Virus record (IMG/VR): IMGVR_UViG_3300028558_000791
Location: 1-64,000 of that record
DNA length: 64,000 nucleotides
Direction: 5' to 3' (one strand)
Shown here: positions 1-64,000 of the stretch, piece after piece
Layout: each line of letters begins with the position of its first letter
Numbering within the stretch: position 1 is the first letter of the stretch
Notes under the pieces: model-generated
Seen by the model: the letters and a program-made list of their open reading frames with translations, nothing else
Databases searched by the model: none
What the model was told of the DNA's origin: nothing
Made by a program: the position numbers and the translations under genes

Positions 1-882
1 ATGTCAACAGAAAAGAAATCGAAGGTTGGACTCTGGGCTTTGTTTGCTAAACTTGGCACCAAACTCTCCGGCGTTCTCGCTAAGCTTTTGAAGGGTCTCA
101 AACTAACTAAGGTTGGTTTGGCTGCCCTTTCTTTGGCTGGATACGCAGCAGTTTTCAATTGGAAATTCGGATTGCTTCTAATGGCAGCAATCGGTTTCCA
201 TGAGAGCGGGCACGTCTGGGCTATGAAGAAAATGGGAATCAAAACCAAAGGATTCTACTTCTTGCCCTTTATCGGAGGCGCTGCAATTGCCGAAGAGCAA
301 TACAAAACCTATGGGGAGAACGCTTACATTGCAATCATGGGTCCTGTCTGGGGCGCATTGATGGCGTGGTGTTCTGGTATTCTCTATTGGGTAACTGGTA
401 ATCCAATGTGGGCTGCGGCCGGTGCTTGGATGGCCACACTCAATCTGTTTAACCTCTTGCCCATTACTCCATTGGATGGTGGGCAGTTGATGCGAGCCAT
501 TGCATTCTCTGTTCACAAAAATCTTGGCGTGGTATTCTTAGCAATTTCTTTGCTAGGTGCCGGGATTATTATGTGGAAATTGCACATCGGATTGTTCGTA
601 CTAATTCTGGCAATTGGCGCCGCAGAACTATTCCTAGAAGTTCGTTACCGTCTTAGGATGGCTAGAGTGCGAGCAGGTACTCTTGACAAATGGAAACTAC
701 CTCAGAGTCATCTAGACTATGATCAACCGGATGGCCTGAAACGTTATCCTGATTCGATGAATAAAAAACAATTGGCGCTGACAGCCGTTGCATATGCTGG
801 AACAATCGCTGTGCTCATTGCACTGCTATTCCTGATGCAGGGAGTACCTGGATCTGATCTAGCGAAACAGTTCCTCGAATGA
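1..882 (+). CDS. Site-2 protease (peptidase M50) family membrane metalloprotease
   Basis: HESGH (HExxH) and NLLPITPLDGG (NxxPxxxLDG) motifs; multiple TM segments. Confidence 0.9.
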   Translation: MSTEKKSKVGLWALFAKLGTKLSGVLAKLLKGLKLTKVGLAALSLAGYAAVFNWKFGLLLMAAIGFHESGHVWAMKKMGIKTKGFYFLPFIGGAAIAEEQYKTYGENAYIAIMGPVWGALMAWCSGILYWVTGNPMWAAAGAWMATLNLFNLLPITPLDGGQLMRAIAFSVHKNLGVVFLAISLLGAGIIMWKLHIGLFVLILAIGAAELFLEVRYRLRMARVRAGTLDKWKLPQSHLDYDQPDGLKRYPDSMNKKQLALTAVAYAGTIAVLIALLFLMQGVPGSDLAKQFLE

Positions 883-1121
883 TCGATCATTAATCCTGAT
901 CAATAACAGGGTACGTACGATCAACTATTACATAACTCCCCCTATAGATCCCCCACGCGTTTGTCGAGATCGAGTTCAAAAAGATCCGGAATACGCGGCA
1001 CAGATGTGTCGGGACTCCAAAAGAGAATTACTAGATAATCAATATCTTACGAATTTTCTTGGGAGTCCTTATGGTAGGATGCGGGTACCAACCCGTGTAG
1101 TTCGATATAAATTACTGAACA

Positions 1122-1150
1122 TTGACCGGAGCCTCCGCTCCGGTTATAGT
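1122..1150 (+). promoter_or_regulatory. sigma70-like promoter
   Basis: TTGACC-N17-TATAGT upstream of a gene run. Confidence 0.6.
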
Positions 1151-1186
1151 TGTTCATGAACAGTAGAAATTGAATACGAGTAAGCA

Positions 1187-1381
1187 ATGAGTAACAAACT
1201 CTCAATGAAGCCGTGCCCTATTTGTCAAACCCAGATGTGGGTAATTGGTACGGATGCCAAAGGCAAGAAGATTACTTCTTGCGGTCACAAGTTTAAGTTC
1301 AAGAAAACCCGTTCCCAAAAAGAGATGGATCGGAAGTATGTCAGCACTCCCGATGGTGGTCTTGAATTAGTAAAGGAATAA
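1187..1381 (+). CDS. Small zinc-ribbon protein
   Basis: CPIC...SCGH. Confidence 0.5.
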   Translation: MSNKLSMKPCPICQTQMWVIGTDAKGKKITSCGHKFKFKKTRSQKEMDRKYVSTPDGGLELVKE

Positions 1382-1384
1382 GTT

Positions 1385-1840
1385 ATGGCCAATATTCAAG
1401 ATGATATTTCCAAACTTCAAAAGGAAGCTGCTACGGCTGTAGTAGAGGTAGAGCGTCTTGCCAAGATGGCAGCAGCTATTCCGGATCTTAAGAAGTACAC
1501 GGGTCGTTGGAACAAAGTAGCATATTACTCTGCCTCTCATAACGAGAAGGTTTCAGATTATGATATGCGTCATAACTGTGGCTGTTGTAATGATAGTCCA
1601 TTAGAAATCTGGCCGTATGTTGAGACTGAGTATGGCAAGATTTATTCAGACCCTCCCTGTTTTACAGTTGGTGAACGTCATTGGATTAGCGGAGATAAAC
1701 CTTATGATGGTTGGGAAAAGAAGTTGAAAGATGCTCATATCCCAGAGGCTATTATTGAAAAGATAGCTTATCATTTTCAGTCTGATAAGGAAGATAGAAT
1801 TGCTTCTGTTTTAGAGGAAGAAACAGATAATGGCGATTAA
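1385..1840 (+). CDS. Hypothetical phage protein
   Basis: Tightly packed ORF; HNCGCC motif. Confidence 0.6.
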   Translation: MANIQDDISKLQKEAATAVVEVERLAKMAAAIPDLKKYTGRWNKVAYYSASHNEKVSDYDMRHNCGCCNDSPLEIWPYVETEYGKIYSDPPCFTVGERHWISGDKPYDGWEKKLKDAHIPEAIIEKIAYHFQSDKEDRIASVLEEETDNGD

Positions 1841-2108
1841 TCAAAAGGTACTAGAAAAGATAGCTCAAGAACAATCAGACACAGAGTTTATGTGTCCGAA
1901 ATGTGGCAGTCGTCATTTTGAACGTAACATTCAGACGGGTATCTATCTCTGTCATGATGAGTATGAGAGGGGCTGTCACTGGTCCGGTTTGGGTGATGAG
2001 CACCAGGAAATTACTAGAGCTGGCATCGCTAAAGAATTACTCGAAGCCCGTCAGATAATAGCTACTCTCAATAGTGAAATTGCTGCCATGAAATATGGCT
2101 GGAAATAA
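1830..2108 (+). CDS. Hypothetical zinc-finger protein
   Basis: CPKC...CH...C; overlaps upstream stop. Confidence 0.55.
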   Translation: MAINQKVLEKIAQEQSDTEFMCPKCGSRHFERNIQTGIYLCHDEYERGCHWSGLGDEHQEITRAGIAKELLEARQIIATLNSEIAAMKYGWK

Positions 2109-2119
2109 GAAGGAACATA

Positions 2120-3193
2120 ATGTCAATTACTTTCAATATTAACGAGAAGGCTCTGCGCTCTCTGGGCGAGAAACCAATGGATGCAATCTCCCTTCAGCAA
2201 GCGTTCAAGCAGCGTAGCAAAGGGGAAATCGAAGCCTGTGGAGCTAGTCACCAACAGTTGATTGGTGGGCTGGACTCTCATGCATTCGTGGGCTCCATCC
2301 ACCTGAGTTACTCTCGTCACTACCCATTGATCCTTTCTCCCGATACTGTATGGTTGACCATTGCTCAAGGCTTCGGTAACCATGTCAATGCTAATGCAGA
2401 GAAGCTGCGCAAGCGTTTCGTCCAGCACGAAGGCAAGAAAATGATCTTGATTGAGAAAGATTCCTTTGTCAAAGGTAGTCCTGATAATGATTGGCAAAGT
2501 ACCTTCGGTAAGTTCTCCGAGGAGATTGCGAAGGATATCGGAAAGAAGCGTGACCTCGTAGTCAATGACTTCTCTACCACGGGTATCGTTGAGCGGGCTG
2601 CTTCTGAACTGGTACTGATGGATAGTATGAAGTCTTACTATAAGTATGCGGTCCGAACGCTGTGTGGAATTCCCAACATTACTTTGACCGGAACGGTTGA
2701 GGATTGGAAAAATATTCGCACCCGAGCCGAGAATCTTGCAGAATTTGATTTGGATTGGTGGGTCAATTCATTGATCCCAACTCTAGATCATTTCGTTAGC
2801 GCGGCTGAAGGTAAGGCTAACCTCAAGTTCTGGGACGAGATGTATAAGAACAGTGGTGGCTCTGGTGGTCCGTACATCAGTGGTTGGGTCAACACTTTGA
2901 TGCCATACCTTGAGGATTACAAAGGTAATTTGATCAAGAACAAGTACGCTGAGAAGTGGGATGATAAGAAGGGTTGGGGTGGTGGTCCGACTATGGATAA
3001 GTATCCAAGCTCTTTATGCAAGGTTCCATTTAAGTGGGAGTATCTCGGTAATACTTTCGACATGGAGTTCTTGGGAGGTACCGTTGGAGTACATCAGAAC
3101 GAGAATCTATCCATTGAACCAACTATCGGTTGGGCAGTGCGCGATGCTGGCAAGATGACTCCTGGCCCCATTAACGAAAAAGAAGATTGGTAA
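2120..3193 (+). CDS. DUF4419 family protein
   Basis: YSRHYPLILSPDTVWLTIAQG, CGIPNITLTGTVEDW and GGPYISGW motifs; RBS AAGGA. Confidence 0.75.
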   Translation: MSITFNINEKALRSLGEKPMDAISLQQAFKQRSKGEIEACGASHQQLIGGLDSHAFVGSIHLSYSRHYPLILSPDTVWLTIAQGFGNHVNANAEKLRKRFVQHEGKKMILIEKDSFVKGSPDNDWQSTFGKFSEEIAKDIGKKRDLVVNDFSTTGIVERAASELVLMDSMKSYYKYAVRTLCGIPNITLTGTVEDWKNIRTRAENLAEFDLDWWVNSLIPTLDHFVSAAEGKANLKFWDEMYKNSGGSGGPYISGWVNTLMPYLEDYKGNLIKNKYAEKWDDKKGWGGGPTMDKYPSSLCKVPFKWEYLGNTFDMEFLGGTVGVHQNENLSIEPTIGWAVRDAGKMTPGPINEKEDW

Positions 3194-3281
3194 TGATATT
3201 GGGCGGGTGGGATGTAGGTGCGCATCCCACCTTGACACGCCAATTTTCGTGATTAAATTGTAGGGGAATAAGGAGAACATC

Positions 3282-3755
3282 GTGAGTACACATTGTGGCA
3301 TTTGTTTTGGCCAAGGGCATACTGAAATTTCATGTGACAGCAAGCCACGAGTACGTGAAGATGACAGTAACCCAATGCATAAGATTGGGTATGGTCGAGG
3401 TGATGATAACACAGTACCTCAGTCACGAAAGACTCAGGCTTATTCTTTCATTAACCCACAAAGGGTTGTCAACGTAGGAGAAAAGAAGATGGACCCGACA
3501 GTCCCCATGCAGGCAGTAGAGAATCTTACCATCAAGGAGATCGTTCATCGTTTGATTGAGCGTAACCTTCAAGCATGGAAGGCTCTCCCTGAAAAGATTC
3601 GAGATGCTATGATGGAACGTCCGCAGGAGTTCCAGCTCATTCCTACCAAGAATCCCAAGGCAGATGACTTCGACTACAGTATCCTTTACAACGGAACTGT
3701 CTGGCGTTACCATCCTACTCAGTTGAGCTGGATCATTGCCGACATCGTACGATGA
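3282..3755 (+). CDS. Hypothetical protein
   Basis: AGGAG RBS before GTG; promoter TTGACA-N16-TAAATT at 3232. Confidence 0.5.
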   Translation: MSTHCGICFGQGHTEISCDSKPRVREDDSNPMHKIGYGRGDDNTVPQSRKTQAYSFINPQRVVNVGEKKMDPTVPMQAVENLTIKEIVHRLIERNLQAWKALPEKIRDAMMERPQEFQLIPTKNPKADDFDYSILYNGTVWRYHPTQLSWIIADIVR

Positions 3756-4039
3756 ATCCGTATCGAGTATCCGCAGTACCTACTCCCGAACCTAAAGGGA
3801 AACCTAGAAGCCGCGCAAAGACTCTATGGTGGAAGCTTCAGATTCGTGTGAGAGGTACCTGGAAACAACGCTATCATAGATGCGATCAGTGTTTGAAAGT
3901 TTTCAAAAGAGTGAGTGGCGACTACATAGATGCAGAGCCTATGTTCCATAGGATACAGCACTATGCTTTAGAACAACATGCGGCAGCAGCACGCCGTAGT
4001 CCAATCATTCCTCCCGACCCAGTGATGATTGAAGAATGA
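3752..4039 (+). CDS. Hypothetical protein
   Basis: ATGA coupling on both sides; N-terminal NPYR. Confidence 0.5.
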   Translation: MNPYRVSAVPTPEPKGKPRSRAKTLWWKLQIRVRGTWKQRYHRCDQCLKVFKRVSGDYIDAEPMFHRIQHYALEQHAAAARRSPIIPPDPVMIEE

Positions 4040-4542
4040 AAATCATATTTCTTGACATAGATGGAGTGCTAAACTCAGAAGATTACGGGCGGTCAGAGTT
4101 CTATTTAATTTCTACTGCCGGCTTATCTGATGCTGAGATTATGTTGACATTCCATCATCATCACCTGGACCCTAAAGCTATTGTCATACTCAATGATTTG
4201 GTCAAACGTTCAGGCGCTGAAGTAGTTCTTTCTTCTACTTGGAGGGGAAGGTACTCTCCAGAAGAGATGACAGCGATGCTCAAGGATCGTGGTGGTGAGA
4301 TCACTATCACGGCAGCAACTCCCGTTCTGCATGGTAAGATTAACTCTTCTCGTATCCCTCGTGGTAAAGAGATTGCAGCTTATCTTAAGACATTACCCGA
4401 GCAACCAGAGTCATTTGTAATTCTGGATGACCATAACGATATGGCACACTTGCTGCCATTCTTAGTTCTAACTGATATGGAACACGGACTGACAGCGGAT
4501 GACGTAGATAAAGCTCTCAAAATTCTAAACCCGGAGAAGTAA
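4036..4542 (+). CDS. HAD-superfamily phosphatase (Swiss-Army-Knife RNA-repair HAD type)
   Basis: IFLDIDGVLN, LSSTWR, RGKEI and FVILDD motifs. Confidence 0.85.
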   Translation: MKIIFLDIDGVLNSEDYGRSEFYLISTAGLSDAEIMLTFHHHHLDPKAIVILNDLVKRSGAEVVLSSTWRGRYSPEEMTAMLKDRGGEITITAATPVLHGKINSSRIPRGKEIAAYLKTLPEQPESFVILDDHNDMAHLLPFLVLTDMEHGLTADDVDKALKILNPEK

Positions 4543-4543
4543 A

Positions 4544-5038
4544 ATGCATTGGTGTATGGATGAGACTCTGGCGGTTTTAGCGATGCTCCCATTCATCGGC
4601 TATTTCTTCCGCAAGTTACACGCATGGTATCATAAGAAGATGGGACATACCTGTCATGAGAAGCATTGTGATGACATTCATGTAGAGCATGAGGAGCATG
4701 AATTTTCCCCTTATCATATGGATGCTTCTTGTCGAGGTAAGATGCAACGAGTATCTGAAGCGGATATGGAATACCTTCGTGGCACTCCGGCCCCTCTACA
4801 TATTACGGTTCCAATTACTATTTGGGATCCTCTTTCCCAAGATGATGTGAGTGAGCGTTATGGGAATGACCTTGTTGTCTTCCTGTATAAAGAGCTGGCT
4901 GATATTGGTATCCTAGATATCTCTGAAGAGGAAGTTCATTGGTATGTGAATGATAAAGCTGAGCTTTGGGTTCAAGTTCGTAATAAGAACTTCTTCCATG
5001 ACAGCGAAACCTGTGAACATGGCTGGAGAATAGCGTGA
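4544..5038 (+). CDS. Hypothetical protein
   Basis: Packed ORF, N-terminal TM, His-rich. Confidence 0.5.
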   Translation: MHWCMDETLAVLAMLPFIGYFFRKLHAWYHKKMGHTCHEKHCDDIHVEHEEHEFSPYHMDASCRGKMQRVSEADMEYLRGTPAPLHITVPITIWDPLSQDDVSERYGNDLVVFLYKELADIGILDISEEEVHWYVNDKAELWVQVRNKNFFHDSETCEHGWRIA

Positions 5039-5140
5039 ATACTTATTCAAAGGCAGACCTAATGGTCGCGCTTGAAAGAATTGAAAAAGAATATCCTGCT
5101 GTATTCAGGCATTTCTTTCTAGCAGAATTGGAGAAGCGTA

Positions 5141-5434
5141 ATGATTCCCGAACAAGTGATCCAGGATTGGGTCAAGAACAAGAGACGTATCAAGGATAGA
5201 CTCAACCGTATCAAGAAGCGTCTCAAGAAGTTGCAGAAGCAAGAGAAACATTTTGAAATGCGTGTAAGGGCGATTCAGAAACATGAAAAAGAAAATCGTA
5301 AAGAAAATCGTAAAGAAGAAGCCTCAAAAGATTCGGCACGAAATCCAGACAGATTATCTGGGCAAAGTGTACGGGATGGAGTTTCTGAAGTTGGTTCCCA
5401 GGACAGTCAAGAAGGTCCGGGCAATCAAACGTAA
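5141..5434 (+). CDS. Hypothetical basic coiled-coil protein
   Basis: GGAG RBS; overlaps the next gene. Confidence 0.4.
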   Translation: MIPEQVIQDWVKNKRRIKDRLNRIKKRLKKLQKQEKHFEMRVRAIQKHEKENRKENRKEEASKDSARNPDRLSGQSVRDGVSEVGSQDSQEGPGNQT

Positions 5435-5768
5435 GTATCCCTTTGATGCCATTGCATTTACTGGATCAAGCGGAGCGGCTTTAGCCTATCCGCTTTCTTA
5501 TTTGCTTAAGCTACCTCTCATTCATGTTCGGAAGGGCAGCAGCCATTATGGTCAGGGAAAGATAGAAGGAACCATTTCTTCTAGGCGGTATCTTATCATA
5601 GATGACTTCATCGATACTGGTGCTTCGATACGGCGTATTGTCAAGGCAGTTGATTCTGAGCTTGATGGAGCGAAGCCGGTGGCTATCTGTCTTTATAGCT
5701 CTGACCGACAATCCTATTTCGAACACAAAGATACAAACATCCCCGTCTTCAACGTACCCAAGAAGTGA
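5283..5768 (+). CDS. Type I phosphoribosyltransferase
   Basis: PRPP-binding loop YLIIDDFIDTGAS. Confidence 0.85.
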   Translation: MKKKIVKKIVKKKPQKIRHEIQTDYLGKVYGMEFLKLVPRTVKKVRAIKRKYPFDAIAFTGSSGAALAYPLSYLLKLPLIHVRKGSSHYGQGKIEGTISSRRYLIIDDFIDTGASIRRIVKAVDSELDGAKPVAICLYSSDRQSYFEHKDTNIPVFNVPKK

Positions 5769-6130
5769 ATTCAATGAAGCCCTATATGCACGCTAAGAAC
5801 AGCGCCAAGAAGCACGGTGGTAAACCTGAAGATTATCAGAAGGTCCACGACTTCATTGACTCTACCAAGGCAGCTATGCCTGATATGAGGCATCGAGCTA
5901 TTCTACATTCGGCATTTGGTATCTTCATGGTTGAGCAGGTCTTCGGTACAAATATTACCAACTCAGAAGGTAAGAAGGTTTCTACTCGTGACTTGGCAGA
6001 AGACCATGTCATTGAGGACTTGGGATTCATTCCGACCATGGAGCACTGGCTGAAGAACATGACTATGCAAAATTGGATGTTTGGTGGTCGACGTAAAGAA
6101 GTGAAAGAACGTTTCATCAAGATTGATTGA
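5765..6130 (+). CDS. Conserved phage protein (DUF6915-like)
   Basis: HAKNSAKKHGG...HDFID...RHRAILH...AEDHVIEDLG pattern. Confidence 0.65.
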   Translation: MNSMKPYMHAKNSAKKHGGKPEDYQKVHDFIDSTKAAMPDMRHRAILHSAFGIFMVEQVFGTNITNSEGKKVSTRDLAEDHVIEDLGFIPTMEHWLKNMTMQNWMFGGRRKEVKERFIKID

Positions 6131-6133
6131 GCT

Positions 6134-6460
6134 ATGTCTACCAAAGGAATGTGGGAAATCCTAGTACCGACTGTACGTAGAGATGTACCAGGGAAGTATT
6201 ATACCACAAGGTATCACCGTGTTTGGGATGCAAAAGTTAGAGAGATTACTGGCGGACTAACGGTTATGGTTCCAGCTATTGGGCAATGGGTTAATCCTAC
6301 TACGAGAGAACTCTTTAAAGAAAGAATGATTCCAGTTAGGATTATGGCTACCAGAGTCGAGATAGAAGAAATTGTAGACTTTACTCTTAAGTATTATGAT
6401 CAGCTTGCCATCCTATGTTACAAGATTAGTGATGAAGTGATCTTAAAGTATCGGGAGTAA
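6134..6460 (+). CDS. Hypothetical phage protein
   Basis: Packed ORF. Confidence 0.6.
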   Translation: MSTKGMWEILVPTVRRDVPGKYYTTRYHRVWDAKVREITGGLTVMVPAIGQWVNPTTRELFKERMIPVRIMATRVEIEEIVDFTLKYYDQLAILCYKISDEVILKYRE

Positions 6461-6463
6461 GTT

Positions 6464-6949
6464 ATGTTTTTGCCGCTCGGCCCTGTTCTCTGGGTAAAAG
6501 AAATCATTCGCCTTTGGTTTTTAACTAAAGAGATTATCTCTAAAGAAGGTGTAGTTCATTTCAGACGCTATCGTTTGTTAAGCACGCCTTGGTTTAACAT
6601 CTATATTCACAATATTCTCAAGTCTGATGAGGATGCTCATCCGCATGATCATCCTTGGCACTTCTTATCTTTCATCCTATGGGGTGGATACACGGAAGAA
6701 TGGCGTCCAGCCTATGAGGATCGGATGTACCGAAATGGATTTAGCTTGTATATTTCTAAGAGATATCCAGCTACCATGGTCTACCACCACGCCAAAGACT
6801 TCCATAAGATTACTCTACTCAAGAAGAGTGCATGGACCTTGGTGTTTACTTTTGGTAAGCGCCGCCCATCTTGGGGATATCAAACGCCGCAAGGGTGGAT
6901 TGATTTCAAAGACTATCGAGATTTGAAGAACGAAGGAAAGTTACAATGA
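6464..6949 (+). CDS. Cupin-like phage protein
   Basis: HDHPW...GGYTEE...FHKI motif. Confidence 0.6.
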   Translation: MFLPLGPVLWVKEIIRLWFLTKEIISKEGVVHFRRYRLLSTPWFNIYIHNILKSDEDAHPHDHPWHFLSFILWGGYTEEWRPAYEDRMYRNGFSLYISKRYPATMVYHHAKDFHKITLLKKSAWTLVFTFGKRRPSWGYQTPQGWIDFKDYRDLKNEGKLQ

Positions 6950-7410
6950 AGAAGAGTGAAGCGAAACCTGGTGTTAAAGTTCTAGCCTCGTACGCTGGCG
7001 CGTACGATGAGTATACCGATGAGATGATCATTCCCTATCGTTATGATGGAGATGGTGAGGACTATGGTTCTCTTGTGGGTGTAGTCCGTACCAAGGAAGC
7101 ATCTGCTGGAAAAGTTTGGGTCAAGTGGATTGAAGGGCAGTACCTAGATTCTCTTGATGAGGATGAATCGGAAATTGATCTCAAACTGCTTACCCTGGAA
7201 TCTGAACGTAGTTCTATCGAACAAGATTTCAAAAAGGTTAGCAAGGAAATCAAAGAGAAGATGAAAGAGGCTGGCAAGCTAGTCAAGGAAGCTAATGACT
7301 TAGCTGTAAAGGCAAGACTCGGGAACCTGGCCGCTCTATATGAAGCCTCGGGTCCATTGGTTGATGCTATGGATAATGCCGGTTGGCGCAGTTCTTCATG
7401 GGGATGTTAA
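6946..7410 (+). CDS. Hypothetical protein (paralog of 17687-17995)
   Basis: Shared EAN-LA-KA segment and C-terminal AM--xGW--SS--C. Confidence 0.6.
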   Translation: MKKSEAKPGVKVLASYAGAYDEYTDEMIIPYRYDGDGEDYGSLVGVVRTKEASAGKVWVKWIEGQYLDSLDEDESEIDLKLLTLESERSSIEQDFKKVSKEIKEKMKEAGKLVKEANDLAVKARLGNLAALYEASGPLVDAMDNAGWRSSSWGC

Positions 7411-7411
7411 G

Positions 7412-7867
7412 ATGGCAAAGCTATTTGATGAGTTGAAGGCGCTCAAAGAAGCCTACGATACGAAGCTGGCCGAAGAAGGCGAAGATGCTATCAAGGAACT
7501 TTTCAAAGAGTTTTTTGATAAGTACCCAAGGGCTGAATCTATTGCCTGGCGCCAGTATACTCCTTACTTCAATGATGGAGACCCATGCTACTTCAGTGTT
7601 CATGAGATGACTCTTGAAATGAATGAAGATGAAGAGGAGTCTGACGAAGACGAAGACGAAGACGAAGATGAGGATGACTATGATGATGAGGGCTATGATA
7701 GCTATAGCCTCCGCCATTCCGATGACCCCGCACTAAAACAAATGGGCGAAGACTTCATGTATCTTGAAGATATCCCTGATGATGTTATGGAACATGTGTT
7801 CGGAGATCATGTCAAAGTTACTGCAACTCGTGAAGGTTTCGATGTCGCTGAATACAACCACGACTGA
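7412..7867 (+). CDS. Acidic hypothetical phage protein
   Basis: WRQYTPYFNDGDPCYF motif, poly-D/E tract; start reassigned to ATG 7412. Confidence 0.65.
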   Translation: MAKLFDELKALKEAYDTKLAEEGEDAIKELFKEFFDKYPRAESIAWRQYTPYFNDGDPCYFSVHEMTLEMNEDEEESDEDEDEDEDEDDYDDEGYDSYSLRHSDDPALKQMGEDFMYLEDIPDDVMEHVFGDHVKVTATREGFDVAEYNHD

Positions 7868-7881
7868 GATAAGGAAGAACA

Positions 7882-9033
7882 ATGTTACAACTTCAAATTG
7901 CTGATGCAAACATCAGTAGCGGCAGCGTTGCAGTCTCATGGTGTCTTGACCACGAGCTTCTCAAGGTGCTTGCCGAAAAAGGACTGCACGATCCTCAAGT
8001 AGTAGTCGTAGTAGCTCCTGATAACAACTATCACACCTCGAAGGAATCCCGAAAGGTAGTTCCACTTAAAGACCTGATGACCTACATTGAGTGTAGGGCC
8101 GCGGGCAAGAGTAAGATTTATGGATTGATTTCTTTCCGTAAACCCAAGGAAGCTCGTGAACACTATCTCTCTAGAGAAGATGGCGCTTATCGAAATAACG
8201 TTTTAGACTATGATGGTGAGACCTATTCTTCCAACCTTCTTGGTCAGGAGGAGTACGAGGACCGGCAAAACAAAACCTATAAGTTTCTCAGTCAGCCTCT
8301 AGAAATTGATGTGCCCAAGGTGGTCTTTGCGCCTGATCCGCCCAAGTGGGAAAAGCCCTGGGTCAATCACTATTTCCGACAGAAGGTTGTAGACCAGTGC
8401 CATTACCGTAGGCGCCGTCTGTTTGCCTATTTAGTTCAGCCATTCATCGTACTCTTTTTCAGTATCGTCAAGACACTGATTCTAATCGCCGGATTGTTGA
8501 CCGGAGCTAGGGCTTGGTCTATGAAGTATCTACATCCGTTGACTTACGGATTGAAAGACACTTTTGAAATCTGGGAGAAGGGAAGTTTGTTCATTAAACA
8601 TCTTCCAGAAGATGAAGAAGAAAGTACGGACCTGAAATTTTTGACTCCGAGCTATGCTTGGCGTAGTTTCTGGGCGTTACTTTTCATGCCACTGTTCTCT
8701 TTTCCAATTATCTTCTTGATGATTTACCATCATCCAGTGATTGCAGGATTGATTGCTTTTGCCCCAGTCTTTATCATTGGAGTATTCTGCCTTATGGCCC
8801 ACCTCGTCTCACGAGGAAATGCCAGCAAGCTTCTTAAAGGAGCTTGGGAAGGTCTTCATAATTTGCTTACTAGTGATAAGCTGTGGTATATGGAGCAAGA
8901 AGATATTCAACTTATCACTTGCACTGGGGATAAAGGTCCCTTAACTTACAAAAATCTTCCTGCTAAACATAAGACGATTCGCTTAAGATTCCAGAACCTC
9001 AAGACCAAAGTTTGTAAGCCGTTTTCTGTTTGA
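7882..9033 (+). CDS. Hypothetical membrane protein
   Basis: About 3 hydrophobic segments; RBS AAGGA. Confidence 0.6.
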   Translation: MLQLQIADANISSGSVAVSWCLDHELLKVLAEKGLHDPQVVVVVAPDNNYHTSKESRKVVPLKDLMTYIECRAAGKSKIYGLISFRKPKEAREHYLSREDGAYRNNVLDYDGETYSSNLLGQEEYEDRQNKTYKFLSQPLEIDVPKVVFAPDPPKWEKPWVNHYFRQKVVDQCHYRRRRLFAYLVQPFIVLFFSIVKTLILIAGLLTGARAWSMKYLHPLTYGLKDTFEIWEKGSLFIKHLPEDEEESTDLKFLTPSYAWRSFWALLFMPLFSFPIIFLMIYHHPVIAGLIAFAPVFIIGVFCLMAHLVSRGNASKLLKGAWEGLHNLLTSDKLWYMEQEDIQLITCTGDKGPLTYKNLPAKHKTIRLRFQNLKTKVCKPFSV

Positions 9034-9037
9034 GGGC

Positions 9038-9050
9038 GGCTCCCATTCAC
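9038..9050 (+). promoter_or_regulatory. Repeated GGCTCCCATTCA motif (copy 1 of 4)
   Basis: Same 12-mer at 17348, 22734 and 38111. Confidence 0.5.
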
Positions 9051-9193
9051 ACGCCGTTAGCATGTGCATAATAGGTGATATAGTAATGAGGTACCTGCGT
9101 ACCAAAAATTTGGGATAGGCTGTTTACAAAACTAAGGTATTTCCCCTCCTTTCTGCCTTGGTTATATTTCGCTAAACAGCCTTACTCCCATTT

Positions 9194-9275
9194 GCTGAGA
9201 TGGTGGAATGGCAGACACAGAAGTCTCAAAAACTTCCGGGAAACCGTGAGGGTTCAAGTCCCTCTCTCAGCACCA
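9194..9275 (+). tRNA. tRNA-Leu(CAA)
   Basis: Cloverleaf; GAAGT-CTCAAAA-ACTTC; variable arm; ACCA end. Confidence 0.95.
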
Positions 9276-9298
9276 ACATTTTTATTTGAAAGTCAAAA

Positions 9299-9628
9299 AT
9301 GAAATTCTTATTTTTAGCCAGCTTGTTGGCTCTGTGTTCTTGTGCGGTAGGCTCTACTGCTGACACTGCTGATGAGCCCACTGGAACATATTCGGCTACT
9401 CCCAAAGCTCCACAGAAAAATCCTCCTCCTTCTACTACTCCAGAGGAACCGCAAGCTGATCCACAGTGTACGGTTAATTCCTACTGGGTTGGTAATTGCT
9501 ATGTCGTTGACATTGAGTGCAAGGGTAAGGACCCGCGCGTTGAAGTGTCATGCGGTCCAGGTCGCCCATTATGGCCATGGGAAATCATTCCCGATCCTCC
9601 GTATTACGATAACAATATTAGAAAGTAA
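9299..9628 (+). CDS. Lipoprotein, Pro/Cys-rich
   Basis: Signal peptide with lipobox-like LCSC. Confidence 0.6.
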   Translation: MKFLFLASLLALCSCAVGSTADTADEPTGTYSATPKAPQKNPPPSTTPEEPQADPQCTVNSYWVGNCYVVDIECKGKDPRVEVSCGPGRPLWPWEIIPDPPYYDNNIRK

Positions 9629-9631
9629 GTT

Positions 9632-11242
9632 ATGTCTTCTGAAGAAACACTAATTCAAGTTCGCAAGGATAAGCACTTCGAACTTAATGGTGGAACTTAT
9701 CCATTGGCCAGTGAACCCAATGTTCTGCCATTCATTACGCATACTAATCTTCTAAGCATTCATCAAGCACTTTCTCTGGATGTTGCTTCTGGTAAGCTTC
9801 CAGTCAGCCTTGATCCCATAGAGTTGGGCGAGATGCGCAAGTACATTACTCGTGGCCGCATCACTGCCTTCCGTAAGTCAGGCGCTATTACTTTCATTCG
9901 ACTGACCGACTTTACTGGAACTCTTCAGGTCATTGTTAGTAAGGCTGCGTTTGATAATTACGCTAGCCTTAAGCTGTTTGATTTGGGAGACATCGTTGAG
10001 ATTGCGGGTCGCGGCTGTCTTTCTAAGACTGGAGAGATGTCATTGCTGGCTTTCCGTGTCACTCTTTTGACGAAGGCCCACCGACCTCCGCCTGAAAAGT
10101 TCCTTGGTATTGCTGATCAAGAGCTTCAGTATCGCAAGAGGTATCTTGACCTGATGTCTTCAGAAGAAACTCGCGCTCGTTTTACGGTGCGTACCTATGC
10201 TATCCGAGCTATCCGTGATTTCATGGAGAAGAATAGTTTCTTGGAAGTTGAGACTCCTACGCTCGGAGCTATTGCTAGCGGGGCAAATGCCAAGCCATTT
10301 ATTACGCATCACAATGCACTTGATATGGATATGCGTTTGAGAATTGCGCCGGAGCTTTATCTCAAGAGGCTTTTGGTTGGTGGTATGGATAGGGTGTTCG
10401 AGATTGGTCGAAACTATCGTAATGAAGGTATCGACACTCGACATAACCCCGAGTTTACTATGATGGAGAGCTACCAAGCCTATGGTAACTTTGAAGAACT
10501 CATCTCATTCACTACCAATCTTTTACAGAGCGTATCCTTATATTTAAGGGTGAATCTTCCAGCGCGAGCAATCGAATACTACAAGACGTGGGAGCAAGAA
10601 GCTACCTACGAGTTTTTCAATTTCGTACAAGTTCCCATGCTGAGTGCTGTGTTGAAGGCGGCTCTAAAGGCCGGCATCAACATTGAAATGGACGATCAGA
10701 ATCATAGTGTAGTAGTTACACATGATTTGCAGAATGCTAATGAACGACTTCAACAGATTGATGTGAAGTCTTTATGGCACGCTTTAGATCAAGCCACTAG
10801 CAATGGTGAGAGGATTGCCTCTTTGTTCGAGTATGTGGCAGAACCTTTTCTCACGGAAGATTATCGTAATGCTGATGGAACAAAGTCTGTTCCAGTTTTC
10901 ATTACGGAGTATCCAAAGGAAATTTCTCCACTAGCTAGGGCCAATGATAGTGACCCAGTTATCTGCGATCGATTCGAACTCTTTGTGGATGGAAGAGAGT
11001 TGGCCAACGCTTTCCAGGAACTCAATGATCCTGATGAGCAAGCACTTCGATTCCAAGAGCAACTGGATGCCAACAATAAGGATCCAATGGACTATGATGC
11101 TGACTATGTAGAGGCGTTGGAGCATGGCATGCCGCCCGCCATTGGGTTTGGTATTGGCATTGATCGTTTGATAATGCTTCTAACCAACACTACATCTATC
11201 AAAGATGTGATTCTATTTCCGACTCTAAAGACAGAGAAGTAA
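9632..11242 (+). CDS. lysS: Lysyl-tRNA synthetase, class II
   Basis: OB fold, YRKRYLDL, RIAPELYLKRL, YRNEGIDTRHNPEFT, GIGIDRL. Confidence 0.95.
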   Translation: MSSEETLIQVRKDKHFELNGGTYPLASEPNVLPFITHTNLLSIHQALSLDVASGKLPVSLDPIELGEMRKYITRGRITAFRKSGAITFIRLTDFTGTLQVIVSKAAFDNYASLKLFDLGDIVEIAGRGCLSKTGEMSLLAFRVTLLTKAHRPPPEKFLGIADQELQYRKRYLDLMSSEETRARFTVRTYAIRAIRDFMEKNSFLEVETPTLGAIASGANAKPFITHHNALDMDMRLRIAPELYLKRLLVGGMDRVFEIGRNYRNEGIDTRHNPEFTMMESYQAYGNFEELISFTTNLLQSVSLYLRVNLPARAIEYYKTWEQEATYEFFNFVQVPMLSAVLKAALKAGINIEMDDQNHSVVVTHDLQNANERLQQIDVKSLWHALDQATSNGERIASLFEYVAEPFLTEDYRNADGTKSVPVFITEYPKEISPLARANDSDPVICDRFELFVDGRELANAFQELNDPDEQALRFQEQLDANNKDPMDYDADYVEALEHGMPPAIGFGIGIDRLIMLLTNTTSIKDVILFPTLKTEK

Positions 11243-11243
11243 A

Positions 11244-11486
11244 ATGGATAAGAAAGAGCTACATCCCCTTGATGTTCGCAATTGGACTAAAGAGGAATCT
11301 ATGCAAAAACTTTTTAAAGCAGAGATGACTTATTTAGCATCAAGGGGCTGGCAGATGTTATGTGGTACTCGTGATAGTAGGTACTATGTATCGCCAGAGG
11401 ATGATTATAAAGCGGAGGAAACGAAGCTATATACTCACGACGAGGCCCTCCAAATCCAAAAAGAAAAAGATAGTAAAGATGTCTGA
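11244..11486 (+). CDS. Hypothetical protein
   Basis: Packed ORF. Confidence 0.5.
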   Translation: MDKKELHPLDVRNWTKEESMQKLFKAEMTYLASRGWQMLCGTRDSRYYVSPEDDYKAEETKLYTHDEALQIQKEKDSKDV

Positions 11487-12516
11487 TATCCTCCTTGCCA
11501 AACCAAAGCTGCCGCCCGACTGGATTGATGTCTCCGTAGGGGAACCATATCTTGTCAGGGATAATCTAATCAAAATCTTTCAAGTAGAAGAGGAGCTTAA
11601 GATTGCTCACCTCAAAGTGGAAGACTTGGTTTATCCGTCTCCGACCGGATATCAGCCTTTGGTTAGGCATTTGGAGGAGAAGCATGGCTCTCCGGTTATT
11701 ATTACCAATGGAGCTAAGCAAGCATTAGGTGCAGTTTTCTATGCCTTAAAAAGATTAGGGTGGGATTATTGTCAGGAGAAGAGTCCGCATTGGGCATTGA
11801 TTCCTCCGCTTGCTAAGATGCATGGTGTCGATATGATCCATGCCAATGGGCCATGTTCAGAAGATAGGTCACCCTTCCTTCTTCTCTCTCCTAATAATCC
11901 AGATGGTCATTGTGAATCTCCTGAGGAATTGCTAAAGCTTTCCAAGGAATACAAGGAAGCTAACCTTCCTCTTATTCATGATGCGGCGTATTACACCCAC
12001 ATCTATCTGCCACCAATTCACACTCTCCCTAAAATTGGAGACGTACAGATTTACTCCATCAGTAAGATGTTCGGTTTCTCTGGTCTCAGGCTGGGATATG
12101 TGGTGTGCCACAATCTAGAATTCTATAAATTGATCCAGGAGTATATGGAGGCTATGACGGTAGGGGTTTCCATTGCCTCTCAGACCTGGCTTTATGACCT
12201 ACTGGACCGTCGTATGCGCAGCTTCCCTACTCTAATGGAGAAGTTTGAGAGCGTTAGCTCGATGGGTCTGGAGGCTAACAAGAAGCTCTGTCTTCAAATT
12301 GACCCAGAGATCCTAGAGGTACCTGCTAGCTTACCATCTAACCCTGGTATGTTTGGTTGGTTTAAGACTGGGCCGAAGTTCAGTCCGGAAAAATCAAAAA
12401 TTAATTTCATTGACGGGGCCTTGTTTGGAGCGCCGGGCATGATTAGAATGAACTTGGCTTTCAATCCGGAACAAATGCAAGAGATTGTAAAAAGGCTAAA
12501 CTCCCTCAAAGAATAA
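11479..12516 (+). CDS. PLP-dependent aminotransferase class I/II
   Basis: SPNNPDG, HDAAY, SISKMFGFSGLRLGY (PLP Lys). Confidence 0.9.
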   Translation: MSDILLAKPKLPPDWIDVSVGEPYLVRDNLIKIFQVEEELKIAHLKVEDLVYPSPTGYQPLVRHLEEKHGSPVIITNGAKQALGAVFYALKRLGWDYCQEKSPHWALIPPLAKMHGVDMIHANGPCSEDRSPFLLLSPNNPDGHCESPEELLKLSKEYKEANLPLIHDAAYYTHIYLPPIHTLPKIGDVQIYSISKMFGFSGLRLGYVVCHNLEFYKLIQEYMEAMTVGVSIASQTWLYDLLDRRMRSFPTLMEKFESVSSMGLEANKKLCLQIDPEILEVPASLPSNPGMFGWFKTGPKFSPEKSKINFIDGALFGAPGMIRMNLAFNPEQMQEIVKRLNSLKE

Positions 12517-12524
12517 GAAGTACC

Positions 12525-12899
12525 ATGTATATCTACTACTGTTGGGTTACAGCACTATTACCGGACTACCAAAACGGTATCATAGCCGGCTTAGTCAAGC
12601 ACGGTTATATGGTTGGGCCAGCAGCTAAAGATGGAAAGGTAGCTTCTATTACGGCAGGCTGCCCTTCTGTATTGATTGCTCTATCTGTCTACAAAGCGGA
12701 TGAGTCTGTTACTGCAACTACTATCTATGACGATATGGTTGTTATTCTAACAGAGATGAATGCAAGATACTATTCTGTGATTGTATCTCTTTCTCATGAA
12801 GCTACATGGGTTGGATCTAATTTCTCTATACCGGCCAAGAAGAAGGCCGAGCCACCACCAGTACCATCTGCGCCTGGTAAAAAGAACGAAGTTAACTAA
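12525..12899 (+). CDS. Hypothetical protein
   Basis: Packed ORF. Confidence 0.55.
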   Translation: MYIYYCWVTALLPDYQNGIIAGLVKHGYMVGPAAKDGKVASITAGCPSVLIALSVYKADESVTATTIYDDMVVILTEMNARYYSVIVSLSHEATWVGSNFSIPAKKKAEPPPVPSAPGKKNEVN

Positions 12900-13501
12900 T
12901 GTTTAGTAAGAAAGTTGCTTGTGGGGAGTTTGTCAAACGACAGACTCCAGAGTCAGGCTATTCACATTTCGAAGGAACTTGGGAACAATTAGAAGAACTT
13001 GTTACTAAACAAATGGAAGTTGACCCAACTAGAATTCATCCAGGTTATAAAGACGGGGTTGTTCTAGTTGATTTGGTTTCTTATGGTTTTCGTTCTGCTA
13101 TCGTAAAGCTGAATGAAGAATCAAAAATGATTGCTAGCTACGCTCCACGAAGATTGGGCGAAGCGCCTTTCATTAGAGTTTCGGCTAAGTCTGAAAAACA
13201 AAAAGCCAAGTATGCATCAGTTGTGTTATATCGACATGACGTGTTAGCGGAGAACAACGAACGCGAAACAGATGCAGAGTGGGAAATCGTGGCTATCAAA
13301 GCACGAACGACAGAGGAAGAGGAGCCAATGGATCCATATACAATGGCTCGCAACTTCCTGCACCTGAAGGGTGGAACCAAGGGTGATTTCACGGCCGAGC
13401 AATTCGCCAAATCAATTGTGTATTGGAACAGCCACTGTATGACTACTGGTAAGCCAAAGTGGTATAAGAAGATGATGAATTTCTTTCGAGGTGATAAGTG
13501 A
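12899..13501 (+). CDS. DUF3228 family protein
   Basis: VVLYRHDVL, PMDPYTMARN, GGT...SIVYW pattern. Confidence 0.65.
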   Translation: MFSKKVACGEFVKRQTPESGYSHFEGTWEQLEELVTKQMEVDPTRIHPGYKDGVVLVDLVSYGFRSAIVKLNEESKMIASYAPRRLGEAPFIRVSAKSEKQKAKYASVVLYRHDVLAENNERETDAEWEIVAIKARTTEEEEPMDPYTMARNFLHLKGGTKGDFTAEQFAKSIVYWNSHCMTTGKPKWYKKMMNFFRGDK

Positions 13502-13803
13502 GTCCGTATCGTCAGGCCGATGAGGCTTCTCAAGAAGAGCTATATGAGCTAGAAAAACAAGAGCAGTTAGCTATGTTTGGTATGCGGCAGACTCCTGATG
13601 GAGAGTGGAAGCCAATCCTTGAGAGGGTAAAGGTTAATCAATGTAGGGACTGTCGGGGATATGGAACCCATGGCAACCCGCTTTGTGGAGCGGTGTATAA
13701 CTGCGAACGTTGTGAAGGATGGGGATACGATCCTGATCCGATAGTCCCGCCAGAACCTGAAAAAAGTTTTTGGCAGAAGATTGTAAAGTTTTTTAAGGAA
13801 TAA
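13498..13803 (+). CDS. Small protein with DnaJ-type CxxCxGxG zinc finger
   Basis: CRDCRGYG...CERCEGWG. Confidence 0.55.
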   Translation: MSPYRQADEASQEELYELEKQEQLAMFGMRQTPDGEWKPILERVKVNQCRDCRGYGTHGNPLCGAVYNCERCEGWGYDPDPIVPPEPEKSFWQKIVKFFKE

Positions 13804-13807
13804 AATA

Positions 13808-15352
13808 ATGAGTAACATTGCGATTAAGACTGATGTACTGAAGGCCGTTATCAAGGATTTCGGTAAGACTGTACCATTTACTATTGGTACGGATAAGAAG
13901 ACGACAATCCCATTCTCTGATGAGAACAAGGATCTCTTGGAGTTTTTGCAGGAGAATATCTCTCTTACTCAAGCGCAGCAAAATGCGTTGAGCAAGTGGT
14001 TGTTTCCGCAGATGAGTGCCGACCAGAAGCTTGGGGATGTAACCTCTAGCTCCGTCAATGATTTCTTCCGTAAGATTGCTTTCATGAACTCTGAAGAGGA
14101 TCCGGTTGTCGAAATCAAGATTGCTAGCAAATGGTATCCGGTGCGGGCCACTGTCTCTAAGTTCAAGAGCATGAGTGGTCATATTATTCAGTTGACCTAC
14201 TACGCCCGGTTGGGCGCATTGCAGTACAGCAAGACTCTGTATATTGGTAACTGGGACTTCACCGACAACTACGACAAGCCTTGGAAGCGAACCTTCGATG
14301 AGGTTTTTGAGAAGCGTGGTCTTCGTGCAGCCTCTAAGGAGTCTGTTGAGAAAGCTAAGAAGCTGAACGCAGAGATCATGTCGTTTGCCGATAAGACTAA
14401 CCGGGCATATGATGCTTGGGGTACCGGCATTACTTACAGTGATTGGTGGGGTTTCGATGACATCAATGTTGGTTGGAAGGACTCTCCTTCTACTGTCATC
14501 ATTGAACCGCTGCTTGAGAATCGGCATGCAGGGCGGGAAATCGATCAGGGTACTGATTGGCACTTGCCATTCGTTCGTGCTTTCTCTATGAAGCACAAGA
14601 CATACATCTATGTGGATATCGAGTCTACCAAGGAGCACGAATACTTCCGAGAGGGTAAGGACAAGATTGTTCTCCCAAAGAAGATGTTCACTGCGTTGGA
14701 TTCTATCTTCAATGCTAAGCGTGAGAATATCTTCGGTGACTTGTTCCATGGTCGCCACGGTGGTATCGTTGTTCTCGCCAATGGACCTTCGGGTGTTGGT
14801 AAGACTCTGACTGCTGAAGTTTTTGCTGAGTACCAGGAGCGTCCTTTGTACTCCATGGAGATGAGCGAGATTGGAACCTCTGTCAAGGAAGTTGAAGCCA
14901 ATCTGCAACGCATCTTTGCTCGTGCAAAGAAGTGGAATGCTGTTCTTCTCTTTGACGAGGCGGACATTTTCTTGTCAGAGCGCGAAGCTTCTGACCTGGA
15001 ACGTTCGGCTATCGTTGGTATCTTCCTGCGCTTGCTGGATTACTATGAGGGAACCTTCTTCCTCACCACTAACCGTGGAGAGGGAATTGATAAGGCATTC
15101 AAGTCCCGCGTTACTCTGTACTTGAACTATCCTGAGCTTTCGGCGGAAACTCGTCGCAAGATTTGGAGAAGCATGTTGGAGTCTGCTGGTTTGAATGTCA
15201 TCGAGGATAACGTTACTTGGTCTGATGTTTCTGACCGCCCACTCAATGGTCGTCAGATTCGTAACCAGGTTCGTCTTCTTAAGCTGATGTATCCTGACAA
15301 CAACATCAAGACTTCTGATGTGCTCGCAAGCCTTGAATTTGCTGCCACCTGA
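13808..15352 (+). CDS. AAA+ ATPase
   Basis: Walker A GPSGVGKT, Walker B LLFDEAD, FLTTNR, arginine finger. Confidence 0.9.
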   Translation: MSNIAIKTDVLKAVIKDFGKTVPFTIGTDKKTTIPFSDENKDLLEFLQENISLTQAQQNALSKWLFPQMSADQKLGDVTSSSVNDFFRKIAFMNSEEDPVVEIKIASKWYPVRATVSKFKSMSGHIIQLTYYARLGALQYSKTLYIGNWDFTDNYDKPWKRTFDEVFEKRGLRAASKESVEKAKKLNAEIMSFADKTNRAYDAWGTGITYSDWWGFDDINVGWKDSPSTVIIEPLLENRHAGREIDQGTDWHLPFVRAFSMKHKTYIYVDIESTKEHEYFREGKDKIVLPKKMFTALDSIFNAKRENIFGDLFHGRHGGIVVLANGPSGVGKTLTAEVFAEYQERPLYSMEMSEIGTSVKEVEANLQRIFARAKKWNAVLLFDEADIFLSEREASDLERSAIVGIFLRLLDYYEGTFFLTTNRGEGIDKAFKSRVTLYLNYPELSAETRRKIWRSMLESAGLNVIEDNVTWSDVSDRPLNGRQIRNQVRLLKLMYPDNNIKTSDVLASLEFAAT

Positions 15353-15412
15353 GTGGAGATAGTCTTTTTGCTTATCTTTTAGAAAGCGGTCCTATTGTGG
15401 CATACAGGGACC

Positions 15413-15874
15413 ATGACTAAAAATAAAAATAAAAAGATAAGCAAAAAGATTAAACCACGTTTTTCGAAAAAACTACCTGTAATAGCAGCTCCTGTTGTGG
15501 TTTTACCGCCAACTGATTCTGCTGTTGCTACCATTCCTGAATCAGAATTTAAAAAGATATCAGGCTTCCCTACTGTAAATGTTCCTACACAGAATATAAA
15601 TAGTACAACTACAGCCGAGCAGGATTTGCATTCTGCTGGTCAAAGAAAGATTAACTATATCTGGGAGTATACTCAGGCAGCTATTGCTTTAATAACTGTA
15701 TTGGCTAACATTATCTACATTTTCGCTATGTTATTCATACCGAATATTTCTACTGGAGCAGCAACTGCCGCAACACTTTTAGCTAATGCTTTCTTCCTTG
15801 TAATTGGTTTCTATTTCGGTAGAACTAACCACGCTCGTATGGGGGAGAATCCTAAAGACACTCTAACATCCTAA
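15413..15874 (+). CDS. Two-TM membrane protein (holin-like)
   Basis: Two TM helices ending VIGFYFG. Confidence 0.45.
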   Translation: MTKNKNKKISKKIKPRFSKKLPVIAAPVVVLPPTDSAVATIPESEFKKISGFPTVNVPTQNINSTTTAEQDLHSAGQRKINYIWEYTQAAIALITVLANIIYIFAMLFIPNISTGAATAATLLANAFFLVIGFYFGRTNHARMGENPKDTLTS

Positions 15875-15885
15875 TAAGGTTTGAA

Positions 15886-16704
15886 ATGATCATCGACTGT
15901 CACACTCATATAGGACGCAACGAACACATCAAAGCCACAGTCAAAGAGCTTCTCCAGTCCATGGACGCGGCTAAGATTGATAAAGCGATGGTGTTTGCCG
16001 GTGACCTAAATGATTGTCCCAATAACTATCTATTGTCTGAGGTGAAACCTCATCGTGACAGACTGTTAGCTGTGGCAGCCGCTCATCCTAATAAGTGGAA
16101 GAAGATGTCTGAAATCCAGCAAGATGCTGGTCGTCTTGCTGATCTCTATCAAGCCGCTGACATTGTGGCCGTCAAATTCTATACAGGATATGACCACTAT
16201 TATCCGGGTGATGCTGCTGTTGCAGAGTATCTAATGGATCTAGAAGATGTTGGTTGTCCAGCCATCTTCCATATGGGAGATTGTCTTTGTTCAATCAATC
16301 ACGCCAAACTTAAGTATGCTCAACCATTGGGCATTGATGAGGTGGCCGTAGATTATCCTGACATGAATTTCATCATTGCTCATATGGCATATCCTTGGCA
16401 GCGTGATGCGGCCGAGGTCTGCTATAAGAACAAGAATGTCTTCGCCGATATTTCTGGGTTCGTTTATAAGAACTTTGAGACGGAAGATAAGATCAAATTC
16501 AAAAAAGTATTGGATGAGTTTTTGGATATCTCCAGTAGCGATAAACTTTTGTTTGGAACTGACTGGCCCATCTCAAATCAAAACTCCTACATTGAAGCTC
16601 TGGATTGGGTTGCCACTAACACGACTAACAAGAAGGTTAGTGAGACGTTCACTCCACAGTACATGACCCAGAACACTATCAAAGCATTCAAACTCAATGT
16701 CTAA
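15886..16704 (+). CDS. Amidohydrolase_2 family metal-dependent hydrolase
   Basis: IIDCHTH, IIAHM, LLFGTDWP. Confidence 0.9.
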   Translation: MIIDCHTHIGRNEHIKATVKELLQSMDAAKIDKAMVFAGDLNDCPNNYLLSEVKPHRDRLLAVAAAHPNKWKKMSEIQQDAGRLADLYQAADIVAVKFYTGYDHYYPGDAAVAEYLMDLEDVGCPAIFHMGDCLCSINHAKLKYAQPLGIDEVAVDYPDMNFIIAHMAYPWQRDAAEVCYKNKNVFADISGFVYKNFETEDKIKFKKVLDEFLDISSSDKLLFGTDWPISNQNSYIEALDWVATNTTNKKVSETFTPQYMTQNTIKAFKLNV

Positions 16705-17311
16705 GCCGAAGGTAAGAACGCGCGGTGATATGGCAGCAATGTCTACTGGCCATCGAGAGGCCATGCAAGACCCTGAAGCTAACTACCGTGCCTGGCAACG
16801 TAATGTAACTGATCCTCTAAAGGAGAAGTCCGAAGAGGAGATCCGTCAGATCCTACAGGAAACTGCTAACCCTTTCGCTGTTTGTTTTGAGCATTGGCTC
16901 GGAGATTTCAATATGTCCACTGGTGTTAGAAATGCTAATGGATTCAATGCCAAGGAAATCTATTACATCGGTGACAAGAAGTGGGACCGGCGTGGTGCAG
17001 TTGGAGTCCATAACTATACGGAAGTACAGTGGATTCCGACTGTTGCGGACTTCGCCTTGCTGAGAGAGAAGTATACATTCGTGGGAATTGACAATGTTCC
17101 CGGCTCAGTTCCAATGGCGAATTACGAATGGCCTGAGAATACTATGATGATTTTCGGGGAAGAAGGTCCTGGTTTAACCACAGCGATGCAGGCTTGGTGC
17201 AAAGATATTGTTCATATTGAAATGTTTGGAAGTGTTAGATCATTTAATTGTGGGTCAGCTTCTGCCATTGCAATGTACGATTTCACCTCGAAATATAAGG
17301 CTCGGCAATAA
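16697..17311 (+). CDS. SpoU/TrmH-family RNA 2'-O-methyltransferase
   Basis: N...R motif 1, FGEEGPGL, IEMFGSVRSFNCGSA. Confidence 0.88.
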   Translation: MSKPKVRTRGDMAAMSTGHREAMQDPEANYRAWQRNVTDPLKEKSEEEIRQILQETANPFAVCFEHWLGDFNMSTGVRNANGFNAKEIYYIGDKKWDRRGAVGVHNYTEVQWIPTVADFALLREKYTFVGIDNVPGSVPMANYEWPENTMMIFGEEGPGLTTAMQAWCKDIVHIEMFGSVRSFNCGSASAIAMYDFTSKYKARQ

Positions 17312-17342
17312 TCATGCCAAGAATTTTTAAGAATACTGCCGC

Positions 17343-17371
17343 TTGACGGCTCCCATTCACATGCTCATACT
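17343..17371 (+). promoter_or_regulatory. sigma70-like promoter containing the GGCTCCCATTCA motif
   Basis: TTGACG-N17-CATACT. Confidence 0.6.
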
Positions 17372-17380
17372 GTGGTATGT

Positions 17381-17659
17381 AAGGGAGACGTGCAGGATAG
17401 CGTCCTGCTATTGAGATGGAAACTCAAGAATACTGGAGTCGCTACCAGAAAGCCATCCCTGCTTGGGGGTTTCGTAAGAAACAAAAGCCCGCTGTTTAGG
17501 ACAGCGATGTTTAAGTAAAACCATTACGAAAGTTGAAGAGTAAGAATCTACAATATAAGTAGTGTCCACATAGCAAAAACAAAAACGGACTACCCAGATA
17601 ACAACACAGATGTACAGACTTCGGTCTCATCGCAGAAACGGGTTAAGCCGTATCCTTTT
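17381..17659 (+). ncRNA. Candidate large structured ncRNA (family unassigned)
   Basis: No ORF in the track; ends pair (AAGGGAGACG/CGTATCCTTT); at least 7 hairpins including UUCG and GNRA loops; own promoter. Confidence 0.6.
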
Positions 17660-17686
17660 ATTCGGAATTCAAAATTGAGAAAGAAC

Positions 17687-17995
17687 ATGTCAGAATTAGA
17701 TCAAGACTTCAATAGTCTCGTGGAGCAGATCAATGCCAAGATCAAAGAGTCTGCCGCGGCATTGCAAGAAGCAAATGCTCTTGCTACTAAGGCCGGCCTC
17801 CCCACTTTGTTTTATTCTCAGTTCACTAGAGAGAACATGCAGTATGACAATCGTTATGCTGAGCCACCTCTCTCTAAAGAAGAACTCAATGAGAAGTGCC
17901 GGGAGATTGAAGACAAGCTTAATCTGATTGATGTTGGTCCACTTGAAGCCGCGATGGGTGATGGTGGTTGGTCAACCTCTTCCTCTTACTGCTGA
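17687..17995 (+). CDS. Hypothetical protein (paralog of 6946-7410)
   Basis: Shared C-terminal motif. Confidence 0.6.
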   Translation: MSELDQDFNSLVEQINAKIKESAAALQEANALATKAGLPTLFYSQFTRENMQYDNRYAEPPLSKEELNEKCREIEDKLNLIDVGPLEAAMGDGGWSTSSSYC

Positions 17996-18002
17996 GGCTC
18001 AT

Positions 18003-18431
18003 ATGAAACAAGCTGGAGTAATGCTCATCATCAAGGATGGTCTCATCCTATCTGTATCTCGCCGATATGATAAGACTATCTTCGGTCTGCCTGGTGGTAA
18101 GTTCAATTCTGAACCGCCCGACAATGATAAGGACACAAAAGATACCGCCATCCGTGAGACCCAAGAAGAGACATCGGTAACCGTTCATGAGGCTACTTTC
18201 ATCTACGAACGAGTGGAACTTGGTGGGGGTCCTAATCCTGTCGATTATTATTCTCGATGTTACTATGCAGATTCTTGGGAAGGTATTCCCCAGAACTCGG
18301 AAGAAGGGGAAGTAAAGTGGCTAACGGCCGAAGAACTTACTTCTACTAAAGCAGCGTTCGGAGTTTACAATCGTAAGACTCTTGAAGTATTCAAAACAAT
18401 GTATCCTGATGTTTACATCAAAGGTGAATGA
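18003..18431 (+). CDS. NUDIX hydrolase
   Basis: LPGG...AIRETQEET Nudix box. Confidence 0.88.
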   Translation: MKQAGVMLIIKDGLILSVSRRYDKTIFGLPGGKFNSEPPDNDKDTKDTAIRETQEETSVTVHEATFIYERVELGGGPNPVDYYSRCYYADSWEGIPQNSEEGEVKWLTAEELTSTKAAFGVYNRKTLEVFKTMYPDVYIKGE

Positions 18432-18745
18432 AAATGAAGACCGATAACCGTCGTGTGTATCCTGATGCATCTCGTCAACCCCGTCACTTGGATGCACTTC
18501 GTAAGGAAGGCGTCAGGGAACGCCAGGAAGCTTATGATAAGCTGACCTTGGATGAGAAGCTTGCAAAGCTTCCGCCTGAGCCTCATGCTGCAAAGCAGCG
18601 TGCTCGTTTGCTGGCCCTGAAGAACAAGAAGGCTCAACCGAAGCAGGAAGAACCCGCTTTGGTTCCAGGTGAACTGCAAGTCGTTATTGCAGACACTTCT
18701 CCGAAAACCAAGACACAAAAGAAGTACATGAAAGGTGCTAAGTGA
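18428..18745 (+). CDS. Hypothetical basic protein
   Basis: Coupled ORF. Confidence 0.55.
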   Translation: MKMKTDNRRVYPDASRQPRHLDALRKEGVRERQEAYDKLTLDEKLAKLPPEPHAAKQRARLLALKNKKAQPKQEEPALVPGELQVVIADTSPKTKTQKKYMKGAK

Positions 18746-18746
18746 A

Positions 18747-19472
18747 ATGAAACTGTTTAATCTTGCTATGGTCGTGATGTTGTCTGTTTCCAGTGTTGCC
18801 GTCGTTGGCTGTGATGTCAACAAGCACATGGAAGACGTTGGCTTCAAGCAGGGAGAGAATCCTGTGGAGAAGGGCACTATCAAGTATGATGGCCTGGTTG
18901 ACAGGGACGAAGCTTGCAATCGAGCATGGGCCGACTATGAAGCCAATCTGACTCGTCGTGGCCAGATGATTCCCCAGGTTGTGGCAGTTGTTCGTGCACA
19001 GTCTGCCAATGAGTCTTCGACTCTCGTTGCAATTCAACAGGCCCAGGCCAATGCAACTCGACCTGAGATCAAGCTCGATACGTCCAAGGGCGACATGGAA
19101 GACCCCGATAAGGTCAAGGCTTTCCAACAGGCTCAGGGTACTCTTGGTACTCAGTTGAGTCGCCTGATGGTTCAGGCTCCTGCTCAGTTCCCGACCCTTG
19201 GTGCAAACCAGGCGTTCCATGATTTGCAGGTACAAATCGAGGGTACTGAGAATCGATTGCTTCGTGCTCGTGAGCAGTACAACAAGACTGTCGAAGCGTT
19301 CAATACTGACCTTCGCCATGTCAGTGGTAAGATTATCAACCCTGTAACGGGTCATGAGTTCAAGCCTCGTGTCTATTTCCAGGCGGATGAGGCTGATAAG
19401 GCTGCTCCGAAGCTGGACTTCGGAACCCCTGCTGCTGCTCCGGCAGTGACGGTTGCCCCTACCCACAAGTGA
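18747..19472 (+). CDS. lemA: LemA family lipoprotein
   Basis: AW...RR...IP, FPTLGANQAF, QIEGTENR...YN; lipobox VVGC. Confidence 0.85.
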   Translation: MKLFNLAMVVMLSVSSVAVVGCDVNKHMEDVGFKQGENPVEKGTIKYDGLVDRDEACNRAWADYEANLTRRGQMIPQVVAVVRAQSANESSTLVAIQQAQANATRPEIKLDTSKGDMEDPDKVKAFQQAQGTLGTQLSRLMVQAPAQFPTLGANQAFHDLQVQIEGTENRLLRAREQYNKTVEAFNTDLRHVSGKIINPVTGHEFKPRVYFQADEADKAAPKLDFGTPAAAPAVTVAPTHK

Positions 19473-19482
19473 TTGAGGTAGA

Positions 19483-19737
19483 ATGAGTATACCAAAAAAG
19501 AAGTTACTTAAGAAACAGGTTCGTAAAATCGAAGATGAATTCGGTGTCGATTCCACTGTTGAAGATATCGTTGATGGTATCCTCAGCATTTTTGGAGATG
19601 ATGACGAAGACGATTCTGAAGATGATGGTAACCTCATTTCTGAGAGTGACGATTCAGATGATGACACCGATGACTCAGACGATGATGATTTCGGTGGCGG
19701 TGATTTCGGAGGAGGCGGCGCCTCCAGTGATTGGTAA
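19483..19737 (+). CDS. Acidic mini-protein ending FGGGDFGGGGASSDW
   Basis: GAGG RBS; TPM-type Gly tail. Confidence 0.7.
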   Translation: MSIPKKKLLKKQVRKIEDEFGVDSTVEDIVDGILSIFGDDDEDDSEDDGNLISESDDSDDDTDDSDDDDFGGGDFGGGGASSDW

Positions 19738-19741
19738 ATAA

Positions 19742-19849
19742 ATGCTAACCATAATTGTCATTATCATAGTGCTTCTAATTCTATTGGCACTAGGCTCCAA
19801 ATTTGGTGGTGGTGATTTCGGGGGCGGCGGTTCGTCTTCCGATTGGTAA
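19742..19849 (+). CDS. 35-aa single-TM peptide ending FGGGDFGGGGSSSDW (not in ORF track)
   Basis: Hand translation MLTIIVIIIVLLILLALGSKFGGGDFGGGGSSSDW*. Confidence 0.75.
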   Translation: MLTIIVIIIVLLILLALGSKFGGGDFGGGGSSSDW

Positions 19850-19872
19850 GCTCAATCTAACAAAAGGACATT

Positions 19873-20109
19873 ATGTTTACTGTTTTGTTTATTATTGTAG
19901 CGGTACTTTTTGTACTCGCCTTAGTGTGGCTAGCTGTCAAGTTTTTTGGCAGCGGTAGTAGTTCTAGTTGGAGCAGTGGTAGCAGTAGCTACTCTAGCTG
20001 GGGCAGTTCCGATTCTAGTTCTTCCAGCAGCTCGTCTAGTTCCTCTTCGGACAGCGGCTCCTTCGGTGGTGGAGATTCCGGTGGTGGTGGCGCTTCAGGT
20101 GATTGGTGA
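19873..20109 (+). CDS. Single-TM Ser-rich mini-protein ending FGGGDSGGGGASGDW
   Basis: AAGGA RBS; TM plus Ser linker plus tail. Confidence 0.75.
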   Translation: MFTVLFIIVAVLFVLALVWLAVKFFGSGSSSSWSSGSSSYSSWGSSDSSSSSSSSSSSSDSGSFGGGDSGGGGASGDW

Positions 20110-20116
20110 TCATATC

Positions 20117-21382
20117 ATGAAAAAGTATCTCTCTATGTTGGTTGCCCTTGCGGTAACCCTGTTCGCTGTCAATAGTTTCGCTTGGGATCCTCCGGCATCT
20201 CCTGCTCCTAAGAGCTGGATTTCGGATAACTCTGGCGTTCTCTCGCCTGCTGCGCATGCCCGCTTGGATGCTAAGCTGAAGATGATTAACCAAAGCTCTG
20301 CTAATGAAGTTGCAGCGCTTGTTCTTCCGACCCTTGATGGGGCTGATATTGCCGATGTTGGCGATTTGACGGCCAAGTCATGGGGTGTTGGTAAGAAGGG
20401 ATTGGACAATGGTGTTCTCGTGGTTCTCGCCATGAAGGAACATAAGAGTCGAATCTCTACGGGTAAGGGTGTTGAGGGAGACCTCCCCGACCTGAAGACC
20501 AAGGATATTTTAGATGCTGCTCGCCCTTATCTTCGTAAGGGTGATGTAGAAGGTGCGCTTGGATTCATTTTCGATAGCGCTTCCAGTTCGATTGCAAACC
20601 ACAAAGCTGAAGCTCAAGCAGCCAAAGAAGCTGCTGCTAAGGCCGGGACTCAGAACCCTGTAACTACGACCACTACAACCACGACTACTGGTAGTACCAA
20701 GTCTGGTTGCTCTGCTTCTGGTGCAGGAGTTAGTGATGGTGGTGGCTTGATGTTACTGTTTGTTGGTGGTGCAGTTCTCTTAGTGTGGTATCTGGCTCGT
20801 CAACAGATGAAGCGCCGTGCGGCTGAAGAAGCTGAACGACTTGCCGCCGCTCAAAGAGCAGATGCTCGTAGGCGTCAAGTTGAGGAACGAGAAGCAGCCC
20901 GTAGGCGTGATGCAGAAAAGGCCCGACAGTTACACTTGAGCAAGCCGACTCCGGTTGTTCCAGTTCCTGAAGTTCCTCGTCCTGCTCCGCGCTCTGTTGC
21001 ACCCCCTCCTGTGGTTCACTACCCAGTGAATGCACCTGTTACTCATCACAAGCCTGTGACTCATCCAGTTGCTACTGTTGCAGTTGCTGCAACTGCTGTA
21101 ACGGCTGCCGCTGTTCTTGCTGAGCAAGAAGCTCGCCAGCATCGTGCTGAGGCCGATCGTCTTCGTCGTGAACGTGAAGAAGAGCGTAATCGTAGGCAGC
21201 GTGAACAGGATGAAGAAGACCGTAGGCGCCGACAGCGTGAACGAGATGAGGAAGATAGCCGTTCTTCCAGTAGTTCTTCTAGCTCCTTTGATTGGGGTGG
21301 AAGCTCTAGTGGTGGAGGTTCTGACTCTGGTGGCTTCGGTGGTGGTGATTCAGGCGGTGGTGGTTCTTCCGGCGACTGGTGA
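20117..21382 (+). CDS. TPM (TLP18.3/Psb32/MOLO-1; YgcG-like) domain membrane protein
   Basis: Signal peptide, WGVGKKGLDNGVL, GKGVEGDLPD, TM, Gly tail ...SSGDW. Confidence 0.88.
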   Translation: MKKYLSMLVALAVTLFAVNSFAWDPPASPAPKSWISDNSGVLSPAAHARLDAKLKMINQSSANEVAALVLPTLDGADIADVGDLTAKSWGVGKKGLDNGVLVVLAMKEHKSRISTGKGVEGDLPDLKTKDILDAARPYLRKGDVEGALGFIFDSASSSIANHKAEAQAAKEAAAKAGTQNPVTTTTTTTTTGSTKSGCSASGAGVSDGGGLMLLFVGGAVLLVWYLARQQMKRRAAEEAERLAAAQRADARRRQVEEREAARRRDAEKARQLHLSKPTPVVPVPEVPRPAPRSVAPPPVVHYPVNAPVTHHKPVTHPVATVAVAATAVTAAAVLAEQEARQHRAEADRLRREREEERNRRQREQDEEDRRRRQRERDEEDSRSSSSSSSSFDWGGSSSGGGSDSGGFGGGDSGGGGSSGDW

Positions 21383-21422
21383 AGCCGGGTAAGTGCAAAG
21401 CCATTAAATCGCGCGTGCCCCA

Positions 21423-21454
21423 GCAACCCCTAATCTTGACTGGTTAGGGGTTGC
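21423..21454 (+). terminator. Hairpin after LemA/TPM locus
   Basis: GCAACCCCTAA/TTAGGGGTTGC inverted repeat. Confidence 0.55.
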
Positions 21455-21457
21455 CTA

Positions 21458-21826
21458 ATGTTTTTAGGTTTATACCCACTAGATAATTTTGGCCCCAAGT
21501 CCCACAATAAGGTAGGAGACTTCTTTCAATACAGATACATTGTAGAAGACTCCGAGTTTACTGAGGAATGGATAGGGCTTTGTAAGCAACGTCTCAACTA
21601 TTCTGATGTTAGATGCGGTGCCGTTATCTCATGCTATGAAGCAAAGAAGGATAACGTCCCCTACCAGCTAGCTCTGTATCATAGATACATGATGGATACC
21701 CATAAATGGTATAAGCTGGAGGATGAGATTAGGTATAACATCGAGCATACTCCTATGTATGGTGAGTATGCGCCGCAAGTTCTTCATTATATGAAGCGTA
21801 TCAATAACCTCAAAGCATTTTGGTAA
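21458..21826 (+). CDS. Hypothetical phage protein
   Basis: C-terminal RINNLKAFW resembles RIIKLKAFL of 62016-62222. Confidence 0.55.
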   Translation: MFLGLYPLDNFGPKSHNKVGDFFQYRYIVEDSEFTEEWIGLCKQRLNYSDVRCGAVISCYEAKKDNVPYQLALYHRYMMDTHKWYKLEDEIRYNIEHTPMYGEYAPQVLHYMKRINNLKAFW

Positions 21827-21831
21827 TACAA

Positions 21832-22344
21832 ATGTCTCACGAACCCGCTAGAGATTCTCATTGTTCATACTGTGGAACCAGATTCACGGAGCAAAAGGAA
21901 TGGCCCCGCAAATGTTTCCGTTGCTACAATGATTCCTATAAGAATCCACTGCCTGTAGTGGTTACTCTCTTGAATGTTTGGGAGAATGGTAAGCTCGGTA
22001 CCCTCATTCAGCAGCGTAATCATGACCCCAAGAAGGGTGAGTGGGCATTTACTGGTGGTTACATTGACCAGGATGAGACCTGGCAAGAGGCTATCGTCCG
22101 TGAAGTACGAGAAGAACTTGGACTTGAAACATCTGTAGGTGATTATCTACTGTCTGATGTTGTATCTAATACAGATAAGTCTAACCTATTAGTATTCTCT
22201 ATTTGTCTTAAAGCATTTGATATGAAGGAAATACATTTCATTCCTAATGCCGAGGTAACTGCAATCCAAATTATTCATGAACCAATCGAGTTGGCGTTCC
22301 CAACCCATACAGAAATGTTGGCTTTGAGATTCGAGAAGAAGTAA
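21832..22344 (+). CDS. NUDIX hydrolase with N-terminal zinc ribbon
   Basis: CSYC/CFRC; GGYID...REVREELG. Confidence 0.9.
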   Translation: MSHEPARDSHCSYCGTRFTEQKEWPRKCFRCYNDSYKNPLPVVVTLLNVWENGKLGTLIQQRNHDPKKGEWAFTGGYIDQDETWQEAIVREVREELGLETSVGDYLLSDVVSNTDKSNLLVFSICLKAFDMKEIHFIPNAEVTAIQIIHEPIELAFPTHTEMLALRFEKK

Positions 22345-22670
22345 TGGCTAGTACACCTGATTCAGAAAAGACCGAACGAATAGGATGGCTTTGTGTCACT
22401 ATGATGATACTCGGCCTGTTCCTTATGATTACTAAGAGTAATGCCTGTGGCTCTGTTTTTGGCTCTTGTAATGCTCCTGCTAAGACTGAGGCTTGCAAGG
22501 ATGAGTTCTTTGAGATTGGTGATAATAGTCGATACGGCAATAACCATTCTTGTACTCCAGGCGCACGCGCTGAAGTAGTCTCCTCTCCTCCCGCACCTAA
22601 GCCTGGTATCATATGCCACTGTATAAATAAGGATCAGGACGGCCAGGCTACTCAGGACGCCGGCAAGTAA
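22344..22670 (+). CDS. Membrane-anchored Cys-rich protein
   Basis: TM plus several Cys; DAG motif. Confidence 0.5.
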   Translation: MASTPDSEKTERIGWLCVTMMILGLFLMITKSNACGSVFGSCNAPAKTEACKDEFFEIGDNSRYGNNHSCTPGARAEVVSSPPAPKPGIICHCINKDQDGQATQDAGK

Positions 22671-22780
22671 GTAATTTAATAGATTAGTTTACGGGCTTGA
22701 CAATTGATTTTATAGGGTTAAGTTTATAGGGAAGGCTCCCATTCAGTGCTCCGGCACTCGTAGAGTAAGGACGAAATAAA

Positions 22781-23896
22781 ATGTCGTGGTCTGATAAACT
22801 AAAAGAAGCTGGCGTTAGTATCCATGTTATTGCGACTGGTGGTGGTGCTGGTTTACAGCAACTACTTTGGCAAGTACCTGGTAGCTCTGCTTATTTATCA
22901 GGCGCTAGTTTTCCTTACTCCCCTGAAGAACAGAGAGAGTTGCTTGGTTTCATGCCTGAGCATTTTTCTTCTGAGGAGGCAGCTATCGACCTAGCATCTG
23001 AAGCTTATATGAAGGCTTACAAGTTTGGTGGTAAGAAGCCAGTTGGACTTGGGATTGCAGCTTCAGTTGCTTCTGAGAAAATTCATCGTGGAGATCATCG
23101 AGTTTTTGCATGTATCATTACTGAAGAGCAAGTCCGTACTTGCCAGTATACCCTAGAGAAAGGTGCGGGTTCTGAGGTTAGATTGTTGGATGGTGAGACC
23201 TGTGATGACATTGGCTTCCTGCTTCTTACTGAAGCCCTGGCTTTAGATGAGGTTGAATACACTCATCCAGACCATCCGTATCAAACAAAGCGTGCAGAGG
23301 ATAAGGCCAAGGCTCGTTTCTTTGAGCGACCTTTCTTTGCAGCCAACGGCCAGCGTTTGAGTACCATGCCAAACAACAAGCATGTGGCCTTGATGCCTGG
23401 TGCTTACAATCCTCCTCATGAGGGACATTTTGGTACCGCTCAACATGTGATGGATGAGTATGGTCGCACCGTAGTGTATGAGGTAACGGCCGAACCTCCT
23501 CATAAAGAAGCGCTTCCAGTGCAGCTTTTACTACAACGAGCCAAGCTATTGCACGGCCGTGATAGACTCTTTACTCGTAAGGAGCCTTTTTACATCGATA
23601 AGGCCCGAGCATTCCCAGGTATTCCTTTAGTTCTTGGGGCAGATGCAATGGTTCGCATGTTGGATCCAAAGTGGGGAATAGAATTAACTCCTCTATTCAA
23701 GGAGTTCAAGAAGCTTGACACCAAATTATTGGTGGCAGGGCGTACTATTGGTGACAAGTTTGTTACCTTAGATGATATCTCAAAGAATTTACGCCTACAA
23801 GATCCTCATGCGTGGGGACAAACTGTAGGGGTGATGCTTCCAATCAGTGGTAGGATTGATATTTCTTCTACCGAACTGAGGGGTAAGTTGGTATAA
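22781..23896 (+). CDS. CinA/PncC-like domain fused to HIGH-type nucleotidyltransferase (NMNAT-like)
   Basis: ATGGGAG...VPGSS N-domain; PGAYNPPHEGH, LGAD, ISSTELR. Confidence 0.75.
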   Translation: MSWSDKLKEAGVSIHVIATGGGAGLQQLLWQVPGSSAYLSGASFPYSPEEQRELLGFMPEHFSSEEAAIDLASEAYMKAYKFGGKKPVGLGIAASVASEKIHRGDHRVFACIITEEQVRTCQYTLEKGAGSEVRLLDGETCDDIGFLLLTEALALDEVEYTHPDHPYQTKRAEDKAKARFFERPFFAANGQRLSTMPNNKHVALMPGAYNPPHEGHFGTAQHVMDEYGRTVVYEVTAEPPHKEALPVQLLLQRAKLLHGRDRLFTRKEPFYIDKARAFPGIPLVLGADAMVRMLDPKWGIELTPLFKEFKKLDTKLLVAGRTIGDKFVTLDDISKNLRLQDPHAWGQTVGVMLPISGRIDISSTELRGKLV

Positions 23897-23902
23897 AGAT
23901 AT

Positions 23903-24016
23903 GGAGCGGTGGCGGAATGGCGTACGCGGGTGGGAAAGGATCGTGCATGGTCCTGATCACCTATTCCAAACTAATGCAACTAGTAGGAATTGCACGTTCA
24001 ACTCGTGCCCGCTCCA
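23903..24016 (+). ncRNA. tRNA-like RNA with extended anticodon arm and long variable arm
   Basis: GGAGCGG/CCGCTCC acceptor, D arm, GCACG-TTCAACT-CGTGC T arm; no 7-nt anticodon loop. Confidence 0.75.
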
Positions 24017-24022
24017 CAATAG

Positions 24023-24415
24023 GTGACTGATATGTATAGTGTAACTCGCCGTTCACACGAGCGCTACGGCTCCGTTATCCACATCGAGAGATCGGAGAAT
24101 GGGAGGCTAATGACACCCTTCCAAGCGGTTCAATCTGCAATGAAAGAACGAAGACTTTGGATAGAATCTGGAGTAAAGAAAGTTCGAATCTTAGTAGATG
24201 ACAAGGTAATGTCAACCAAACAGGCAGAACACTGGGCTCATGAAGAGTATATCTCATTACCTAAGTGTGAAGGATGCGCCAAGATTCTTGATGGAGATAT
24301 TCATACTCATCAATTATCGGGTACTAAGTTCTTCTGTTCAAAGGTTTGTGCTGACCGGGACTATATTGAAGAAGTAGAGAGGCTGAAAGATGAAGAAGAA
24401 ATCGACTACCTCTGA
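24023..24415 (+). CDS. Hypothetical protein with C-terminal zinc finger
   Basis: CEGC...FCSKVC. Confidence 0.55.
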   Translation: MTDMYSVTRRSHERYGSVIHIERSENGRLMTPFQAVQSAMKERRLWIESGVKKVRILVDDKVMSTKQAEHWAHEEYISLPKCEGCAKILDGDIHTHQLSGTKFFCSKVCADRDYIEEVERLKDEEEIDYL

Positions 24416-24704
24416 CCATCCGACTATTGGTATGGGGGCTACAATCCATATTGGATCAGACTCTCATCCAGCAACAGTTATTCAAGTTACCAATAATGGT
24501 AAGAGGGTTGTTGTTCAAGAAGATAATGCGACTAGGACAGATAGTAATGGTATGTCTGAGTCTCAAAGTTACACATACGAACCTGATCCAAATGGTGCTA
24601 CCTATATAGCCACTTTACGTAAGGATGGAAGGTACCGAATTACTGGCGGTAAGATGCCAATTTCTATTGGATTCCGCCGTAAATATTACGATTACTCGTT
24701 CTAA
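24390..24704 (+). CDS. Conserved phage protein
   Basis: GMGAT...SD.HP.TV...YYDYSF pattern. Confidence 0.6.
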   Translation: MKKKSTTSDHPTIGMGATIHIGSDSHPATVIQVTNNGKRVVVQEDNATRTDSNGMSESQSYTYEPDPNGATYIATLRKDGRYRITGGKMPISIGFRRKYYDYSF

Positions 24705-24725
24705 ACAAATAGCTGGGGATATATA

Positions 24726-24974
24726 ATGTTTGTGTATAAAGACTGCCTCGCTTTCAAGATACTTGATGAGGAAGTAAACATCATCTCGGATGAGACGGCG
24801 TATGGCAGAAACACAGTAGTGGAGATTGATAAAGTCTATCATTATATGGGTGATGAATTTCCTGGTGTTGCCGCAGCAATTTTTGCTTGGCAAGAAGTTA
24901 AAGGTCGCGACCTAACGAACGAGGAACTGCACCAGATAATGGAAGACAATAAGTTACTCTCCAAAGCTATCTAA
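24726..24974 (+). CDS. Hypothetical protein
   Basis: ORF after GATATATA motif. Confidence 0.55.
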   Translation: MFVYKDCLAFKILDEEVNIISDETAYGRNTVVEIDKVYHYMGDEFPGVAAAIFAWQEVKGRDLTNEELHQIMEDNKLLSKAI

Positions 24975-24991
24975 ACGTTTAGGAGAACAGA

Positions 24992-25222
24992 ATGCCAGTC
25001 AAGAAAGCCGCAGCCAAAAAGGTTGCTAAGAAGCCAGTAAAGAAAGTAGTTAAGAAGCCAGCTAAAAAGACAGTCAAGAAGGCCGTCAAAAAGCCAGTAA
25101 AGAAGACTGTCCGTAAGCCCAAGACATCTCGTGACCCTGATGTTGTGGTAACTCCTGTTGTAGATTCCTCAGGTGTTGTCACTATGAATCCAGTCCCAGA
25201 TGACCTTCTTAATAAAGGCTAA
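24992..25222 (+). CDS. Histone H1-like Lys-rich DNA-binding protein
   Basis: KKxx repeats; AGGAG RBS. Confidence 0.65.
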   Translation: MPVKKAAAKKVAKKPVKKVVKKPAKKTVKKAVKKPVKKTVRKPKTSRDPDVVVTPVVDSSGVVTMNPVPDDLLNKG

Positions 25223-25289
25223 TTCATTACACATCTATTAGAACGAATGCCCAAGCTAATCCCTTGGGCATTTCTATTTGTAGGATTCA

Positions 25290-25913
25290 ATGCTAGTATT
25301 ATCCTTGTGCAGGCAGTTGTGCCCCGATAAGATTCCATACTCCACTGACATTCGCCTTGGTGACGGAGCAGATGGTGAAGTATTCTCTATCACAGATGTG
25401 CCTGACAAGGTACTTAAGCTGGGTATCTTCTATGAGCGTCATGATAAAGGGTTCGAGAAGCACTATAAACAGATTCAAAAAGTCCTAGACTATTTGATTG
25501 TTTCTCGGCCAGCCGGGTACGCACGCGTGTATGAGCATGGATATCTAGGTACCTATACTAGGAAGGCCGAACACTGGCGTAGTGGTGAACAGAAGTTCAT
25601 CATCTATTATTACACGATGGAAAAGTTGAACAAAATTTCGGAGGATGAGAAGAAAGTATTTCATACAATTCTTTCACACGAAGATCGTGGAATTGAAAAG
25701 AATTTTTCTCCAGATAAAATTCGAGAAATGTTACGGGGTATGAGCCGGGGGCTTGACTTTGATGCGGAAAAGGTTATCTTATTCTGCAACAATATCAGGA
25801 CCGCGCCCGTCTCGCACCTGGACATACACGTTCGTAATATCATGAAGAATGATGCGGGCGATTTCAAACTGATCGATTTAGATCGCATAGAACTGGAGAG
25901 AACCGATGGGTAA
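25290..25913 (+). CDS. Protein-kinase-like fold protein
   Basis: LGDGADGEV Gly loop, VLK, HLDIHVRN catalytic loop, LID. Confidence 0.75.
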   Translation: MLVLSLCRQLCPDKIPYSTDIRLGDGADGEVFSITDVPDKVLKLGIFYERHDKGFEKHYKQIQKVLDYLIVSRPAGYARVYEHGYLGTYTRKAEHWRSGEQKFIIYYYTMEKLNKISEDEKKVFHTILSHEDRGIEKNFSPDKIREMLRGMSRGLDFDAEKVILFCNNIRTAPVSHLDIHVRNIMKNDAGDFKLIDLDRIELERTDG

Positions 25914-26190
25914 AAAAGTAGACCTAGATACCATCAAAAGGTTGATGGCTGAACTAGAATCAACGCTGGCAACAGCAGAAAACATTACTACCGATGTCAA
26001 GGCTGACAAGGTTGAGTTCGTTGTTGAAATGAACAAGGCCACTGGACTAGCGGCCGGTATCATGATGGAAGCAGGACTGTTGATGGGAGATATTCAGTAC
26101 CTGATTTCAGGAGGTGGAGCACCCGCTGGCAAGTCAGACTTCTTAGAGAAGCTTATGGCAGGTTTGAAGGGGCCGGGCAACACGAATTAA
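25906..26190 (+). CDS. Hypothetical protein
   Basis: GGAG RBS. Confidence 0.55.
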   Translation: MGKKVDLDTIKRLMAELESTLATAENITTDVKADKVEFVVEMNKATGLAAGIMMEAGLLMGDIQYLISGGGAPAGKSDFLEKLMAGLKGPGNTN

Positions 26191-26274
26191 AAACAATTCG
26201 AGGCCCTTGCCACGTCAAAGATTCGTGATTATTTTTGTAGAATTCCCTCTTAGAGGAAAATTAGGAGATTGAAA

Positions 26275-26571
26275 ATGTCTAATACTAACGTTCGTAATGC
26301 AGTGAGCCAAATCGCTCAACAGATCGAGAACCTTGCTCGTCAGGTTCAGGACAAGCTTGCTCAGGGTGGGGACCTCATTCCTGTCGCCAATGAGCTGGTT
26401 CGTAACAGCAGCACCTTCACTTTTGCTTTGGGTGAATTGTTTGCTTTGGAAGAGGGCGTCAAGACCAAGAGGGTCAAGACCACTGTGGTTAGCAACCCAA
26501 GCGGTACTGCCCAGGCCCGCCCCAACTATCATAACGTCCGAGACTCCTTGGGACGTTTCCGTAGGGTCTAA
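26275..26571 (+). CDS. Hypothetical protein with C-terminal RDxxGRF motif
   Basis: AGGAG RBS; VRDSLGRF. Confidence 0.55.
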   Translation: MSNTNVRNAVSQIAQQIENLARQVQDKLAQGGDLIPVANELVRNSSTFTFALGELFALEEGVKTKRVKTTVVSNPSGTAQARPNYHNVRDSLGRFRRV

Positions 26572-26820
26572 ATGAACCTCTACGATAAGATAGCTACTGC
26601 GTTGGCTGTGATTCCTGTCATCATCATGGTGACGTTAGCTAACGTTCTTATCGCTTCAGTCATGGCCGGCATGACTTTCATACAGCTTGTGGCTGTAGCC
26701 GGCTGGTCCAAGAACGTTTCTTTGGGGGTGGCTATCCTAGTAGCCATAGTTGTTCACGCATACATCGTGTTTCAACCAAAGATTAGGAAGTACATAGACA
26801 CGAGGAGTGGAAATATATGA
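26572..26820 (+). CDS. Small membrane protein
   Basis: 2-3 TM segments. Confidence 0.55.
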   Translation: MNLYDKIATALAVIPVIIMVTLANVLIASVMAGMTFIQLVAVAGWSKNVSLGVAILVAIVVHAYIVFQPKIRKYIDTRSGNI

Positions 26821-27269
26821 GTATTCCAGTACACATTCAAGCTTACTTAGATAGTAAAGTCACCATGTTTCAGATCGTTGATGAAGTTCTCAATGACTGG
26901 ACCGGAGATGGTTGCCTTCAGTTCCCCACTTTGATGGGAACGGTAACCGCCAAGATTGGTTGGTCAGGCGAAGAAGGCGAGAAACTTGCCCGAGCTAATG
27001 AACCAATCATTCGAGACTACGTGCGTAACCATCCGGATTGGTATGTTACTCGTGGCGCTCATGGTGGGATTATGAGGGCATCCGAAAAGCAGAAGAAGGA
27101 AGATGCTAAGGCCGCGAAGGATAAGGCTAAGGCGGAACTAGCCGCTGCCATTGAAGCAACCATTGCCCGTAAGAAGGCAGAGGCTGCTGCCGCATTGGCA
27201 CAGCAACCAGTTGTATCAACTCCTACTGTTGATGGCGACGAAGACAATACCAATATTGCATCCGAGTAA
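26817..27269 (+). CDS. Hypothetical protein (paralog of 58880-59203)
   Basis: Shared YVTRGxxGGI motif. Confidence 0.6.
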   Translation: MSIPVHIQAYLDSKVTMFQIVDEVLNDWTGDGCLQFPTLMGTVTAKIGWSGEEGEKLARANEPIIRDYVRNHPDWYVTRGAHGGIMRASEKQKKEDAKAAKDKAKAELAAAIEATIARKKAEAAAALAQQPVVSTPTVDGDEDNTNIASE

Positions 27270-27286
27270 ATCGGAACAGATGCATA

Positions 27287-27318
27287 AAAGGCAGATAGGA
27301 TGAAACTTATCTGCCTTT
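27287..27318 (+). terminator. Intrinsic terminator
   Basis: AAAGGCAGATA/TATCTGCCTTT hairpin. Confidence 0.6.
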
Positions 27319-27334
27319 CTAATTAGGGGTCCCA

Positions 27335-27949
27335 ATGAATTTTGACTTCACAGATTTCAAGAACTTTTTTACAGTAAAACATATTACTGTCGTATTGTTT
27401 GTGGCAGCGTGCCTGTTCCTCATCTGTTCTCCGCATTCAGATAATAGTTCCGTCGTAGCACAAACTTGTAGTGATGCCTCATGTCCCTACCCAAAGGTAG
27501 ATGGAGGTGCTACATTATCAGTTACCGTACTAACATCAGTCTCCGATGAGAACTGGTCAATAAATTTGGTTGGCGAAGGCTGGGAGAGAATGGAAGGTTC
27601 TCGGTCAGAATTCAAAATGGTTCAACGAAATGCCGACCAACAGTGCATGGTTCTTCTTATTAAAGAACCAACCGGCCATATGTCGTTTGGTCAGTATATA
27701 CTTGAATCTATTAAAGGCTTCAGTGAGGGTGGCGCCCAAGTCACTGCTATCAAACAGGTTTCATTAAATGAACAGAAGTTTGTTTTGATGGAAAGCCACG
27801 TTGAAGGTAGCGATGTATTGATGGCTTGGAATGGAATCAAAGATGGCTTTGGTTATAGTCTCAGTTGCTTCTACCATCCCGATGTTGATGCAGGTAGCAC
27901 CCAACACGATCTCTGTGTAGAGATTGCTGAATCGCTACAGATAAAGTAA
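27335..27949 (+). CDS. Exported/membrane-anchored protein
   Basis: N-terminal TM. Confidence 0.5.
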   Translation: MNFDFTDFKNFFTVKHITVVLFVAACLFLICSPHSDNSSVVAQTCSDASCPYPKVDGGATLSVTVLTSVSDENWSINLVGEGWERMEGSRSEFKMVQRNADQQCMVLLIKEPTGHMSFGQYILESIKGFSEGGAQVTAIKQVSLNEQKFVLMESHVEGSDVLMAWNGIKDGFGYSLSCFYHPDVDAGSTQHDLCVEIAESLQIK

Positions 27950-27951
27950 AG

Positions 27952-28239
27952 ATGATCATTGCAATAGATTATGATAACACCTACACTATGGATCCTAATC
28001 TCTGGAATAATTTCGTTACAACTGCCCTGGAAATAGGGCACACTGTTGTTTGTGTTACAGCCAGACCTGAGGTTATGGGGCAAGTTGTTCTAGATTCAAT
28101 TGGTAAATTAGTGCCAGTTGTATTTGCAGGCGGTGAATGGAAACGTGAGATAGCCTTGAAAAATGGCTATAAGGTTGACGTTTGGATTGATGATATGCCA
28201 GAATACATCGGACCACAGAATATCGTAGGTCATCGGTAA
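27952..28239 (+). CDS. Small HAD-family phosphatase
   Basis: IAIDYDNT, VTAR, K, WIDD. Confidence 0.75.
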   Translation: MIIAIDYDNTYTMDPNLWNNFVTTALEIGHTVVCVTARPEVMGQVVLDSIGKLVPVVFAGGEWKREIALKNGYKVDVWIDDMPEYIGPQNIVGHR

Positions 28240-29132
28240 TGGATAAAGTATTGCTTATTGACGCTCATAATGCTATGTGGCGTGCTAGCATTGCCTTCTC
28301 TCCAAAGAAGGCGGCTGCTCCAGTATCAGATGACGGTTGGGATATGCGTGGCGAACCTACCCCTCCTCAACCAGAAAAGAAAGAGATAGACGAAAGCTTC
28401 GTTCTCATCTTTAATTTCTTTCGCAACCTGCGCCCTATCATCGAGCAGTTTGCCCCCGACAAATGCTTTTTTGTATTAGAAGGTCATCCACAGTTTAGAT
28501 ATGATTTGTTTTCTGATTACAAAGCAAATCGTATTATTAAGCAGGCTGCTAGCAAAGACAAGCTAGATTCTTTTCTTAAAAACAAAGATGAGATTGTTAG
28601 GTTGATGCAGCACTTTCCTATCACAGTAGCCCGAGCTTCTAACTACGAAGCCGACGACCTTATTGGTACGCTCTGTGAGAACATGCGCGATGAAGACTTG
28701 ACTGTTCTGAGTAACGACTCAGATTACATTCAACTTCTACAGCGTGGGTATCCTCACTGTCAGGTCTACAATCCTATCAAAAAGGTTTTTATGGAAGCCC
28801 CGGCCTATCCATATGTAGCCTGGAAGTCTTTGAACGGGGATAAATCTGACAATATTCCATCTATCCTTAAGCCTAAGAAGGCGTTGGATACTGTAAATAG
28901 TCCAGAGCTTTTCAAAAAGTTTATGGAGATAGAAGAGAACCGCGCCAACTTTAGCGTCAACCGACAGCTAATTGAATTTCGTTCGGTTCCAGTGGAAGAA
29001 ATTCTTCTACACGAAGGTATCCGTAACTTCGATATAGTCAAACAAGAGTTTGCTAGAATGGATTTCCAATCCATAATTAACGATAAATCCTGGGCCAAAT
29101 ATACAAAAACGTTTGACTGTCTGAGGTATTGA
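28239..29132 (+). CDS. 5'-3' exonuclease / flap endonuclease (T4 RNase H, T5 D15-like)
   Basis: LLID, YKANR, YEADD, SNDSD, GDKSDNIP. Confidence 0.92.
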   Translation: MDKVLLIDAHNAMWRASIAFSPKKAAAPVSDDGWDMRGEPTPPQPEKKEIDESFVLIFNFFRNLRPIIEQFAPDKCFFVLEGHPQFRYDLFSDYKANRIIKQAASKDKLDSFLKNKDEIVRLMQHFPITVARASNYEADDLIGTLCENMRDEDLTVLSNDSDYIQLLQRGYPHCQVYNPIKKVFMEAPAYPYVAWKSLNGDKSDNIPSILKPKKALDTVNSPELFKKFMEIEENRANFSVNRQLIEFRSVPVEEILLHEGIRNFDIVKQEFARMDFQSIINDKSWAKYTKTFDCLRY

Positions 29133-29929
29133 ACATGGACCACAAAGCACTAAAGTCCGACCTGACTTACGCACTCAAGAAGCTTTCTAAGGAAGGCAAG
29201 ATCATTACCTGCGAAGCTCTCGCGGATAACATGAGTCTTGTGGACGGTCAGTTTGTATTGAGCGGAGACAATGTAGACGTGCTTGAGGCCCTAGTCTTTG
29301 TCAAGGGATATGCGTGCCCCAAGATTGAACAAGGTTATTCAATTCCTCTATCAGACCTCATCTCTGAAAATGGACAGATTGCCAAGACAGACCTCTATGA
29401 TTTTATGGATGGTCTAGAGAACGTAGCTGGCAATGACAAGACTGAGTTCTACAAGGTTGGAGTTTACATTCGTGAGAAGTTTACTCCAGCCGGTGTACGC
29501 ACTGAGCTGTTGCCAAAGACAAAATACCAGTATTCTACTGCCGTAGAAACTGTTCGTAGGTTCATTGTCCATAACAGACCAATGCCAGGCTGTCGTAAAA
29601 CCGGTGCACCCTCTATCGTAGAGGTAGATTGTGAACTGTTTACTCCAGTTCTTGCTAGAGAAGGTGAGTTCGCTGCCCGCATTCTCAAGCCAGAATTCTT
29701 GTGGGAGCCTACTCGTATCCTCCAGGATGGAGTCTTGAAGGATGTAACCCTGCCTCCCGTATACGTTAGTCATGCCGTATTCGAAACTATCGAACAAGCA
29801 AGGGAAACTGCGAAGCAACAGGTTCGTGGTGGCTTTGATTTCGAAGTTCGTAAGGGTAAGATTCCTTCCTATACTGAGGAGGAGTTGAAGGCCAAATGTG
29901 ATCTAATTCAAGAAGTTATGATGTCATGA
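29129..29929 (+). CDS. Hypothetical protein
   Basis: Packed ORF. Confidence 0.6.
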   Translation: MNMDHKALKSDLTYALKKLSKEGKIITCEALADNMSLVDGQFVLSGDNVDVLEALVFVKGYACPKIEQGYSIPLSDLISENGQIAKTDLYDFMDGLENVAGNDKTEFYKVGVYIREKFTPAGVRTELLPKTKYQYSTAVETVRRFIVHNRPMPGCRKTGAPSIVEVDCELFTPVLAREGEFAARILKPEFLWEPTRILQDGVLKDVTLPPVYVSHAVFETIEQARETAKQQVRGGFDFEVRKGKIPSYTEEELKAKCDLIQEVMMS

Positions 29930-30537
29930 AAATCTTCATTATAGGTTTACCAAAGAGTGGTCGAACGACCGTATCCAAAGCCTTAGTGGAAGCTCACGGC
30001 TTTGAATACATTGACGCAACGTCATGGGTTCGATCTACCTATCGTGACCGTAAAGAGGGCGAACACCCTCACCAATATGAAGATGAATACCAGGCATACT
30101 TAACTAAAAGAATGATGGTTAATCCATGGTTTATTAGCGATCATGTTAGAGAGATGATGAAGGTTGTTGGTAAAGAGTATACAAACTTTGTCATCGATGG
30201 CATCATTAGTCCTAAAGACTTTTCTGTCTTATTCGATTATCGAGAAGACGTCGCTGTCTTTTTGAATAGAACGGATAATGAACACGAGTACAGAGACCAC
30301 GAAAACATTGGCGTCTCGGTTATCCGAGACTATTGTTTCTGGATGTCTGCTGCCGGCGTTCTATCTAAAGATAGATGGCTGGAATACAACTTCAAAATTC
30401 CTGGAGAGGATTCTGATTTTGTCAAGGCCATGGGTGCACAGAACAGTGTATTCATTACGAAGTCAATCAATAAAGTGATTGCTCATTTGATTGAACGTCT
30501 TAAAGGAAGCCCTCAAGATGGGAATCAAATTTATTGA
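29926..30537 (+). CDS. P-loop nucleotide kinase-like protein
   Basis: GLPKSGRTT Walker A variant; VIDG. Confidence 0.65.
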   Translation: MKIFIIGLPKSGRTTVSKALVEAHGFEYIDATSWVRSTYRDRKEGEHPHQYEDEYQAYLTKRMMVNPWFISDHVREMMKVVGKEYTNFVIDGIISPKDFSVLFDYREDVAVFLNRTDNEHEYRDHENIGVSVIRDYCFWMSAAGVLSKDRWLEYNFKIPGEDSDFVKAMGAQNSVFITKSINKVIAHLIERLKGSPQDGNQIY

Positions 30538-31474
30538 TTTGTTTGCTGGTATTGGGGGATTCAGAGTAGCTCTGGAAAATGCCGGGGCTACCTGCGTCTT
30601 CTCGTCTGAAATAGATAAATATGCCCTACAGGTTTATAAGGCAAATTTCAATGAAGATGCTAGTGGCGATATCACAAAAATCAAAGCGGAAGATATCCCG
30701 GCGCATGATGTTTTATGTGCTGGGTTTCCCTGTCAAGCCTTCTCTGAGTTTGGACAGAGAAAAGGGTTTAGTGATCCAAGAGGTACCCTTTTCTTTGAGA
30801 TACTTAGAGTAGCCAAACACCATAAACCTAAAGTAGTTTTACTAGAAAATGTATTGGGACTCACTTATCATAATGGTGGGGATACGTTTGAAACTATTAA
30901 GAATAGTCTAGGTGCTATGGGGTACCAAGTCCATTGGCAGCTCTTAGATGCATCTATGTTTGATCTTCCTCAAAGAAGAAAGAGAGTTTTCATAGTTGGC
31001 ATCAGAAAAGATATTAAGAAGCCCTTCAAGTTCCCAGAGGGACAATTAACAAGTAAAGGTATGAAGGACATCATAGAGTCTAATGTAGACGCTAATCACT
31101 TCATAGCTGAAGAGCGCTGGGAACATGTACTAAAGCAAAAGGCTGCTGGCAAATGTAAGCTGAGTCACTTTGTAATTGCACCAGACGAACTAGCTCACAC
31201 TCTACTTACCTCTAAATATGAGCACAACCTAGTAGTGGATCATAGTGTGCCGACTGGTACGTTTCATAATGTGAAAGCAAAAACGGCGAAAGCGGCTCGT
31301 ATCAACAAGCAACATGTCCGCCGTTTGACTCCCAAGGAATATTGTAGATTACAAGGGTTCCCAGATACATTCCAGATGCCGGTCTCTAACAAGCAATGCT
31401 ATAGATTGTTTGGTAACGCCGTAGCTGTTCCAGTAGTCGCTGCAATTTTCGAAGAGATTAAGAAAGTGTTATGA
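30518..31474 (+). CDS. DNA (cytosine-5)-methyltransferase
   Basis: FAGIGG, GFPCQ, ENV, QRRKR, RLQGFP, GNAV. Confidence 0.95.
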   Translation: MGIKFIDLFAGIGGFRVALENAGATCVFSSEIDKYALQVYKANFNEDASGDITKIKAEDIPAHDVLCAGFPCQAFSEFGQRKGFSDPRGTLFFEILRVAKHHKPKVVLLENVLGLTYHNGGDTFETIKNSLGAMGYQVHWQLLDASMFDLPQRRKRVFIVGIRKDIKKPFKFPEGQLTSKGMKDIIESNVDANHFIAEERWEHVLKQKAAGKCKLSHFVIAPDELAHTLLTSKYEHNLVVDHSVPTGTFHNVKAKTAKAARINKQHVRRLTPKEYCRLQGFPDTFQMPVSNKQCYRLFGNAVAVPVVAAIFEEIKKVL

Positions 31475-31641
31475 TTGAAGTAGCTTCTGAAGCTCTTCTT
31501 GAAACAATTGATCAAAGATATCTTGAGCCATTTTGTCAGCTTGAGCTTGGTCAATTTCTCCTGGCTGGTTGCCCACTTCTTGAGCCATCTTACGAATCTT
31601 TGCTTCTTCCATAATTTGGGAGAGAGTATCCATTCTTTTAG

Positions 31642-34134
31642 TCATTGTAATGGTCCTTGTGTTTTAACATATTCTAGATACTGAATAATAGTAGCAAGAA
31701 TTGATTTGGTTGGTTCCAGGTTTATATTTTTGAAATGCTGTGAAATTAAATCAGATAATCTAGTTGCTAGATCAATTGTACTGCTAATAAAAAATTGGTC
31801 ATTTGGCGTCAACCGATAATCATTATTAGTTGGTCCTTGCCATTTAGCAATGGTTTTTAGTGCGCCTCTTAGTTTTCTAAAATGTGGCATTAATCTAGCA
31901 AACTTAATTAAAGGCGATCTTTCATCTCTTCGTAAATGATCTGCGCTAATTTCTCTAATTTTTTGTATGGCTTCATATTTCGCTTGATTGTTTTTCTTCA
32001 CTATAGCGCTAGCTAAAGCATCAACAAATGGTTTAAATTGCGGATCGCCGCCATCTACTGGTCTAGAAACTCTTTGTTTGAGACGAGTAAAGTCTGAATT
32101 AAATCTTGTTTGAAGCTCATTAATAAGACCTAAAAATGTAGCTAGTTCAAAATCTGGCTGCATCGGATATTCTAAGTTTTTTATAGAAACACGACCGCCG
32201 CCTTTTGTTGGAGCATATTCTGGAACATCTTCTCGCATTTGCTCTCTGCCTTTTTGTTTTGTGAGCATTCTATCAGTTTCACGTTTTGACTGCTGAGGAG
32301 ACTTTTTATTTAACATATCTTCTAAAGATTGGGCAGTTGTTTCAAGGGATGGTTGTTCCTCTTGTAAAATGTTATCATAGATATATTTGACAAGAGAAGG
32401 ATAAAACTTCACTGATGTCATATAGTGTGAGCGTCCATACCTACCACCTTTTTCAGGGAAGTATTTAGTGTAGATATCATACATTCTATTAATTTGAGCA
32501 GCAGCAGTTCGTAACATATCTCTTTCACTTTCGCTCAAGTTCCAAACACCACTAGCATTTTGTTTGGATTTGATATTGTAGAGAAATTCTTCAATAGTCT
32601 TGAAGTGTGGAGCCAATCTAATAGACCAGAGGTAACCTCTTAGTGAAGCATCGCTTACTAAGGTTTCTTTGATGGCAGCTTTCAAAGCATTGATTGCTGT
32701 AAACTTAGCGGCCTGGTCTTTTCTTTTGATAGCCATAGATACGGCCTCAACATATGGCTGCATTTTATCATCACCTTTTTCTTTACCAGAACGGGCGACA
32801 TACTTCTTAGCGTCAGAGGTAATAGTATTGTTTAGTTCTCTAAAACGTTTTAGTAGGGTTGGATAAGATGCGGTATCAAAGTCTACTTGAGGTTTCTTGA
32901 TTCTACCGCCACCTCTCATTGGTGCTGCCGTAGGAGCCTCTCTACCCTCTTCCTCTCTTGTCTTTTGTACAGTACGAATTCTATCATACTGCGCCTTAGT
33001 GATTCTGTCAGTAAACTGCGCTGCCCCATTGATGGCTTCTTCCATCTTTTTAAACTGCTCGTCAGATAGATTAGGGTCAGCGGTTAGCGCATTGATTAGT
33101 CTAGTTCTTTCCTGGGCTTCTTTGCCGTAACCATACTTGCCAGACGTACGTAGCTCTTGAAGCTTGATCTTCTCTTGTAGAATGCGTCTCTCCTGCCCAC
33201 TCATTGGTGCCGTGAGTTTTCCTTGGAGTACGCCTAACTCATTCTCTTTATAGAATTTACTGAGACTACGTTTCAATAGGCGTCTCTCACGTTCACCAGC
33301 ACTAAGTTTTAAACGAATATCAGCTAACTGAGCCTCTTCTTTGGGGTGGGCGATTTCAGTTTCAATATCGATTTGGTTTTGAATTTTTAGTGCATCAATA
33401 GTTAGTTTACTAAGAACACCTAAAACTTTAATCAATGCTTCTAGATTAGCTCTGACCTTTGGATTTTGACGAGCTTGCTGGCTAGCTGGTGTTAATAAGC
33501 TAGAAGAACCATTCAAGTCTTCATTATACTTATCAGCTTCATTAGCATATAATGCGGCCCAATCTTTGAGAGAACGAGCTTTACCTACACTATAACCTCT
33601 TCCAGTTCCACTCTGAGCGGCTTCTTGGTTTACACCGCCAGTCATATCGAACTGTCCACCGCCATAACCTAGCAAGCTAGCCTCATAGGCAGAGACATCT
33701 TCTTCTTCTTCTTCAGGTTCTTCATAGGAGAATGGGCTATCTTCAGTACGTGCAGCAGAGCCGGCCATCTGGAGTTCACGCATGTCTCCAGGAGAATCAG
33801 GACGAGCAGCCCTAGCCTTAATAGAGCTGGCAATTTGATTCAAAAGGTCTTCGACTGATTCAGTCTCCTCTTCATCAGGATCCATATCTTCAACCATTCC
33901 CTGAATGGCTTTGTAGATGGTATTGAATCCACCATTCATCTCAAGCGCTTTGTTGTACATAGCAGCTAGGACACGCAAGTTATAAGACACCTCAGGGTTG
34001 AGGGTCTGTTGAGCGGCTTTCGATAATTCGGCAACTAGTTTAGTATCGTCAGCTCCCAAAGAAACTAAACTGTAATGTTCGGCAACTTTGAAAAATTCAT
34101 CTATTCTTCTGATTAGACTGGGTAAAAGCGGCAT
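31642..34134 (-). CDS. Large hypothetical protein with internally duplicated C-terminal domain
   Basis: Only credible minus-strand gene; two related helical repeats. Confidence 0.75.
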   Translation of the reverse strand: MPLLPSLIRRIDEFFKVAEHYSLVSLGADDTKLVAELSKAAQQTLNPEVSYNLRVLAAMYNKALEMNGGFNTIYKAIQGMVEDMDPDEEETESVEDLLNQIASSIKARAARPDSPGDMRELQMAGSAARTEDSPFSYEEPEEEEEDVSAYEASLLGYGGGQFDMTGGVNQEAAQSGTGRGYSVGKARSLKDWAALYANEADKYNEDLNGSSSLLTPASQQARQNPKVRANLEALIKVLGVLSKLTIDALKIQNQIDIETEIAHPKEEAQLADIRLKLSAGERERRLLKRSLSKFYKENELGVLQGKLTAPMSGQERRILQEKIKLQELRTSGKYGYGKEAQERTRLINALTADPNLSDEQFKKMEEAINGAAQFTDRITKAQYDRIRTVQKTREEEGREAPTAAPMRGGGRIKKPQVDFDTASYPTLLKRFRELNNTITSDAKKYVARSGKEKGDDKMQPYVEAVSMAIKRKDQAAKFTAINALKAAIKETLVSDASLRGYLWSIRLAPHFKTIEEFLYNIKSKQNASGVWNLSESERDMLRTAAAQINRMYDIYTKYFPEKGGRYGRSHYMTSVKFYPSLVKYIYDNILQEEQPSLETTAQSLEDMLNKKSPQQSKRETDRMLTKQKGREQMREDVPEYAPTKGGGRVSIKNLEYPMQPDFELATFLGLINELQTRFNSDFTRLKQRVSRPVDGGDPQFKPFVDALASAIVKKNNQAKYEAIQKIREISADHLRRDERSPLIKFARLMPHFRKLRGALKTIAKWQGPTNNDYRLTPNDQFFISSTIDLATRLSDLISQHFKNINLEPTKSILATIIQYLEYVKTQGPLQ

Positions 34135-34205
34135 GTGACCTTCTAAAACTTTTGGATTTGCTAGACTGTTATATATACAGCATTATGACCAAAAGGGGAT
34201 AACTA

Positions 34206-35393
34206 ATGAAAGTAGTGTATACTGGCGAGGATATGCCTGAAACGTTTACAAAATCCATCTTTTTAGCTGGACCTACGCCACGCAATAAAGATGAGCAGGA
34301 ATCCTGGCGTCCCGATGCCTTGCAGATTCTAGAAGATAAAGGATTTGATGGAGTTGTTTTCGTCCCTGAAGGACGTGATGGCCAGTTTAAACTAGATTAT
34401 GATGACCAGGTTGGCTGGGAAGAGAAGTATCTCAACGTGGCTGATTGTATCGTCTTCTGGGTTCCTCGTGACCTAGAACCAGATAGCAAAGGTTATCCTA
34501 AGATGGCAGCCTTTACTACTAATGTAGAGTTTGGAACCTGGCAGTCGAGCGGTAAGATTGTATTTGGTGCTCCGCCTGACGCGACTAAGAATGGGTATTT
34601 AAAACATTACGCCGAGAAGTATAGCGTCCCGGTAGCTGAGTCGCTGGTGGAAACGCTAGACGATGCCATGGGAATGGTAGAAGATGGTGCCGAGCGTAGT
34701 GGCGGGGAGCGATATGTTCCACTGTTCATCTGGAAACAGGATTCATTTCAGTCTTGGTATAAATCTCAGACTGATGCCGGTAATCGTTTAGAAGAAGCGC
34801 GTTTGCTTTATAGCTTTCGTCCCCGCTATAAGAGTTTTGTTTTCCTTTGGATTCTACATACTAAAATCTATGTTGAATCAGAAGATAGGGTAAAAGATAA
34901 TGAATTTGTTCTGGCCCGTCCTGATATTTCTTCTGTCTGCCTATACCACAAAGTGTCTGCTGGCTTCCCTGCGTCGTGGAAAGACATCGAAGTAGTTTTG
35001 GTTAGGGAATTTAGGGCTCCAGCCTCTACTAAAAATGGATTCATTCTGGAACTTCCAGGAGGAAGCTCAACTAAGGAAGCTAATCCAGAAGAGGTTGCTG
35101 CCGAAGAGGTGCATGAGGAGATGGGATTTTATATAGAACCATCTCGTTTGAAACTGCATGGCACTCGTCAGCTAGCTGCTACACTTTCCTCACACAAGTC
35201 TCATCTTTTTTCAGCGGAAATTACCGAAGAAGAAGCTGATTGGTTTAAGTCTCAGGAAGATATTGCTCACGGTAAAGAAGAAGATAGCGAAAGAACATTT
35301 ATTGAAGTTCACCCCATCTCTCAGTTAGTAAATGAAGAGTCAATTGACTGGACTACATTAGGACAAATTCTATCTGTAATTTCTAAAGTTTAA
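34206..35393 (+). CDS. Nucleoside 2-deoxyribosyltransferase-like domain fused to NUDIX hydrolase
   Basis: IFLAGPTPR...WE...TNVEFG; ELPGGS...AAEEVHEEMG. Confidence 0.8.
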   Translation: MKVVYTGEDMPETFTKSIFLAGPTPRNKDEQESWRPDALQILEDKGFDGVVFVPEGRDGQFKLDYDDQVGWEEKYLNVADCIVFWVPRDLEPDSKGYPKMAAFTTNVEFGTWQSSGKIVFGAPPDATKNGYLKHYAEKYSVPVAESLVETLDDAMGMVEDGAERSGGERYVPLFIWKQDSFQSWYKSQTDAGNRLEEARLLYSFRPRYKSFVFLWILHTKIYVESEDRVKDNEFVLARPDISSVCLYHKVSAGFPASWKDIEVVLVREFRAPASTKNGFILELPGGSSTKEANPEEVAAEEVHEEMGFYIEPSRLKLHGTRQLAATLSSHKSHLFSAEITEEEADWFKSQEDIAHGKEEDSERTFIEVHPISQLVNEESIDWTTLGQILSVISKV

Positions 35394-35421
35394 GAACCGG
35401 GTAATTTTGTCATATGATATT

Positions 35422-35583
35422 ATGTTCGATGACAAACTATACAAGTTTCTTTTTAAATGCGATGACTGTGCAATGATTGTCTCTATCGAGTTAGAGGAAG
35501 AAGACGAGCTAGAGAAGGTCAATGAGAATAAGTTCGTTCTCGAATGTCCTTGCGGTGGCCAGAGTCACGTACTGCGAGACTAA
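35422..35583 (+). CDS. 53-aa zinc-ribbon protein (not in ORF track)
   Basis: Hand translation: CDDC...CPCG. Confidence 0.55.
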   Translation: MFDDKLYKFLFKCDDCAMIVSIELEEEDELEKVNENKFVLECPCGGQSHVLRD

Positions 35584-35683
35584 TTTCATATACATACCTA
35601 TCAATACTGATATATAAAACGTATCGAAAGAGGGTTTCGATTTTCGGGCTACGTCCGTTTATTTTAGAAAATTATCTACGTCC

Positions 35684-35712
35684 TTGACGGCGAATGTGCA
35701 GAGTTTTACTAT
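35684..35712 (+). promoter_or_regulatory. sigma70-like promoter of Ro60 gene
   Basis: TTGACG-N17-TACTAT. Confidence 0.6.
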
Positions 35713-35787
35713 GCGCAACTCGACGACATCGGCATGTTTCGTTTCAATTTGTTGGGACTATTTCCCAAATATGGAAGGTGTATTATT

Positions 35788-37419
35788 ATGTCAAACAAGA
35801 ACTTATTCTCAAACAAGAACAAGCTAACGGTATCTGTTTCTAAGAAGGTAACTCTGCCAACCAACACGGTTAATGAGGCAGGTGGAACTGCATATAAGCT
35901 GTCCGACAAGGCTGCTTTGGCGCAGTACGCCATGACTGGTACGTTCAACGGTACATACTATGCATCCGATGCAGATCAACTTAAGAAGGTCCTTGAGTTG
36001 GCAAACAAGGTAGATCCAAAGTTCGTCGCTAAGCTGGCAGTGTACGCACGCCAGAGAGGCTTGATGAAGGATATGCCTGCCGTTCTTGCAGCCGTCATTG
36101 CTGGAAGAGACGCTGACCTATTGGCTACGATTTTCGATAGAGTAATCGACAATCCAAAGATGCTTCGTAACTTCGTTCAGATCATCCGATCTGGCGCAAC
36201 TGGCCGTAAGTCCTTGGGAACTCGCCCAAAGAAGTTGGTACAGAAGTATCTTGAGAACTTGACCGACGAGCAGTTGTTCAAGGCTGATGTTGGTAACGAT
36301 CCGTCGTTGCAGGACATCATCAAGTTGGTTCACCCAAAGCCAACTAACAAGCAGCGTTCTGCGTTGTACGGTTACTTGCTCGACAAGGAGTACAACAAGA
36401 GAGACCTCGTGTCTTTGGCACAACAGTTCGAAGCATTCAAGAAGGATATGAAGGGAGAGATCCCAGATGTTCCGTTCCAGATGTTGACGGCTCTGCCATT
36501 GACTGATACGCACTGGAAGCAGATTGCTGAGAATGCAACCTGGAACCAGATCCGTATGAACCTCAATACGTTTGCTCGTCACAACGTATTGGCTGACAAG
36601 AAGCTGGTCGATGTTTTGGCAGCAAAGCTATCGGACCCAGAGCAGGTCAAGCGTTCCAAGACGTTCCCATATCAGTTGTTCACCACTTACTTGAACGTGG
36701 ACGCCACGATTCCAAGCAAGCTGACGAACGCATTGCAAGATGCGGCTGATTCTTCTTTGGATAACATTCCTGAGTTCCCAGGAAAGGTCTTCGTAATGGT
36801 TGACACTTCTGGTTCTATGGGCTCTGCCGTCACCGGTAAGAGAGTAAATCCAAAGACTGGTAAGGAGGAATCCTTTACGACTAAGGCTCGATGCGTAGAC
36901 GTGGCAGCACTTTTCGCAGCAGCAATCTTGCGCAAGAATCCAGACACTGAGATTGTGCCATTCGACACCTCAGTACATGTTGGTCACCGATTCAATCCAC
37001 GTGATTCGATCATGACCAATGCAAAGACTCTAGCTTCATTCGGTGGTGGTGGTACCAACTGCTCCGCTGCTTTGGAGTATGTCAACAAAAAGGCTGGCAA
37101 GGGCGACCTTGTCATCTACGTGTCTGACAATGAGTCATGGGTTGATACGAAGGCATCTAACTCAGGTGTGTTCGGATACTACCGCCGTAATGGCACTGCC
37201 ACTATGGAAGAGTGGAATAAGTTCGCAGCCCGTAACAAGGGTGCAAAGCTTGTCTGTATCGACATTCAACCAAACTCCTCCACCCAAGCACACGACAGGG
37301 ATGACATCCTGAACGTGGGAGGATTCAGTGACCAGGTGTTCGATGTAATCGCAAGATTCGCCGAGCTTGGAAACAACAAGGATCTCTGGATCAAGACGAT
37401 CGAAGACGTCAAACTCTAA
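35788..37419 (+). CDS. rsr: Ro60 / TROVE domain RNA-binding protein (Rsr) with vWA domain
   Basis: NEAGGTAY, TGTFNGTYY, LVHPKP, RMNLNTFARH, MIDAS VDTSGSM, GGGTNCS, VSDNESW. Confidence 0.93.
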   Translation: MSNKNLFSNKNKLTVSVSKKVTLPTNTVNEAGGTAYKLSDKAALAQYAMTGTFNGTYYASDADQLKKVLELANKVDPKFVAKLAVYARQRGLMKDMPAVLAAVIAGRDADLLATIFDRVIDNPKMLRNFVQIIRSGATGRKSLGTRPKKLVQKYLENLTDEQLFKADVGNDPSLQDIIKLVHPKPTNKQRSALYGYLLDKEYNKRDLVSLAQQFEAFKKDMKGEIPDVPFQMLTALPLTDTHWKQIAENATWNQIRMNLNTFARHNVLADKKLVDVLAAKLSDPEQVKRSKTFPYQLFTTYLNVDATIPSKLTNALQDAADSSLDNIPEFPGKVFVMVDTSGSMGSAVTGKRVNPKTGKEESFTTKARCVDVAALFAAAILRKNPDTEIVPFDTSVHVGHRFNPRDSIMTNAKTLASFGGGGTNCSAALEYVNKKAGKGDLVIYVSDNESWVDTKASNSGVFGYYRRNGTATMEEWNKFAARNKGAKLVCIDIQPNSSTQAHDRDDILNVGGFSDQVFDVIARFAELGNNKDLWIKTIEDVKL

Positions 37420-37427
37420 TCGTCAGA

Positions 37428-37492
37428 GCCTCTAACCGAAGGGTGCCCGAGTGAAGACCGGGTTGCTGATGCAAGTTCAGCATGGAGGCCCA
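37428..37492 (+). ncRNA. Compact tRNA-like RNA directly after Ro60
   Basis: GCCTCTA/TGGAGGC plus CCA; GCTGA-TGCAAGT-TCAGC T-like arm; CCCG/CGGG arm. Confidence 0.55.
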
Positions 37493-37494
37493 TC

Positions 37495-37911
37495 ATGAAT
37501 AAGTTAGAAGATTTAGTGGCGGCAGCAAGACTAGCCGCCCAACATTCGTACAGTCCATACAGCAACTTCAAAGTTGCATCCGCCGTAGAAATGGAAGATG
37601 GAAGCATCTTTAGCGGCTCTAATGTAGAGAATGCGTCTTACGGTCTCACTATCTGTGCAGAGCGCAACGCAATCTTTCAAGCTGTGTCTAAGGGACATCG
37701 CCTAATAAAACGTATCATTGTCTACGCTCCTTCACCAACTGTTCGTACTGGCCCTTGTGGAGCCTGTAGGCAGGTAATTAAAGAATTTGCCGATGAATAT
37801 ACACTAATCATTGGCGCCTGTAACTCAGACGATATATTAACTTTTACAATGGAAGATTTGTTACCAAAGAGTTTTGGTCCCGATAATCTTCTAAAGAAAA
37901 GAAACCAATGA
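37495..37911 (+). CDS. cdd: Cytidine deaminase
   Basis: YSPYS, NVENASYGLTICAER, PCGACRQ. Confidence 0.93.
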   Translation: MNKLEDLVAAARLAAQHSYSPYSNFKVASAVEMEDGSIFSGSNVENASYGLTICAERNAIFQAVSKGHRLIKRIIVYAPSPTVRTGPCGACRQVIKEFADEYTLIIGACNSDDILTFTMEDLLPKSFGPDNLLKKRNQ

Positions 37912-38753
37912 TTAAGCGAAATGGCGTAGAGGTAATGAACGCCCGCACTAAAAACGTCTCTATTGCCAAAGAAACAATCGCTATAATCAACAACCAAAAA
38001 TACACCAATCTCAATGGAGATACAGTAGATATCTCAGTAGAAATGGATGCGGCCATAGACGGCACTCATTACTATGAGGCTGACGTTTTAGTCGGCATGC
38101 CCGCCGATCAGGCTCCCATTCACGCTACGATTGAGGTAGTAAATGAGACTACTGCTCAAGCTGCTGTTCGATTGCAAGCTAAAGGAAAAACTAATCTAGT
38201 TGCCCTTAACTTCGCTTCAGCGCGTAATCAAGGTGGAGGCTTTCTTTCTGGAGCTTTGGCTCAAGAAGAAGACTTGTGTAGGGCTTCTGGCCTATATGGT
38301 TGCCTGAAACGCAAACCATTGTTCTACAATGCAAACATCCTGTGTGACGATGCATTCTATACAAATGGAGTTCTCTACTCACCTAACGTTCCGTTCTTTA
38401 GGGATGATCATAATCTGTTTTTAGAGAAGCCTTTTCCGCTTTCTATCGTCTCAGCACCAGCTCCTAACCTTTCTAGCACCAAGTCGAACATCGACCCTAA
38501 AGTATTAACCTCTCTTATTAGAGAGCGTACTGTTAGGATTCTACAGGTGGCTCATGCCAATGGGCATAAGAACATCATTTTAGGTGCCTGGGGCTGTGGA
38601 GCCTTCGGAAATGATCCTGAAATGGTATCAAAAGCATTTATGTTGGCCCTAACTAAAGTTCCATATTTCGAGCATGTAACCTTTGCGGTATATGATACCA
38701 GAGAGCCGTACGTTTTATATGAAACGTTCAAAGAAGTCTGTAACGCTGTATAG
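37908..38753 (+). CDS. TIGR02452/DUF2263 bacterial-type poly(ADP-ribose) glycohydrolase
   Basis: LNFASA..GGGF..GALAQEEDLCRAS, LGAWGCGAFGN. Confidence 0.9.
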   Translation: MIKRNGVEVMNARTKNVSIAKETIAIINNQKYTNLNGDTVDISVEMDAAIDGTHYYEADVLVGMPADQAPIHATIEVVNETTAQAAVRLQAKGKTNLVALNFASARNQGGGFLSGALAQEEDLCRASGLYGCLKRKPLFYNANILCDDAFYTNGVLYSPNVPFFRDDHNLFLEKPFPLSIVSAPAPNLSSTKSNIDPKVLTSLIRERTVRILQVAHANGHKNIILGAWGCGAFGNDPEMVSKAFMLALTKVPYFEHVTFAVYDTREPYVLYETFKEVCNAV

Positions 38754-39315
38754 ACCAACCGGCCCAAAAGAGTTAGATTTGATTAAAAAGTCTAACTATA
38801 AGAAGTTCCCGCCCCGCTTGCCTGAACAACCAATTTTCTATCCAGTTCTTACAAAAGAGTATGCGGTAAAGATTGCACGAGATTGGAATGTAAAAGCTTC
38901 CGGAATAGGTTTTGTACTAGAATTCAAGGTCCGAAAGGATTTTCTAGACAAATATCCAGTGCAAGTAGCTGGCGGCAATTCTCATCAGGAGTATTGGATT
39001 CCAGCGGAAGAATTAGAAGACTTCAATCAAGCTCTAGTGGGCGAGATAAAGGTCACTGAGACGTACCAAGAGTGGTACATTTACATCCTAAAGTGTTCTG
39101 ATGGTACTTTGTACACAGGTATCACGAACAATCTGGGTAAACGAATCAAACAACATAACGAGGGTAAAGGCGCAAAGTACACGAAGGGTCGTGGTCCCGT
39201 TGCCCTTGTTAAGTTTTTCACCCGATTAACTAAGGGTGAAGCCCTGAAACTTGAATATCAGATCAAACAACTCTCTAAAGAAGAGAAACTGAATTACAAT
39301 GAGCAGAAGAGGTAA
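38719..39315 (+). CDS. Conserved LYRP..RLPEQPIFYPV domain fused to GIY-YIG nuclease
   Basis: C-terminal YIYILKCSDGTLYTGITNN..R..HN..GAKYT. Confidence 0.75.
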   Translation: MKRSKKSVTLYRPTGPKELDLIKKSNYKKFPPRLPEQPIFYPVLTKEYAVKIARDWNVKASGIGFVLEFKVRKDFLDKYPVQVAGGNSHQEYWIPAEELEDFNQALVGEIKVTETYQEWYIYILKCSDGTLYTGITNNLGKRIKQHNEGKGAKYTKGRGPVALVKFFTRLTKGEALKLEYQIKQLSKEEKLNYNEQKR

Positions 39316-39871
39316 AAAAAGTTTTAGTCCTCAATTTGAAAGAGACTACACTTTTTATCTGTCTAATAAAGATAACTTCACATTTGCTGGTTCAGATCTA
39401 AAATTACAATATCGTATTCAGTTTCCAGGAGAACCGGAACCAATTGGTAAGGATGAAGGGGGAAAGGACATTAATGTTCCATTCTCTATTCCTTACTCAG
39501 CAACTGGTAAAACTGCCAAGGTATGTTTCTATTCGCTAGATAGCGAAGGTAAATGTAAACCTTGTGCAGAACCGCAACTTCTAGTAGAAATTCTCACTTG
39601 TAAGGCCGCAATCAATCTACAGATTAAGATTTGGTCACAGAGTCGAGCCGAGTATACTTTATCCAAGATTGAGTTACAAGAATATCTTGATCACTATCAA
39701 GCTCCTGAATGGGTTTTCAAAGCGATTGAGAATCAAAAACTTAAGATTTTGAAGGAATGGAGCGCCGAAAAGCTTTATAAATCCGACTATTACAAGCGGG
39801 CTTATGAGCTTCATATGGGCGAATTTTTAGAAGAGATGCGTGGTTCCGGTGTTATATTAGATCCGAAATGA
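39299..39871 (+). CDS. Hypothetical protein
   Basis: Packed ORF. Confidence 0.55.
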   Translation: MSRRGKKSFSPQFERDYTFYLSNKDNFTFAGSDLKLQYRIQFPGEPEPIGKDEGGKDINVPFSIPYSATGKTAKVCFYSLDSEGKCKPCAEPQLLVEILTCKAAINLQIKIWSQSRAEYTLSKIELQEYLDHYQAPEWVFKAIENQKLKILKEWSAEKLYKSDYYKRAYELHMGEFLEEMRGSGVILDPK

Positions 39872-39893
39872 TCAAACACTGATTAGGAACATA

Positions 39894-40595
39894 ATGACCA
39901 AGGAAAACTTTACATCTATCAACGTAATCATCGACGCATCTGGCTCGATGTCTCACCTCACCCATGACACCATCGGGAACTTTAATACCTTCTTGCAAGA
40001 GCAAAAGGCATTCCCCGGTGAAGCTGTCTTCACTCTTTGTACTTTCAATACTGATTATCACTTGGTCCATGACTTCGTGAAGATTGCTGGTGTCCCTAGC
40101 TTGGATGCTAAGACCTATGTTCCACAAGGTGGAACCGCTTTGTTAGATGCTATGGGATCAACTATTGATTCTGTTGGTAAGAAGTTGGCCGCATTACCAG
40201 AAGAGGAACGTCCTTCTAAGGTTATTTTCCTCATCATCACTGATGGTCATGAAAACTCCAGTCGTCGTTTTGATGCGGCTCAAGTTAAGTCTATGGTCGA
40301 ACATCAGAAGGATACTTATAGTTGGGAGTTCGTATTCATGGGCGCTAACATTGATGCTATCTCTGCCGGCACCAACCTTGGTATCTCTATGCAGAACACT
40401 CTCAACTACGTTCCAAGTGCCGCTGGTACCGAGAATTTGTACAAGAGTATCAGTTCTAACGTAAGCAGCTATCGTGGCTCCAACTCTTCTAGAGTTGACT
40501 TTTTCAATCAGACTCAACAGGGCGTTGGCTCAGTTACTCCTCCAGTCGTAGTTACAACTACCACTACGGTAACTCCTCCAAAGACCTCAAAGTAA
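39894..40595 (+). CDS. von Willebrand factor A domain protein
   Basis: IIDASGSM, GGTALLDA, ITDGHENSS. Confidence 0.88.
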   Translation: MTKENFTSINVIIDASGSMSHLTHDTIGNFNTFLQEQKAFPGEAVFTLCTFNTDYHLVHDFVKIAGVPSLDAKTYVPQGGTALLDAMGSTIDSVGKKLAALPEEERPSKVIFLIITDGHENSSRRFDAAQVKSMVEHQKDTYSWEFVFMGANIDAISAGTNLGISMQNTLNYVPSAAGTENLYKSISSNVSSYRGSNSSRVDFFNQTQQGVGSVTPPVVVTTTTTVTPPKTSK

Positions 40596-40599
40596 TATC

Positions 40600-40806
40600 A
40601 TGTGTGCCGTTTCAGTTATCTATGACATGTTTGGTGGACAACCAGACGATTGGTATACGCTGGAACGTATTGATCTTTTCAAACGTATGGTGGCTGATGC
40701 TCGACTCTTCGATGAGGAGTCGGGCCAGCCCGATTGCGAAGACCCTGAAAAAACTAAAGTTACTGAACGCATTGAAAAAATCGAAGAAGAACTAGAGCAG
40801 AAGTAA
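40600..40806 (+). CDS. Hypothetical phage protein
   Basis: MCAVSVIYD...QPDCEDPEK. Confidence 0.55.
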   Translation: MCAVSVIYDMFGGQPDDWYTLERIDLFKRMVADARLFDEESGQPDCEDPEKTKVTERIEKIEEELEQK

Positions 40807-40807
40807 A

Positions 40808-41416
40808 ATGACTAAAGCATTATATGTTGGTAGTTTCGACCCTATCACCAACGGTCATATTGATATTATGAAGCGTAGCTTACAGTTCTGTAAGCAACTG
40901 GTGATTGGGATAGGTATCAATCCTAACAAGACTACTATGTTTGATGAGCGGGAGAGGAACTCCATGATTTTTCAAACGATAGTGAAGGAGTTTGACTTCC
41001 TTCATTCAACCAATACTTCGGTTGCTTCTTTTCAGGGACTTACAGTAGAGTATGCTAAAGAAATTGGTGCAACGATTCTAATTCGCGGAATTAGATCCGT
41101 TTCTGATTTCGAATATGAAATTAATTTGGCCAACATCAACAAGGTTCTGGCCCCATCAATTGAAACAATTTTCCTGCCCACCAGTCCTGATCTGGCGGTT
41201 GTCTCCTCTTCAATGGTAAAAGAAATTGCAAAGTTGAACGGAGATATTTCAAGATTCGTACCCAGCTATATTGCCGAGAGGATTCATTCAAAATTCGGTT
41301 TCTTCAAGCATGGCAAGACAGAGATTGGCACTGATACTATCAATAGATTACGAGAAGCTACAGTAGCTATTGAGAAAGAATTGGGAATCAAACCAAAAGA
41401 TGAGGGCGAAAAATAA
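40808..41416 (+). CDS. coaD: Phosphopantetheine adenylyltransferase
   Basis: GSFDPITNGH, IRGIRSVSDFEYE, VSSSMVKEIA. Confidence 0.92.
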   Translation: MTKALYVGSFDPITNGHIDIMKRSLQFCKQLVIGIGINPNKTTMFDERERNSMIFQTIVKEFDFLHSTNTSVASFQGLTVEYAKEIGATILIRGIRSVSDFEYEINLANINKVLAPSIETIFLPTSPDLAVVSSSMVKEIAKLNGDISRFVPSYIAERIHSKFGFFKHGKTEIGTDTINRLREATVAIEKELGIKPKDEGEK

Positions 41417-41430
41417 AAATTAGCGACGGG

Positions 41431-41458
41431 TTGACGAGCTAATTTTTAAGACTACAAT
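41431..41458 (+). promoter_or_regulatory. sigma70-like promoter of the RNA cluster
   Basis: TTGACG-N16-TACAAT. Confidence 0.55.
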
Positions 41459-41561
41459 GTTCGTTACTTCGGAGGCGCAAACCAAAGAATAATCAAAAAA
41501 GAATAGTGTGATAAAAATCTAGGCATAGCGTGATATAATACATACGATTCACCATTTTCAT

Positions 41562-41644
41562 GGGGGAGTAGCTCAGCGAAAGAGCGCAAGGATACCGTAA
41601 GGAAAACCTTGAGGTCCCTGGTTCAATTCCAGGCTCCCCCACCA
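41562..41644 (+). ncRNA. tRNA-like RNA with 15-nt anticodon loop
   Basis: Intact acceptor, D and T arms plus ACCA; CAAGG-ATACCGTAAGGAAAA-CCTTG. Confidence 0.85.
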
Positions 41645-41708
41645 TTTCAGTAGTTGTCTGAAAGTTTACCAAAGCATTAGCCTGGTATTACAATCAAAAC
41701 AACATTAT

Positions 41709-41784
41709 GGGACTGTAGCTCAGTGTTAGAGCGTCGGATTAAAAACCCGAAGGTCGCAGGTTCAACTCCTCGCCAGTCCCACCA
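41709..41784 (+). tRNA. Atypical tRNA, anticodon AAA (Phe)
   Basis: GGGACTG/CAGTCCC plus ACCA; loop TTAAAAA; bulged T stem. Confidence 0.7.
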
Positions 41785-41790
41785 TCTAAT

Positions 41791-41877
41791 CCCTCGTAAT
41801 TGGATCCGTGGGAGGATCTCCGGTCTGTAAAACCGGCGCCAATGTGCTAGGTAGTTCGATTCTACTGCGGGGGACCA
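41791..41877 (+). tRNA. 8/4-fold tRNA (allo-tRNA/Sec-like), anticodon GTA
   Basis: 8-bp acceptor CCCTCGTA/TGCGGGGG, 4-bp T stem, 6-bp D stem, CCGGT-CTGTAAA-ACCGG. Confidence 0.75.
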
Positions 41878-41967
41878 AACTGTAAGAGGAGCTTCGGCTC
41901 CAGTATTTATGCGGTACAAACCAACTAAGTATTTACAGTCTGTTCAATGACAACTTAATATTTGTTT

Positions 41968-42044
41968 CGGGGACTGGCTCAACCTGGTAGAGCGTCTGTT
42001 TTGGGTACAGAAGGTTGCGAGTTCAAATCTCGCGTCCCCGACCA
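41968..42044 (+). tRNA. tRNA-Pro(TGG)
   Basis: Canonical cloverleaf, C1-G72, A73. Confidence 0.95.
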
Positions 42045-42047
42045 TAT

Positions 42048-42081
42048 CCTTCTTTTTGGGTTAAACCGAAGAGAGGGGCCA
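42048..42081 (+). ncRNA. Minihelix: 12-bp hairpin plus G-CCA
   Basis: CCTTCTTTTTGG-GTTAAA-CCGAAGAGAGGG-G-CCA. Confidence 0.6.
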
Positions 42082-42084
42082 TAA

Positions 42085-42159
42085 GCCTCTGTAGCTCAAG
42101 AAACAGAGCGTCGTCCGTTGAGGACGATGATGTAGGTGTAAAGCCTACTGGAGGCTCCA
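42085..42159 (+). tRNA. Atypical tRNA (loop CG-TTG-AG, T-loop TGTAAAG)
   Basis: All four stems pair; G33; T-CCA end. Confidence 0.7.
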
Positions 42160-42168
42160 TGTTACTAT

Positions 42169-42245
42169 GCCACTACTAGCTCAATTGGTTAGAGCACTGG
42201 ATTGTGGATCCGGGGGTTTCGGTTCGATTCCGAAGTTTGGTACCA
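42169..42245 (+). tRNA. tRNA-His(GTG)-like, imperfect acceptor
   Basis: CTGGA-TTGTGGA-TCCGG; lacks C73. Confidence 0.75.
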
Positions 42246-42353
42246 TGACGAATGTCCGAGTAGGATTACATTTTTATGCAAAAAAACCGATGGGGTTCGA
42301 TTCCCCTTTAGGGCTGGCGCCAGGCAAAACATCTTATTCATTTCTTGTCGTCA
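42246..42353 (+). ncRNA. Y RNA-like 1 (T-arm cargo)
   Basis: TGACGA-ATG..GAGTAGGAT-TACA / ATCTTATTC..TTG-TCGTCA; internal GGGG-TTCGATT-CCCC. Confidence 0.8.
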
Positions 42354-42355
42354 AT

Positions 42356-42432
42356 CAGAGAATGTTGTTTAATGGTTAGCATCCGTGCCCTGGAAGCATG
42401 TGGTCCCGGTTCGAATCCGGGTTCTCTGACCA
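42356..42432 (+). tRNA. tRNA-Pro(TGG), atypical loop
   Basis: CAGAGAA/TTCTCTG plus ACCA; CGTGC-CCTGGAA-GCATG. Confidence 0.75.
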
Positions 42433-42503
42433 ATGCCAGTATATCTGGAAACTAATGAAGAACATTATTGGTAGTTCTGTTCTCGATGAAGTTTCTTGCT
42501 GGT

Positions 42504-42619
42504 CATACCGAATGAGCTTTAAGAGCTACTCAGTCTTAATAAATAAGTGCATGGGATAGCTACCTTAAAAATAACCGTTATAGTTAAGGCTCATAAGGAA
42601 ACACAATTTTGTCGGTATG
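42504..42619 (+). ncRNA. Y RNA-like 2 (divergent)
   Basis: CATACCGA-ATG / TTTTG-TCGGTATG; second helix GAGCTTTAA/TTAAGGCTC; lacks GGATTACA. Confidence 0.6.
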
Positions 42620-42623
42620 TTTT

Positions 42624-42724
42624 TGGGATACATTAAGTTGGTAATCATTACGATTCTGGTTCGAGTGGTAGGAACACAAATCGGAAACGTAAGTGAGAAG
42701 GTTCGAATCCTTCTGTCCTGACCA
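42624..42724 (+). ncRNA. tRNA-like RNA with long replaced anticodon arm
   Basis: TGGGATA/TGTCCTG plus ACCA; GAAGG-TTCGAAT-CCTTC; arm TTAC-GATT..AATC..GTAA. Confidence 0.7.
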
Positions 42725-42727
42725 AAT

Positions 42728-42801
42728 GACTTTGTGGACAAATTATTAAGTCACTCCCGTTAGAGGGAGAGATGTAAGTGCAAGGCTTGCCAAGGTCACC
42801 A
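42728..42801 (+). ncRNA. tRNA-like RNA with 6-nt anticodon loop (GTTAGA)
   Basis: GACTTTG/CAAGGTC plus ACCA; CTCCC/GGGAG; T-loop TGCAAGG. Confidence 0.7.
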
Positions 42802-42802
42802 T

Positions 42803-43019
42803 GTAACAAATGCCCCGAGAGGATTACATTCATTAGGAGAACGAGGTCGTGGGTCCGAGTCCCACCACTGCTACCATCCCAAAGCACGTCATTAAATTGA
42901 AGGGACACTCGAAAGAGTGATGTTGCCTGACTTACTTAGCGAAAGCTATCTAAGTCCTCATAGCAGTGTAGCTCAGTTGGCAGAGCGCGAAAAACATCTT
43001 TTCAAATTTTTGTTGTTAC
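42803..43019 (+). ncRNA. Y RNA-like 3 containing a circularly permuted tRNA with internal CCA
   Basis: GTAACAA-ATG..GAGAGGAT-TACA / ATCTTTTC..TTG-TTGTTAC; T arm plus CACTGCT-A-CCA precedes AGCAGTG plus D arm. Confidence 0.85.
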
Positions 43020-43022
43020 TAT

Positions 43023-43056
43023 CTCCGCTGTAGGGTCAAACCTAAAGCGGGGACCA
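43023..43056 (+). ncRNA. Minihelix: 12-position hairpin plus A-CCA
   Basis: CTCCGCTGTAGG-GTCAAA-CCTAAAGCGGGG-A-CCA. Confidence 0.6.
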
Positions 43057-43348
43057 AAAGACCAATCGTATCGGTCTTTATGAGAGAGATACATTCCTCT
43101 CAAAAGCATCTAGTGGTCGTCCGTTATCACTGGAGCTAAATAGTTAGCGGGCAGTATTCAGGGTTTGCTCCAGCCGAATTATGAATACTATTATTGAGAT
43201 TAAATTTGTTGGGGGCGTATTCGGTTGCGCTTGATATTCCGAAACTCTAATGGGAGTGAATATAGTTCCATTGTAACACTCAGCTATAACGATTAAGTAA
43301 CTCAGAGTGTTGCGCTTTACTAGCAATAACAATGCATAGTATATGTAT

Positions 43349-43422
43349 TCCGAGGTCGTTCAACGGTAGGACGGGTCGCTGTTAACGACTCTATATTGGT
43401 TCGATTCCAGTCCTCGGAGCCA
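43349..43422 (+). tRNA. tRNA-Asn(GTT)
   Basis: Canonical; G73-CCA. Confidence 0.95.
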
Positions 43423-43428
43423 GAATAT

Positions 43429-43515
43429 TCTGTGGTAGCCTAATGGTAAGGCAGGTGGCTGTTAACCACCCGGTGGTAAAACACTTTCTAGGTTCGAGTC
43501 CTAGCTGCAGAGCCA
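43429..43515 (+). tRNA. tRNA-Asn(GTT) with long variable arm
   Basis: GGTGG-CTGTTAA-CCACC; V-arm GGTG-GTAAAA-CACT. Confidence 0.85.
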
Positions 43516-43624
43516 AATAATACGGGGATTGATTAGACCGAAATGATCCGTATTAGCTGTTATGTTTGGTCAATTCTGCATAACGACAGAAGCTATGTCC
43601 AGTAAAATGGAGTCGTCTTCTGAA

Positions 43625-43880
43625 GATGAATGCCGATAAGGATTACACTAATACAACCGAGCCTCACGCCGTAGAATGCCCGCAAGGATTTCATTCCACA
43701 AATACCGGGTGGCTCACATCTCCCACTACATTACAAGAGATGATGAAAATTAAACTGAGATGTCTGACAAGCCTGCCTACCAGTTAGAGTAACAGGCTCA
43801 GTGGTGTAACTGATAATACACTGTGATTACTTGTTTACTTGTAAACAAAATAATTGCTATCTTTATCAACTTTAGTCATC
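43625..43880 (+). ncRNA. Y RNA-like 4 (large unknown cargo)
   Basis: GATGA-ATG..GATAAGGAT-TACA / ATCTTTATC..TAG-TCATC. Confidence 0.7.
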
Positions 43881-43887
43881 AAAATAT

Positions 43888-43962
43888 TCTGCTCTAGTGT
43901 AATTAGCACGGCGATCTCTTTGTAGGTCGAGGGTCATGGTTTAAGTCCATGGGGCGGAGCCA
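43888..43962 (+). ncRNA. tRNA-like RNA (Gln-like T1-A72, G73) with irregular anticodon arm
   Basis: TCTGCTC/GGGCGGA plus GCCA; CGATCT-CTTTGT-AGGTCG. Confidence 0.65.
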
Positions 43963-43982
43963 AAGCAAATCATGAGAAAGCA

Positions 43983-44411
43983 ATGTTTACTTCAACCGGA
44001 ATCCTTCAATATGATCCTGGTCAGGGTCTAAAACATTTCGATCCATGGTGGGCTCTTCTAGCCTGTGACGATGAAGTATCTAGGTATTATGCCTGGTTAC
44101 TAAAGAGACACGGAGTAGAAGTCTACCCTAACGATAAAGGGTTGTGGGGAACACACGTTTCAGTTTTGAAAGGTGCCGTCCCTCCCAATCAAGATAAGTG
44201 GGGCAAGTATCAAGACTTCGAAGTAGAAATCCATCTCAATCATCTTGTCCGTTATGATAACGGGAAACATGCTTGGGTAGATGTATACTCAGAAGATTTA
44301 TCAGCAATCCGACAGGAGTTAGGCTTCGATGCCAAGCCCTGGTACCATCTGACAATTGGTAGGTTGGTGAGACCATTTGATGTGGACTTTACCAAATATG
44401 GCATAACCTGA
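43983..44411 (+). CDS. 2H phosphoesterase family protein
   Basis: Two HxS/T motifs (THVSV, YHLTI) about 65 aa apart. Confidence 0.7.
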   Translation: MFTSTGILQYDPGQGLKHFDPWWALLACDDEVSRYYAWLLKRHGVEVYPNDKGLWGTHVSVLKGAVPPNQDKWGKYQDFEVEIHLNHLVRYDNGKHAWVDVYSEDLSAIRQELGFDAKPWYHLTIGRLVRPFDVDFTKYGIT

Positions 44412-44427
44412 TATATAATCAGCACAT

Positions 44428-44502
44428 ACCCTCGTACGCATCGGGTGAGGCGGGAAGCTTGTCAAGCTTTTGAGGGCGGTTCGAGTCCGCTCGGGGGTGC
44501 CA
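44428..44502 (+). tRNA. tRNA-Asp(GTC)
   Basis: GAAGC-TTGTCAA-GCTTT; G73-CCA. Confidence 0.85.
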
Positions 44503-44569
44503 AAGTCAAATGCCTTGATAGGATTACATTTTACCAAAAGAAAACATCTTATCTACTTTTTGTTGACTT
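44503..44569 (+). ncRNA. Y RNA-like 5 (minimal, stem only)
   Basis: AAGTCAA-ATG..GATAGGAT-TACA / AAAC-ATCTTATC..TTG-TTGACTT. Confidence 0.8.
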
Positions 44570-44572
44570 TTT

Positions 44573-44666
44573 CGATCACGCGTAGCTGGTTGCTCGGGCG
44601 AGACTTATAATCTTGCAAGGACTGATATTCCGTAACGGCAGGGTTCGATTCCCTGGTGATCGACCA
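44573..44666 (+). tRNA. Atypical tRNA-Ile(TAT), 6-bp anticodon stem, long variable region
   Basis: CGATCAC/GTGATCG plus ACCA; GCGAGA-CTTATAA-TCTTGC. Confidence 0.75.
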
Positions 44667-44669
44667 TAT

Positions 44670-44746
44670 GGCACTGTAGCCCAAAGGCAGGAGGCACCTG
44701 ACTTAAAATCAGTTCAGTGTGGGTTCAAATCCCACCAGTGCTACCA
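44670..44746 (+). tRNA. tRNA-Leu(TAA) with short variable loop
   Basis: CTGA-CTTAAAA-TCAG; no type II arm. Confidence 0.85.
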
Positions 44747-44765
44747 ATAAAGATATAGTTAATAT

Positions 44766-44841
44766 GGAACTTGAGCAAGTATGGTTATTGCATCGGTCTG
44801 AAAAGCCGACAAACGGGGTTCGATCCCCCGAGGTTCCACCA
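44766..44841 (+). tRNA. tRNA-Phe(GAA)
   Basis: TCGGT-CTGAAAA-GCCGA; ACCA. Confidence 0.9.
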
Positions 44842-44842
44842 A

Positions 44843-45193
44843 ATGAGAATTGTTCAAAAGCCTTGGGGCCATGAAGAAATCTGGGCAGAAACTCCCAACT
44901 ATGTTGGAAAAGTTCTCTCAATCAATCCTGGTCACAGACTCTCAAGACAATATCATAATCTCAAAGAAGAAACATTCAGAGTTCTTTTTGGGACGTTGAC
45001 GCTAGAAATAGGTGAGGGTGACGATATAGTTACTCACGTATTAACGGCAGGTCAAACTTTTCACTGTCCTCCAAAGACAGTTCATAGAATGATTTGCCAA
45101 CGAGTTATCAACTATGCACCAGTAAATGTATTGGAAGTATCAACCAATCATTTAGATGATGTAGTAAGATTAGAAGACGATTATAAAAGATAA
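44843..45193 (+). CDS. Cupin domain protein (mannose-6-phosphate isomerase C-terminal-like)
   Basis: KPWG, LSRQYH..KEE, HR, DDVVRLEDDY. Confidence 0.85.
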   Translation: MRIVQKPWGHEEIWAETPNYVGKVLSINPGHRLSRQYHNLKEETFRVLFGTLTLEIGEGDDIVTHVLTAGQTFHCPPKTVHRMICQRVINYAPVNVLEVSTNHLDDVVRLEDDYKR

Positions 45194-45270
45194 CGTGCTA
45201 TAGCTCAGTTGGTTAGAGTGCCTCTCTGATAAGGAGGAAGTCCCAGGTTCGAATCCCGGTAGCACGACCA
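45194..45270 (+). tRNA. tRNA-Ile(GAT)
   Basis: Canonical cloverleaf. Confidence 0.92.
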
Positions 45271-45481
45271 GTAACGAATGCAGTTAGGATTACATCCATA
45301 ACGACCTTAAAGTAGTTGACAGAGCCGCGAGGCGCTGAATCGATGGCAACAAAACGATCACCAGGTAATGCTGAGGTCCATCAGACTCTTGAGTCGAAGT
45401 TGCGGGGCGAACGGGAAGTATCTCGAAAGAGACTTTCAATGTGCCGGTCACACCCAGTATCTTAGCAATTTTTGTCGTTAT
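45271..45481 (+). ncRNA. Y RNA-like 6 (large unknown cargo)
   Basis: GTAACGA-ATG..GTTAGGAT-TACA / ATCTTAGC..TTG-TCGTTAT. Confidence 0.78.
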
Positions 45482-45485
45482 ACAT

Positions 45486-45561
45486 GGGACGGTAGCTCAG
45501 TGGTTAGAGCGCAACGCTGATAACGTTGAAGTCGATGGTTCGATTCCATCTCGTCCTACCA
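45486..45561 (+). tRNA. tRNA-Ile(GAT)
   Basis: Canonical cloverleaf. Confidence 0.95.
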
Positions 45562-45697
45562 ATGGCAAGCCATTAAAGCCCTTCCTTCTATAATTAATTG
45601 ATAAAACAGGACTTTTGCTTTCTTGCCAGATGATATTACATTTATGGCCCCACGCTTTAGTGGGTCACCATAAATAATAAATGAAGGTCGCACCTTC

Positions 45698-45786
45698 AGC
45701 CTGCCCACATGGATGGAAACTGTGGCGTCACCTTGGTAAACCAAGTAGTAAAGTGACAAGCCTGCCCACATGGTTGGAAACTGTGG
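45698..45786 (+). repeat. 28-nt direct repeat x2 with 33-nt hairpin spacer
   Basis: AGCCTGCCCACATGGWTGGAAACTGTGG at 45698 and 45759. Confidence 0.85.
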
Positions 45787-45789
45787 AAA

Positions 45790-45866
45790 GAATCGTTTAG
45801 CTCAATGGTAGAGCGTGGTCACTAGTGACGACTAAGATGCGGGTTCGATTCCCGTAATGATTCCCA
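45790..45866 (+). ncRNA. His-like tRNA (G-1:C73) with 9-nt anticodon loop
   Basis: GAATCGTT/AATGATTC-CCA; TGGTC-ACTAGTGAC-GACTA. Confidence 0.75.
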
Positions 45867-45894
45867 AGGGGACAACATTGTTGCTCCCTCAATC

Positions 45895-46048
45895 GAGGCA
45901 AATGCACCGAAGGTTTACATTTGGAATAATCATATCGTCGTAAGACGGTCGCAGGTTCGAATCCTGCAACTTCCGAAAGGAAGTTTGGCTGAGTGGTCTA
46001 AAGCAATGATGCTGAAAAGCATGCTAACTTTCAAATTTTTGTTGCTTC
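45895..46048 (+). ncRNA. yrlA: Y RNA-like 7, classical YrlA architecture
   Basis: GAGGCAA-ATG / TTG-TTGCTTC; T arm GCAGG-TTCGAAT-CCTGC, acceptor AACTTCC-GAAA-GGAAGTT, then D arm. Confidence 0.85.
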
Positions 46049-46050
46049 AT

Positions 46051-46179
46051 CTCCCGCTAGTTTAAAACGAAACACTTGTTATAGAGGACGTATACTTAAT
46101 CTATGATGAGCAAGTAGTAGAGCAAAACACCTCCACGCTAAGGAGGAGATTGCGAGTGCAAGTCTCGCAAGGGAGACCA
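46051..46179 (+). ncRNA. tRNA-like RNA with ~50-nt hairpin inserted in the D loop
   Basis: CTCCC/GGGAG plus ACCA; CCTCC-ACGCTAA-GGAGG; GCGAG-TGCAAGT-CTCGC. Confidence 0.7.
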
Positions 46180-46184
46180 AGGGT

Positions 46185-46511
46185 ATGAACCAAGACAAGC
46201 CGACAATGAAGGACCTGAAAGAAGGTCCGCCATTACTTTGTCCTATCTGTGATAGACCAAACTACTTCCCTTCAGACCATCACATGGTTCCGAAGTCAAG
46301 AGGCGGCAAGTCTACTGAAACGATCTGTGAAGATTGCCACAAAGCAATCCATGCACACTTCACCAATAAAGAATTGGAAGAAACGTATCATACGCCAGAA
46401 GCTTTGTTAGCTCATGAAGGTTTTGCCAAACAGATTAAATTTCTATCGAAACAAGATCCCGGCGGCAGATCGAAAACTAAAAAGAATAAAGATCGTCTAA
46501 GACGAGAATAA
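46185..46511 (+). CDS. HNH endonuclease
   Basis: CPIC, DHHMVPKSRGG, CEDCHKAIH. Confidence 0.85.
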   Translation: MNQDKPTMKDLKEGPPLLCPICDRPNYFPSDHHMVPKSRGGKSTETICEDCHKAIHAHFTNKELEETYHTPEALLAHEGFAKQIKFLSKQDPGGRSKTKKNKDRLRRE

Positions 46512-46516
46512 ATTGT

Positions 46517-46595
46517 GGTGCTATCGTATTTGTGGCCTTCAAGACTGCCCGCTGAAAACGGGACAAAATGAGTTCGATTCTCATTGGCACCACCA
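46517..46595 (+). tRNA. tRNA-Phe(GAA), weak D arm
   Basis: CCCG-CTGAAAA-CGGG; GGTGCTA/TGGCACC plus ACCA. Confidence 0.8.
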
Positions 46596-46664
46596 GCTAA
46601 TCGCGTGATATATCCTGTGTAACCAAGCGTGAGCCCCCGAGGCCACGATCGAAAAGGCGGTAAT

Positions 46665-47276
46665 ATGGGACAAGTAATTCTAGCGAAATGCGTTGTAACA
46701 ACAGAAGAAGATTGGGTTCCAGTTGTATTAGAGGATGACCTCGAAACCTTAGCTGTACAGCAAGGTATTCTACAAGAGAATCAATCTAAAGCGCGAAGAC
46801 TAAACGATAGAGCAATCAATAAAGATCCCGAAGCTAGTCTTAGGAACACGATCTTTTCTAAGCGCTCTGAGTATGCAGTACATCAGTACTTCGATAAAGT
46901 TCCCCGAGTTACTTTACCCGGAGAGTTTCATGACTGGCCAGATGTTGGTCAGGCGAATGTTAGATTCATCGGTGATGCAGCCGATGGCTTAATGATACAA
47001 GATAGAGACCAGGGCGAACTGCCCATGATACTAACTACAACCAAGGACTTGACATTTCAAGACCGAACGATATGGTTAATCGGTTGGGGTCTCACAGATC
47101 AATTACGACGTAATTTTTATCTAATCAACCAGTTCCGAGAGAATAAGAATTGGGGTAGAATGGGCGGAGACTTTGAGGACCATGAGCAATTCATTTATCC
47201 TCGCTCGATGCTGACTCCGATGAAATGGTTTAGCAAAGAAACCATGAACGTACCATATATCAATAAAAAGAAATAA
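46665..47276 (+). CDS. Hypothetical protein, related to 50396-50908 (possible PD-(D/E)xK-like fold)
   Basis: E-x-A..., DVG..VR..L....D pattern shared. Confidence 0.5.
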   Translation: MGQVILAKCVVTTEEDWVPVVLEDDLETLAVQQGILQENQSKARRLNDRAINKDPEASLRNTIFSKRSEYAVHQYFDKVPRVTLPGEFHDWPDVGQANVRFIGDAADGLMIQDRDQGELPMILTTTKDLTFQDRTIWLIGWGLTDQLRRNFYLINQFRENKNWGRMGGDFEDHEQFIYPRSMLTPMKWFSKETMNVPYINKKK

Positions 47277-47323
47277 TACTTAGTGGTGCAACCTCAGCCA
47301 CTCTAATTAGCGATGAGGTTCAT

Positions 47324-47398
47324 GGGGCTATGATGTTAATGGTAGCATAGTTGACTCTTAATCAATCCGTCTGAGTTCGATCCTCAGTGGCCCTACCA
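47324..47398 (+). tRNA. tRNA-Lys(CTT)
   Basis: GTTGA-CTCTTAA-TCAAT; ACCA. Confidence 0.92.
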
Positions 47399-47399
47399 A

Positions 47400-47654
47400 A
47401 TGAAAAGATGCAGTGTTTGCAAAAGAAGCGACGTAGAATTCGGCAAGAATAAGAATAAAAAAGATGGCCTACAAGTTCAATGTAAGATTTGTCAGGCACA
47501 AACTTCTGCAAAACATTATCTTTGTAATAAAGAAAAACAGTTAGAAAGAATTTACGAACGCCGTAATCAGTTAAGGCAATCAATCTTTGATTATTTCAAA
47601 GAGCATCCTTGTGTTGATTGTGGCGAGACTGATCCAATAGTTTTAGAGTATAAT
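47400..47654 (+). pseudogene. Truncated HNH endonuclease
   Basis: CSVC..CKIC..CVDCGETDPIVLE, then runs into a tRNA where the catalytic DH is expected. Confidence 0.6.
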
Positions 47655-47731
47655 GGGTCCATAGTGTTAGCGGAGAGCACCACGGTCTTTTAAACCGTCT
47701 AGGCTGGGTTCGAATCCCAGTGGACCTACCA
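47655..47731 (+). tRNA. tRNA-Lys(TTT)
   Basis: ACGGT-CTTTTAA-ACCGT; ACCA. Confidence 0.92.
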
Positions 47732-47734
47732 CAT

Positions 47735-47899
47735 ATGAGCAAGCTTATTGAGGGTGAGGACTTCTACTACGATGAAAGTGGTAAGATGGTTCTCACCCAA
47801 GCTTTTTTATTGAGGCGTGGTTACTGCTGTAACTACAGGTGCAAACATTGTCCGTATAAGAAGGTCCCCGATGGAAAAGATAAAGACCACGATAATTAA
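47735..47899 (+). CDS. DUF5522-like Cys-rich small protein (not in ORF track)
   Basis: Hand translation: EGEDFYY...LLRRGYCCNYRCKHCPY. Confidence 0.75.
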   Translation: MSKLIEGEDFYYDESGKMVLTQAFLLRRGYCCNYRCKHCPYKKVPDGKDKDHDN

Positions 47900-48428
47900 C
47901 CTGTACGGCGGGCCTGGTGCTGGTAAATCTACCTCAGCCGCTTATTTGTATTATCTATTGAAGTGTCAACAAGAAAATGTTGAACTTGTTCGTGAGTATG
48001 TCAAGAACTGGGCCTGGGAAGGTCGAGCGTTCAATGTCTACGATGAACTTTACTTCTTAGGTAAACAGGTTCGACATGAGAGTATGTTGTTCGGCAAAGT
48101 GAAATATATCGTGACTGATGCTCCCGTCTATATGACAGCTTATTATGCCGGCATCTATTGCAGTCAAGGTCTTGCGCAAGGCGTTGAGAAAGCTGCTACG
48201 GCGTTCTATCAGCAAGCCAAGGACGATGGCCACAATCACCTCCACGTCTATTTAAAGCGTCACAGGCCCTATCAGGCTGAGGGGCGTTACCAGTCCGAGA
48301 CTGAAGCGTTGTCCGTTGACTCTGGTGTCTTGGAAATGTTATCTAGACTAGATGTTCCAGTTCTTCATGCCTCACCTGAAGAGGAAGACATGAAGCGAGT
48401 GCTGGAGTTGATTCAGAAAGACGCATAA
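47871..48428 (+). CDS. P-loop ATPase/kinase (NadR/AAA_28-like)
   Basis: INLYGGPGAGKST, ELVREYVK..AWE, IVTD, GRYQ. Confidence 0.8.
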   Translation: MEKIKTTIINLYGGPGAGKSTSAAYLYYLLKCQQENVELVREYVKNWAWEGRAFNVYDELYFLGKQVRHESMLFGKVKYIVTDAPVYMTAYYAGIYCSQGLAQGVEKAATAFYQQAKDDGHNHLHVYLKRHRPYQAEGRYQSETEALSVDSGVLEMLSRLDVPVLHASPEEEDMKRVLELIQKDA

Positions 48429-48429
48429 C

Positions 48430-48843
48430 ATGATTGAAACATTCAAAGACCTTGTGGGTGATGACGCAAAGACGCCCGAAGATATCGATGCAAAACTCAA
48501 AGAGAAGCTTGGTATCGGACTAGATGCAATGGCTGGTGCCCTATGTGACTCTCTCAAGAATAAAGCGGAAGAGGTTGCCGAAGATTGTTTTAGTATTGCT
48601 CCCTACGGAGACTATTCTAAAATGATTGAAGACAAAGCAGAGATGGTTAAGTTCCTCCGAGAGGAGGCGTCTAAGCCAGAACATTGGAAGCTAGACTTCT
48701 TGGAAGTCAAGAAGAAGGAAGATAAACTAATCGAGTTCATCTTCGTAAATTCATCCGTTGATGATGGAGACATTCTCAAAGGATTCGTCTTCGTTGGATT
48801 CAGCGGCATTATCCGTCATGCCTTCGCCCAAATTCACACATGA
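48430..48843 (+). CDS. Hypothetical protein
   Basis: Packed ORF. Confidence 0.55.
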   Translation: MIETFKDLVGDDAKTPEDIDAKLKEKLGIGLDAMAGALCDSLKNKAEEVAEDCFSIAPYGDYSKMIEDKAEMVKFLREEASKPEHWKLDFLEVKKKEDKLIEFIFVNSSVDDGDILKGFVFVGFSGIIRHAFAQIHT

Positions 48844-49070
48844 AAATAATTCTATTATGTTTATGCCTCGTTGGTTGTAACGAGGAATCTAGAGAGGGTT
48901 TTAGGAAAGAAGTTTTCCCAACTGTTCATGAAGAGGCCCAGCGCATTACCTATGTGAAGGATACGAGAACAAATCTATGCTTCGTAAGGAATTCAGTACT
49001 TACGGATGTCAATAGTGTTGTTTTCACCAATGTTCCTTGTACGCCAGAGGTAGAGAAATTGATTAGATGA
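48840..49070 (+). CDS. Small lipoprotein
   Basis: LVGC lipobox. Confidence 0.6.
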   Translation: MKIILLCLCLVGCNEESREGFRKEVFPTVHEEAQRITYVKDTRTNLCFVRNSVLTDVNSVVFTNVPCTPEVEKLIR

Positions 49071-49082
49071 ATTGGAGAATGT

Positions 49083-49172
49083 ATGATTTTATTGGGTGTT
49101 TCCGCACTAGTCCTTACAGGATTTGCATTCTCTTTGACCTTTGAGTTTGTTTACAAGCTAGTCATTAAATGA
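49083..49172 (+). CDS. 29-aa hydrophobic peptide
   Basis: GGAGA RBS; single TM. Confidence 0.45.
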   Translation: MILLGVSALVLTGFAFSLTFEFVYKLVIK

Positions 49173-49212
49173 CATCTAAGGGTAAGTTTCAATTTTAACC
49201 TGGAGACATATT

Positions 49213-49314
49213 ATGCTTTCTACTTTGACTTTCGTTATGGTAGCATGCTTGTTTGCAGACTTCTGCTACGAAAAAGGTGGCATGTTGGTTGCACTCGTAA
49301 AGAGCAAGCTCTAA
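49213..49314 (+). CDS. 33-aa hydrophobic peptide
   Basis: GGAGA RBS; hydrophobic N-terminus. Confidence 0.45.
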   Translation: MLSTLTFVMVACLFADFCYEKGGMLVALVKSKL

Positions 49315-49419
49315 TTAACTCAATAGAAAGCGCTCTTGATTGGGCACTTTCTATCTAAACTAAAAAAAATATCAGGGTTGACACCTGGCAATAAAGCGTT
49401 ATATTATGTGACAGGTTAT

Positions 49420-49495
49420 GGGGCATTAGCTCATCTGGGAGAGCGTCTGCTTTGCACGCAGAAGGCGATCGGTTCAAGTCCGATATGCTCCACCA
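49420..49495 (+). tRNA. tRNA-Ala(TGC)
   Basis: Canonical, G3-U70; TTGACA promoter at 49378. Confidence 0.95.
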
Positions 49496-49639
49496 TAACT
49501 GACTGGTCAAGTACGAAACAGAATTCAATTCGCGAATGTTTCAATAGTTACTTGAACCAGCCTCAGTAAAATTTTGAGTCTCACCCAAGAGATTCTACAA
49601 GTCCTGGACATGACTTGGATTCGGAAACTGTCCGGTAAT

Positions 49640-49713
49640 GGGAACATGGTGTAATATAAACACGAGGCCGTAACTGGCTTAGTTCCAGGTGAAACTCCTG
49701 GTGTCATCCACCA
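49640..49713 (+). ncRNA. tRNA-like RNA with 6-nt anticodon loop
   Basis: AGGCC-GTAACT-GGCTT; CCAGG-TGAAACT-CCTGG; ACCA end. Confidence 0.65.
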
Positions 49714-49844
49714 TCGAGCTGGCATATCCAGCAGAACTGAAGTCTGCGGAAGCTTCAGCGAAGATTAACAAAAAGCGCAACCAAACACTATACATCAGCG
49801 TAGTGTAATCCTAAAAGAGTAATATGCAATTAGGAAGCTGATAT

Positions 49845-49920
49845 GGGGCCTTAGCTCAATTGGGAGAGCGTCACGCTGGCAGTGTGAAGGTCGCGGGTTC
49901 GACCCCCGCAGGCTCCACCA
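49845..49920 (+). tRNA. tRNA-Ala(GGC)
   Basis: Canonical, G3-U70. Confidence 0.95.
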
Positions 49921-50072
49921 TCAAGTTTGTTTGAACATCTCCGTCTAACGGAGTGAACGTTGTCAGCGGCTGGTATGATAGCTCCAGCAACAAATTTGAT
50001 TGGTAGTTGCATTGTAACAGATGCTCTGGGTCCTTGGGAAAATGACCCGGTGAAAATAAACTGTCCCTAGTT

Positions 50073-50149
50073 GGGTCTTTTGATGTAAAGGCTGGCCTCT
50101 AGACTTTAGTGCTAGAGGACATCGGGTTCGACTCCCGAATGATCCGCCA
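50073..50149 (+). ncRNA. tRNA-like RNA, no D stem, loop CT-TTA-GT
   Basis: GGGTC/GATCC plus GCCA; CCTCTAG/CTAGAGG; TCGGG-TTCGACT-CCCGA. Confidence 0.65.
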
Positions 50150-50271
50150 ATGCTTTAGTGGCACTACGTTTGTGGATTTTGTAATGGAATCCCGCAGAAA
50201 CTTGGTGTATTACGTTACCAAGTAGCAAACCATCGCAAGGTGTAAGGCTAGGTCATTACGGCGTGTTTTAT

Positions 50272-50374
50272 GCTTCGCAATTCGAAATAATCTCTGCTGG
50301 CTGTCTTCCGCGGCTGCAAACAAAGAATACTGGCACGGACAGAGAACATGGTGAAATTCCATGGCGAAGCACCA
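50272..50374 (+). ncRNA. tRNA-like RNA with tmRNA-TLD-like layout
   Basis: GCTTCGC/GCGAAGC plus ACCA; CTCTG/CAGAG enclosing about 43 nt; CATGG-TGAAATT-CCATG. Confidence 0.7.
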
Positions 50375-50395
50375 TTAGTTGTTATAGGTAGCTCA

Positions 50396-50908
50396 ATGAA
50401 TCACGATCCGATTACAGTTAAGCTAACCGCCATTGAAAAAAGAGTTGCCATTCTAGTTGGAGATACTAGAACATCAGTATCTAAAGATGATGATGATCGT
50501 CCTGATGCTCATGGTTTAGAGGCTACCAGAGAAGAGGGTCAGAAGATCGATAGACAGGGAGCTACTGCGGAATCAGCTTTCGCCAAGCATCTCAATGTAT
50601 ATTGGTGTGGCTCTGTCAATACTTTCAAGAGCGAGAAGGATGTAGGATCTGTTTTTGAAGTAAGATCCATCGATTCTTTCAAAAAGTCCTTGATTGTTAG
50701 GGCTGATGATGCAGATGATGCGTATTTCGTTTGTGTTGCAGTTCTTGATGATGCCTGTTATATTATGGGCTACCTTCTTGGTAAAGACGCTAAGAAGGGC
50801 AAGTGGTTACGAGATGTCAATGGCCGAGAGCCATCCTTCTTTGTCCCCGTAGATTTTTTGAGAGATCCGCGAGAACTGAAAGATTTGTACTTAAAGATAA
50901 AGAAATAA
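50396..50908 (+). CDS. Hypothetical phage protein (possible PD-(D/E)xK-like fold)
   Basis: GATAESAFAK, DVG..FEVRS; start moved past the RNA gene. Confidence 0.55.
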   Translation: MNHDPITVKLTAIEKRVAILVGDTRTSVSKDDDDRPDAHGLEATREEGQKIDRQGATAESAFAKHLNVYWCGSVNTFKSEKDVGSVFEVRSIDSFKKSLIVRADDADDAYFVCVAVLDDACYIMGYLLGKDAKKGKWLRDVNGREPSFFVPVDFLRDPRELKDLYLKIKK

Positions 50909-51051
50909 TCAAATAAACTACGCAAATGCTTGTATAGGGTTACAAACCCTATCCTCTATGGAGAACGGAGGGCTCATCATGAGCGGTAAAAGTAGAAAAG
51001 GTAACAGAGAATCCTAAGAAAGATACGCTGTCACAGCGTCTATCAGACCAT

Positions 51052-51405
51052 ATGGCCAAGGTATTTAGAACCTGGGCCTTCGTAGCCACTCAAATAGCTT
51101 TTGTAGCCTCTTGGTTTGGCGCACACCACTTCTTCCCACTGCAAGTATCTTTTGATGTCTTGCAGATTTTGCTTCTTACAGAAGGGTGTTGTATCGGTTC
51201 GGTTTTTCTAATGCATCAACACAATGAGCATTCTCTAGATCGTCGCATTGCTCTCAACGATTACATCGTTGATTGTCAGATTCGAAAAGATGTAAAAGAG
51301 TTACTCAAGGACGCAGAAAAGAAAAACAATTTCTGGTGTAATGGATGCGGGGAACCACGATATAAATGTTGCTGCAATGAGCGCTCCCAAGCTCATCAAA
51401 GCTAA
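51052..51405 (+). CDS. DUF1003-like membrane protein
   Basis: Two TMs; (RLSD)HMA..TWAFV..LMHQ..DR pattern. Confidence 0.5.
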   Translation: MAKVFRTWAFVATQIAFVASWFGAHHFFPLQVSFDVLQILLLTEGCCIGSVFLMHQHNEHSLDRRIALNDYIVDCQIRKDVKELLKDAEKKNNFWCNGCGEPRYKCCCNERSQAHQS

Positions 51406-51442
51406 GGGTTTCTATGTATATTGATATATACTTGTTACCTAT

Positions 51443-51516
51443 TCAGGAATCGTCTAATGGTAGGACGCGGGCCTTTGACTCCCGATATGCTGGTTCGAAT
51501 CCAGACTCCTGAGCCA
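51443..51516 (+). tRNA. tRNA-Gln(TTG)
   Basis: Loop CTTTGAC; T1-A72, G73. Confidence 0.9.
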
Positions 51517-51523
51517 GAACCAT

Positions 51524-51597
51524 TCAGGGTTCGTCTAATGGTAGGACAGCAGACTCTGACTCTGCTTATCGAGGTTCGAATCCTTGCCCCTGAGCCA
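51524..51597 (+). tRNA. tRNA-Gln(CTG)
   Basis: GCAGA-CTCTGAC-TCTGC. Confidence 0.93.
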
Positions 51598-51603
51598 GTT
51601 TAT

Positions 51604-51677
51604 TCGGGATTCGTCCAATGGCAGGACAACGGTCTCTGAAGCCGCTAATAGGAGTTCGAATCTCTTATCCCGAACCA
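51604..51677 (+). tRNA. tRNA-Gln(CTG)
   Basis: CGGT-CTCTGAA-GCCG; ACCA. Confidence 0.88.
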
Positions 51678-51698
51678 GTAACAATAGTTACATAATAT

Positions 51699-51776
51699 AG
51701 CAGTATAGAGCAGTCCGGTAGCTCGTCAGGTTCATACCCTGAAGGTCACGTGGTTCAAATCCCGTTACTGCAACCA
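51699..51776 (+). tRNA. tRNA-Met(CAT), initiator-like
   Basis: 1:72 mismatch, GAGC/GCTC D stem, loop TTCATAC. Confidence 0.85.
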
Positions 51777-51778
51777 TA

Positions 51779-51855
51779 TGCGGAAGAGTGAAACGGCTTC
51801 CACGCAGGTCTCATAAGCCAGCAACACCAGGTTCGACTCCTGTGTTCCGCACCCA
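51779..51855 (+). tRNA. tRNA with CAT anticodon (Met)
   Basis: TGCGGAA/TTCCGCA; loop CTCATAA. Confidence 0.78.
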
Positions 51856-51877
51856 CTCAAACAGATATTAAGTTGTC

Positions 51878-52288
51878 TTGGATCCTTTAGCAAAACTTAT
51901 ACTCAACGCCCTTAAGTGTCCCATCTGTCAGTCTAGATTAGACTTACTCGATTGGAAAGACCACATACCAGGACCCAAGTATAATTTCACTTGCTCTTCT
52001 AATTGGGAGCACTATCGTATCTTCTTTGTACATTGGGAACCAGTGTGCAGAGTTGAATACGAAACAGTAATTGTTTACGAAGGTAAACACCAATATCGAA
52101 TAACTCAGTATGGTATGCCTGACCGTACTGAGATTTTTATTCATGATGTCGATGCCGAAAATCGAATCATTGATAACCGTAGTAAAACCAATAATAAGTT
52201 TTCCTATGAGAAAAAGCTTTTTGATTTCGCAAATACTACTCGCGAAAAAGTTGTGAATAGAGTTAGAACCATTCTGGTTTTCTCGTAA
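51878..52288 (+). CDS. Hypothetical protein
   Basis: CPIC motif. Confidence 0.5.
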   Translation: MDPLAKLILNALKCPICQSRLDLLDWKDHIPGPKYNFTCSSNWEHYRIFFVHWEPVCRVEYETVIVYEGKHQYRITQYGMPDRTEIFIHDVDAENRIIDNRSKTNNKFSYEKKLFDFANTTREKVVNRVRTILVFS

Positions 52289-52309
52289 TTTGTCTCCTCG
52301 GAGAATGCT

Positions 52310-53233
52310 ATGTCCACTAAGAATCTCGCCCGTACCGTCATTGAAGGCGGTCGTCATAAGGGCAACAAATGGGATCGTCACTACTCAAACGCAGAAGAAC
52401 GCGCCCATCTCAGAAACTATATGCAGGAAGTTCGTCAAGACCCTGACAACTATGATGCTTACGATATTGAACCTCGTCAGCACGTTTACAAAGGTTTCGA
52501 TGATAAACTTGGCCCTATCTATCGTTGGTTAGACCGTCAGGTTGGTCGTCCTTGGGATGAAGTTCGTTCCGACGTTACCAAAACTTTTGACACTCGTACC
52601 ACGGCTGGCCGTCACATTGTCTACGATCATATGCTACAATCTGTTGAGGTAACTCCAGATGTCAGGCGCCGATATTATTCCAATCCAGATGATCCAACAA
52701 CCTCTTATTCTAAGCATGATTTCTATGTAGATGATGATGGGTTCTTACAGAAAAAGCGTTACCTTGGCCGCCGCTATGCTCGCGAAAAGGTACCACCATT
52801 TGATATTAACCAGATTTCCAATTGGCTCAACGGCAAAATCGTTGGCAAGGTTGGCAACAAATTCTTCTGGTTTGTCCCCGCCACCAAGAGCAAGAAGGGT
52901 GGTTACAGCCACATCTGGGCTACTGAATGGCACCGTGGCAGCTACTATGCTCCAACTGGTCCTCAGTTCTTATACCTCTCTTATGAGCCTGTGCACAAGA
53001 CAGACTCGGCTGGTCGGGCCATTATTGGTGAAGATGGTAAGATGATTGTCATTGGCCGCACTGCTAAGTGGGTTCGTGCCAGTACCCCAACTCTTCGTCA
53101 GGATCGCAAGCTTAATCCAAAAGAATTGGATTACTGGAACTCTTTGCCAGAGTATTATCAGACTAAAATCCTTCAGCTTTCGCCGGGTTATCCAAAGCCT
53201 CCGAAGAGAGATTCTTGGGGATATTACTACTAA
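52310..53233 (+). CDS. Hypothetical phage protein
   Basis: GGAG RBS; QVGRPWDEVRS motif. Confidence 0.65.
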   Translation: MSTKNLARTVIEGGRHKGNKWDRHYSNAEERAHLRNYMQEVRQDPDNYDAYDIEPRQHVYKGFDDKLGPIYRWLDRQVGRPWDEVRSDVTKTFDTRTTAGRHIVYDHMLQSVEVTPDVRRRYYSNPDDPTTSYSKHDFYVDDDGFLQKKRYLGRRYAREKVPPFDINQISNWLNGKIVGKVGNKFFWFVPATKSKKGGYSHIWATEWHRGSYYAPTGPQFLYLSYEPVHKTDSAGRAIIGEDGKMIVIGRTAKWVRASTPTLRQDRKLNPKELDYWNSLPEYYQTKILQLSPGYPKPPKRDSWGYYY

Positions 53234-53248
53234 TTTCACATCTTCTTT

Positions 53249-53770
53249 ATGAAGGTGCATGGTCCTTACAAGAGAAAAGATGGTCGTCAAATTGTTATCG
53301 TCATAGAAGATGACGGAACAAAACGTACTATTTCATATCCAAAATGGCTTCTAGAATTGCAATTAGGCCGCAGGCTTGACCCAAATCTAGAAACCGTTGA
53401 CCATATTGATTCTAATTTCGATAATAATAATTTCGAGAATCTAAGAATCATGCCGCGTAATGAACACTCTCGTGAAGATACTAGGCGTGTCAAGCATGTG
53501 AAGTTTGATTGTGCCTGGTGTAAAAAGGAATTCGAACGTAGCCCACGTCTCATTAGAGATAAAGCACGTAAGAATAAGGCAGGCCCATTCTGTTCTAGAC
53601 AGTGTGCCGGCAAGTACAGTCGAAAGTTACAACTTAAATTGATTGACAAATTCGACACCCAGCCGGTCATTGATTCGGAATATTATAAGAAGAAATACGT
53701 GAAAGCGTTTTCTTCGATCATTGACAGCGACTCTCTAATTGATTATCTTTGTGACGTTTGGGAAGAATAA
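53249..53770 (+). CDS. HNH homing endonuclease
   Basis: ETVDHIDSNFDNNNFENL; CAWC..FCSRQC. Confidence 0.85.
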   Translation: MKVHGPYKRKDGRQIVIVIEDDGTKRTISYPKWLLELQLGRRLDPNLETVDHIDSNFDNNNFENLRIMPRNEHSREDTRRVKHVKFDCAWCKKEFERSPRLIRDKARKNKAGPFCSRQCAGKYSRKLQLKLIDKFDTQPVIDSEYYKKKYVKAFSSIIDSDSLIDYLCDVWEE

Positions 53771-53852
53771 AGATCTTCATTTGACATTTGATAAGTGCCG
53801 ACATATGTTGTGCGATGGTTGTTATGACCTACAACAAAAGGAAGCAAAATCA

Positions 53853-54890
53853 ATGAAGAAATTTTTGAAAGTATTTAGTGCTGCTCTATTGGGGGCAGGA
53901 TTATTTGCATTACCTTCTTTGGCGCATGCCCAAGAAGTTACTCTTAGAGTAGAGCCTGGTGTAGCTATTCCGCTCACTAACCCGCAAGCTCAGCGATTCG
54001 ATGTTGGTGGCGCAGTTGCCGTCAAGCCAGAGATTGGTATTGGACCCTATTTTAGTGTGGGTCCCCAGTTAACCTATATGGTTTTACCCTCTTCCGTTTC
54101 CGGCGTTGATGCCGGAACTGCATTAAGCCTTGGTGCTTTTGCACGTGTAAAGAGACCACATGATTACGCACATAACCCTGGCACTGGTTTCGATGCAGTC
54201 TCTCCTTGGATTGACGGCGATGCAGGATATGTTCGCACAGATTCTCTAGATCGTTTTAACTGGTCTGTTGCTGTTGGAGCTTCTGTTCCAACCAGTGATA
54301 GTCGATGGTTATGGGTTGGTCCATTCGCACGCTTCAATGATATTCATGAGGCATACGATAAGGCTGGCACTAATACCAATAATGCCAAGACTTTGATTCT
54401 TGGACTGAGCTTTGAACTTGGCGCGGCTGCAAAGCGTGTTGAAGAGCCAAAGCCAGTTGCTCCGCCGCCTCCTGCACCTCCACCAATTGTAGAACAACCA
54501 AAGAAGGTTGAACCACTTCCTCCACCACCTCCGGTTGAGATTGTCAAGTTCAAGCCTCGTATTCAGTTCGCTTGGGACTCTGCAATTCTAGATTCAACAC
54601 AGACCACTGCATTAGCCGGTGTTGTCAAGTCTCTCTTAGCCGACAAGACTTATAATGTCAAAATTGAAGGCCATGCGTCTTCTGAAGGGCAAGTAGAGCA
54701 TAACAACAAGTTAGCTCAAAAGAGAGCTGATGCAGTTCGTAACTTCCTTATTGCCAATGGTGTCGATGGGAAGCGTTTGACCGCAACGGGATTCGGGTCT
54801 AAGGTTCCAGTTGCCGATAACAAGACTGAAGCTGGACGTATTCAAAATCGTCGAGTTGAGTTTGATGTTTCATTCGTAGTGGTAAAGTAA
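53853..54890 (+). CDS. OmpA family outer-membrane protein
   Basis: Signal peptide, beta-barrel, Pro linker, IEGHAS..N..LAQKRA..NRRVEF. Confidence 0.9.
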   Translation: MKKFLKVFSAALLGAGLFALPSLAHAQEVTLRVEPGVAIPLTNPQAQRFDVGGAVAVKPEIGIGPYFSVGPQLTYMVLPSSVSGVDAGTALSLGAFARVKRPHDYAHNPGTGFDAVSPWIDGDAGYVRTDSLDRFNWSVAVGASVPTSDSRWLWVGPFARFNDIHEAYDKAGTNTNNAKTLILGLSFELGAAAKRVEEPKPVAPPPPAPPPIVEQPKKVEPLPPPPPVEIVKFKPRIQFAWDSAILDSTQTTALAGVVKSLLADKTYNVKIEGHASSEGQVEHNNKLAQKRADAVRNFLIANGVDGKRLTATGFGSKVPVADNKTEAGRIQNRRVEFDVSFVVVK

Positions 54891-54903
54891 AGAGGTTAAA
54901 GCA

Positions 54904-55710
54904 ATGAAGAAATTTTTTCTTGTATTATCGCTTCTTGCAGTAGGTATCTTCGCCGGCTGTGGTTCTCAATTAGTTGAGTTCCCAGAAGACGGGGCGGCCA
55001 CCGCAGATAGCGGCGTTCCAGTAGACGACGGCTCTACTGATAACGATGTAAATGTAACACCACCTGATAGTGGTGTATGCGTGGATCAAAATTGTCCTTT
55101 GGGACAAGCATGTCAAAATGGCGTTTGTACTCCTGTCGATCCTTGCTCCGGCGTTACCTGCCCTGATGGTGACGTTTGCAAAGATGGAACCTGTACTCCA
55201 GTTGACCCATGCGTTGGTGTAACTTGCCCTGATGGCAGCGTATGTAAAGACGGCATTTGCACTCCAGTTGATCCTTGTGCTGGCGTAACTTGCCCTAAAG
55301 GTGTTCAGTGTGTGAATGGCACTTGCCCAACTCCACCTGATGCTGGCTTGCCTGATTCCGGTCCACCAAAGGATCCATGTGATGGTGTCTGCTGTCCCAA
55401 GAATGATGTCTGCAAAGACGGAGCTTGTGTACCAGTTGATCCTTGTGCAGGCGTGAAGTGCTGTGTTGGTAAGGTCTGTAAGGAAGGTGCTTGTGTCCCA
55501 GTTGACCCATGTGCTGGAGTACAGTGCCCAGAAAGCAGGGTCTGTAAGAATGGCTCATGTGTATGTGATGGTGATAATGATGATGACAACCACGGTTGCA
55601 AGAGCGGTCAAGACCGTGTCTGTAGCTGGAGTCATGGACAGAAACATCACCACTGTGTTGATCATGACAAGACCTCTTGTCATCAGAAGCATGGTGATAA
55701 AAAAGAGTAA
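54904..55710 (+). CDS. Cys-rich repeat lipoprotein
   Basis: FAGC lipobox; about 6 PVDPCxGVxCPxxxVCKDGxC repeats. Confidence 0.8.
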   Translation: MKKFFLVLSLLAVGIFAGCGSQLVEFPEDGAATADSGVPVDDGSTDNDVNVTPPDSGVCVDQNCPLGQACQNGVCTPVDPCSGVTCPDGDVCKDGTCTPVDPCVGVTCPDGSVCKDGICTPVDPCAGVTCPKGVQCVNGTCPTPPDAGLPDSGPPKDPCDGVCCPKNDVCKDGACVPVDPCAGVKCCVGKVCKEGACVPVDPCAGVQCPESRVCKNGSCVCDGDNDDDNHGCKSGQDRVCSWSHGQKHHHCVDHDKTSCHQKHGDKKE

Positions 55711-55733
55711 TTAACCTCACTCTAACTTCAGAT

Positions 55734-55761
55734 AGCCTATACTGTAACAGGTATAGGCTTT
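55734..55761 (+). terminator. Intrinsic terminator
   Basis: AGCCTATAC/GTATAGGCT plus T tract. Confidence 0.6.
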
Positions 55762-55843
55762 CCTATTTTTACAAATGATCACGCCTTGACACGGGATAAT
55801 TCCGTGAATATCTTGGGGCGTGTAACCAAGGAAAACAATTACG

Positions 55844-56566
55844 ATGCAAGCTACTACCGTTGCCGCTCAAGGCACTGCTGAGACGAAGTTCAATCAAGTG
55901 ACGTTTAGCGTTCATTTGACTGAAGAAGCGCAGACCGTTCCTAATGCCAAGAACAAATTGGGATTGGCAATACTTGGGCTCAATGAAGCTCTTGATGAAG
56001 TGAAGAAGGAATTAGGATTGGAGTTTGTAAAGAACTCAGTCCGTACATCATCCAGTACCCAAGAGAACTGGGAGTACGTTGGTAAGAACAATACTCGCGA
56101 ACTCAAAGGATATACGATGAGTTATTCTCTGGCGTTCAGTATTAGTGATTTGGATAAGGTTTCTAAGGTCTATGATGCTTTAACTTCTATTCCAAAGGTC
56201 AGGGTGTTACCGCCAGCATTTAGTCTCAAGAATCATGACCGTCTCAACAAGCGTGCTCTCAAAGCTGCTCAGAAGAAAGTCGAAGAACGTTTCGCTATGG
56301 AGTGTGAGATTTTGGGTCTTGTCCCAGCAGATTTCGAAATTGCCAGTTGGGAAACTAGTTACAGCGATTCTCAACGCTCTGATCGAGTTGCTAAGATGTC
56401 AATGCGTTCTGTCGCTCCTATGGCAGGAGCACAGAATTATTCGTCTACTGACATCAATATTATTGAATCAGCAGCAGCACCACATGAACCTGCAATTGGA
56501 TTCACCGTTGGCTTAGCCAGCGTTACCGTCAATCTTGAAATAGGATATGTTCGTAAGGCGCGTTGA
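55844..56566 (+). CDS. SIMPL (DUF541) domain protein
   Basis: V.A.G.A, P.F.L, AL..A pattern; TTGACA-N17-TATCTT promoter at 55786. Confidence 0.7.
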   Translation: MQATTVAAQGTAETKFNQVTFSVHLTEEAQTVPNAKNKLGLAILGLNEALDEVKKELGLEFVKNSVRTSSSTQENWEYVGKNNTRELKGYTMSYSLAFSISDLDKVSKVYDALTSIPKVRVLPPAFSLKNHDRLNKRALKAAQKKVEERFAMECEILGLVPADFEIASWETSYSDSQRSDRVAKMSMRSVAPMAGAQNYSSTDINIIESAAAPHEPAIGFTVGLASVTVNLEIGYVRKAR

Positions 56567-56898
56567 ACATGAGCTTAGCTTGGTCAAAGGATATGGAATT
56601 GGATCCTGGTACGTTTGGAGGTTCTCCGGCATGCCATGTTTTAGTAGATATGATGAATCACAATGTTATTCCTATTATAGAGAAGCATCGTGTTTTATCA
56701 TTCATCAATGATGCTATCTATCAATTCAAGTGGTTATCCACTGTGAAGGAGTATGGCGTCAAGGAGAGGTCTATGGTTCTGATGAGGGACGATATTCTAT
56801 CTAGGGTGGATCATATGCCATATCCTGCCAAGTTTAATTCACATCTGAAGAACGTGATAACTCACCACTTCAGACGATACTTGAAAGAAGAGACCTAG
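56563..56898 (+). CDS. Hypothetical protein
   Basis: Packed ORF. Confidence 0.5.
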   Translation: MNMSLAWSKDMELDPGTFGGSPACHVLVDMMNHNVIPIIEKHRVLSFINDAIYQFKWLSTVKEYGVKERSMVLMRDDILSRVDHMPYPAKFNSHLKNVITHHFRRYLKEET

Positions 56899-57250
56899 AC
56901 AATCGCTCCCGTAAGGAGAGGAAAGTCGGAGCTACGTAGGGCAATTTGCTGGCTAACGGCCAGGCGCAGTGATGCGACAGATAGTGCAACAGAAAAGAAA
57001 CCGCCATGAATCCGCCAGGCCCGAAAGGGAGCAACGGTAGATGGTAAGGGTGAAATGGTGGGGTAAGAGCCCACCGCACCTATAGTGATATAGGTGGCAA
57101 GGTAAACCTCAGATGTAGCAAGCTAAATAGAGAGTGACTTGTCCGGTCAATACTCTCGGGTTAGTGCTGGAGCCATTAGGTAACTAACGGCCAAGATTAA
57201 TGATTGTCTCGATTTATAGACAGGACTCCGCTTATAGGGTGTCTTCTTTC
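56883..57250 (+). ncRNA. rnpB: RNase P RNA, bacterial type A
   Basis: GAGGAAAGTCGGAG, AGTGCAACAGAAA, GGGTGAAA..GGTAAGAG, GGTAAACC, ACAGGACTCCGCTTA; P1 GAAAGAAGA/TCTTCTTTC. Confidence 0.93.
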
Positions 57251-57276
57251 AGGTTCTATTTTTACAAGGATACACA

Positions 57277-57966
57277 ATGACAAACAAAGTTACTACCGTG
57301 TCGGCTCGTGGATGTGTCGTGACAGATTACGATACTGCCACTTTTACCCTTTCCTTCAACGAATTCGCCCCTAAAGCGAAGGAAGCAAAGTTGAAGTTAA
57401 AGAAGGGTGCGTCTAAAATTACTGCCGCCCTTGATGAACTCAAGAAGAGGGGCTTGGAGTTTTTGACCAACAACTACCGCTCTAACATTTCGGTTGCTCC
57501 GAATTATGTTTATGACCGTACCAATGGTGTAAACCGAATGGAAGGCCAAAAGGCTACCTATTCCGTTACTTTCCAGACTCCCACATTGGAGATGGTCAAT
57601 GAAGCATATGATGTGCTTTCTGAGTTGGAAGTAAATGAATACACGGTTAACTCCCCAACCTACTCTGTTAGGGCTGAGGCGCAATTCAAACAACAGGCAT
57701 TGGAAGATGCTTGGAAGGTAGCGCAAGTATTGTTTGCTCACCAGTGCAAAACGCTTGGGTTTGAAGCAGACAAGTTCTCTGTGGATAGCTGGCAGGTAAA
57801 CTACAGCGGTCGTGACCATGGTGGTTTCTCTAAGGGAGCTAACTATACTAACGGTCTCGCTGGTGGTAGCGCAGGCGGTAGTGAAGATGACGCCATCGAG
57901 TTGAATGCTGGTCGTGCAGCTATCGATGTCATCCTTACTGTAGATTACGTTCGTACCGGATCATGA
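57277..57966 (+). CDS. SIMPL (DUF541) domain protein
   Basis: Paralog of 55844-56566; ALEDA, PNYVY. Confidence 0.7.
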   Translation: MTNKVTTVSARGCVVTDYDTATFTLSFNEFAPKAKEAKLKLKKGASKITAALDELKKRGLEFLTNNYRSNISVAPNYVYDRTNGVNRMEGQKATYSVTFQTPTLEMVNEAYDVLSELEVNEYTVNSPTYSVRAEAQFKQQALEDAWKVAQVLFAHQCKTLGFEADKFSVDSWQVNYSGRDHGGFSKGANYTNGLAGGSAGGSEDDAIELNAGRAAIDVILTVDYVRTGS

Positions 57967-58607
57967 AAATCAAACTTGCCTACCCCAAGATTCCCGATAC
58001 ACTAGACTGTCCACTCAAGCAGTGTATTGCATTTGAGAAGTATGATGGAACCAATATCCATTGGACTTTCATGCCGGGTGAGGGGTGGCAAGACTACGGT
58101 GCTCGACGTGACAGATATGCCATCAATACAACTGGTGTTAGAGCCTTTGAGGAAGCGCATCCAGAGTTGAAGGGTGTCCATACTCTATGGGATCAAAAGG
58201 ATCTTCTAAATGATTTCCTTAATGAGAATCCTAAATACAATACTGCTAAAGAAATTATTGTATTCACTGAGTATCTTGGACCCCATTCTTTTGCAGGTCA
58301 ACATGACCCGAAAGATGTTATCAAGCAATTAATTATATTTGATGTCCAAGTTGATGGGAGCTTAATTCCTCCTGAACAATTTGTAGAAGACTTCAAACAA
58401 TTCAATATTGCGAGAGTTGTCTTCCAAGGAAAGTTTTCTGGCCAACTCTTCGTAGATGTTCGAAAAGGCAAGTACGATGTCAAAGAAGGGGTAGTAGTTA
58501 AGGGCATTTACAACAATCAAATCTATATGGCTAAGATTAAGACTGAAGCCTATATGGAACGATTGAAGAACGAATTCAAAGATAATTGGAAAGAATATTG
58601 GGAATGA
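57963..58607 (+). CDS. RNA ligase (Rnl2-like adenylation domain)
   Basis: Motif I EKYDGTN, FTEYLG, IFDV, EGVVVK, AKIK. Confidence 0.8.
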   Translation: MKIKLAYPKIPDTLDCPLKQCIAFEKYDGTNIHWTFMPGEGWQDYGARRDRYAINTTGVRAFEEAHPELKGVHTLWDQKDLLNDFLNENPKYNTAKEIIVFTEYLGPHSFAGQHDPKDVIKQLIIFDVQVDGSLIPPEQFVEDFKQFNIARVVFQGKFSGQLFVDVRKGKYDVKEGVVVKGIYNNQIYMAKIKTEAYMERLKNEFKDNWKEYWE

Positions 58608-58807
58608 TGCGGCATTTCTTCGTGGAGAACGAAGATCAACCGTGTCAGGCTTCTTGGTTTGCCGTAAGCTATGAAACCACCTTTTTTACGGTTTCTGGTG
58701 GTGGATGCAACGCTTCAGGGCTTGGCCCTGGGGTCGGTGACCAGGGAGTTTCCACACCAATCCTATAATTTGAATTAGACGATCTTATTATTTTTCTTTT
58801 GATCTCG

Positions 58808-58835
58808 TTGACAGTGTTGAAAGCGTGCATATAGT
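58808..58835 (+). promoter_or_regulatory. sigma70-like promoter
   Basis: TTGACA-N16-TATAGT. Confidence 0.6.
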
Positions 58836-58879
58836 TATGAATATACACGAGGCACGTCCTCGAATTTTGGAGAATTACA

Positions 58880-59203
58880 ATGAGTTCAAAAGATGTTGAG
58901 CGTATGACCGCTTTTTCACAACAGTGCTATGAAGCCGCTGAGCATGCTCTTGAAGCGATGCAAGATGGCGAACGCATTCAAATCAAACAGTTAGCCCAAG
59001 TAGTTGGTCTAGCAGTTGCCAAGGACCCAAAAGAAGTTCTAGGTTTTGTCAATCACTACGCACATGATAACAGTCTTGCTTACGTCACCCGAGGTAAGAA
59101 TGGCGGCATTATCAAGGGCCTAAAACCAGCAAAAGTTGTCAAGGCCAGCAAGCGCCAGAAAAAGGCTGATGCTGACGTTGCCACATCTACTGACGCAACC
59201 TAA
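58880..59203 (+). CDS. Hypothetical protein (paralog of 26817-27269; possible winged helix)
   Basis: YVTRGKNGGI; GGAG RBS. Confidence 0.6.
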   Translation: MSSKDVERMTAFSQQCYEAAEHALEAMQDGERIQIKQLAQVVGLAVAKDPKEVLGFVNHYAHDNSLAYVTRGKNGGIIKGLKPAKVVKASKRQKKADADVATSTDAT

Positions 59204-59212
59204 GAGGGTTAT

Positions 59213-59545
59213 GTGTCAAAAGATAGAGATACCCTTGCTCAGCTTCTAAAGAACTGGGCTCAAGACCATGACCACAATTTCATAATTGCATCACCTGAAC
59301 CTGGTGATGATGGCCTTACTCAGACCGGATCTTTCCTCTCATACGTTCTTCGGCAAGAAGGAGCTAGTGTTGATCTAGTTGGATTACTAGACCGCATAGA
59401 ACTCTACGTTGATAGAATCAGAGGTAAGGTCGGCCTGGATGGTATGTTCTGTCGTAAGTGTAAGTCCTTCTACAAGTATGCTGAAGGCAACCAGCCCGAC
59501 GGCTCTTTATTGTGTTATTCGTGTCGAAGTAGTCCATATACCTAA
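59213..59545 (+). CDS. Zinc-finger protein
   Basis: CRKC...CYSC. Confidence 0.6.
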   Translation: MSKDRDTLAQLLKNWAQDHDHNFIIASPEPGDDGLTQTGSFLSYVLRQEGASVDLVGLLDRIELYVDRIRGKVGLDGMFCRKCKSFYKYAEGNQPDGSLLCYSCRSSPYT

Positions 59546-59554
59546 GAGGATGTC

Positions 59555-60910
59555 ATGAAGAACTTTGTAGTCATTGGTGGCGGTACAGTCTCCCATGTTC
59601 GTAATCATTTGGCCCTATGTGCCCCAGCTTACGGAACTACTGCAAAGAAAATGTTTACCATGCTCTACCATAAGCTAGGAGTGAGTGGTGCTGAAGCTAG
59701 CCTCCGAGAGTATGGTTACTGGCCTTCTAGACAAGAATTTGACGTCCAACTCTATCTAACTAAGATGGCTGGACATGATGAGTATGCTCAGCCTTCCAAT
59801 CTAGAAACCAATGAAGACGTTTCCAAACTGGTTGACGAGCTAATTGCAGACCCTAATACTAAAGCCATCATCTTCAACCCAGCTTTGGTAGATTTTGAGG
59901 GTGGAATCGAAAAAGAGCCTCATCTAGAAGATAAAACTAAAGACTATTTTGAATTTAGCACAGTTACCTCTAGTGGTAAATATGAGCCTCGTCTAAAAAC
60001 TTCTGAAGGCGAACAAACGATGTTGTTGTGGCCTGCGGAGAAATTAGTAAAGAAAATTCGCAAAGAACGCAAGGATATTTTCTTGGTCGCTTTCAAGACA
60101 ACTTGTGGGGCAACCGAGGATGAGCAGTTTTTAACTGGCCTGCACTTACTCAAATCTAACTCCTGTAACCTAGTCCTAGCTAACGATACTAAGACTCGCG
60201 TCAACATGATCATCACACCCGAGCAAGCTCGTCACTGTGTCACTACTGACCGTGACATTGCTCTGGACATGTTGATGGAGATGACCATCTCTCGTTCCAA
60301 GGGTACCTTCACTAGGTCTAAAGTAGTCACTGGTAGGGGTGTTCCATGGGGTCATGAGCTGGTTCCAAGCTCTCTTAGAGCGGTAGTTGACCACTGTGTC
60401 AAGGCAGGGGCCTATAAGCCCTTCCAAGGTTCAACAGTTGGTCACTTTGCCGTCAAGGTAGATGACAACAAGTTCCTCACCTCTATGCGTAAGACCAACT
60501 ACAACCAGCTAGAGGAGCTGGCATTGGTCCATGCCAATGGTGATAATGAGGTTTGGAGTCAGGGAGGTAAGCCTTCGGTGGGTGGTCAGTCACAACGTAT
60601 CGTCTTCCGCGAGCATCCAGGCATGGACTGTATCGTTCACTTTCACTGCCCTCCCAAGCCTGGAGCAAAGCTTTCTGTTAGAGACCAGGCGCCCTATGAA
60701 TGTGGTAGCCATGAGTGCGGCAAGAACACCAGTGCAGGTCTTAGAGAGGAAGAAACGGGTATCAAGTGTGTCTATTTGGACAACCATGGCCCCAATATTG
60801 TCTTCAATCGTAATGTCGACCCTGAGAGGGTTATCAAGTTTATCGAAGAGAACTTCGACCTCACCAAGTCTACTGACGGGGTGGATAGGACAAAAGTAGC
60901 GGTGGTATAA
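59555..60910 (+). CDS. CoaB/DFP-like domain fused to class II aldolase/adducin-like domain
   Basis: GGGT..VR, ALVDF, LVAFK, LVLAND; C-terminal PS, IVHFH, NHG. Confidence 0.7.
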   Translation: MKNFVVIGGGTVSHVRNHLALCAPAYGTTAKKMFTMLYHKLGVSGAEASLREYGYWPSRQEFDVQLYLTKMAGHDEYAQPSNLETNEDVSKLVDELIADPNTKAIIFNPALVDFEGGIEKEPHLEDKTKDYFEFSTVTSSGKYEPRLKTSEGEQTMLLWPAEKLVKKIRKERKDIFLVAFKTTCGATEDEQFLTGLHLLKSNSCNLVLANDTKTRVNMIITPEQARHCVTTDRDIALDMLMEMTISRSKGTFTRSKVVTGRGVPWGHELVPSSLRAVVDHCVKAGAYKPFQGSTVGHFAVKVDDNKFLTSMRKTNYNQLEELALVHANGDNEVWSQGGKPSVGGQSQRIVFREHPGMDCIVHFHCPPKPGAKLSVRDQAPYECGSHECGKNTSAGLREEETGIKCVYLDNHGPNIVFNRNVDPERVIKFIEENFDLTKSTDGVDRTKVAVV

Positions 60911-61233
60911 TGTTCATTCACTATGATAAACAGATTCTCAACTCTGACACTATTAGATGGATTGAGTGCTATAATTTGGTCAATGGAGGCTATATCCGCC
61001 TCTATCTTCAGGATGGTTCATCTGAATTGGTAGAGGGGCCAGCCGCATTCGATATAGTGATGCGGCTGTGTCCTGATGCACTAGAGGGTGAGCGGGCCAA
61101 GTATAAGCGCCATGCATGGGCGATTCATAATTTAATTGGTCACCCCTTGATGCAGGTTTTTTCGTGGTTAGGTTTAACAAAGTTAGGGCTGAAAATTCAT
61201 GACATTACTGTCCCCAATCCTATCACTAAGTAG
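60910..61233 (+). CDS. Hypothetical phage protein
   Basis: WAIHNLIGHPL..IHD motif. Confidence 0.55.
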   Translation: MFIHYDKQILNSDTIRWIECYNLVNGGYIRLYLQDGSSELVEGPAAFDIVMRLCPDALEGERAKYKRHAWAIHNLIGHPLMQVFSWLGLTKLGLKIHDITVPNPITK

Positions 61234-61243
61234 GTAAGCAAGC

Positions 61244-61783
61244 ATGGGAACTAAACTGGAAATCGAGCGAAAGTACTTGGTCAAGCTTCCAACATCTTGG
61301 GCGGCTCTCGCAGAACTTTTTGATGGCATAGTAGATGTCAAGCGCATTTCACAGACGTATCTGGTGGCAGAAAAGGGTGAACAGTCATCCAGGGTTAGAA
61401 AAACCATAGAAGGGCTGAGCGGTGACACTGAAACTGTATACCATCATAACCAGAAGAAGCCAACGGGCGATACTGGAGTCCATGAAGAAACCGAGTCAGA
61501 GATTAATGAAAAAGAGTATAACAAGGCCCTCAAGGGAGCAAGACCTGATAAGTGCGCTGTTGAAAAGACCCGCTTCGTCTTCGAGTGGCACGATCAAATT
61601 TTTGAGCTTGACCTGTTCAAAGGGCACCTCAAGGGGCTGGCTATATTGGAGATTGAGTTAGAAGACAAAGACGATACTGTAGAGTTACCGCCCTTTCTCA
61701 AAATTGTCAAAGAGGTAACTAAGGACAAGAAGTTTACTAATTTCAGTCTAGCTGATAAAAAATTAAAAGAGAAATGTGAGTAA
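61244..61783 (+). CDS. CYTH domain protein
   Basis: EIERKYL (ExExK), RVRK, KTR, ELD, EIE. Confidence 0.88.
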   Translation: MGTKLEIERKYLVKLPTSWAALAELFDGIVDVKRISQTYLVAEKGEQSSRVRKTIEGLSGDTETVYHHNQKKPTGDTGVHEETESEINEKEYNKALKGARPDKCAVEKTRFVFEWHDQIFELDLFKGHLKGLAILEIELEDKDDTVELPPFLKIVKEVTKDKKFTNFSLADKKLKEKCE

Positions 61784-62015
61784 GACTATGGCAAGTTTGA
61801 AAGACCTATCATCCAAAATCACTGCTGCTTTGGATAAAATCCTCCCAGAAGAGGTTCGTTGCGCCTTCGTTATGATTGATATCAAGGAGAAGGAAGTCTC
61901 GACAGTTTCCAATATGAGCGACGAAAGTACCATCGCTTTGCTGGAAGAGGCTATCAAAGGGCTGCAAGATCCTGAAGTTGTTGTAAGTGATGTGGATGAA
62001 TTGAAAATCAACTGA
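61776..62015 (+). CDS. Hypothetical protein
   Basis: Packed ORF. Confidence 0.5.
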   Translation: MSKTMASLKDLSSKITAALDKILPEEVRCAFVMIDIKEKEVSTVSNMSDESTIALLEEAIKGLQDPEVVVSDVDELKIN

Positions 62016-62222
62016 ATGCATCCTGAGATTAGGAAATTCTGGGAAGATGCTGGCCATGTTGTACATGGCCCTTCCATTATAGATACATATGAGATATACA
62101 TTGGTCCTGGTCCAGCTAGACTAATTGAAACAATTGCTCACGGCAACAAGTACCGATTTAATAAACAATGGTATTCGGAAGAGGAAGCGCTAAGGATTAT
62201 CAAGCTAAAAGCTTTTCTTTAA
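62016..62222 (+). CDS. Hypothetical phage protein
   Basis: C-terminal LKAFL. Confidence 0.5.
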   Translation: MHPEIRKFWEDAGHVVHGPSIIDTYEIYIGPGPARLIETIAHGNKYRFNKQWYSEEEALRIIKLKAFL

Positions 62223-62259
62223 CCTATCAATAGGTGGATATATAAGATACGCTATTTAA

Positions 62260-62335
62260 GTCGTCGTACCCAAATGGTTAAGGGACGGAGCTGCAACCTC
62301 CGTATGTGTCCGTTCGAATCGGACCGACGACTCCA
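62260..62335 (+). tRNA. tRNA-Cys(GCA)
   Basis: CGGAG-CTGCAAC-CTCCG; U73. Confidence 0.93.
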
Positions 62336-62344
62336 TACCACTAA

Positions 62345-62434
62345 GGAGATTTGCGTGAGTGGTTGAAACGGTCACCCTGGAAAGGTGAAGGGGTCGCAAG
62401 GCTCCCATGGGTTCGAATCCCATAGTCTCCTCCA
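62345..62434 (+). tRNA. tRNA-Ser(GGA)
   Basis: Type II cloverleaf. Confidence 0.93.
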
Positions 62435-62440
62435 AAACAA

Positions 62441-62638
62441 ATGTGCTATCTATGTTTACAAGACAATCCATTTAATATCCAGGATTTATCTAAAGAAAAG
62501 ATAGATATTAAGAGGAATAGAGCTAAGTTAGTTAAAGAGCTATTAGAGTTTTATTATAAAGAAGTTGTTTGTGATGATGGTAAGTTGGAGATAATAAAAC
62601 TAAAAGAAGAGCAGTATAAATTATCCCGAGAGATGTAA
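62441..62638 (+). CDS. Small hypothetical protein
   Basis: ORF filling the gap between tRNAs. Confidence 0.45.
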   Translation: MCYLCLQDNPFNIQDLSKEKIDIKRNRAKLVKELLEFYYKEVVCDDGKLEIIKLKEEQYKLSREM

Positions 62639-62643
62639 TATAT

Positions 62644-62733
62644 GGAAACTTGGCCGAGTGGTTTAAGGCGCTAGTCTTGAAAACTAGAGATCTCGAAAGG
62701 GGTCCGGGGGTTCGAATCCCTCAGTTTCCGCCA
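62644..62733 (+). tRNA. tRNA-Ser(TGA)
   Basis: Type II cloverleaf. Confidence 0.95.
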
Positions 62734-62755
62734 GATTCATTATTGAAAGATTAGA

Positions 62756-63676
62756 ATGAATAAGATTGCAACATTAGTAGGATGTGCCATTGGAGATGCT
62801 CTTGGCAATCCATTTGAGATGTGGAGTGTCCATGAGCCCAAGCTTAAAGAGTGGGATGGTCAGTTCAAAGCTGGCGGTACTTTCTGGGTAGGAGAGGCCG
62901 GACAATATACCGATGATACCCTAATGAGCCTTGCTTTGTCATATTCTTTGCTTGAGAAGAGCGGATTCGATCAAGAGCACGTAGGTCTTCAGTACTTGGC
63001 TTGGATGGAGTCTGGTAACACTCGCGGTATTGGCGGGACTACTCACAGAGCTTTGACACGAATGAAGAACGGAGCATCCGCTCTTGAGAGTGGTGTTACC
63101 CATAACGATGGCAAGCCTGCCTCTGGTAATGGAACTGCTATGAGAGCCACACCAATTGGCCTCTGGTACCGTAAAGATATCGGCAAGTTGATTGAGGTTG
63201 CAATGGCGGACGCATCCATCACTCATAATTCATTTGAACCCAAGATGGGTTCTGTGGCGGTTGCACTAGGTACTGCATTGATTGCTAATGGTGCAACTGA
63301 CATGATTGAGGTCTTAGAAGAGGTAGCTGAGGTAATCTCTGAATCTATTGTCAAAGAGAAGTTAGTATTGGCCTTAACCCATCTAAAACTGGGTACCGAA
63401 CATTTTGAGGCCCTTGCGCAGATCGGCGTCAATGGCTATGTTCCAGAGACGGTTGGCGCGGCATTCTATTGTTTAGGGGCCAACGCAAACTATAGAGATA
63501 CTGTAGTGTTAGCTGTCAAGGCTGGCGGAGATACTGATACCACTGCGGCGATTGCTGGTGGCATGGCTGGTACTTTATACGGACTTGATGGTATTCCATT
63601 AGAATATAAGGATAAAGTAGAGAATTTCGAGTTATTGCAATCATTGACTGATGAACTTGTCAATAATGAGATATAA
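62756..63676 (+). CDS. ADP-ribosylglycohydrolase (DraG/ARH family)
   Basis: GDALG, YTDDT, GNGTAMR, GGDTDT. Confidence 0.93.
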   Translation: MNKIATLVGCAIGDALGNPFEMWSVHEPKLKEWDGQFKAGGTFWVGEAGQYTDDTLMSLALSYSLLEKSGFDQEHVGLQYLAWMESGNTRGIGGTTHRALTRMKNGASALESGVTHNDGKPASGNGTAMRATPIGLWYRKDIGKLIEVAMADASITHNSFEPKMGSVAVALGTALIANGATDMIEVLEEVAEVISESIVKEKLVLALTHLKLGTEHFEALAQIGVNGYVPETVGAAFYCLGANANYRDTVVLAVKAGGDTDTTAAIAGGMAGTLYGLDGIPLEYKDKVENFELLQSLTDELVNNEI

Positions 63677-63691
63677 TAGTTAGCATAACAC

Positions 63692-63781
63692 GGAGAGTTG
63701 TCCGAGTGGTCTATGGTGAGAGTTTGCTAAACTCTTGGGGTCGAAAGGCCCCCACAGGTTCGAATCCTGTACTCTCCGCCA
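63692..63781 (+). tRNA. tRNA-Ser(GCT)
   Basis: Type II cloverleaf. Confidence 0.93.
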
Positions 63782-63792
63782 CACTGTGTTAA

Positions 63793-63883
63793 GGAATAGT
63801 GCGTGAGTCCGGCTGAAACGGTCTGTCTCGAAAACAGAAGCTCCTTATGGGAGCCAGGGGTTCAAATCCCTTCTATTCCTCCA
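63793..63883 (+). tRNA. tRNA-Ser(CGA)
   Basis: Type II cloverleaf. Confidence 0.93.
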
Positions 63884-63890
63884 ACAATAC

Positions 63891-63961
63891 AGGGTCGAGT
63901 ATAGGATACAACGGAGCCTCCAAAACTCCGGAAGAGGGTTCAATTCCCTCCGGCCCTGCCA
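63891..63961 (+). tRNA. tRNA-Trp(CCA) with shrunken D arm
   Basis: AGGGTCG/CGGCCCT plus GCCA; loop CTCCAAA. Confidence 0.8.
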
Positions 63962-64000
63962 ACTATTATAGAATTGGTTATTACATGAAAAGGTGCGCTG

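What the first reader, a model, noticed from the sequence alone, without database searches (positions are those of the whole stretch)
41562..46179. tRNA punctuation: Y RNAs abut tRNA or tRNA-like elements
Seen: Y-like RNAs start 0-1 nt after a CCA (42246, 42803, 44503, 45271) and all seven end within about 2-7 nt of the 5' end of a tRNA, tRNA-like RNA or minihelix. Known: mitochondrial polycistrons are cut by tRNA punctuation. Inference: tRNA processing releases these ncRNAs from one long transcript, which would explain why anticodon-defective tRNA-like elements keep intact acceptor/T arms and CCA.
Basis: inference. Interest (0 to 1): 0.75.

Follow-up and report, generated by a model that had tools for sequence, protein, structure and literature searches.

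The report
Y RNAs punctuated by tRNAs in phage
A 480-kb soil phage packs seven Ro60-type Y RNAs between tRNAs and tRNA look-alikes so tightly that tRNA-processing enzymes, including the phage's own RNase P RNA, most likely cut them out of one long transcript.

Summary
Between 42246 and 46048 lie seven Y-like RNAs. Each has a 7-bp closing stem, a CGAAUGC loop, a second stem, UACAU, and AAUUUUUG on the 3' side.

- **5' ends:** four start 0-1 nt after an encoded CCA (P about 1e-5 against random placement).
- **3' ends:** all seven end 1-6 nt before a tRNA, a non-decoding tRNA-like element or a minihelix (0 of 300,000 random placements).
- **Elsewhere:** an eighth copy at 76 kb and related phage contigs follow the same grammar. 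Pooled over 25 Y RNAs, 16 start at a CCA and 23 end just before a tRNA(-like) element.

These are Y RNAs. A Ro60 gene lies 4.8 kb upstream, and the same RNA family sits directly beside Ro60 genes in other phages and in two bacterial MAGs. The stems covary.

The punctuation reading is well supported by architecture:
- one sigma70-like promoter and no terminator inside the array;
- ORFs that also abut tRNAs;
- a shared A(-2)U(-1) leader before tRNAs and tRNA-likes;
- a phage-encoded class A RNase P RNA.

No RNA end data exist. The enzyme that cuts at the CCA|Y junction is unknown. Tandem Y arrays in more distant phages have no tRNAs at all. I rate it a new variant of known kinds.

The parts
35734..37419 (+). 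Ro60/Rsr ortholog, the presumed protein partner of the Y RNAs
   Evidence: Pfam vWA_Ro60 9e-14 and TROVE 3e-09, both above cut-off. 52% identical to the Myxococcus phage Mx1 TROVE protein. Sigma70-like site at 35684 just upstream.
41431..41458 (+). Sigma70-like promoter (TTGACG-16-TACAAT) at the head of the array
   Evidence: 10 of 12 consensus matches. It is the only TTGAC-N16-18-TAnnnT site on the + strand between 35684 and 47049. The block 41408-41470 is 89% conserved in L070.
41562..42245 (+). Six leading tRNA and tRNA-like elements, all with encoded CCA: 41562-41644, 41709-41784, 41791-41877, 41968-42044, 42085-42159, 42172-42245
   Evidence: ARAGORN and Rfam tRNA hits. Scan for T arm + acceptor + CCA. 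Folds.
42246..42353 (+). Y1: starts 0 nt after CCA and ends 2 nt before the tRNA-Pro-like element 42356-42432; holds a T-arm-like hairpin
   Evidence: Fold, detector. Ortholog in L070 at 1483-1588 between tRNA-Glu and tRNA-Pro.
42504..42619 (+). Y1b: divergent Y-like RNA that ends 4 nt before the tRNA-like element 42624-42724
   Evidence: 8-bp closing stem CAUACCGA/UCGGUAUG, with the CGAAUG and AAUUUUG motifs; fold z = -2.3.
42728..42801 (+). Non-decoding tRNA-like element (6-nt anticodon loop) with CCA, directly before Y2
   Evidence: ARAGORN reports tRNA-??? with a 2-base anticodon. Fold.
42803..43019 (+). Y2: YrlA-type Y RNA with a permuted tRNA-like module, in the order T arm, acceptor 3' strand, CCA at 42874-42876, 82-nt insert, acceptor 5' strand, D arm
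   Evidence: Fold and T-arm/CCA scan. A relative in run X30 has a 9-nt loop in place of 42877-42958.
43023..43057 (+). Minihelix: 7-bp acceptor-like stem, 4-bp T-like stem, ACCA. The minimal RNase P substrate shape, 3 nt after Y2
   Evidence: Fold -17.8 kcal/mol, z = -4.7. The stem is kept by compensatory changes in L070. L002 has a full tRNA-like element at that place.
43621..43881 (+). Y3: ends 6 nt before the tRNA-like element 43888-43962
   Evidence: Detector, fold, tRNA-like fold.
44428..44502 (+). tRNA-Asp(GUC), whose CCA directly abuts Y4
   Evidence: ARAGORN. Rfam tRNA 40 bits.
44503..44569 (+). Y4: minimal 67-nt Y RNA (Ro-binding stem only), 0 nt after CCA and 3 nt before the tRNA at 44573
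   Evidence: Fold z = -2.1. Weak Rfam YrlB hit, 22 bits. Ortholog in L070 at 3812-3882 in the same setting.
44573..44841 (+). tRNA-Ile(UAU)-like with a long variable arm, tRNA-Leu(UAA) and tRNA-Phe(GAA), spaced 3 and 19 nt apart
44846..45193 (+). Cupin ORF punctuated by tRNAs: ATG 4 nt after the CCA of tRNA-Phe, stop codon abutting tRNA-Ile at 45194
   Evidence: ORF list. Pfam Cupin_2 and MannoseP_isomer. Coordinates read.
45194..45270 (+). tRNA-Ile(GAU), whose CCA directly abuts Y5
   Evidence: Rfam tRNA 66 bits.
45271..45481 (+). Y5: 0 nt after CCA and 4 nt before tRNA-Ile(GAU) 45486-45561
   Evidence: Fold, detector.
45895..46048 (+). Y7: canonical YrlA-type RNA in the order variable-arm hairpin, T arm, acceptor stem closed by GAAA, D arm. 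Ends 1 nt before the tRNA-like element 46050-46179
   Evidence: Fold z = -2.6. Rfam YrlA 24 bits, below gathering. tRNA-like fold.
56887..57250 (+). Phage-encoded bacterial class A RNase P RNA
   Evidence: 272.5 bits, full length 1-367. The conserved core blocks GAGGAAAGUC and ACAG.AC...GCUUA, and the GGU of the CGGGU motif that I take to be the P15 loop, are kept. Also present in relatives G001 and G007.
52104..52132 (+). First strong intrinsic-terminator-like site downstream on the + strand
   Evidence: 11-bp stem followed by a U tract.

Best explanation
**Setting.** The window is the start of a 480-kb soil or rhizosphere phage genome. Positions 41.4-46.2 kb, and probably on to the terminator at 52.1 kb, form one transcription unit. 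It is driven by a host-type promoter at 41431.

**Content.** The unit is a string of structured RNAs:
- decoding tRNAs;
- non-decoding tRNA-like elements and a minihelix;
- seven Y RNAs, which are partners of the Ro60 protein encoded at 35734-37419;
- two or three small ORFs.

**Proposed processing.**
1. RNase P is formed by the phage's own RNA subunit (56887-57250) and presumably the host protein subunit. It cuts at the 5' side of every acceptor-stem element.
2. Each cut frees the Y RNA lying upstream, leaving a 1-6-nt 3' tail.
3. A second endonucleolytic cut right after the encoded CCA frees the upstream tRNA with a usable 3' end. It also gives the Y RNA a flush 5' end.

The tRNA-likes that have lost a working anticodon loop keep the acceptor stem, the T arm, the CCA and the AU leader. 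That is exactly what RNase P reads, so they act at least in part as punctuation marks.

**Shown:** the anatomy, the spacing, its conservation, the Ro60 link, and the RNase P RNA.
**Inferred:** co-transcription, the RNase P cuts, the enzyme acting at CCA|Y, and the punctuation-only role of the tRNA-likes.
For: 1. **Spacing.** 4 of 7 Y starts lie 0-1 nt after a CCA. 7 of 7 Y ends lie 1-6 nt before an acceptor-stem element. Random placement gives P about 1e-5 and fewer than 1 in 300,000.
2. **Eighth copy.** The genome's eighth Y RNA (76352-76474) lies between two tRNA-Gly genes, with gaps of 0 and 3 nt.
3. **Same grammar in relatives.** It recurs in L070, L002, L003 and L034. One example is L002: tRNA-Met | Y | 8 nt | tRNA | 0 nt | Y | 6 nt | tRNA-Tyr. 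Pooling these loci with the window's eight, 16 of 25 Y RNAs start 0-1 nt after a CCA, and 23 of 25 end within 10 nt of a tRNA(-like) start.
4. **Cassette behaviour.** Y cassettes are present or absent exactly at tRNA borders. A 62-nt Y lies between a tRNA and tRNA-Tyr in L070 and L002, where the window has a 6-nt spacer. Homology to L070 starts at the CCA|Y1 border although the upstream tRNA differs.
5. **Element after the Y2 ortholog.** It is a minihelix in the window and L070 and a 76-nt tRNA-like element in L002. Only the acceptor-type stem is common, and it is kept by compensatory changes.
6. **Leader signature.** Across the phage's 57 tRNAs, -1 is U in 38 and -2 is A in 44, and 55 encode CCA. 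17 of 21 elements that follow a Y RNA also have U at -1. The N-1 contact with A248 and the pairing of RCCA with the GGU of the P15 loop are known RNase P determinants (PMC11143913). That GGU is kept in the phage RNase P RNA.
7. **Transcription signals.** One sigma70-like promoter lies at the head. No TTGAC-N16-18-TAnnnT site lies inside 41562-46179. No convincing + strand terminator appears before 52104. Gaps of 0-1 nt leave no room for separate promoters.
8. **ORFs.** ORFs abut tRNAs too: the cupin ORF with gaps of 4 and 0 nt, and the HNH ORF with a gap of 5 nt.
9. **A cut at CCA is required.** tRNA-Asp(GUC) and tRNA-Ile(GAU) upstream of Y4 and Y5 score as normal tRNAs and need a free CCA end.
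10. **RNase P RNA tracks the interleaved layout.** It is present in the three interleaved genomes (window, G001, G007). It is absent from the two phages with tandem Y arrays and no tRNAs, G002 (complete) and G003.
11. **Y RNA identity.**
   - The Ro60 gene lies upstream on the same strand.
   - The family follows Ro60 by 73 nt in G002.
   - Among 120 bacterial pattern hits, only two loci hold well-formed copies, and both carry a Ro60 gene. In L195 the two copies start about 155 nt after it.
   - 36 members show stem positions 92-100% paired with 3-7 pair types.
   - RNAalifold finds double changes in 6 of 7 stem-1 pairs.
   - The motif CGAAUG fits the published GNCGAAN0-1G box (PMC4201824).
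Against: - **No RNA-level data.** The four RNA-type runs I laid held only short contigs of relatives and gave no ends.
- **The 5' cut is unexplained.** RNase P does not obviously account for the cut between CCA and the Y 5' end. The phage encodes no RNase Z-type, RNase E/G or RnpA protein, so host enzymes must be assumed.
- **Not all starts abut a CCA.** Three of the seven Y RNAs start 28-105 nt after the previous CCA, so another 5' maturation step is needed for them.
- **Other routes exist.** In G002 and G003 the same Y family is arrayed with U-rich 10-11-nt spacers and no tRNAs.
- **Weak promoter and terminator evidence.** The scans use consensus matching only, and promoter-like sites are not enriched. 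Weak sites (9 of 12) exist in the spacers at 41665 and 41932.
- **Partly circular covariation.** The Y detector required pairing, so the counts are not independent of it.
Confidence: 0.6

Rival explanations
1. The adjacency reflects how the array evolves, not how the Y RNAs are matured. Structured-RNA cassettes are inserted, lost and swapped at element borders in a tightly packed array. Other nucleases mature the Y RNAs: cuts in U-rich tails, then exonuclease trimming back to the Ro60-protected stem. The tRNA-likes have jobs of their own, for example as decoys for tRNA-targeting host defences, as substrates for CCA-adding or repair enzymes, or as Ro60 effector modules.
For: Tandem Y arrays with U-rich 10-11-nt spacers and no tRNAs occur in G002 and G003. 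Module borders are mosaic. HNH and GIY-YIG endonuclease genes lie in and near the array. The neighbourhood is an RNA-repair and NAD island, with an RNA ligase, a 2H phosphoesterase-like protein, PARG and an ADP-ribosylglycohydrolase.
Against: Packing alone does not explain why other spacers in the same array are 40-290 nt long while the Y 3' gaps are always 1-6 nt. It does not explain the shared AU leader before tRNA-likes. It does not explain why only the acceptor-type stem survives after the Y2 ortholog. Any tRNA(-like) element with this shape would be cut by RNase P anyway, so this rival largely overlaps with the main model.
Confidence: 0.25
2. tRNA-Y or Y-tRNA chimeras are the functional molecules. 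The junctions are not cut, and the flanking tRNA serves as the tRNA-like module that YrlA carries internally.
For: Y4 is a bare Ro-binding stem without any tRNA-like module and is flanked by tRNAs on both sides. Known bacterial Y RNAs couple a Ro-binding stem to a tRNA-like domain (PMC4201824).
Against: In YrlA the tRNA-like domain is joined through the anticodon-stem side, not through the CCA end. Y2 and Y7 already carry such internal modules. tRNA-Asp(GUC), the only tRNA-Asp that ARAGORN finds in the genome, would be useless without a free CCA end.
Confidence: 0.07
3. Each Y RNA is an independent gene with its own promoter and terminator.
For: Weak sigma70-like matches (9 of 12) exist in some spacers and inside Y3. 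Some Y RNAs end in U-rich tails, such as Y4 with UUU.
Against: Gaps of 0-1 nt after CCA would put the promoters inside tRNA genes. Promoter-like sites are not enriched (26 found against 23 expected). No TTGAC-type site lies inside the array. No terminator-like site follows any Y RNA.
Confidence: 0.05

Closest known systems
Mitochondrial tRNA punctuation (Ojala-Montoya-Attardi model; cited in PMC8601606)
   Same: Long polycistronic transcripts in which tRNAs flank the other genes with 0 to a few nt of spacer. Excising the tRNAs releases the neighbours. ORFs directly abut tRNAs here too.
   Different: This is a bacterial virus with a bacterial class A ribozyme RNase P. The CCA is encoded. The released products are Ro60-type Y RNAs. 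Many of the punctuation marks are non-decoding tRNA-likes or a minihelix.
Bacterial and phage Y RNAs YrlA/YrlB with Rsr/Ro60 (Chen et al. 2014, PMC4201824; Thermus phage phiLo Yrl1/2, PMC12135203)
   Same: They are encoded near Ro60 on the same strand. The 5' and 3' ends form a stem with a CGAA-type box. Y2 and Y7 carry permuted tRNA-like modules with T and D arms. M. smegmatis YrlA is itself cut by RNase P and receives CCA.
   Different: This is a divergent sequence family: Rfam YrlA and YrlB score 22-27 bits against cut-offs of 69 and 97. There are seven or eight copies per genome. They are interleaved base-to-base with tRNAs, which the papers I could reach do not describe.
Phage T4 tRNA cluster with dimeric tRNA precursors (PMC11143913) and its co-transcribed stable 'species 1 and 2' RNAs (from my own knowledge, not checked here)
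   Same: A phage tRNA cluster is transcribed as multi-gene precursors that RNase P resolves. Non-tRNA stable RNAs ride in the same cluster.
   Different: T4 relies on host RNase P, has eight tRNAs and no Ro60. Its extra RNAs are not Y RNAs.
MALAT1-mascRNA and MEN-beta tRNA-like 3'-end processing (own knowledge; Rfam family RF01684 gave only weak hits on true tRNAs here)
   Same: A non-decoding tRNA-like structure is placed right after a non-coding RNA, so that RNase P cleavage creates that RNA's 3' end.
   Different: That system is eukaryotic and nuclear, with a single element per transcript, and has no sequence relation to this one.
RNase P-only separation of polycistronic tRNA operons in E. 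coli (own knowledge: Mohanty and Kushner 2007)
   Same: Short spacers, with RNase P cuts at each downstream tRNA defining the upstream 3' ends.
   Different: Only tRNAs are involved, with no interleaved Y RNAs or tRNA-like marks.

Membership tests
Y RNA (bacterial YrlA/YrlB type) | Encoded near a Ro60/Rsr gene on the same strand | tested here: met
   Ro60 lies at 35734-37419. The first Y RNA is 4.8 kb downstream on the same strand. The same family starts 73 nt after Ro60 in G002. Both bacterial loci with well-formed copies carry a Ro60 gene.
Y RNA (bacterial YrlA/YrlB type) | 5' and 3' ends pair into a stem that carries the conserved Ro-binding box (GNCGAAN0-1G / CGAA) | tested here: met
   36 members share NNNN(C/U)(G/A)A-AUGC ... 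UUG-U(C/U)(G/A)NNNN with covarying stems. Y1 reads GACGAAUG, an exact match. Others read CAAAUG or UGAAUG.
Y RNA (bacterial YrlA/YrlB type) | tRNA-like module (T arm, D arm, acceptor-like stem) in at least one Y RNA per genome | tested here: met
   Y7 holds a T arm, an acceptor stem closed by GAAA, and a D arm. Y2 has the same with an insert. Y1 holds a T-arm hairpin.
Y RNA (bacterial YrlA/YrlB type) | Reaches the Rfam gathering score for YrlA (69 bits) or YrlB (97 bits) | tested here: not met
   The best scores are 24.2 bits (YrlA, Y7), 22.3 bits (YrlB, Y4) and 27 bits (YrlB, L002). This is a divergent family, not a member of the curated models.
Y RNA (bacterial YrlA/YrlB type) | Physically bound by Ro60 | not testable with these tools
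   This needs a pull-down or gel-shift assay with the protein of 35734-37419.
tRNA punctuation | Non-tRNA products flanked by tRNA(-like) structures with almost no spacer | tested here: met
   Gaps are 0-1 nt at four of seven 5' ends and 1-6 nt at all seven 3' ends, far beyond chance. ORFs also abut tRNAs.
tRNA punctuation | All elements lie on one primary transcript | tested here: inconclusive
   One promoter-like site lies at the head, none of that type inside, and no terminator before 52104. These are consensus scans only, without RNA data.
tRNA punctuation | Mature ends are created by tRNA 5' and 3' processing enzymes | not testable with these tools
   Only indirect evidence exists: the AU leader and encoded CCA on tRNA-likes and the phage RNase P RNA with an intact core.
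Bacterial RNase P RNA class A | Full-length match above the Rfam gathering score with the conserved catalytic core | tested here: met
   272.5 bits against a cut-off of 100, covering model positions 1-367. The conserved core blocks and the GGU I take to be that of the P15 loop are present.

The most novel reading that the evidence does not exclude
A virus carries a self-supplied, mitochondria-like punctuation system. Its own RNase P ribozyme works with a set of non-decoding tRNA-likes and a minihelix that survive only as cleavage signals. One transcript is thereby cut into tRNAs, a family of Ro60-binding Y RNAs, and near-leaderless mRNAs. A further step is possible: the 7-bp closing stem of the Y RNAs may mimic an acceptor stem. 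RNase P would then also make the cut at the CCA|Y junction.
Probability: 0.35. Interest if true: 0.8.

Novelty: new variant of a known kind. Interest (0 to 1): 0.64.

Why it matters
How bacterial and phage Y RNAs get their ends is poorly known. Why phages carry Ro60 at all is also unsettled. Here the genome itself suggests a maturation route that can be tested with a few hundred bases of RNA and RNase P.

If it holds, three things follow:
- tRNA punctuation is not confined to organelles.
- It explains why "broken" tRNA genes are kept in phage tRNA arrays, where they are usually dismissed as pseudogenes.
- It gives a reason for a phage to encode its own RNase P RNA.

It also defines a new and easily recognised Y RNA family: 36 copies in nine phage contigs here, plus copies in two bacterial MAG loci. 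The curated Rfam models miss this family.

Tried and rejected
- **Rfam.** At gathering thresholds Rfam finds no Y RNA in the window. The YrlA and YrlB hits are sub-threshold. One YrlA "hit" at 43372-43475 is just the tRNA-Asn pair.
- **RNA evidence.** The RNA run search gave only runs holding 15% or less of the sampled words. I laid four runs (X25, X28, X30, X47). They gave contigs of relatives, no ends, and no proof of transcription.
- **Pattern scans.** Most hits of the 5' motif in viral and bacterial collections are chance matches. Only loci with a paired 3' strand were kept.
- **Rejected candidates.** The site at 50926 forms only a short hairpin. Detector hits at 2894, 49743 and similar places lack the conserved loops.
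- **Myxococcus phage Mx1.** It has the closest Ro60 among cultured phages, but no member of this Y family within 9 kb of that gene.
- **No cultured relative.** No cultured phage shares the array at DNA level; only tRNAs match.
- **Covariance model.** I did not build one, because MAFFT misaligned the second stem. The stems were counted by script instead.
- **Phage enzymes.** Searches of the phage genome for RnpA, RNase Z-type metallo-beta-lactamase, RtcB and RNase E/G were all negative.
- **Literature.** Searches found no report of tRNA-punctuated Y RNAs or of a phage-encoded RNase P RNA. Two Wolin-lab reviews were not held.

Full report
**What the window is.**
- The window is the first 64 kb of a single 480,838-bp virus record.
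- The runs that hold its DNA are soil and rhizosphere metagenomes.
- Nearly all ORFs are on the + strand.
- IMG/VR labels the record a provirus and CheckV rates it 100% complete.
- The genome carries 57 tRNA genes and a tmRNA.
- The window alone has 29 ARAGORN tRNAs and a full-length bacterial class A RNase P RNA at 56887-57250, scoring 272.5 bits.
- A Ro60/Rsr ortholog with TROVE and Ro60-type vWA domains lies at 35734-37419.
- Its closest cultured relative is the TROVE protein of Myxococcus phage Mx1, at 52% identity.

**The observation.** Reading the sequence and folding it shows seven RNAs with one plan.
- A 7-bp closing stem is made by the two ends.
- An internal loop reads AUGC(N1-4) on the 5' side and (N)AAUUUUUG on the 3' side.
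- A second stem of about 8 bp ends in AGGAU, followed by UACAU.
- A variable inner part follows.

The seven are Y1 42246-42353, Y1b 42504-42619 (divergent), Y2 42803-43019, Y3 43621-43881, Y4 44503-44569, Y5 45271-45481 and Y7 45895-46048.
- Four begin 0 or 1 nt after an encoded CCA. The CCA triplets are at 42243-45, 42799-801, 44500-02 and 45268-70.
- All seven end 2, 4, 3, 6, 3, 4 and 1 nt before the first base of an acceptor-stem element.
- I placed the RNAs at random, only within the free space between tRNAs. That gave four or more CCA-abutting starts in 4 of 300,000 trials, and seven close ends in none.

**The flanking elements.** A scan for T arm + 7-nt acceptor strand + N + CCA found 19 such modules in 41.4-46.4 kb. 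Several cannot decode:
- 42085-42159 has a 7-bp anticodon stem with a 5-nt loop.
- 42728-42801 has a 6-nt loop.
- 43888-43962 has a 6- or 8-nt loop.
- 41562-41644 has an expanded anticodon arm.
- 46050-46179 has a large insert.
- 43023-43057 is a bare minihelix: 7-bp acceptor-like stem, 4-bp T-like stem, then ACCA.

All of them keep the acceptor stem, a T-type hairpin and CCA. Of the seven elements that follow a Y RNA, the two at 42356 and 44573 are atypical tRNAs. Only the one at 45486 is a high-scoring canonical tRNA.

**Are these Y RNAs?**
- *Against:* Rfam's curated YrlA and YrlB models give only 22-27 bits. These RNAs are not members of those models.
- *Family and covariation:* The same motif and fold recur 36 times in nine phage contigs. 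The outer stem positions vary freely but stay paired. Stem 1 positions 2-7 are 92-100% paired with 3-7 pair types per position, and stem 2 behaves likewise. RNAalifold, run on 12 short members, recovers stem 1 with double compensatory changes in 6 of 7 pairs.
- *Published box:* The conserved CGAAUG matches the published Ro-binding box GNCGAAN0-1G (PMC4201824) and the "CGAA motif" of the Thermus phage phiLo Yrl RNAs (PMC12135203).
- *tRNA-like modules:* Y7 and Y2 contain the circularly permuted tRNA-like module that defines YrlA. The order is T arm, acceptor 3' strand, closing loop, acceptor 5' strand, D arm.
- *Link to Ro60:* Four of five other phage records with the family encode Ro60. In the complete 190-kb phage G002, four tandem copies start 73 nt after the Ro60 stop. 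Of 120 bacterial-genome hits to the 5' motif, only two loci hold well-formed copies, and both carry a Ro60 gene at 48-52% identity. In L195 the two copies start about 155 nt after that gene.

I therefore treat these RNAs as a new, divergent Y RNA family.

**Comparative evidence for punctuation.** Relatives with Ro60 at 67-81% identity carry syntenic arrays (L002, L003, and L070 from the 359-kb record G001). The grammar is the same in them:
- L070: tRNA-Glu | Y | 4 nt | tRNA-Pro, and tRNA-Asp | Y | 4 nt | tRNA-Ile.
- L002: tRNA-Met | Y | 8 nt | tRNA | 0 nt | Y | 6 nt | tRNA-Tyr.
- L034: tRNA-Gly | Y.
- The genome's eighth copy, at 76352-76474, lies between two tRNA-Gly genes with gaps of 0 and 3 nt.

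Pooled over these loci and the window's eight, 16 of 25 Y RNAs start 0-1 nt after a CCA. 23 of 25 end within 10 nt of a tRNA(-like) start.

The cassettes behave as modules.
- A 62-nt Y sits between a tRNA and tRNA-Tyr in L070 and L002, where the window has a 6-nt spacer.
- Homology between the window and L070 begins exactly at the CCA|Y1 border although the upstream tRNA differs.
- The element after the Y2 ortholog is a minihelix in the window and L070 but a 76-nt tRNA-like element in L002. Only the acceptor-type stem is shared, and it is maintained by compensatory changes.

This is what is expected if selection acts on an RNase P substrate rather than on a decoder.

**Signals for RNase P.**
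- Across the phage's 57 tRNAs the leader is strongly biased. Position -1 is U in 38 and position -2 is A in 44, against a genome composition of 27% T and 29% A.
- 55 of the 57 encode CCA.
- The elements that follow Y RNAs share this: 17 of 21 have U at -1.
- Three RNase P determinants are established (PMC11143913): the N-1 contact with A248, the pairing of RCCA with the GGU of the P15 loop, and the 12-bp acceptor/T stack.
- The phage RNase P RNA keeps the conserved core blocks and the GGU of the CGGGU motif, which I take to be the P15 loop.
- Its close relatives G001 and G007 have an RNase P RNA too. The complete phage G002 and the partial G003, which carry tandem Y arrays without tRNAs, do not. 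The sample is small but the pattern is consistent.
- The phage has no RnpA protein, so it would borrow the host's.
- It does encode two CCA-adding/poly(A) polymerase-family enzymes.

**One transcript?**
- A TTGACG-16-TACAAT site lies at 41431-41458. It sits in a block that is 89% conserved in L070.
- Sites of the same type precede Ro60 (35684) and the later tRNA blocks (47049, 49378). None lies inside 41562-46179.
- No convincing + strand terminator occurs before 52104.
- Junctions of 0-1 nt leave no room for promoters.
- ORFs are punctuated as well. The cupin ORF starts 4 nt after the CCA of tRNA-Phe, and its stop codon touches tRNA-Ile at 45194. The HNH ORF starts 5 nt after the CCA at 46179.

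This is suggestive but rests on consensus scans only.

**What is not explained.**
- RNase P accounts for the Y 3' ends. The cut between CCA and the first Y nucleotide is required, because tRNA-Asp(GUC) and tRNA-Ile(GAU) need a free CCA end. Its enzyme is unknown.
- The phage encodes no RNase Z-type, RNase E/G or RtcB protein.
- I see two candidates. One is a host RNase Z/BN-type or RNase E cut. The other is RNase P acting on the Y closing stem as an acceptor-stem mimic, as it does on hairpin substrates such as pre-4.5S RNA (PMC11143913). I could not discriminate between them.
- Three Y RNAs (Y1b, Y3, Y7) start 28-105 nt after the previous CCA, behind small hairpins, and need yet another step.
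- The tandem, tRNA-free arrays of G002 and G003, with U-rich 10-11-nt spacers, show that the family can be matured in other ways.

**Direct RNA evidence.**
- None was found. RNA-type runs hold at most 15% of the sampled words.
- The four runs I laid gave short contigs of relatives with no end information.
- They did show that relatives' homology often starts exactly at Y borders (44503, 45270, 45894).
- They also showed that a Y2 relative has a 9-nt loop where the window has the 82-nt insert at 42877-42958.

**Comparison and novelty.**
- Y RNAs and Ro60 in phages are known (PMC4201824, PMC12135203, PMC7824862).
- tRNA punctuation is known from mitochondria (PMC8601606).
- RNase P-resolved multi-gene precursors are known from phage T4 (PMC11143913).
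- tRNA-like 3'-end signals are known from MALAT1 (my own knowledge).
- I could not find, in the papers I could reach, Y RNAs interleaved base-to-base with tRNAs and non-decoding tRNA-likes in a phage that also encodes RNase P RNA.

I rate it a new variant of known kinds. My confidence that tRNA processing releases these Y RNAs is about 0.6. My confidence that the tRNA-likes persist mainly as punctuation is lower.

Noticed in passing
window 56887-57250; also G001:C1:36384-36715 and G007:C1:17389-17879: The phage encodes a full-length bacterial class A RNase P RNA (272 bits) with an intact conserved core. It has no RnpA protein gene. Close relatives have the RNA too. I found no report of a phage-encoded RNase P RNA in the papers searched.
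   Followed up: partly
window 42849-42966 (inside Y2): The permuted tRNA-like module of Y2 has an 8-bp acceptor stem, an encoded CCA (42874-42876) and then an 82-nt insert before the 5' acceptor strand. RNase P and 3' trimming could split Y2 into two base-paired halves, as reported for M. smegmatis YrlA. A relative in run X30 has a 9-nt loop instead of the insert.
   Followed up: partly
window 44846-45193, 46185-46511, 43983-44411: Protein genes inside the array are also bounded by tRNA(-like) elements. The gaps are 4 and 0 nt for the cupin ORF, 5 and 5 nt for the HNH ORF, and 20 and 16 nt for the third ORF. If the tRNAs are excised, the mRNAs would be nearly leaderless, and no Shine-Dalgarno sequence fits in the 4-nt leader.
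   Followed up: partly
window 50073-50149; G000 172924-172997 and 173183-173255; G000 170047-170403: There are suppressor-type tRNAs: one with anticodon UUA (reads UAA) and two with CUA (reads UAG). There is also a tmRNA with the tag ANDNAFAMAA. ORFs in the window read normally under code 11, so I did not assume recoding.
   Followed up: no
window 45699-45725 and 45760-45786: A 27-nt direct repeat (GCCTGCCCACATGGxTGGAAACTGTGG, one mismatch) occurs in the 229-nt spacer between tRNA-Ile and tRNA-Thr. Each copy can form a CCACA...UGUGG hairpin. Its function is unknown.
   Followed up: no
whole genome (57 tRNAs): There is a strong leader consensus A(-2)U(-1) before tRNA position +1 (44 and 38 of 57), and CCA is encoded in 55 of 57. 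This suggests the whole tRNA set is tuned to one RNase P.
   Followed up: yes
window 34206-41416 and 57963-63676: The array sits in an RNA-repair and NAD/ADP-ribose neighbourhood. The genes are a nucleoside deoxyribosyltransferase-NUDIX fusion, a PARG-like protein, an NMNAT-like cytidylyltransferase, a 2H phosphoesterase-like ORF (weak hit), an RNA ligase and an ADP-ribosylglycohydrolase.
   Followed up: partly
L055 6308-6896 (= L127 3097-3685), L107 (- strand) 5572-5845: In more distant Ro60 phages the same Y family forms tandem arrays of three or four copies. They are separated by U-rich 10-11-nt spacers, with no tRNAs between them and no RNase P RNA in the genome. The last L107 copy ends in a run of eight U.
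   Followed up: partly
L195 1628-1896 (Algimonas MAG) and L247: Two bacterial MAG contigs carry one or two Y RNAs of this family together with a Ro60 gene (48-52% identical to the phage protein). In L195 the Y RNAs start about 155 nt after the gene. I did not check whether these loci are prophages.
   Followed up: no
window 42172-42245: The tRNA-His-like element (anticodon GUG, Rfam 46.5 bits) that precedes Y1 has a poor acceptor stem, with about 4-5 pairs in the best fold. ARAGORN misses it. In L070 a tRNA-Glu takes its place.
   Followed up: partly

What the first reader, a model, noticed from the sequence alone, without database searches (positions are those of the whole stretch)
41791..41877. 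8/4-fold tRNA with Sec-like 6-bp D stem and GUA anticodon
Seen: 8-bp acceptor, 4-bp T stem, D stem GGATCC/GGATCT, canonical anticodon arm (GTA) and A73. Known: 8/4 and 9/3 folds define allo-tRNAs, whose amino-acid identity can differ from the anticodon. Inference: possible mistranslating or nuclease-resistant tRNA.
Basis: partly seen in the sequence, partly recalled or inferred. Interest (0 to 1): 0.7.

Follow-up and report, generated by a model that had tools for sequence, protein, structure and literature searches.

The report
Phage tyrosine tRNA with 8/4 fold
This is a real, conserved tyrosine tRNA of a half-megabase soil phage whose acceptor helix has 8 base pairs and whose T stem has 4 (normally 7 and 5); it extends to tyrosine a rare tRNA shape so far reported only for a few other tRNAs, and it sits in a phage that also carries its own tyrosyl-tRNA synthetase.

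Summary
Window 41791-41877 (+) is an 87-nt tRNA with anticodon GUA, A73 and an encoded CCA. It has an 8-bp acceptor stem, a 4-bp T stem and a 14-nt variable arm.

Comparison, not a single fold, settles the 8/4 split. In 22 distinct relatives the eighth acceptor pair is always Watson-Crick (G-C 13, A-U 6, U-A 3). In the 17 closest, the rival fifth T-stem pair is G·U in 6 and unpaired in 11.

The "Sec-like 6-bp D stem" is only partly right. Five pairs and a 6-nt loop are conserved; the sixth pair (G·U here) is not.

The window is the start of a 480,838-bp phage with 57 tRNAs, a tmRNA and an RNase P RNA. This is its only tRNA-Tyr, and the phage encodes an intact bacterial-type TyrRS.

Relatives occur only in phages, including cultured Pseudomonas phages and Pseudomonas prophages that lack a TyrRS. 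Sister huge phages carry an ordinary 7/5 tRNA-Tyr at the same spot.

Most likely it is a working tyrosine tRNA, not an allo-tRNA-style mistranslator. Whether the shape gives nuclease resistance, or the C1-G72 pair makes it private to the phage TyrRS, is plausible but untested. I class it as a new member (tyrosine) of the known 8/4 phage tRNA kind.

The parts
41791..41877 (+). Whole 87-nt 8/4 tRNA-Tyr(GUA) gene, CCA encoded
   Evidence: ARAGORN. Own covariance model R1 scores 103.8 bits. Covariation.
41791..41798 (+). 5' strand of the 8-bp acceptor stem (CCCTCGTA); C1 pairs with G at 41873 (C1-G72 in standard numbering)
   Evidence: All 8 pairs are counted. Six of the 8 show compensatory changes. 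Pair 5 is often a mismatch in relatives.
41799..41802 (+). Connector ATTG, 4 nt (canonical tRNAs have 2). A9 is invariant. G12 can pair with U29 in this copy only.
   Evidence: Alignment A1.
41803..41818 (+). D arm: 5-bp stem GATCC/GGATC around the 6-nt loop GTGGGA, which holds the invariant GG
   Evidence: stem 100% paired; pair 16:25 shows C-G, G-C, U-A and U-G. Different stems with the same shape occur in the Pseudomonas phage relatives.
41820..41836 (+). Anticodon arm: 5-bp stem, loop CTGTAAA, anticodon GTA at 41827-41829
   Evidence: 4 of 5 pairs have compensatory changes.
41837..41850 (+). Long variable arm, 14 nt (CGCCAATGTGCTAG), with a short 2-3 bp stem. Its sequence differs from the host-type variable arm.
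   Evidence: Host Pseudomonas tRNA-Tyr for comparison.
41851..41865 (+). T arm: 4-bp stem GTAG/CTAC and loop TTCGATT
   Evidence: 100% paired.
41866..41873 (+). 3' strand of the acceptor stem (TGCGGGGG). U at 41866 pairs with A8 at 41798.
   Evidence: Pair 8:78 in alignment columns is G-C 13, A-U 6, U-A 3.
41874..41877 (+). Discriminator A73 and encoded CCA
   Evidence: Invariant in all 22 sequences.
41888..41908 (+). Conserved trailer: hairpin GGAGC-TTCG-GCTCC followed by AGTATTT, 11 nt after the CCA. Probably a processing or termination signal.
   Evidence: Unique in the window. Present with compensatory changes after the tRNA-Tyr of most sister phages shown, including two of the four with a 7/5 tRNA-Tyr.
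41709..41784 (+). tRNA-Phe(AAA) 6 nt upstream, in the same tRNA array (context, not part of the tRNA-Tyr)
56887..57250 (+). Phage-encoded bacterial class-A RNase P RNA. It is the enzyme type that would cut the 5' leader of the array's tRNAs (context).
   Evidence: Rfam RF00010, 272.5 bits. Conserved in sister phages G002 and G004.

Best explanation
It is a functional tyrosine-accepting elongator tRNA of a roughly 0.48-Mb soil or rhizosphere phage, built on an 8/4 scaffold instead of the usual 7/5.

The coaxial acceptor/T helix keeps its normal total of 12 bp. The T loop and the D-loop GG are normal, so RNase P, EF-Tu and the ribosome should still accept it (inferred).

It carries the bacterial tyrosine identity set (G34-U35-A36, A73, long variable arm). 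It is most likely charged with tyrosine by the phage's own bacterial-type TyrRS (G000 125685-126902, outside the window) and reads UAU/UAC as tyrosine during infection.

Shown: the fold, its conservation under selection, its restriction to phages, the co-occurrence with a phage TyrRS, and positional equivalence to ordinary tRNA-Tyr genes in sister phages.

Inferred: charging with tyrosine, use in translation, and any advantage of the shape.
For: Fold:
- 22/22 relatives keep pair 8:76, using three Watson-Crick types. The rival 7/5 pair is unpaired in 11 of the 17 closest relatives.
- RNAalifold and the single-sequence minimum-energy fold both give 8/4.

Selection:
- 98.5% of cells are paired and 12 of 24 pairs show compensatory change. 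No shuffle reached the observed covariation score, and shifted registers fall to 35-47% paired.

Tyrosine identity:
- GUA, A73 and a long variable arm are invariant.
- It is the only tRNA-Tyr among the 57 tRNAs ARAGORN finds in the phage.
- Model R1 finds no second copy in G000, G002 or G004.
- The phage encodes a TyrRS: TIGR00234 at 378 bits, an S4-like C-terminal domain, and HVGH and KMGKT motifs.
- All three records that hold both regions (G000, G002, G004) have both genes.

Orthology:
- In sister phages, the same place after the cytidylyltransferase-like gene holds an ordinary 7/5, G1-C72 tRNA-Tyr, with the same 5' leader and, in two of them, the same trailer hairpin.

Compatibility with normal charging:
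- G1-C72 versions of the 8/4 tRNA occur in cultured Pseudomonas phages and in prophages that have no TyrRS gene.
- The Pseudomonas genomes carrying such prophages keep a canonical 7/5 tRNA-Tyr of their own.
- In phage UAVern the GenBank record annotates it as tRNA-Tyr.
Against: - There is no expression or aminoacylation data. No RNA run holds this phage.
- C1-G72 is the archaeal/eukaryal rather than the bacterial tyrosine pair. From memory of the TyrRS literature, bacterial TyrRS disfavours it, so charging efficiency is uncertain.
- The 4-nt connector and the missing nucleotide 26 are unusual. Their effect on the tertiary fold is unknown.
- Parts of the alignment (D arm, anticodon loop, start of the variable arm) are invariant because the search pattern fixed them.
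- The sequences are related, so the covariation counts are not independent events.
Confidence: 0.75

Rival explanations
1. Defence-evading spare part. The 8/4 scaffold, with its different D arm and variable arm, is a phage design that keeps tyrosine identity but is not recognised or cut by host antiphage nucleases that destroy the host tRNA-Tyr. This would keep UAY decoding alive during infection. It adds a reason to the main explanation rather than excluding it.
For: - The family was found only in phages and prophages. The D-arm pattern had no match in representative genomes of 185,579 prokaryote species. The only genome hits for the second pattern lie next to phage head genes.
- It differs from the co-resident host tRNA-Tyr in every arm except the anticodon loop, T loop and A73.
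- RNA-repair genes surround the array: an RNA ligase, a weak 2H phosphoesterase match (below Pfam's cut-off) and Ro60.
Against: - No nuclease and no cleavage data exist for these hosts.
- Sister huge phages manage with a canonical 7/5 tRNA-Tyr.
- In T6 and SP15, escape works through tRNA dosage rather than resistance.
- The shape may be neutral drift fixed in one lineage and spread between phages.
Confidence: 0.35
2. Private pair. In the huge phages the flip to C1-G72 makes the tRNA a poor substrate for the host TyrRS, so that it is charged mainly by the phage TyrRS. That would make a naturally host-orthogonal TyrRS:tRNA pair.
For: - 15 of the 17 huge-phage-type sequences have C1-G72.
- All three records known to hold a phage TyrRS have C1-G72.
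- All five complete or near-complete phages and proviruses without a TyrRS have G1-C72.
- Phage aaRS:tRNA pairs that are orthogonal in E. coli have been reported for TrpRS (PMC12636597).
Against: - The numbers are small and the cases are phylogenetically linked.
- Two huge-phage-type sequences (L049, L050) keep G1-C72.
- The residues that I recall from the B. stearothermophilus literature as facing the acceptor end are not strikingly changed. N146 and W196 are kept, and the acidic residue at 152 is kept as E or D across 120 phage TyrRS sequences.
- The benefit to the phage is unclear.
Confidence: 0.3
3. Allo-tRNA-like mistranslator. The tRNA is charged with serine or leucine through its long variable arm and inserts the wrong amino acid at UAY codons.
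For: It has an 8/4 fold and a long variable arm like allo-tRNAs. A73 together with a long arm is also found in tRNA-Leu.
Against: - A73, not the G73/U73 of most allo-tRNAs.
- The variable-arm stem is only 2-3 bp.
- It is the sole tRNA-Tyr of a phage with a near-complete tRNA set and a TyrRS.
- It replaces a normal tRNA-Tyr positionally.
- The GUA anticodon is invariant in all 22 relatives, whereas allo-tRNA anticodons are highly diverse.
Confidence: 0.05
4. Non-translating decoy or decayed gene. It is a tRNA-like RNA that binds a host factor (a nuclease or TyrRS) without being used in translation, or it is a decaying pseudogene with a chance fold.
For: - Standard tRNA finders score it poorly (Rfam below threshold) or miss relatives altogether.
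- The array also contains clearly odd tRNA-like genes.
Against: - Pairing is kept in 98.5% of cells, with compensatory changes in every stem that varies.
- The anticodon loop, T loop, GG, A73 and CCA are intact.
- The family is conserved from 40-kb prophages to 0.5-Mb phages.
- A pseudogene would not keep this. A pure decoy would not need an invariant anticodon.
Confidence: 0.05

Closest known systems
[quoted passage not shown] 2017, NAR, PMC5389517)
   Same: Phage-borne tRNAs within tRNA gene clusters. A 12-bp acceptor branch split 8+4. The anticodon matches the presumed amino-acid identity.
   Different: Tyrosine was not among the reported identities (no mention in the main text; supplements not held). 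Here the D arm is 5 bp plus a 6-nt loop. Most copies have C1-G72, and the phage also encodes the matching synthetase.
Allo-tRNAs (8/4 or 9/3; Mukai et al. 2017)
   Same: 8/4 acceptor branch, long variable arm, lengthened D stem, and best Rfam match to the tRNA-Sec model.
   Different: A73 instead of G73/U73. A 5-bp rather than a longer anticodon stem. A hexaloop rather than a tetraloop D loop. An invariant cognate anticodon rather than diverse non-serine anticodons. No sign of serine identity.
Canonical bacterial class II tRNA-Tyr (e.g. the Pseudomonas host copy in L080)
   Same: GUA anticodon in a CUGUAAA loop, A73, long variable arm, normal T loop, encoded CCA, 85-87 nt.
   Different: The host copy is 7/5 with a 3-bp D stem, an 11-nt D loop, U8 and G1-C72. 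The phage copy is 8/4 with a 5-bp D stem, a 6-nt loop, a 4-nt connector, a different variable arm and, in this copy, C1-G72.
Bacterial tRNA-Sec
   Same: 8-bp acceptor stem, extended D stem, long variable arm.
   Different: tRNA-Sec has a 13-bp branch (8/5), a 6-bp D stem with a tetraloop and a UCA anticodon. Here the branch is 12 bp and the anticodon is GUA. RF01852 scores 25.1 bits, below its gathering score of 47.
Phage tRNA-Tyr genes that counter retron-Eco7 and Septu (T5, SP15, T6; PMC11555353, PMC13096335)
   Same: A phage-encoded tRNA-Tyr whose variable arm differs from the host's.
   Different: Those are drawn as ordinary cloverleaves. No 8/4 fold is reported for them, and no defence link has been shown for the present family.

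Membership tests
8/4 tRNAs (12-bp acceptor branch split 8+4) | Eighth acceptor base pair maintained | tested here: met
   Pair 8:76 is G-C 13, A-U 6, U-A 3 in 22 of 22 sequences.
8/4 tRNAs (12-bp acceptor branch split 8+4) | T stem of only 4 bp; the fifth (49:65) pair is not maintained | tested here: met
   The four pairs are 100% paired. The would-be fifth pair is G·U in 6 and unpaired in 11 of 17.
8/4 tRNAs (12-bp acceptor branch split 8+4) | Works in translation | not testable with these tools
   No RNA data. Inferred from intact loops and conservation.
Allo-tRNA (Mukai 2017) | Discriminator G73 or U73, as in most allo-tRNAs (serine identity) | tested here: not met
   A73 is invariant. Definition.
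Allo-tRNA (Mukai 2017) | tRNA-Sec-like D arm: long stem with tetraloop | tested here: not met
   5 conserved bp plus a 6-nt loop. The sixth pair forms in 8 of 17 (my count on the alignment).
Allo-tRNA (Mukai 2017) | Anticodon stem longer than in canonical tRNAs | tested here: not met
   5 bp. U29 and C47 cannot pair.
Allo-tRNA (Mukai 2017) | Long variable arm | tested here: met
   13-16 nt in all members, though the stem is short.
Bacterial tRNA-Tyr | GUA anticodon, A73, long variable arm | tested here: met
   Invariant in 22 sequences.
Bacterial tRNA-Tyr | G1-C72 first pair | tested here: not met
   C1-G72 in this copy and in 15 of 17 huge-phage relatives. G1-C72 in L049, L050 and in four of the five Pseudomonas prophage-type sequences added (G·A in L075).
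Bacterial tRNA-Tyr | Charged by TyrRS with tyrosine | not testable with these tools
   A cognate-type TyrRS is encoded by the phage. There is no biochemical test.
tRNA-Sec (RF01852) | Reaches the family's covariance-model threshold; UCA anticodon; 13-bp branch | tested here: not met
   25.1 bits against a gathering score of 47. Anticodon GUA. 12-bp branch.

The most novel reading that the evidence does not exclude
The 8/4 tRNA-Tyr is a phage-specific scaffold selected because it escapes host nucleases that kill infection by cutting tRNA-Tyr. In the half-megabase phages it has gone a step further. By flipping the first pair to C1-G72 it has become a private substrate of the phage's own TyrRS, which would make a natural, host-orthogonal bacterial-type TyrRS:tRNA pair on a non-canonical scaffold.
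Probability: 0.2. Interest if true: 0.8.

Novelty: new member of a known kind. Interest (0 to 1): 0.55.

Why it matters
- Natural 8/4 tRNAs are rare, and the paper that defined them describes 8/4 forms of the cognate tRNAs for Ser, His, Cys and Sec. A tyrosine member shows that the class II tyrosine system tolerates the 8/4 geometry.
- The family spans 40-kb prophages to 0.5-Mb phages and occurs in cultured Pseudomonas phages (UAVern, ventosus). The fold, charging and any anti-defence role can therefore be tested directly at the bench.
- It is under-annotated. ARAGORN misdraws or misses relatives, and the GenBank record of phage ventosus has no feature there. Phage tRNA censuses therefore undercount it.
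- The pairing of a C1-G72 8/4 tRNA with a phage bacterial-type TyrRS is a candidate natural orthogonal pair of interest for genetic-code engineering.

Tried and rejected
- A 7/5 fold with a G·U fifth T pair. Rejected by covariation.
- A conserved 6-bp Sec-like D stem. Rejected: the outer pair is not conserved.
- tRNA-Sec membership. Rejected.
- ARAGORN's 8/4 drawing as evidence. Not reliable: it draws the ordinary tRNA(UUA) at 50073-50149 the same way, although that tRNA has a good 7/5 fold.
- Other 8/4 tRNAs in this phage. None is clear among the 57. tRNA-Gln(UUG) at 51443-51516 is ambiguous.
- BLAST of the tRNA against GenBank phages. Nothing for the huge-phage type.
- Testing whether sister phages with a 7/5 tRNA-Tyr also have a TyrRS. 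Those contigs are 10-21% fragments, so the result is uninformative. TyrRS-bearing fragments G001, G003 and G005-G007 lack the tRNA-Tyr region.
- Looking for adaptive changes at TyrRS residues facing the acceptor end. N146 and W196 are kept, the acidic 152 is kept, and K151 is replaced by an Arg one position earlier throughout the phage clade. This is not informative, and the residue roles are from memory.
- Expression. No RNA runs hold the phage.
- The 5' leader motif TTGTCRGYTAT seen in relatives is absent from this window. Here the tRNA follows tRNA-Phe directly.
- Supplementary files of Mukai 2017 are not held, so I cannot exclude that an 8/4 tRNA-Tyr appears there.

Full report
**What is at the coordinates**

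Window 41791-41877 (+) reads CCCTCGTA-ATTG-GATCC-GTGGGA-GGATC-T-CCGGT-CTGTAAA-ACCGG-CGCCAATGTGCTAG-GTAG-TTCGATT-CTAC-TGCGGGGG-A-CCA.

ARAGORN calls it tRNA-Tyr(GUA), 87 nt. Rfam's general tRNA model does not reach its threshold here. The best match is tRNA-Sec at 25.1 bits, below its gathering score of 47.

In this single sequence, however, U76 could pair either with A8 (an 8/4 fold) or with G60 (a 7/5 fold with a G·U pair). The sequence alone cannot decide. The minimum-energy fold is the 8/4 cloverleaf, but its z-score of -1.16 is unremarkable.

**Where it lies**

The window is the first 64 kb of a 480,838-bp virus record. ARAGORN finds 57 tRNAs and a tmRNA in that genome, in several arrays. 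The window also holds a bacterial class-A RNase P RNA at 56887-57250 (272.5 bits).

Around the array are RNA-repair and ADP-ribose genes:
- a Ro60/TROVE protein
- PARG
- a weak 2H-phosphoesterase match (20.7 bits, below Pfam's cut-off of 27)
- an RNA ligase
- an ADP-ribosylglycohydrolase

The finding is the only tRNA-Tyr in the genome. At 125685-126902, outside the window, the phage encodes a bacterial-type TyrRS. It scores 378 bits against TIGR00234 and has an S4-like C-terminal domain and HVGH and KMGKT motifs. A TrpRS lies next to it.

The phage occurs in rhizosphere and soil metagenomes. No RNA run holds it.

**Relatives and the fold**

Related huge phages were reached in two ways: through the TyrRS and through the cytidylyltransferase-like gene just upstream of the array. 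They carry homologues of this tRNA.

A pattern built on the D arm and anticodon loop then found 4 viral contigs and 22 metagenome contigs. These gave 17 distinct full-length sequences.

On that alignment the 8/4 structure performs as follows:
- 98.5% of cells are paired.
- 12 of 24 pairs show compensatory change.
- No shuffle reached the observed covariation score.
- Shifted registers fall to 35-47% paired.

The decisive pair 8:76 is G-C in 8, A-U in 6 and U-A in 3. The competing fifth T-stem pair is G·U in 6 and unpaired in 11. RNAalifold predicts the 8/4 fold without guidance.

The acceptor columns and the 3' strand of the T stem were not part of the search pattern, so their covariation is not an artefact of selection. 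The invariance of the D arm, the anticodon loop and the start of the variable arm is partly by construction.

**Correction on the D stem**

The conserved D stem is 5 bp (GATCC/GGATC, GATGC/GCATC, GATTC/GAATC) around a 6-nt loop that holds the invariant GG. A 4-nt connector and a single nucleotide before the anticodon stem complete an unusual core.

**A wider family, and its hosts**

A second pattern, built on the variable and T arms, found an 84-85-nt sister group in 40-60-kb viral contigs and in two Pseudomonas genomes. A covariance-model search of 151 sampled genomes of that genus found a third.

In P. trivialis the gene lies beside another tRNA gene or two and phage head genes (Mu F-like, portal), so it is in a prophage.

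BLAST then found relatives in cultured Pseudomonas phages. In UAVern (MZ605293.1) it is annotated tRNA-Tyr. In ventosus (MG018930.1) it is not annotated at all. Two further hits, phiK7A1 and vB_PF_Y1-MI, were not examined.

All the members examined fold 8/4. Their acceptor stems are GCYGACUG paired with CRGGCRGC (one copy, L075, ends in A). Their T stems are GUGG/CCAU or GAGG/CCUU. Their 5-bp D stems have wholly different sequences (GUGCG/CGCAC, AGUUG/CAACU, CCACG/CGUGG) around the same CUGGGA loop.

With the five distinct prophage-type sequences added, pair 8:76 holds in 22 of 22.

Further points on distribution:
- These smaller phages have no TyrRS gene.
- The two Pseudomonas genomes I checked keep a canonical 7/5 tRNA-Tyr with a 3-bp D stem and a different variable arm.
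- The D-arm pattern has no match in representative genomes of 185,579 prokaryote species.
- So far the family is confined to phages.

**Why I read it as a tyrosine tRNA**

- GUA, A73 and the long variable arm are invariant across the family.
- It is the phage's only tRNA-Tyr, and the phage carries the cognate enzyme type.
- Sister huge phages have an ordinary 7/5, G1-C72 tRNA-Tyr at the same place, with the same 5' leader. Two of them (L024, L025) also share the trailer hairpin, and most are followed by tRNA-Pro.
- G1-C72 versions live in phages that must rely on the host TyrRS.

Allo-tRNAs in the sense of Mukai et al. differ. Most have G73 or U73, and they have a tetraloop D arm, a longer anticodon stem and highly diverse anticodons. 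This RNA shares only the 8/4 split and the long arm. The same paper reports 8/4 tRNA-Ser and tRNA-His in phages, which are the closest precedent. I found no report of a natural 8/4 tRNA-Tyr, but that paper's supplements were not available to me.

**Why this shape, and why C1-G72**

These questions remain open. Two ideas fit the data.

First, tRNA-Tyr is a documented target of antiphage nucleases. Retron-Eco7 and Septu cut its variable loop, and T5's tRNA-Tyr resists through a distinct variable loop. A phage-only tRNA-Tyr that differs from the host copy everywhere except in identity elements fits that theme.

Second, C1-G72 is found in 15 of 17 huge-phage-type sequences, including all three genomes known to carry a phage TyrRS. 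All TyrRS-less phages keep G1-C72. That pattern would fit a pair private to the phage. The sample is small and the cases are not independent. A look at TyrRS residues near the acceptor end showed nothing telling.

Neither idea can be decided by sequence.

**Verdict**

The mistranslation reading is unlikely. Nuclease resistance and orthogonality are live but untested.

This is a new, tyrosine member of the known 8/4 phage tRNA kind. It is conserved from prophages to half-megabase phages, it is poorly caught by tRNA finders, and it can be tested directly in cultured Pseudomonas phages.

Noticed in passing
window 56887-57250 (+); also G002 58158-58489 and G004 36384-36715: A full-length bacterial class-A RNase P RNA is encoded by the phage, inside the tRNA-rich region, and is conserved in two sister huge phages (271-280 bits). 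A literature search turned up no report of a phage-borne RNase P RNA.
   Followed up: partly
window 35734-37419 (+) and 41562-41641 (+): A Ro60/TROVE plus vWA protein lies about 4 kb upstream of the array. The first array member is a tRNA-like gene with a 15-nt anticodon loop (Rfam tRNA 54.7 bits, not called by ARAGORN). It could be an intron-bearing tRNA or a Y-RNA-like or decoy RNA.
   Followed up: no
window 43429-43515, 44573-44666, 41709-41784 (+): Other odd tRNAs: an 87-nt tRNA-Asn(GUU) with a long variable arm, a 94-nt tRNA-Ile(UAU) with a very large variable region, and a tRNA-Phe with anticodon AAA and an irregular T arm. The long tRNA-Asn and the 94-nt tRNA-Ile recur in sister phages (L018-L021).
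   Followed up: no
window 50073-50149 (+); G000 172924-172997 and 173183-173255; G000 170047-170403: Suppressor-type tRNAs are present: anticodon UUA in the window and two CUA outside it. There is also a tmRNA. I did not test whether the phage recodes a stop codon. ORFs in the window look normal under table 11.
   Followed up: no
window 41888-41908 (+): A UUCG-capped hairpin (GGAGC/GCUCC) followed by AGTATTT lies 11 nt after the tRNA-Tyr. It is unique in the window and recurs, with compensatory changes, after the tRNA-Tyr of most sister phages compared, including two of the four whose tRNA-Tyr is 7/5.
   Followed up: partly
window 37908-38753, 43983-44411, 57963-58607, 62756-63676 (+): PARG, a weak 2H-phosphoesterase match (below Pfam's cut-off), an RNA ligase and an ADP-ribosylglycohydrolase are interleaved with the tRNA genes. 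This looks like an RNA-repair and ADP-ribose-reversal toolkit.
   Followed up: no
L078 1468-1551 (MG018930.1, about 9993-10076); L072 6449-6533 (-): The 8/4 tRNA-Tyr is not annotated in the GenBank record of Pseudomonas phage ventosus. ARAGORN does not detect it in the Pseudomonas prophage or provirus loci scanned. In huge-phage relatives ARAGORN calls a shifted 83-nt gene with mismatches.
   Followed up: yes
window 51443-51516 (+): tRNA-Gln(UUG) has mismatches at 7:66 and 49:65, but U8 could pair with A65. It might therefore be another 8/4-like tRNA. This rests on a single sequence and was not tested by comparison.
   Followed up: no
acceptor pair 5:68 of the family (window 41795 with 41869): The fifth acceptor pair is C-G here but is a mismatch (A·G, A·C, A·A or C·A) in 10 of 22 relatives, including all the Pseudomonas phage and prophage copies. 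It looks like a conserved internal mismatch of unknown meaning.
   Followed up: partly

Follow-up and report, generated by a model that had tools for sequence, protein, structure and literature searches.

Two 34-nt hairpins in the tRNA array of a huge soil phage are, to judge from their sequences and those of their counterparts in related phages, real conserved genes rather than chance hairpins, and most likely constitute a new form of tRNA-like processing signal. The hairpins, which we call MH1 and MH2, lie in the window that we analysed (the whole stretch of 64,000 nt, positions 1 to 64,000 of IMG/VR virus record IMGVR_UViG_3300028558_000791), which belongs to a phage genome of 480 kb (480,838 bp). 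On balance we favor a model in which these minihelices serve as tRNA surrogates, minimal cutting signals that would free the neighboring small RNAs from a long transcript. The observations that bear on it concern structure, conservation and covariation, strand, a signature of leader and CCA, adjacency to other RNAs, and interchangeability with tRNAs.

Architecture of the minihelices

In MH1, the arms CCTTCTTTTTGG (5') and CCGAAGAGAGGG (3') enclose the loop GTTAAA and are followed by G and CCA; all 12 positions are paired, three of them as G.U, with no mismatch. In MH2, the arms CTCCGCTGTAGG and CCTAAAGCGGGG enclose GTCAAA and are followed by A and CCA, with 11 pairs (one G.U) and a single G.A mismatch at position 8. 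Each hairpin is 34 nt long and is directly preceded by TAT. A previous sequence-only reading of the window had placed two 34-nt hairpins at 42048-42081 and 43023-43056, with 12 stem positions, a GT(T/C)AAA loop, a discriminator, CCA and one G.A mismatch in the second, and this description proved correct throughout. With 12 stem positions apiece, both hairpins comply with the geometry of a 7-bp acceptor stem stacked on a 5-bp T stem and followed by N and CCA. As RNA, MH1 folds with -18.0 kcal/mol (z -4.3) and MH2 with -19.2 kcal/mol (z -5.3). The folding of MH1 is confined to the plus strand; its reverse strand gives -5.3 kcal/mol (z +0.4).

The D and anticodon arms of the cloverleaf are absent, 34 nt being too short for both. 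The 7-nt T loop UUCRANY is absent as well: the minihelix loops have 6 nt, and the phage's real tRNAs have loops of the TTCGAAT type. Neither ARAGORN nor the Rfam tRNA family (RF00005) matched at either site at E up to 10. An Rfam search at E up to 10 returned no family for the minihelices; its weak YrlA, YrlB and mascRNA matches fall on real tRNAs. What MH1 and MH2 do carry are the minimal features of an RNase P substrate, namely a 12-position acceptor/T stack, a 3' RCCA (with G or A as the discriminator) and a U at -1 in the leader UAU.

The bare geometry is common. A scan for 12 stem positions with at most one mismatch, G.U allowed, a loop of 4-9 nt and a terminal NCCA found 32 matches in 2 x 480 kb. 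The non-random features of the minihelices are their common loop, position, strand and conservation.

Table 1. Features of the minihelix locus and associated genes (window coordinates).
Feature	Coordinates	Strand	Description
Ro60 orthologue	35734..37419	+	TROVE and Ro60 vWA domains; presumed protein partner of the Y-like RNAs
Promoter-like site	41431..41458	+	TTGACG, 16-nt spacer, TACAAT; consensus match only; between coaD and the first tRNA of the array
tRNA-Pro(UGG)	41968..42044	+	Encoded CCA; 5' neighbor of MH1; ARAGORN and Rfam, 64.3 bits
UAU leader of MH1	42045..42047	+	3-nt trailer of tRNA-Pro; read from sequence
MH1 minihelix	42048..42081	+	12-bp stem (3 G.U), loop GUUAAA, discriminator G, CCA
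Non-canonical tRNA-like gene	42084..42159	+	3' neighbor of MH1; 7-bp acceptor stem, T loop UGUAAAG, UCCA end
Y-RNA-like element A	42246..42355	+	Starts 0 nt 3' of the CCA of a tRNA; ends AAU at tRNA-Pro 42356
74-nt tRNA-like element	42728..42801	+	Acceptor stem, T arm, ACCA, aberrant core
Y-RNA-like element B	42802..43022	+	YrlA order; closing helix GUAACAA/UUGUUAC
UAU leader of MH2	43020..43022	+	Between the closing helix of element B and MH2; predicted RNase P site 43022/43023
MH2 minihelix	43023..43056	+	12 stem positions (1 G.A, 1 G.U), loop GUCAAA, discriminator A, CCA
Conserved structured RNA	43057..43348	+	Spans the MH2 CCA to tRNA-Asn; alignment and RNAalifold
tRNA-Asn(GUU)	43349..43422	+	Closes the unit downstream of MH2; ARAGORN and Rfam
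Type-A bacterial RNase P RNA	56887..57250	+	Full length, phage-encoded; Rfam RF00010, 272.5 bits

Conservation and covariation in related phages

We searched both strands of the 480,838-bp genome with a covariance model (R2) built from 21 relatives' copies, leaving out MH1 and MH2 of the window. MH2 (43.0 bits, E 2.4e-8) and MH1 (35.8 bits, E 2.4e-6) were the only significant matches, the third-best in the genome having an E value of 6.7. Among 40 related loci (334,684 bases, both strands), a second model (R1) found 25 matches, including one identical duplicate and one clipped by a contig end, every one of them on the tRNA strand within a tRNA array. Applied to three related records (359, 267 and 96 kb), it found a single match per record, always inside the tRNA array. 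The sequence-only reading had listed a lack of conserved geometry among the outcomes that would refute it; the geometry proved to be conserved.

Pairing in the eight positional orthologues of MH2 (seven relatives and the window) stands at 97.9%, and 6 of the 12 pairs have changed on both sides, in phages whose CoaD proteins are about 57-71% identical; when the structure is shifted by 1-3 columns as a control, pairing drops to 32-63%. A figure of 97% pairing on another alignment (A3) was set aside as evidence because its rows had been chosen by structure, which makes it circular. Megablast of 41500-45500 against GenBank phages returned no matches, and a pattern scan for a conserved downstream motif recovered only three already-known relatives. 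In IMG/VR, a second pattern, made up of the shared T-arm-like core and CCA, matched 33 times, and we rejected these matches as chance or, in L032/L023, as a terminator; this same-loop match lies 3' of a stop codon in an unrelated virus, with no tRNAs nearby.

The minihelix geometry is identical across at least four non-orthologous slots of the array, and the sequence of the loop GUNAAA and of the top of the stem is kept across such slots. The loop is GUNAAA in slots A, B and D, and C-GNRA-G in one slot. The first stem pair varies by slot (C-G, G-C or A-U), and there is no common acceptor identity set. CCA and a purine discriminator are retained in 24 of 26 copies; in the L044/L037 lineage UCA replaces CCA in an intact hairpin.

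The sequences just outside and at the 3' end of the minihelices match those of the tRNAs around them. The leaders of 25 relatives' minihelices are TAT (17), AAT (5), CAT (2) and TAC (1), and in the tRNAs of the clade TAT is again the commonest leader (38%), with AAT at 22% and CAT at 10%; 274 of 337 clade tRNAs have a U at -1. CCA is encoded in 313 of the 337 relatives' tRNAs and in 55 of the 57 tRNAs of this phage. The same -2/-1 leader and an encoded CCA are common to the minihelices and the phage's tRNAs.

Neighbors and interchangeability with tRNAs

The hairpins had been called stand-alone in the sequence-only reading. Neither is indeed part of a cloverleaf, yet both sit within a densely packed array, with tRNA-Pro 3 nt upstream of MH1 and a Y-RNA-like RNA 3 nt upstream of MH2. 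MH2 is bounded on both sides by structured non-tRNA RNAs, element B on its 5' side and the 43057-43348 RNA on its 3' side; in the latter 17 of 51 pairs are compensatory by alignment and RNAalifold, and it has no Rfam match. The sequence gttgttac-tat stands ahead of the minihelix in 7 of the 8 MH2 orthologues (6 of 7 relatives and the window), and cleavage by RNase P is predicted at 43022/43023. All slot-D (MH2-type) minihelices lie 3-4 nt 3' of the closing helix of a Y-like RNA, and a Y-like RNA begins 0 nt downstream of the minihelices in slot A, slot C and at L039:15556. By our own tally, a boundary with a non-tRNA RNA is formed by about 19 of the copies in relatives, which number about 24 when counted as distinct; MH1 in this genome does not form one.

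The tRNA-like gene that follows MH1 has an orthologue in L051 that scores 35.2 bits with the Rfam tRNA model. In L077, L053 and L052 the MH1 orthologue likewise lies 3 nt 3' of tRNA-Pro(UGG), and in L077 and L053, with tRNA-Pro just upstream, it is followed by a non-tRNA RNA of 73-75 nt. Counts of adjacency come from our own motif scans in their strict version. When the scan for Y-like RNAs was relaxed to admit G.U in the closing helix, the ends shifted and the output became noisy, and the strict scan was preferred.

The slot of the 74-nt tRNA-like element (slot C, before element B) is occupied in L051, L049, L040 and L041 by a minihelix instead. After B-type Y-like RNAs, tRNA-Gly or tRNA-Glu is found in L039, L053 and L038 and a minihelix in the others. 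A minihelix and a tRNA or tRNA-like gene are interchangeable at the same array position. Most Y-like copies have real tRNAs as flanks. The array also contains many aberrant tRNA-like genes, which form a continuum from cloverleaf to minihelix.

Y-RNA-like elements and the Ro60 gene

The Y-like RNAs of the array start right at the CCA of a tRNA or minihelix and end 3-6 nt short of the next one. Read from the sequence and from alignments, elements A and B both follow the YrlA order described in PMC4201824 (5' Ro-binding strand, V, T arm, acceptor stem-loop, D arm, 3' strand). The consensus structure of element A has 16 of 22 pairs compensatory. Element B opens with the 5' motif, V and the T arm, continues with a 7-bp acceptor stem that includes an encoded ACCA and a linker of 86 nt, and closes with the D arm and 3' strand; its acceptor strands covary between phages. 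Variants of the 5' motif, among them CCCGAGAGG and CCCGAAGG, stand at the expected place, with the first G of GNCGAAN0-1G lost. With E values up to 10 allowed, Rfam RF02553 matched neither elements A and B nor the orthologues of these in L051, and a relative's element B gave a weak match to RF04321 in its portion with T arm, CCA, linker and acceptor (16.8 bits, far below the gathering score). We had considered element B as a 'permuted tRNA gene'; this was dropped for the YrlA-type architecture because the closing helix, the 5' motif and the Ro60 gene came to light.

The Ro60 gene lies 4.8 kb upstream of element A on the same strand, and three related records have a TROVE gene some 6-9 kb away from the array's minihelix, again on the strand of the array. 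A cut-off of 4 kb has been used for Ro60-YrlA proximity (PMC4201824). YrlA RNAs carry tRNA-like domains, and in M. smegmatis RNase P cuts YrlA and CCA is added (PMC4201824).

Supporting machinery in the phage comprises its RNase P RNA, the Ro60 gene and two PolyA_pol-family nucleotidyltransferases. We found no RNase Z-type (Lactamase_B_2) gene in the phage genome, and searches of the genome for Terminase_6C and RtcB gave no matches. The record has no SSU rRNA and is therefore other than a cell genome. A normal tmRNA is encoded elsewhere in the phage.

A model for punctuation of the array

We suggest that the MH1/MH2 family encodes tRNA 'top halves', each a 12-bp acceptor-plus-T stack with a capping loop, a discriminator and a templated CCA, which would be transcribed within the long array of tRNAs and small RNAs. 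RNase P, either the host's or one built on the phage's own type-A RNA, would cut at the 5' end of the minihelix and set the upstream RNA free with a short UAU 3' tail, and a second nuclease would cut right after CCA to set free the 5' end of the downstream RNA. Punctuation of this kind may operate wherever a non-tRNA RNA has no real tRNA as a flank, chiefly at the Y-RNA-like partners of the phage Ro60, and the 34-nt minihelix itself would be a by-product or, at most, a secondary product. In other words, we infer a single-transcript array, both cleavages and the enzymes responsible for them.

Of the two roles that the sequence-only reading had put forward, that of a processing signal gains comparative support from the leader and CCA, the structured non-tRNA neighbors and the positions held by tRNAs in relatives. 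Nothing specific emerged for the other, a decoy for CCA-targeting toxins, given two copies per genome, the UCA lineage and no toxin context. Several observations speak against punctuation. The conservation of the GUNAAA loop goes beyond the seeming need of a generic RNase P hairpin, the MH1 orthologues in L077 and L053 already have tRNA-Pro immediately upstream, and the phage has no RNase Z-type gene to cut after CCA. MH1 in this genome sits between tRNA-Pro and a tRNA-like gene, and punctuation is therefore unneeded there. A contig from a relative, taken up below, also reads through the predicted RNase P site into MH2, though it may be precursor or DNA.

Alternative roles

The minihelices might instead be functional small RNAs in themselves, as in the decoy idea of the sequence-only reading, but we regard this as unlikely. 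A released 34-nt mimic of the acceptor/T half, ending in CCA, would bind or titrate a factor that recognizes the top half of tRNA, the candidate targets being a defense toxin that modifies CCA ends or cleaves acceptors, the CCA-adding enzyme, EF-Tu or a synthetase. In vitro work with minihelices established that readers of the top half measure a length of 12 positions, exactly the length found here. The retention of CCA and a purine discriminator in nearly all copies, the conservation of loop and stem top across non-orthologous slots, and the keeping of MH1 at 3 nt from tRNA-Pro, a place with seemingly little use for a processing signal, would also suit such a role. However, the 480-kb genome has no more than two copies and the three related records one apiece, the UCA lineage keeps an intact hairpin, the slots do not share an acceptor identity set, the positions are tightly tied to the ends of other RNAs, and we found no toxin or defense context for the minihelices.

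Also unlikely, in our view, are stable 34-nt 'top-half tRNAs' that are released and act alone, being charged or engaging partners through the CCA end, and that distract host defenses targeting tRNAs or tune tRNA-end enzymes. Such molecules would set the minihelices beside the phage's module of Ro60, Y RNA and RNase P, and, if real, they would be the first natural counterpart of a minihelix used for decades only in vitro and in origin-of-tRNA theory.

It is improbable that the minihelix stays attached to its neighbor as a module of a Y-like RNP, a tRNA-like CCA tag at the 3' end (MH2) or 5' end (slots A and C) of a Ro60-bound RNA. The spacing of 0 to 3 nt to Y-like RNAs would permit this, and tRNA-like domains are present in YrlA RNAs (PMC4201824). 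Among the sequencing runs, the locus itself occurs in DNA metagenomes only and in no RNA run; in three RNA-type runs, 4-7% of the words sampled were present, all derived from relatives and uninformative as to RNA ends. One contig of 185 nt, from a run that was guessed to be RNA, joins a relative's element B to the start of MH2 (its first 22 aligned nt, plus 5 unaligned nt) and so crosses the predicted RNase P site, as an attached minihelix would. This contig is directionless and comes from a relative, and it could represent precursor or DNA. Moreover, MH1 has no Y-like neighbor in the window, and most Y-like copies are flanked by complete tRNAs that must be released to function; junction cleavage is therefore the rule in the array.

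Another explanation, that the minihelices are functionless, decaying tRNA genes that have lost their D and anticodon arms, was already disfavored and is very improbable. The many aberrant tRNA-like genes, with their continuum from cloverleaf to minihelix, and the replacement of a minihelix by a 74-nt tRNA-like gene in one slot could be read this way, but diverged phages uphold the pairing by changing both sides of it, non-orthologous slots have one and the same geometry, folding is strand-specific through G.U pairs, and the matches all lie on one strand. Finally, intrinsic terminators or attenuators within the array, which the stable G+C-containing hairpins and the one unrelated viral terminator with the same loop might suggest, are exceedingly improbable, since no U tract follows MH1 or MH2, a terminator scan calls neither, and NCCA is followed by more RNA genes on the same strand.

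Implications and comparison with known systems

Until now the tRNA minihelix has been known as a construct made in the laboratory and as an ancestor of tRNA in theory; in these phages it forms a natural family of genes that is conserved, keeps to a geometry of 12 positions and has its CCA templated. Should the punctuation model be correct, many non-tRNA small RNAs packed into a tRNA array would obtain exact ends from the tRNA machinery by means of the smallest possible signal, a parallel in bacterial viruses to mitochondrial tRNA punctuation and mascRNA. A directly testable RNA module of the phage also comes into view at the locus: Ro60, YrlA-like RNAs in multiple copies, an RNase P RNA encoded by the phage itself, and tRNA-like genes of aberrant form. 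The 37-nt covariance model offers a simple finder for such signals elsewhere.

Synthetic acceptor-T minihelices and hairpins are in vitro model substrates of RNase P, the CCA-adding enzyme, synthetases and EF-Tu. The phage minihelices share with them the 12-bp coaxial stack, capping loop, discriminator, 3' CCA and U at -1; unlike them, they are natural genes conserved across a clade and known from sequence alone, and their loop is the 6-nt GUYAAA (C-GNRA-G in one slot) in place of the 7-nt T loop.

Natural RNase P substrates other than tRNAs include the 4.5S RNA precursor, the C4 antisense RNA of P1 and P7, the M3 RNA of phi80, and the species 1 and 2 RNAs of the T4 tRNA cluster. These too resemble hairpins or tRNAs and have a 3' end of the CCA type, some of them in phage tRNA clusters, but there the RNA processed by RNase P is itself the functional product, whereas the minihelix, a minimal hairpin of 34 nt, is found in several slots and apparently works for the RNAs beside it.

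The tRNA-like domain of tmRNA, including the permuted two-piece form (RF04321), resembles the minihelices in combining an acceptor stem, T arm and CCA without an anticodon arm. The weak RF04321 match, however, falls on a Y-like RNA and not on a minihelix, and the minihelix has no mRNA-like part.

With YrlA (PMC4201824) the likeness concerns the neighbors of the minihelices: elements A and B follow the YrlA order on the Ro60 strand, about 5 kb from the gene, and element B has a 7-bp acceptor stem, as does YrlA of M. smegmatis. They differ in their 5' motif, CCGAGAGG or CCGAAGG against the strict GNCGAAN0-1G, in the absence of an RF02553 match, in being multi-copy per genome and interleaved with tRNAs, and in having CCA encoded in the acceptor loop.

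Comparable in proposed function are the t-elements of plant mitochondria, through which mRNA ends are made by RNase P and RNase Z (PMC1920247), mitochondrial tRNA punctuation, and mascRNA (RF01684), in all of which a tRNA-like structure lies at the boundary of another RNA and RNase P and a 3' endonuclease make the ends, cleavage being predicted in the phage. The Rfam mascRNA model does not match the minihelices, and the t-elements and mascRNA are degenerate cloverleaves of eukaryotes, whereas the phage signal is a bare top half with a templated CCA that flanks Y-like small RNAs in place of mRNAs or lncRNAs.

Minihelices in the phage tRNA array

Re-reading of the coordinates confirmed both hairpins as the sequence-only reading had described them: 34 nt, with 12 stem positions, a loop, a discriminator and CCA, and one G.A mismatch in the second. 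These tRNA top-half hairpins, or minihelices (MH1 and MH2; see table), are housed in a dense tRNA array with all genes on one strand, and UAU stands directly 5' of each. The window covers the first 64 kb of an IMG/VR virus record of 480,838 bp (43% G+C), which over its whole length carries 57 tRNA genes and one tmRNA and contains no SSU rRNA; the metagenomes containing this DNA come from rhizosphere and soil.

Folding energies are -18.0 kcal/mol (z -4.3) for MH1 and -19.2 kcal/mol (z -5.3) for MH2. The reverse strand of MH1 has no fold (-5.3 kcal/mol, z +0.4), as should be the case for a plus-strand RNA that relies on G.U pairs. The bare geometry is not rare, a loose script finding 32 such hairpins in the 480-kb genome, and the case therefore stands on position, strand and conservation.

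Several observations concern the wider setting. The suppressor-type tRNAs (anticodons UUA and CUA) may point to recoding of stop codons in phage or host, and the small ORF within the array could possibly encode an RNA-end repair enzyme. The functions encoded upstream, adjoining the RNA module, are nucleotide metabolism and ADP-ribose removal.

Features of the array and its surroundings (window coordinates unless prefixed)
Feature	Position	Strand	Remarks
MH1	42048-42081	+	12 pairs including 3 G.U; loop GUUAAA; discriminator G, then CCA
MH2	43023-43056	+	11 pairs, G.A mismatch at position 8; loop GUCAAA; discriminator A, then CCA
Element A	42246-42355		shorter paralogue of element B
Element B	42802-43022		Y-RNA-like
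Slot C in window	42728-42801		74-nt tRNA-like gene instead of minihelix
Conserved structured RNA	43057-43348	+	~240-290 nt; spans MH2 CCA to tRNA-Asn
Three-hairpin non-tRNA RNA	L077 2004-2078, L053 7564-7636		73-75 nt; terminal-helix closure; directly 3' of MH1-type minihelix
RNase P RNA	56887-57250	+	bacterial type A, full length; 272.5 bits
Ro60 orthologue	35734-37419	+	TROVE and Ro60 vWA domains; same strand as array
coaD-like gene	40808-41416		array starts ~150 nt downstream
Promoter-like site	41431-41458		consensus match only
Upstream genes	30491-40595		C5 DNA methylase, nucleoside deoxyribosyltransferase-NUDIX fusion, dCMP deaminase, microbial PARG, GIY-YIG nuclease
tRNA called Phe	41709-41784		unusual anticodon AAA; identical call in relative L038
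Small RNA candidate	41878-41937	+	0 nt past tRNA-Tyr CCA; CTGTAA/TTACAG closure; UUCG-capped hairpin
Conserved non-coding stretch	42433 to ~42640	+	3' of tRNA-Pro 42356-42432
Weaker Y-like candidates	45270-45481, 43624-43867, 45894-46048		relaxed, noisy scan
Aberrant tRNA-like genes	42084-42159, 42624-42724, 42728-42801, 43890-43962, 46100-46179, 50290-50374		missed or barely called by ARAGORN or Rfam
Small ORF in array	43983-44411	+	weak 2H-phosphoesterase match, E 5e-4, under Pfam cut-off
Suppressor-type tRNAs	50073-50149; G000 172924-172997, 173183-173255
tmRNA	G000 170047-170403		tag peptide ANDNAFAMAA; outside window

Conservation in related arrays

With the CoaD-like protein as query for relatives, IMG/VR gave 8 syntenic loci and metagenomes gave 74 loci, ~40 of these from the same phage clade, and the tRNA order Tyr-Pro-...-Asn-Asp-Ile is common to the clade loci. 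Under strict geometric criteria (12 positions, a loop of 6-7, at most one mismatch, at most three G.U pairs, NCCA), the tRNA strand gave 22 matches and the opposite strand none. R1, a covariance model built from 14 minihelix copies, gave 25 matches at E<=5 from both strands of 334,684 bases; all 25 lie inside arrays on the tRNA strand, and 11 were absent from the training set. MH1 and MH2 were its only matches in the 480-kb record, and it found one array site per record in three related records (359, 267 and 96 kb). R2, a second model from which the window's own copies were left out, recovered MH2 at 43.0 bits (E 2.4e-8) and MH1 at 35.8 bits (E 2.4e-6) in the 480-kb genome, the next-best match having an E of 6.7. 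We do not count the high pairing in the training alignment as evidence, since it is circular.

MH2 orthologues occupy the same place in L051, L049, L054, L056, L078, L042 and L044/L037, 3' of the motif gttgttac-tat and 5' of the conserved downstream RNA. In their flank-anchored alignment 97.9% of cells are paired, with two-sided changes in 6/12 pairs; sliding the structure by 1-3 columns as a control drops pairing to 32-63%. Stem position 8 is G.A in the window, A.A in L051 and U.G or C.G elsewhere, and CCA is present in seven of eight orthologues, L044/L037 having UCA with the hairpin intact. The MH1 orthologues (L077, L053 and L052, the last cut by a contig end) each lie 3 nt past tRNA-Pro(UGG); one pair shows a two-sided change and several pass through G.U. 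Relatives hold at least two further minihelix slots, slot A at the array head and slot C directly before element B. The earlier expectation that the 12-position/CCA geometry would recur in related tRNA arrays is thus borne out, by the 25 R1 matches and the paired MH2 orthologues, and MH1 and MH2 are almost certainly real, selected RNA structures.

The relatives' 25 minihelix leaders, a count in which one copy is an identical duplicate and another is truncated by a contig end, are TAT (17), AAT (5), CAT (2) and TAC (1). Clade tRNA leaders are TAT in 38%, AAT in 22% and CAT in 10%, with U at -1 in 274/337, and CCA is encoded in 313/337 tRNAs of the relatives and 55/57 of this genome. At both ends, therefore, a minihelix displays the signals of the neighbouring genuine tRNAs. 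The aberrant tRNA-like genes grade continuously between cloverleaf and minihelix: acceptor stem, T arm and NCCA are kept, but the T loop (UGUAAAG, UGCAAGG) or the core is unusual.

Y-RNA-like neighbours

We dropped the reading of element B as a permuted tRNA; it is a single RNA closed by a GUAACAA/UUGUUAC helix. A T arm, a 3' acceptor strand and ACCA run up to 42876; the complementary 5' acceptor strand and a D arm begin at 42963, and the acceptor strands covary between phages. Its order of modules, namely 5' motif (AUGCC..GA.AGGAUUACAU), variable region, T arm, linker-closed acceptor stem, D arm and 3' strand, is that of the published YrlA-type Y RNA architecture (PMC4201824). Its acceptor stem has 7 bp, as in M. 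smegmatis YrlA, which RNase P cuts and to which CCA is added (PMC4201824). The Rfam YrlA model gave no match to the Y-like elements, which we therefore call YrlA-like in architecture and not members of the family. About 45 copies, which share a conserved 5' motif, are interleaved with tRNAs across the clade loci retrieved. An alignment of 17 sequences backs the closing helix, a second helix, the T hairpin (canonical UUCGAUU loop) and a small GGC-UGGY-GCC hairpin, with compensatory changes in 16/22 pairs. In three related records the TROVE gene is likewise on the array strand, ~6-9 kb from an array minihelix.

The structured RNA 3' of MH2 has compensatory changes in 17/51 predicted pairs and an invariant core (GCGTANTCGGTTGCGCTTGA), and has no Rfam match. 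The conserved stretch 3' of tRNA-Pro contains a covarying long-range helix (ATACCGA/TCGGTAT in the window, GTACCGA/TCGGTAC in L051), and the relatives' version ends in TAT, then a minihelix.

Minihelices as proposed processing signals

Y-like RNAs begin 0 nt from the CCA of the preceding tRNA or minihelix and end 3-6 nt ahead of the next one, the intervening nucleotides usually being NAU. Every slot D (MH2-type) minihelix is preceded by a Y-like RNA, and one lies directly 3' of every minihelix in slots A and C and at L039:15556; by our tally ~19 of ~24 distinct copies in relatives touch a Y-like RNA. In L039, L053 and L038 the B-type Y-like RNA is followed by a real tRNA, and in eight genomes by a minihelix. 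The minihelix is a conserved, strand-specific 12-position hairpin with a tRNA leader and CCA that abuts non-tRNA RNAs and is exchangeable with a tRNA. Junction cleavage is required in any case, because the flanking tRNAs need release with a correct CCA end, and where a tRNA is absent, such junctions are supplied by the minihelix. A 185-nt contig from a presumed RNA run joins a relative's element B to 22 aligned nt of MH2 and 5 unaligned nt, and could be precursor or DNA.

We lean, by a little over even, toward punctuation, the marking of cuts in the array transcript by a tRNA surrogate, as the main role of the minihelices. RNase P would cut at 42047/42048 and 43022/43023, which is consistent with the minimal substrate defined in vitro: a 12-bp stack, RCCA and U at -1. 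In the Rfam alignment the phage's own RNase P RNA has CGGGU at the position that we take, from the E. coli RNA, to be the CCA-binding GGU; a text search of the literature found no paper describing a phage-encoded RNase P RNA. A second cut, by another enzyme, would fall directly after CCA, where RNase BN/Z of some bacteria cuts. The phage genome has no Lactamase_B_2 gene, which would leave this cut to a host enzyme.

A stand-alone role, as decoy, as titration of a top-half reader or as tag on a Y-like RNP, draws on MH1. In the window MH1 is flanked by tRNA-Pro and the tRNA-like gene at 42084-42159, and is therefore not needed as punctuation in this genome. In L077 and L053, where the three-hairpin RNA absent from the window follows the MH1 orthologue, tRNA-Pro already lies upstream. 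This redundancy, together with a GUNAAA loop conserved across slots, keeps a stand-alone role alive beside punctuation.

Relation to known systems

In full-text literature searches no paper on natural minihelix genes of phages turned up. Their closest known counterparts are synthetic minihelix substrates, bacterial and phage hairpin-type RNase P substrates, and the tRNA-like processing signals represented by mascRNA and by plant mitochondrial t-elements (PMC1920247). In our reading, somewhat more likely than not, tRNA-like punctuation is here pared down to a bare top half that ends in a templated CCA; sited in a phage array, it would serve Ro60-associated small RNAs.
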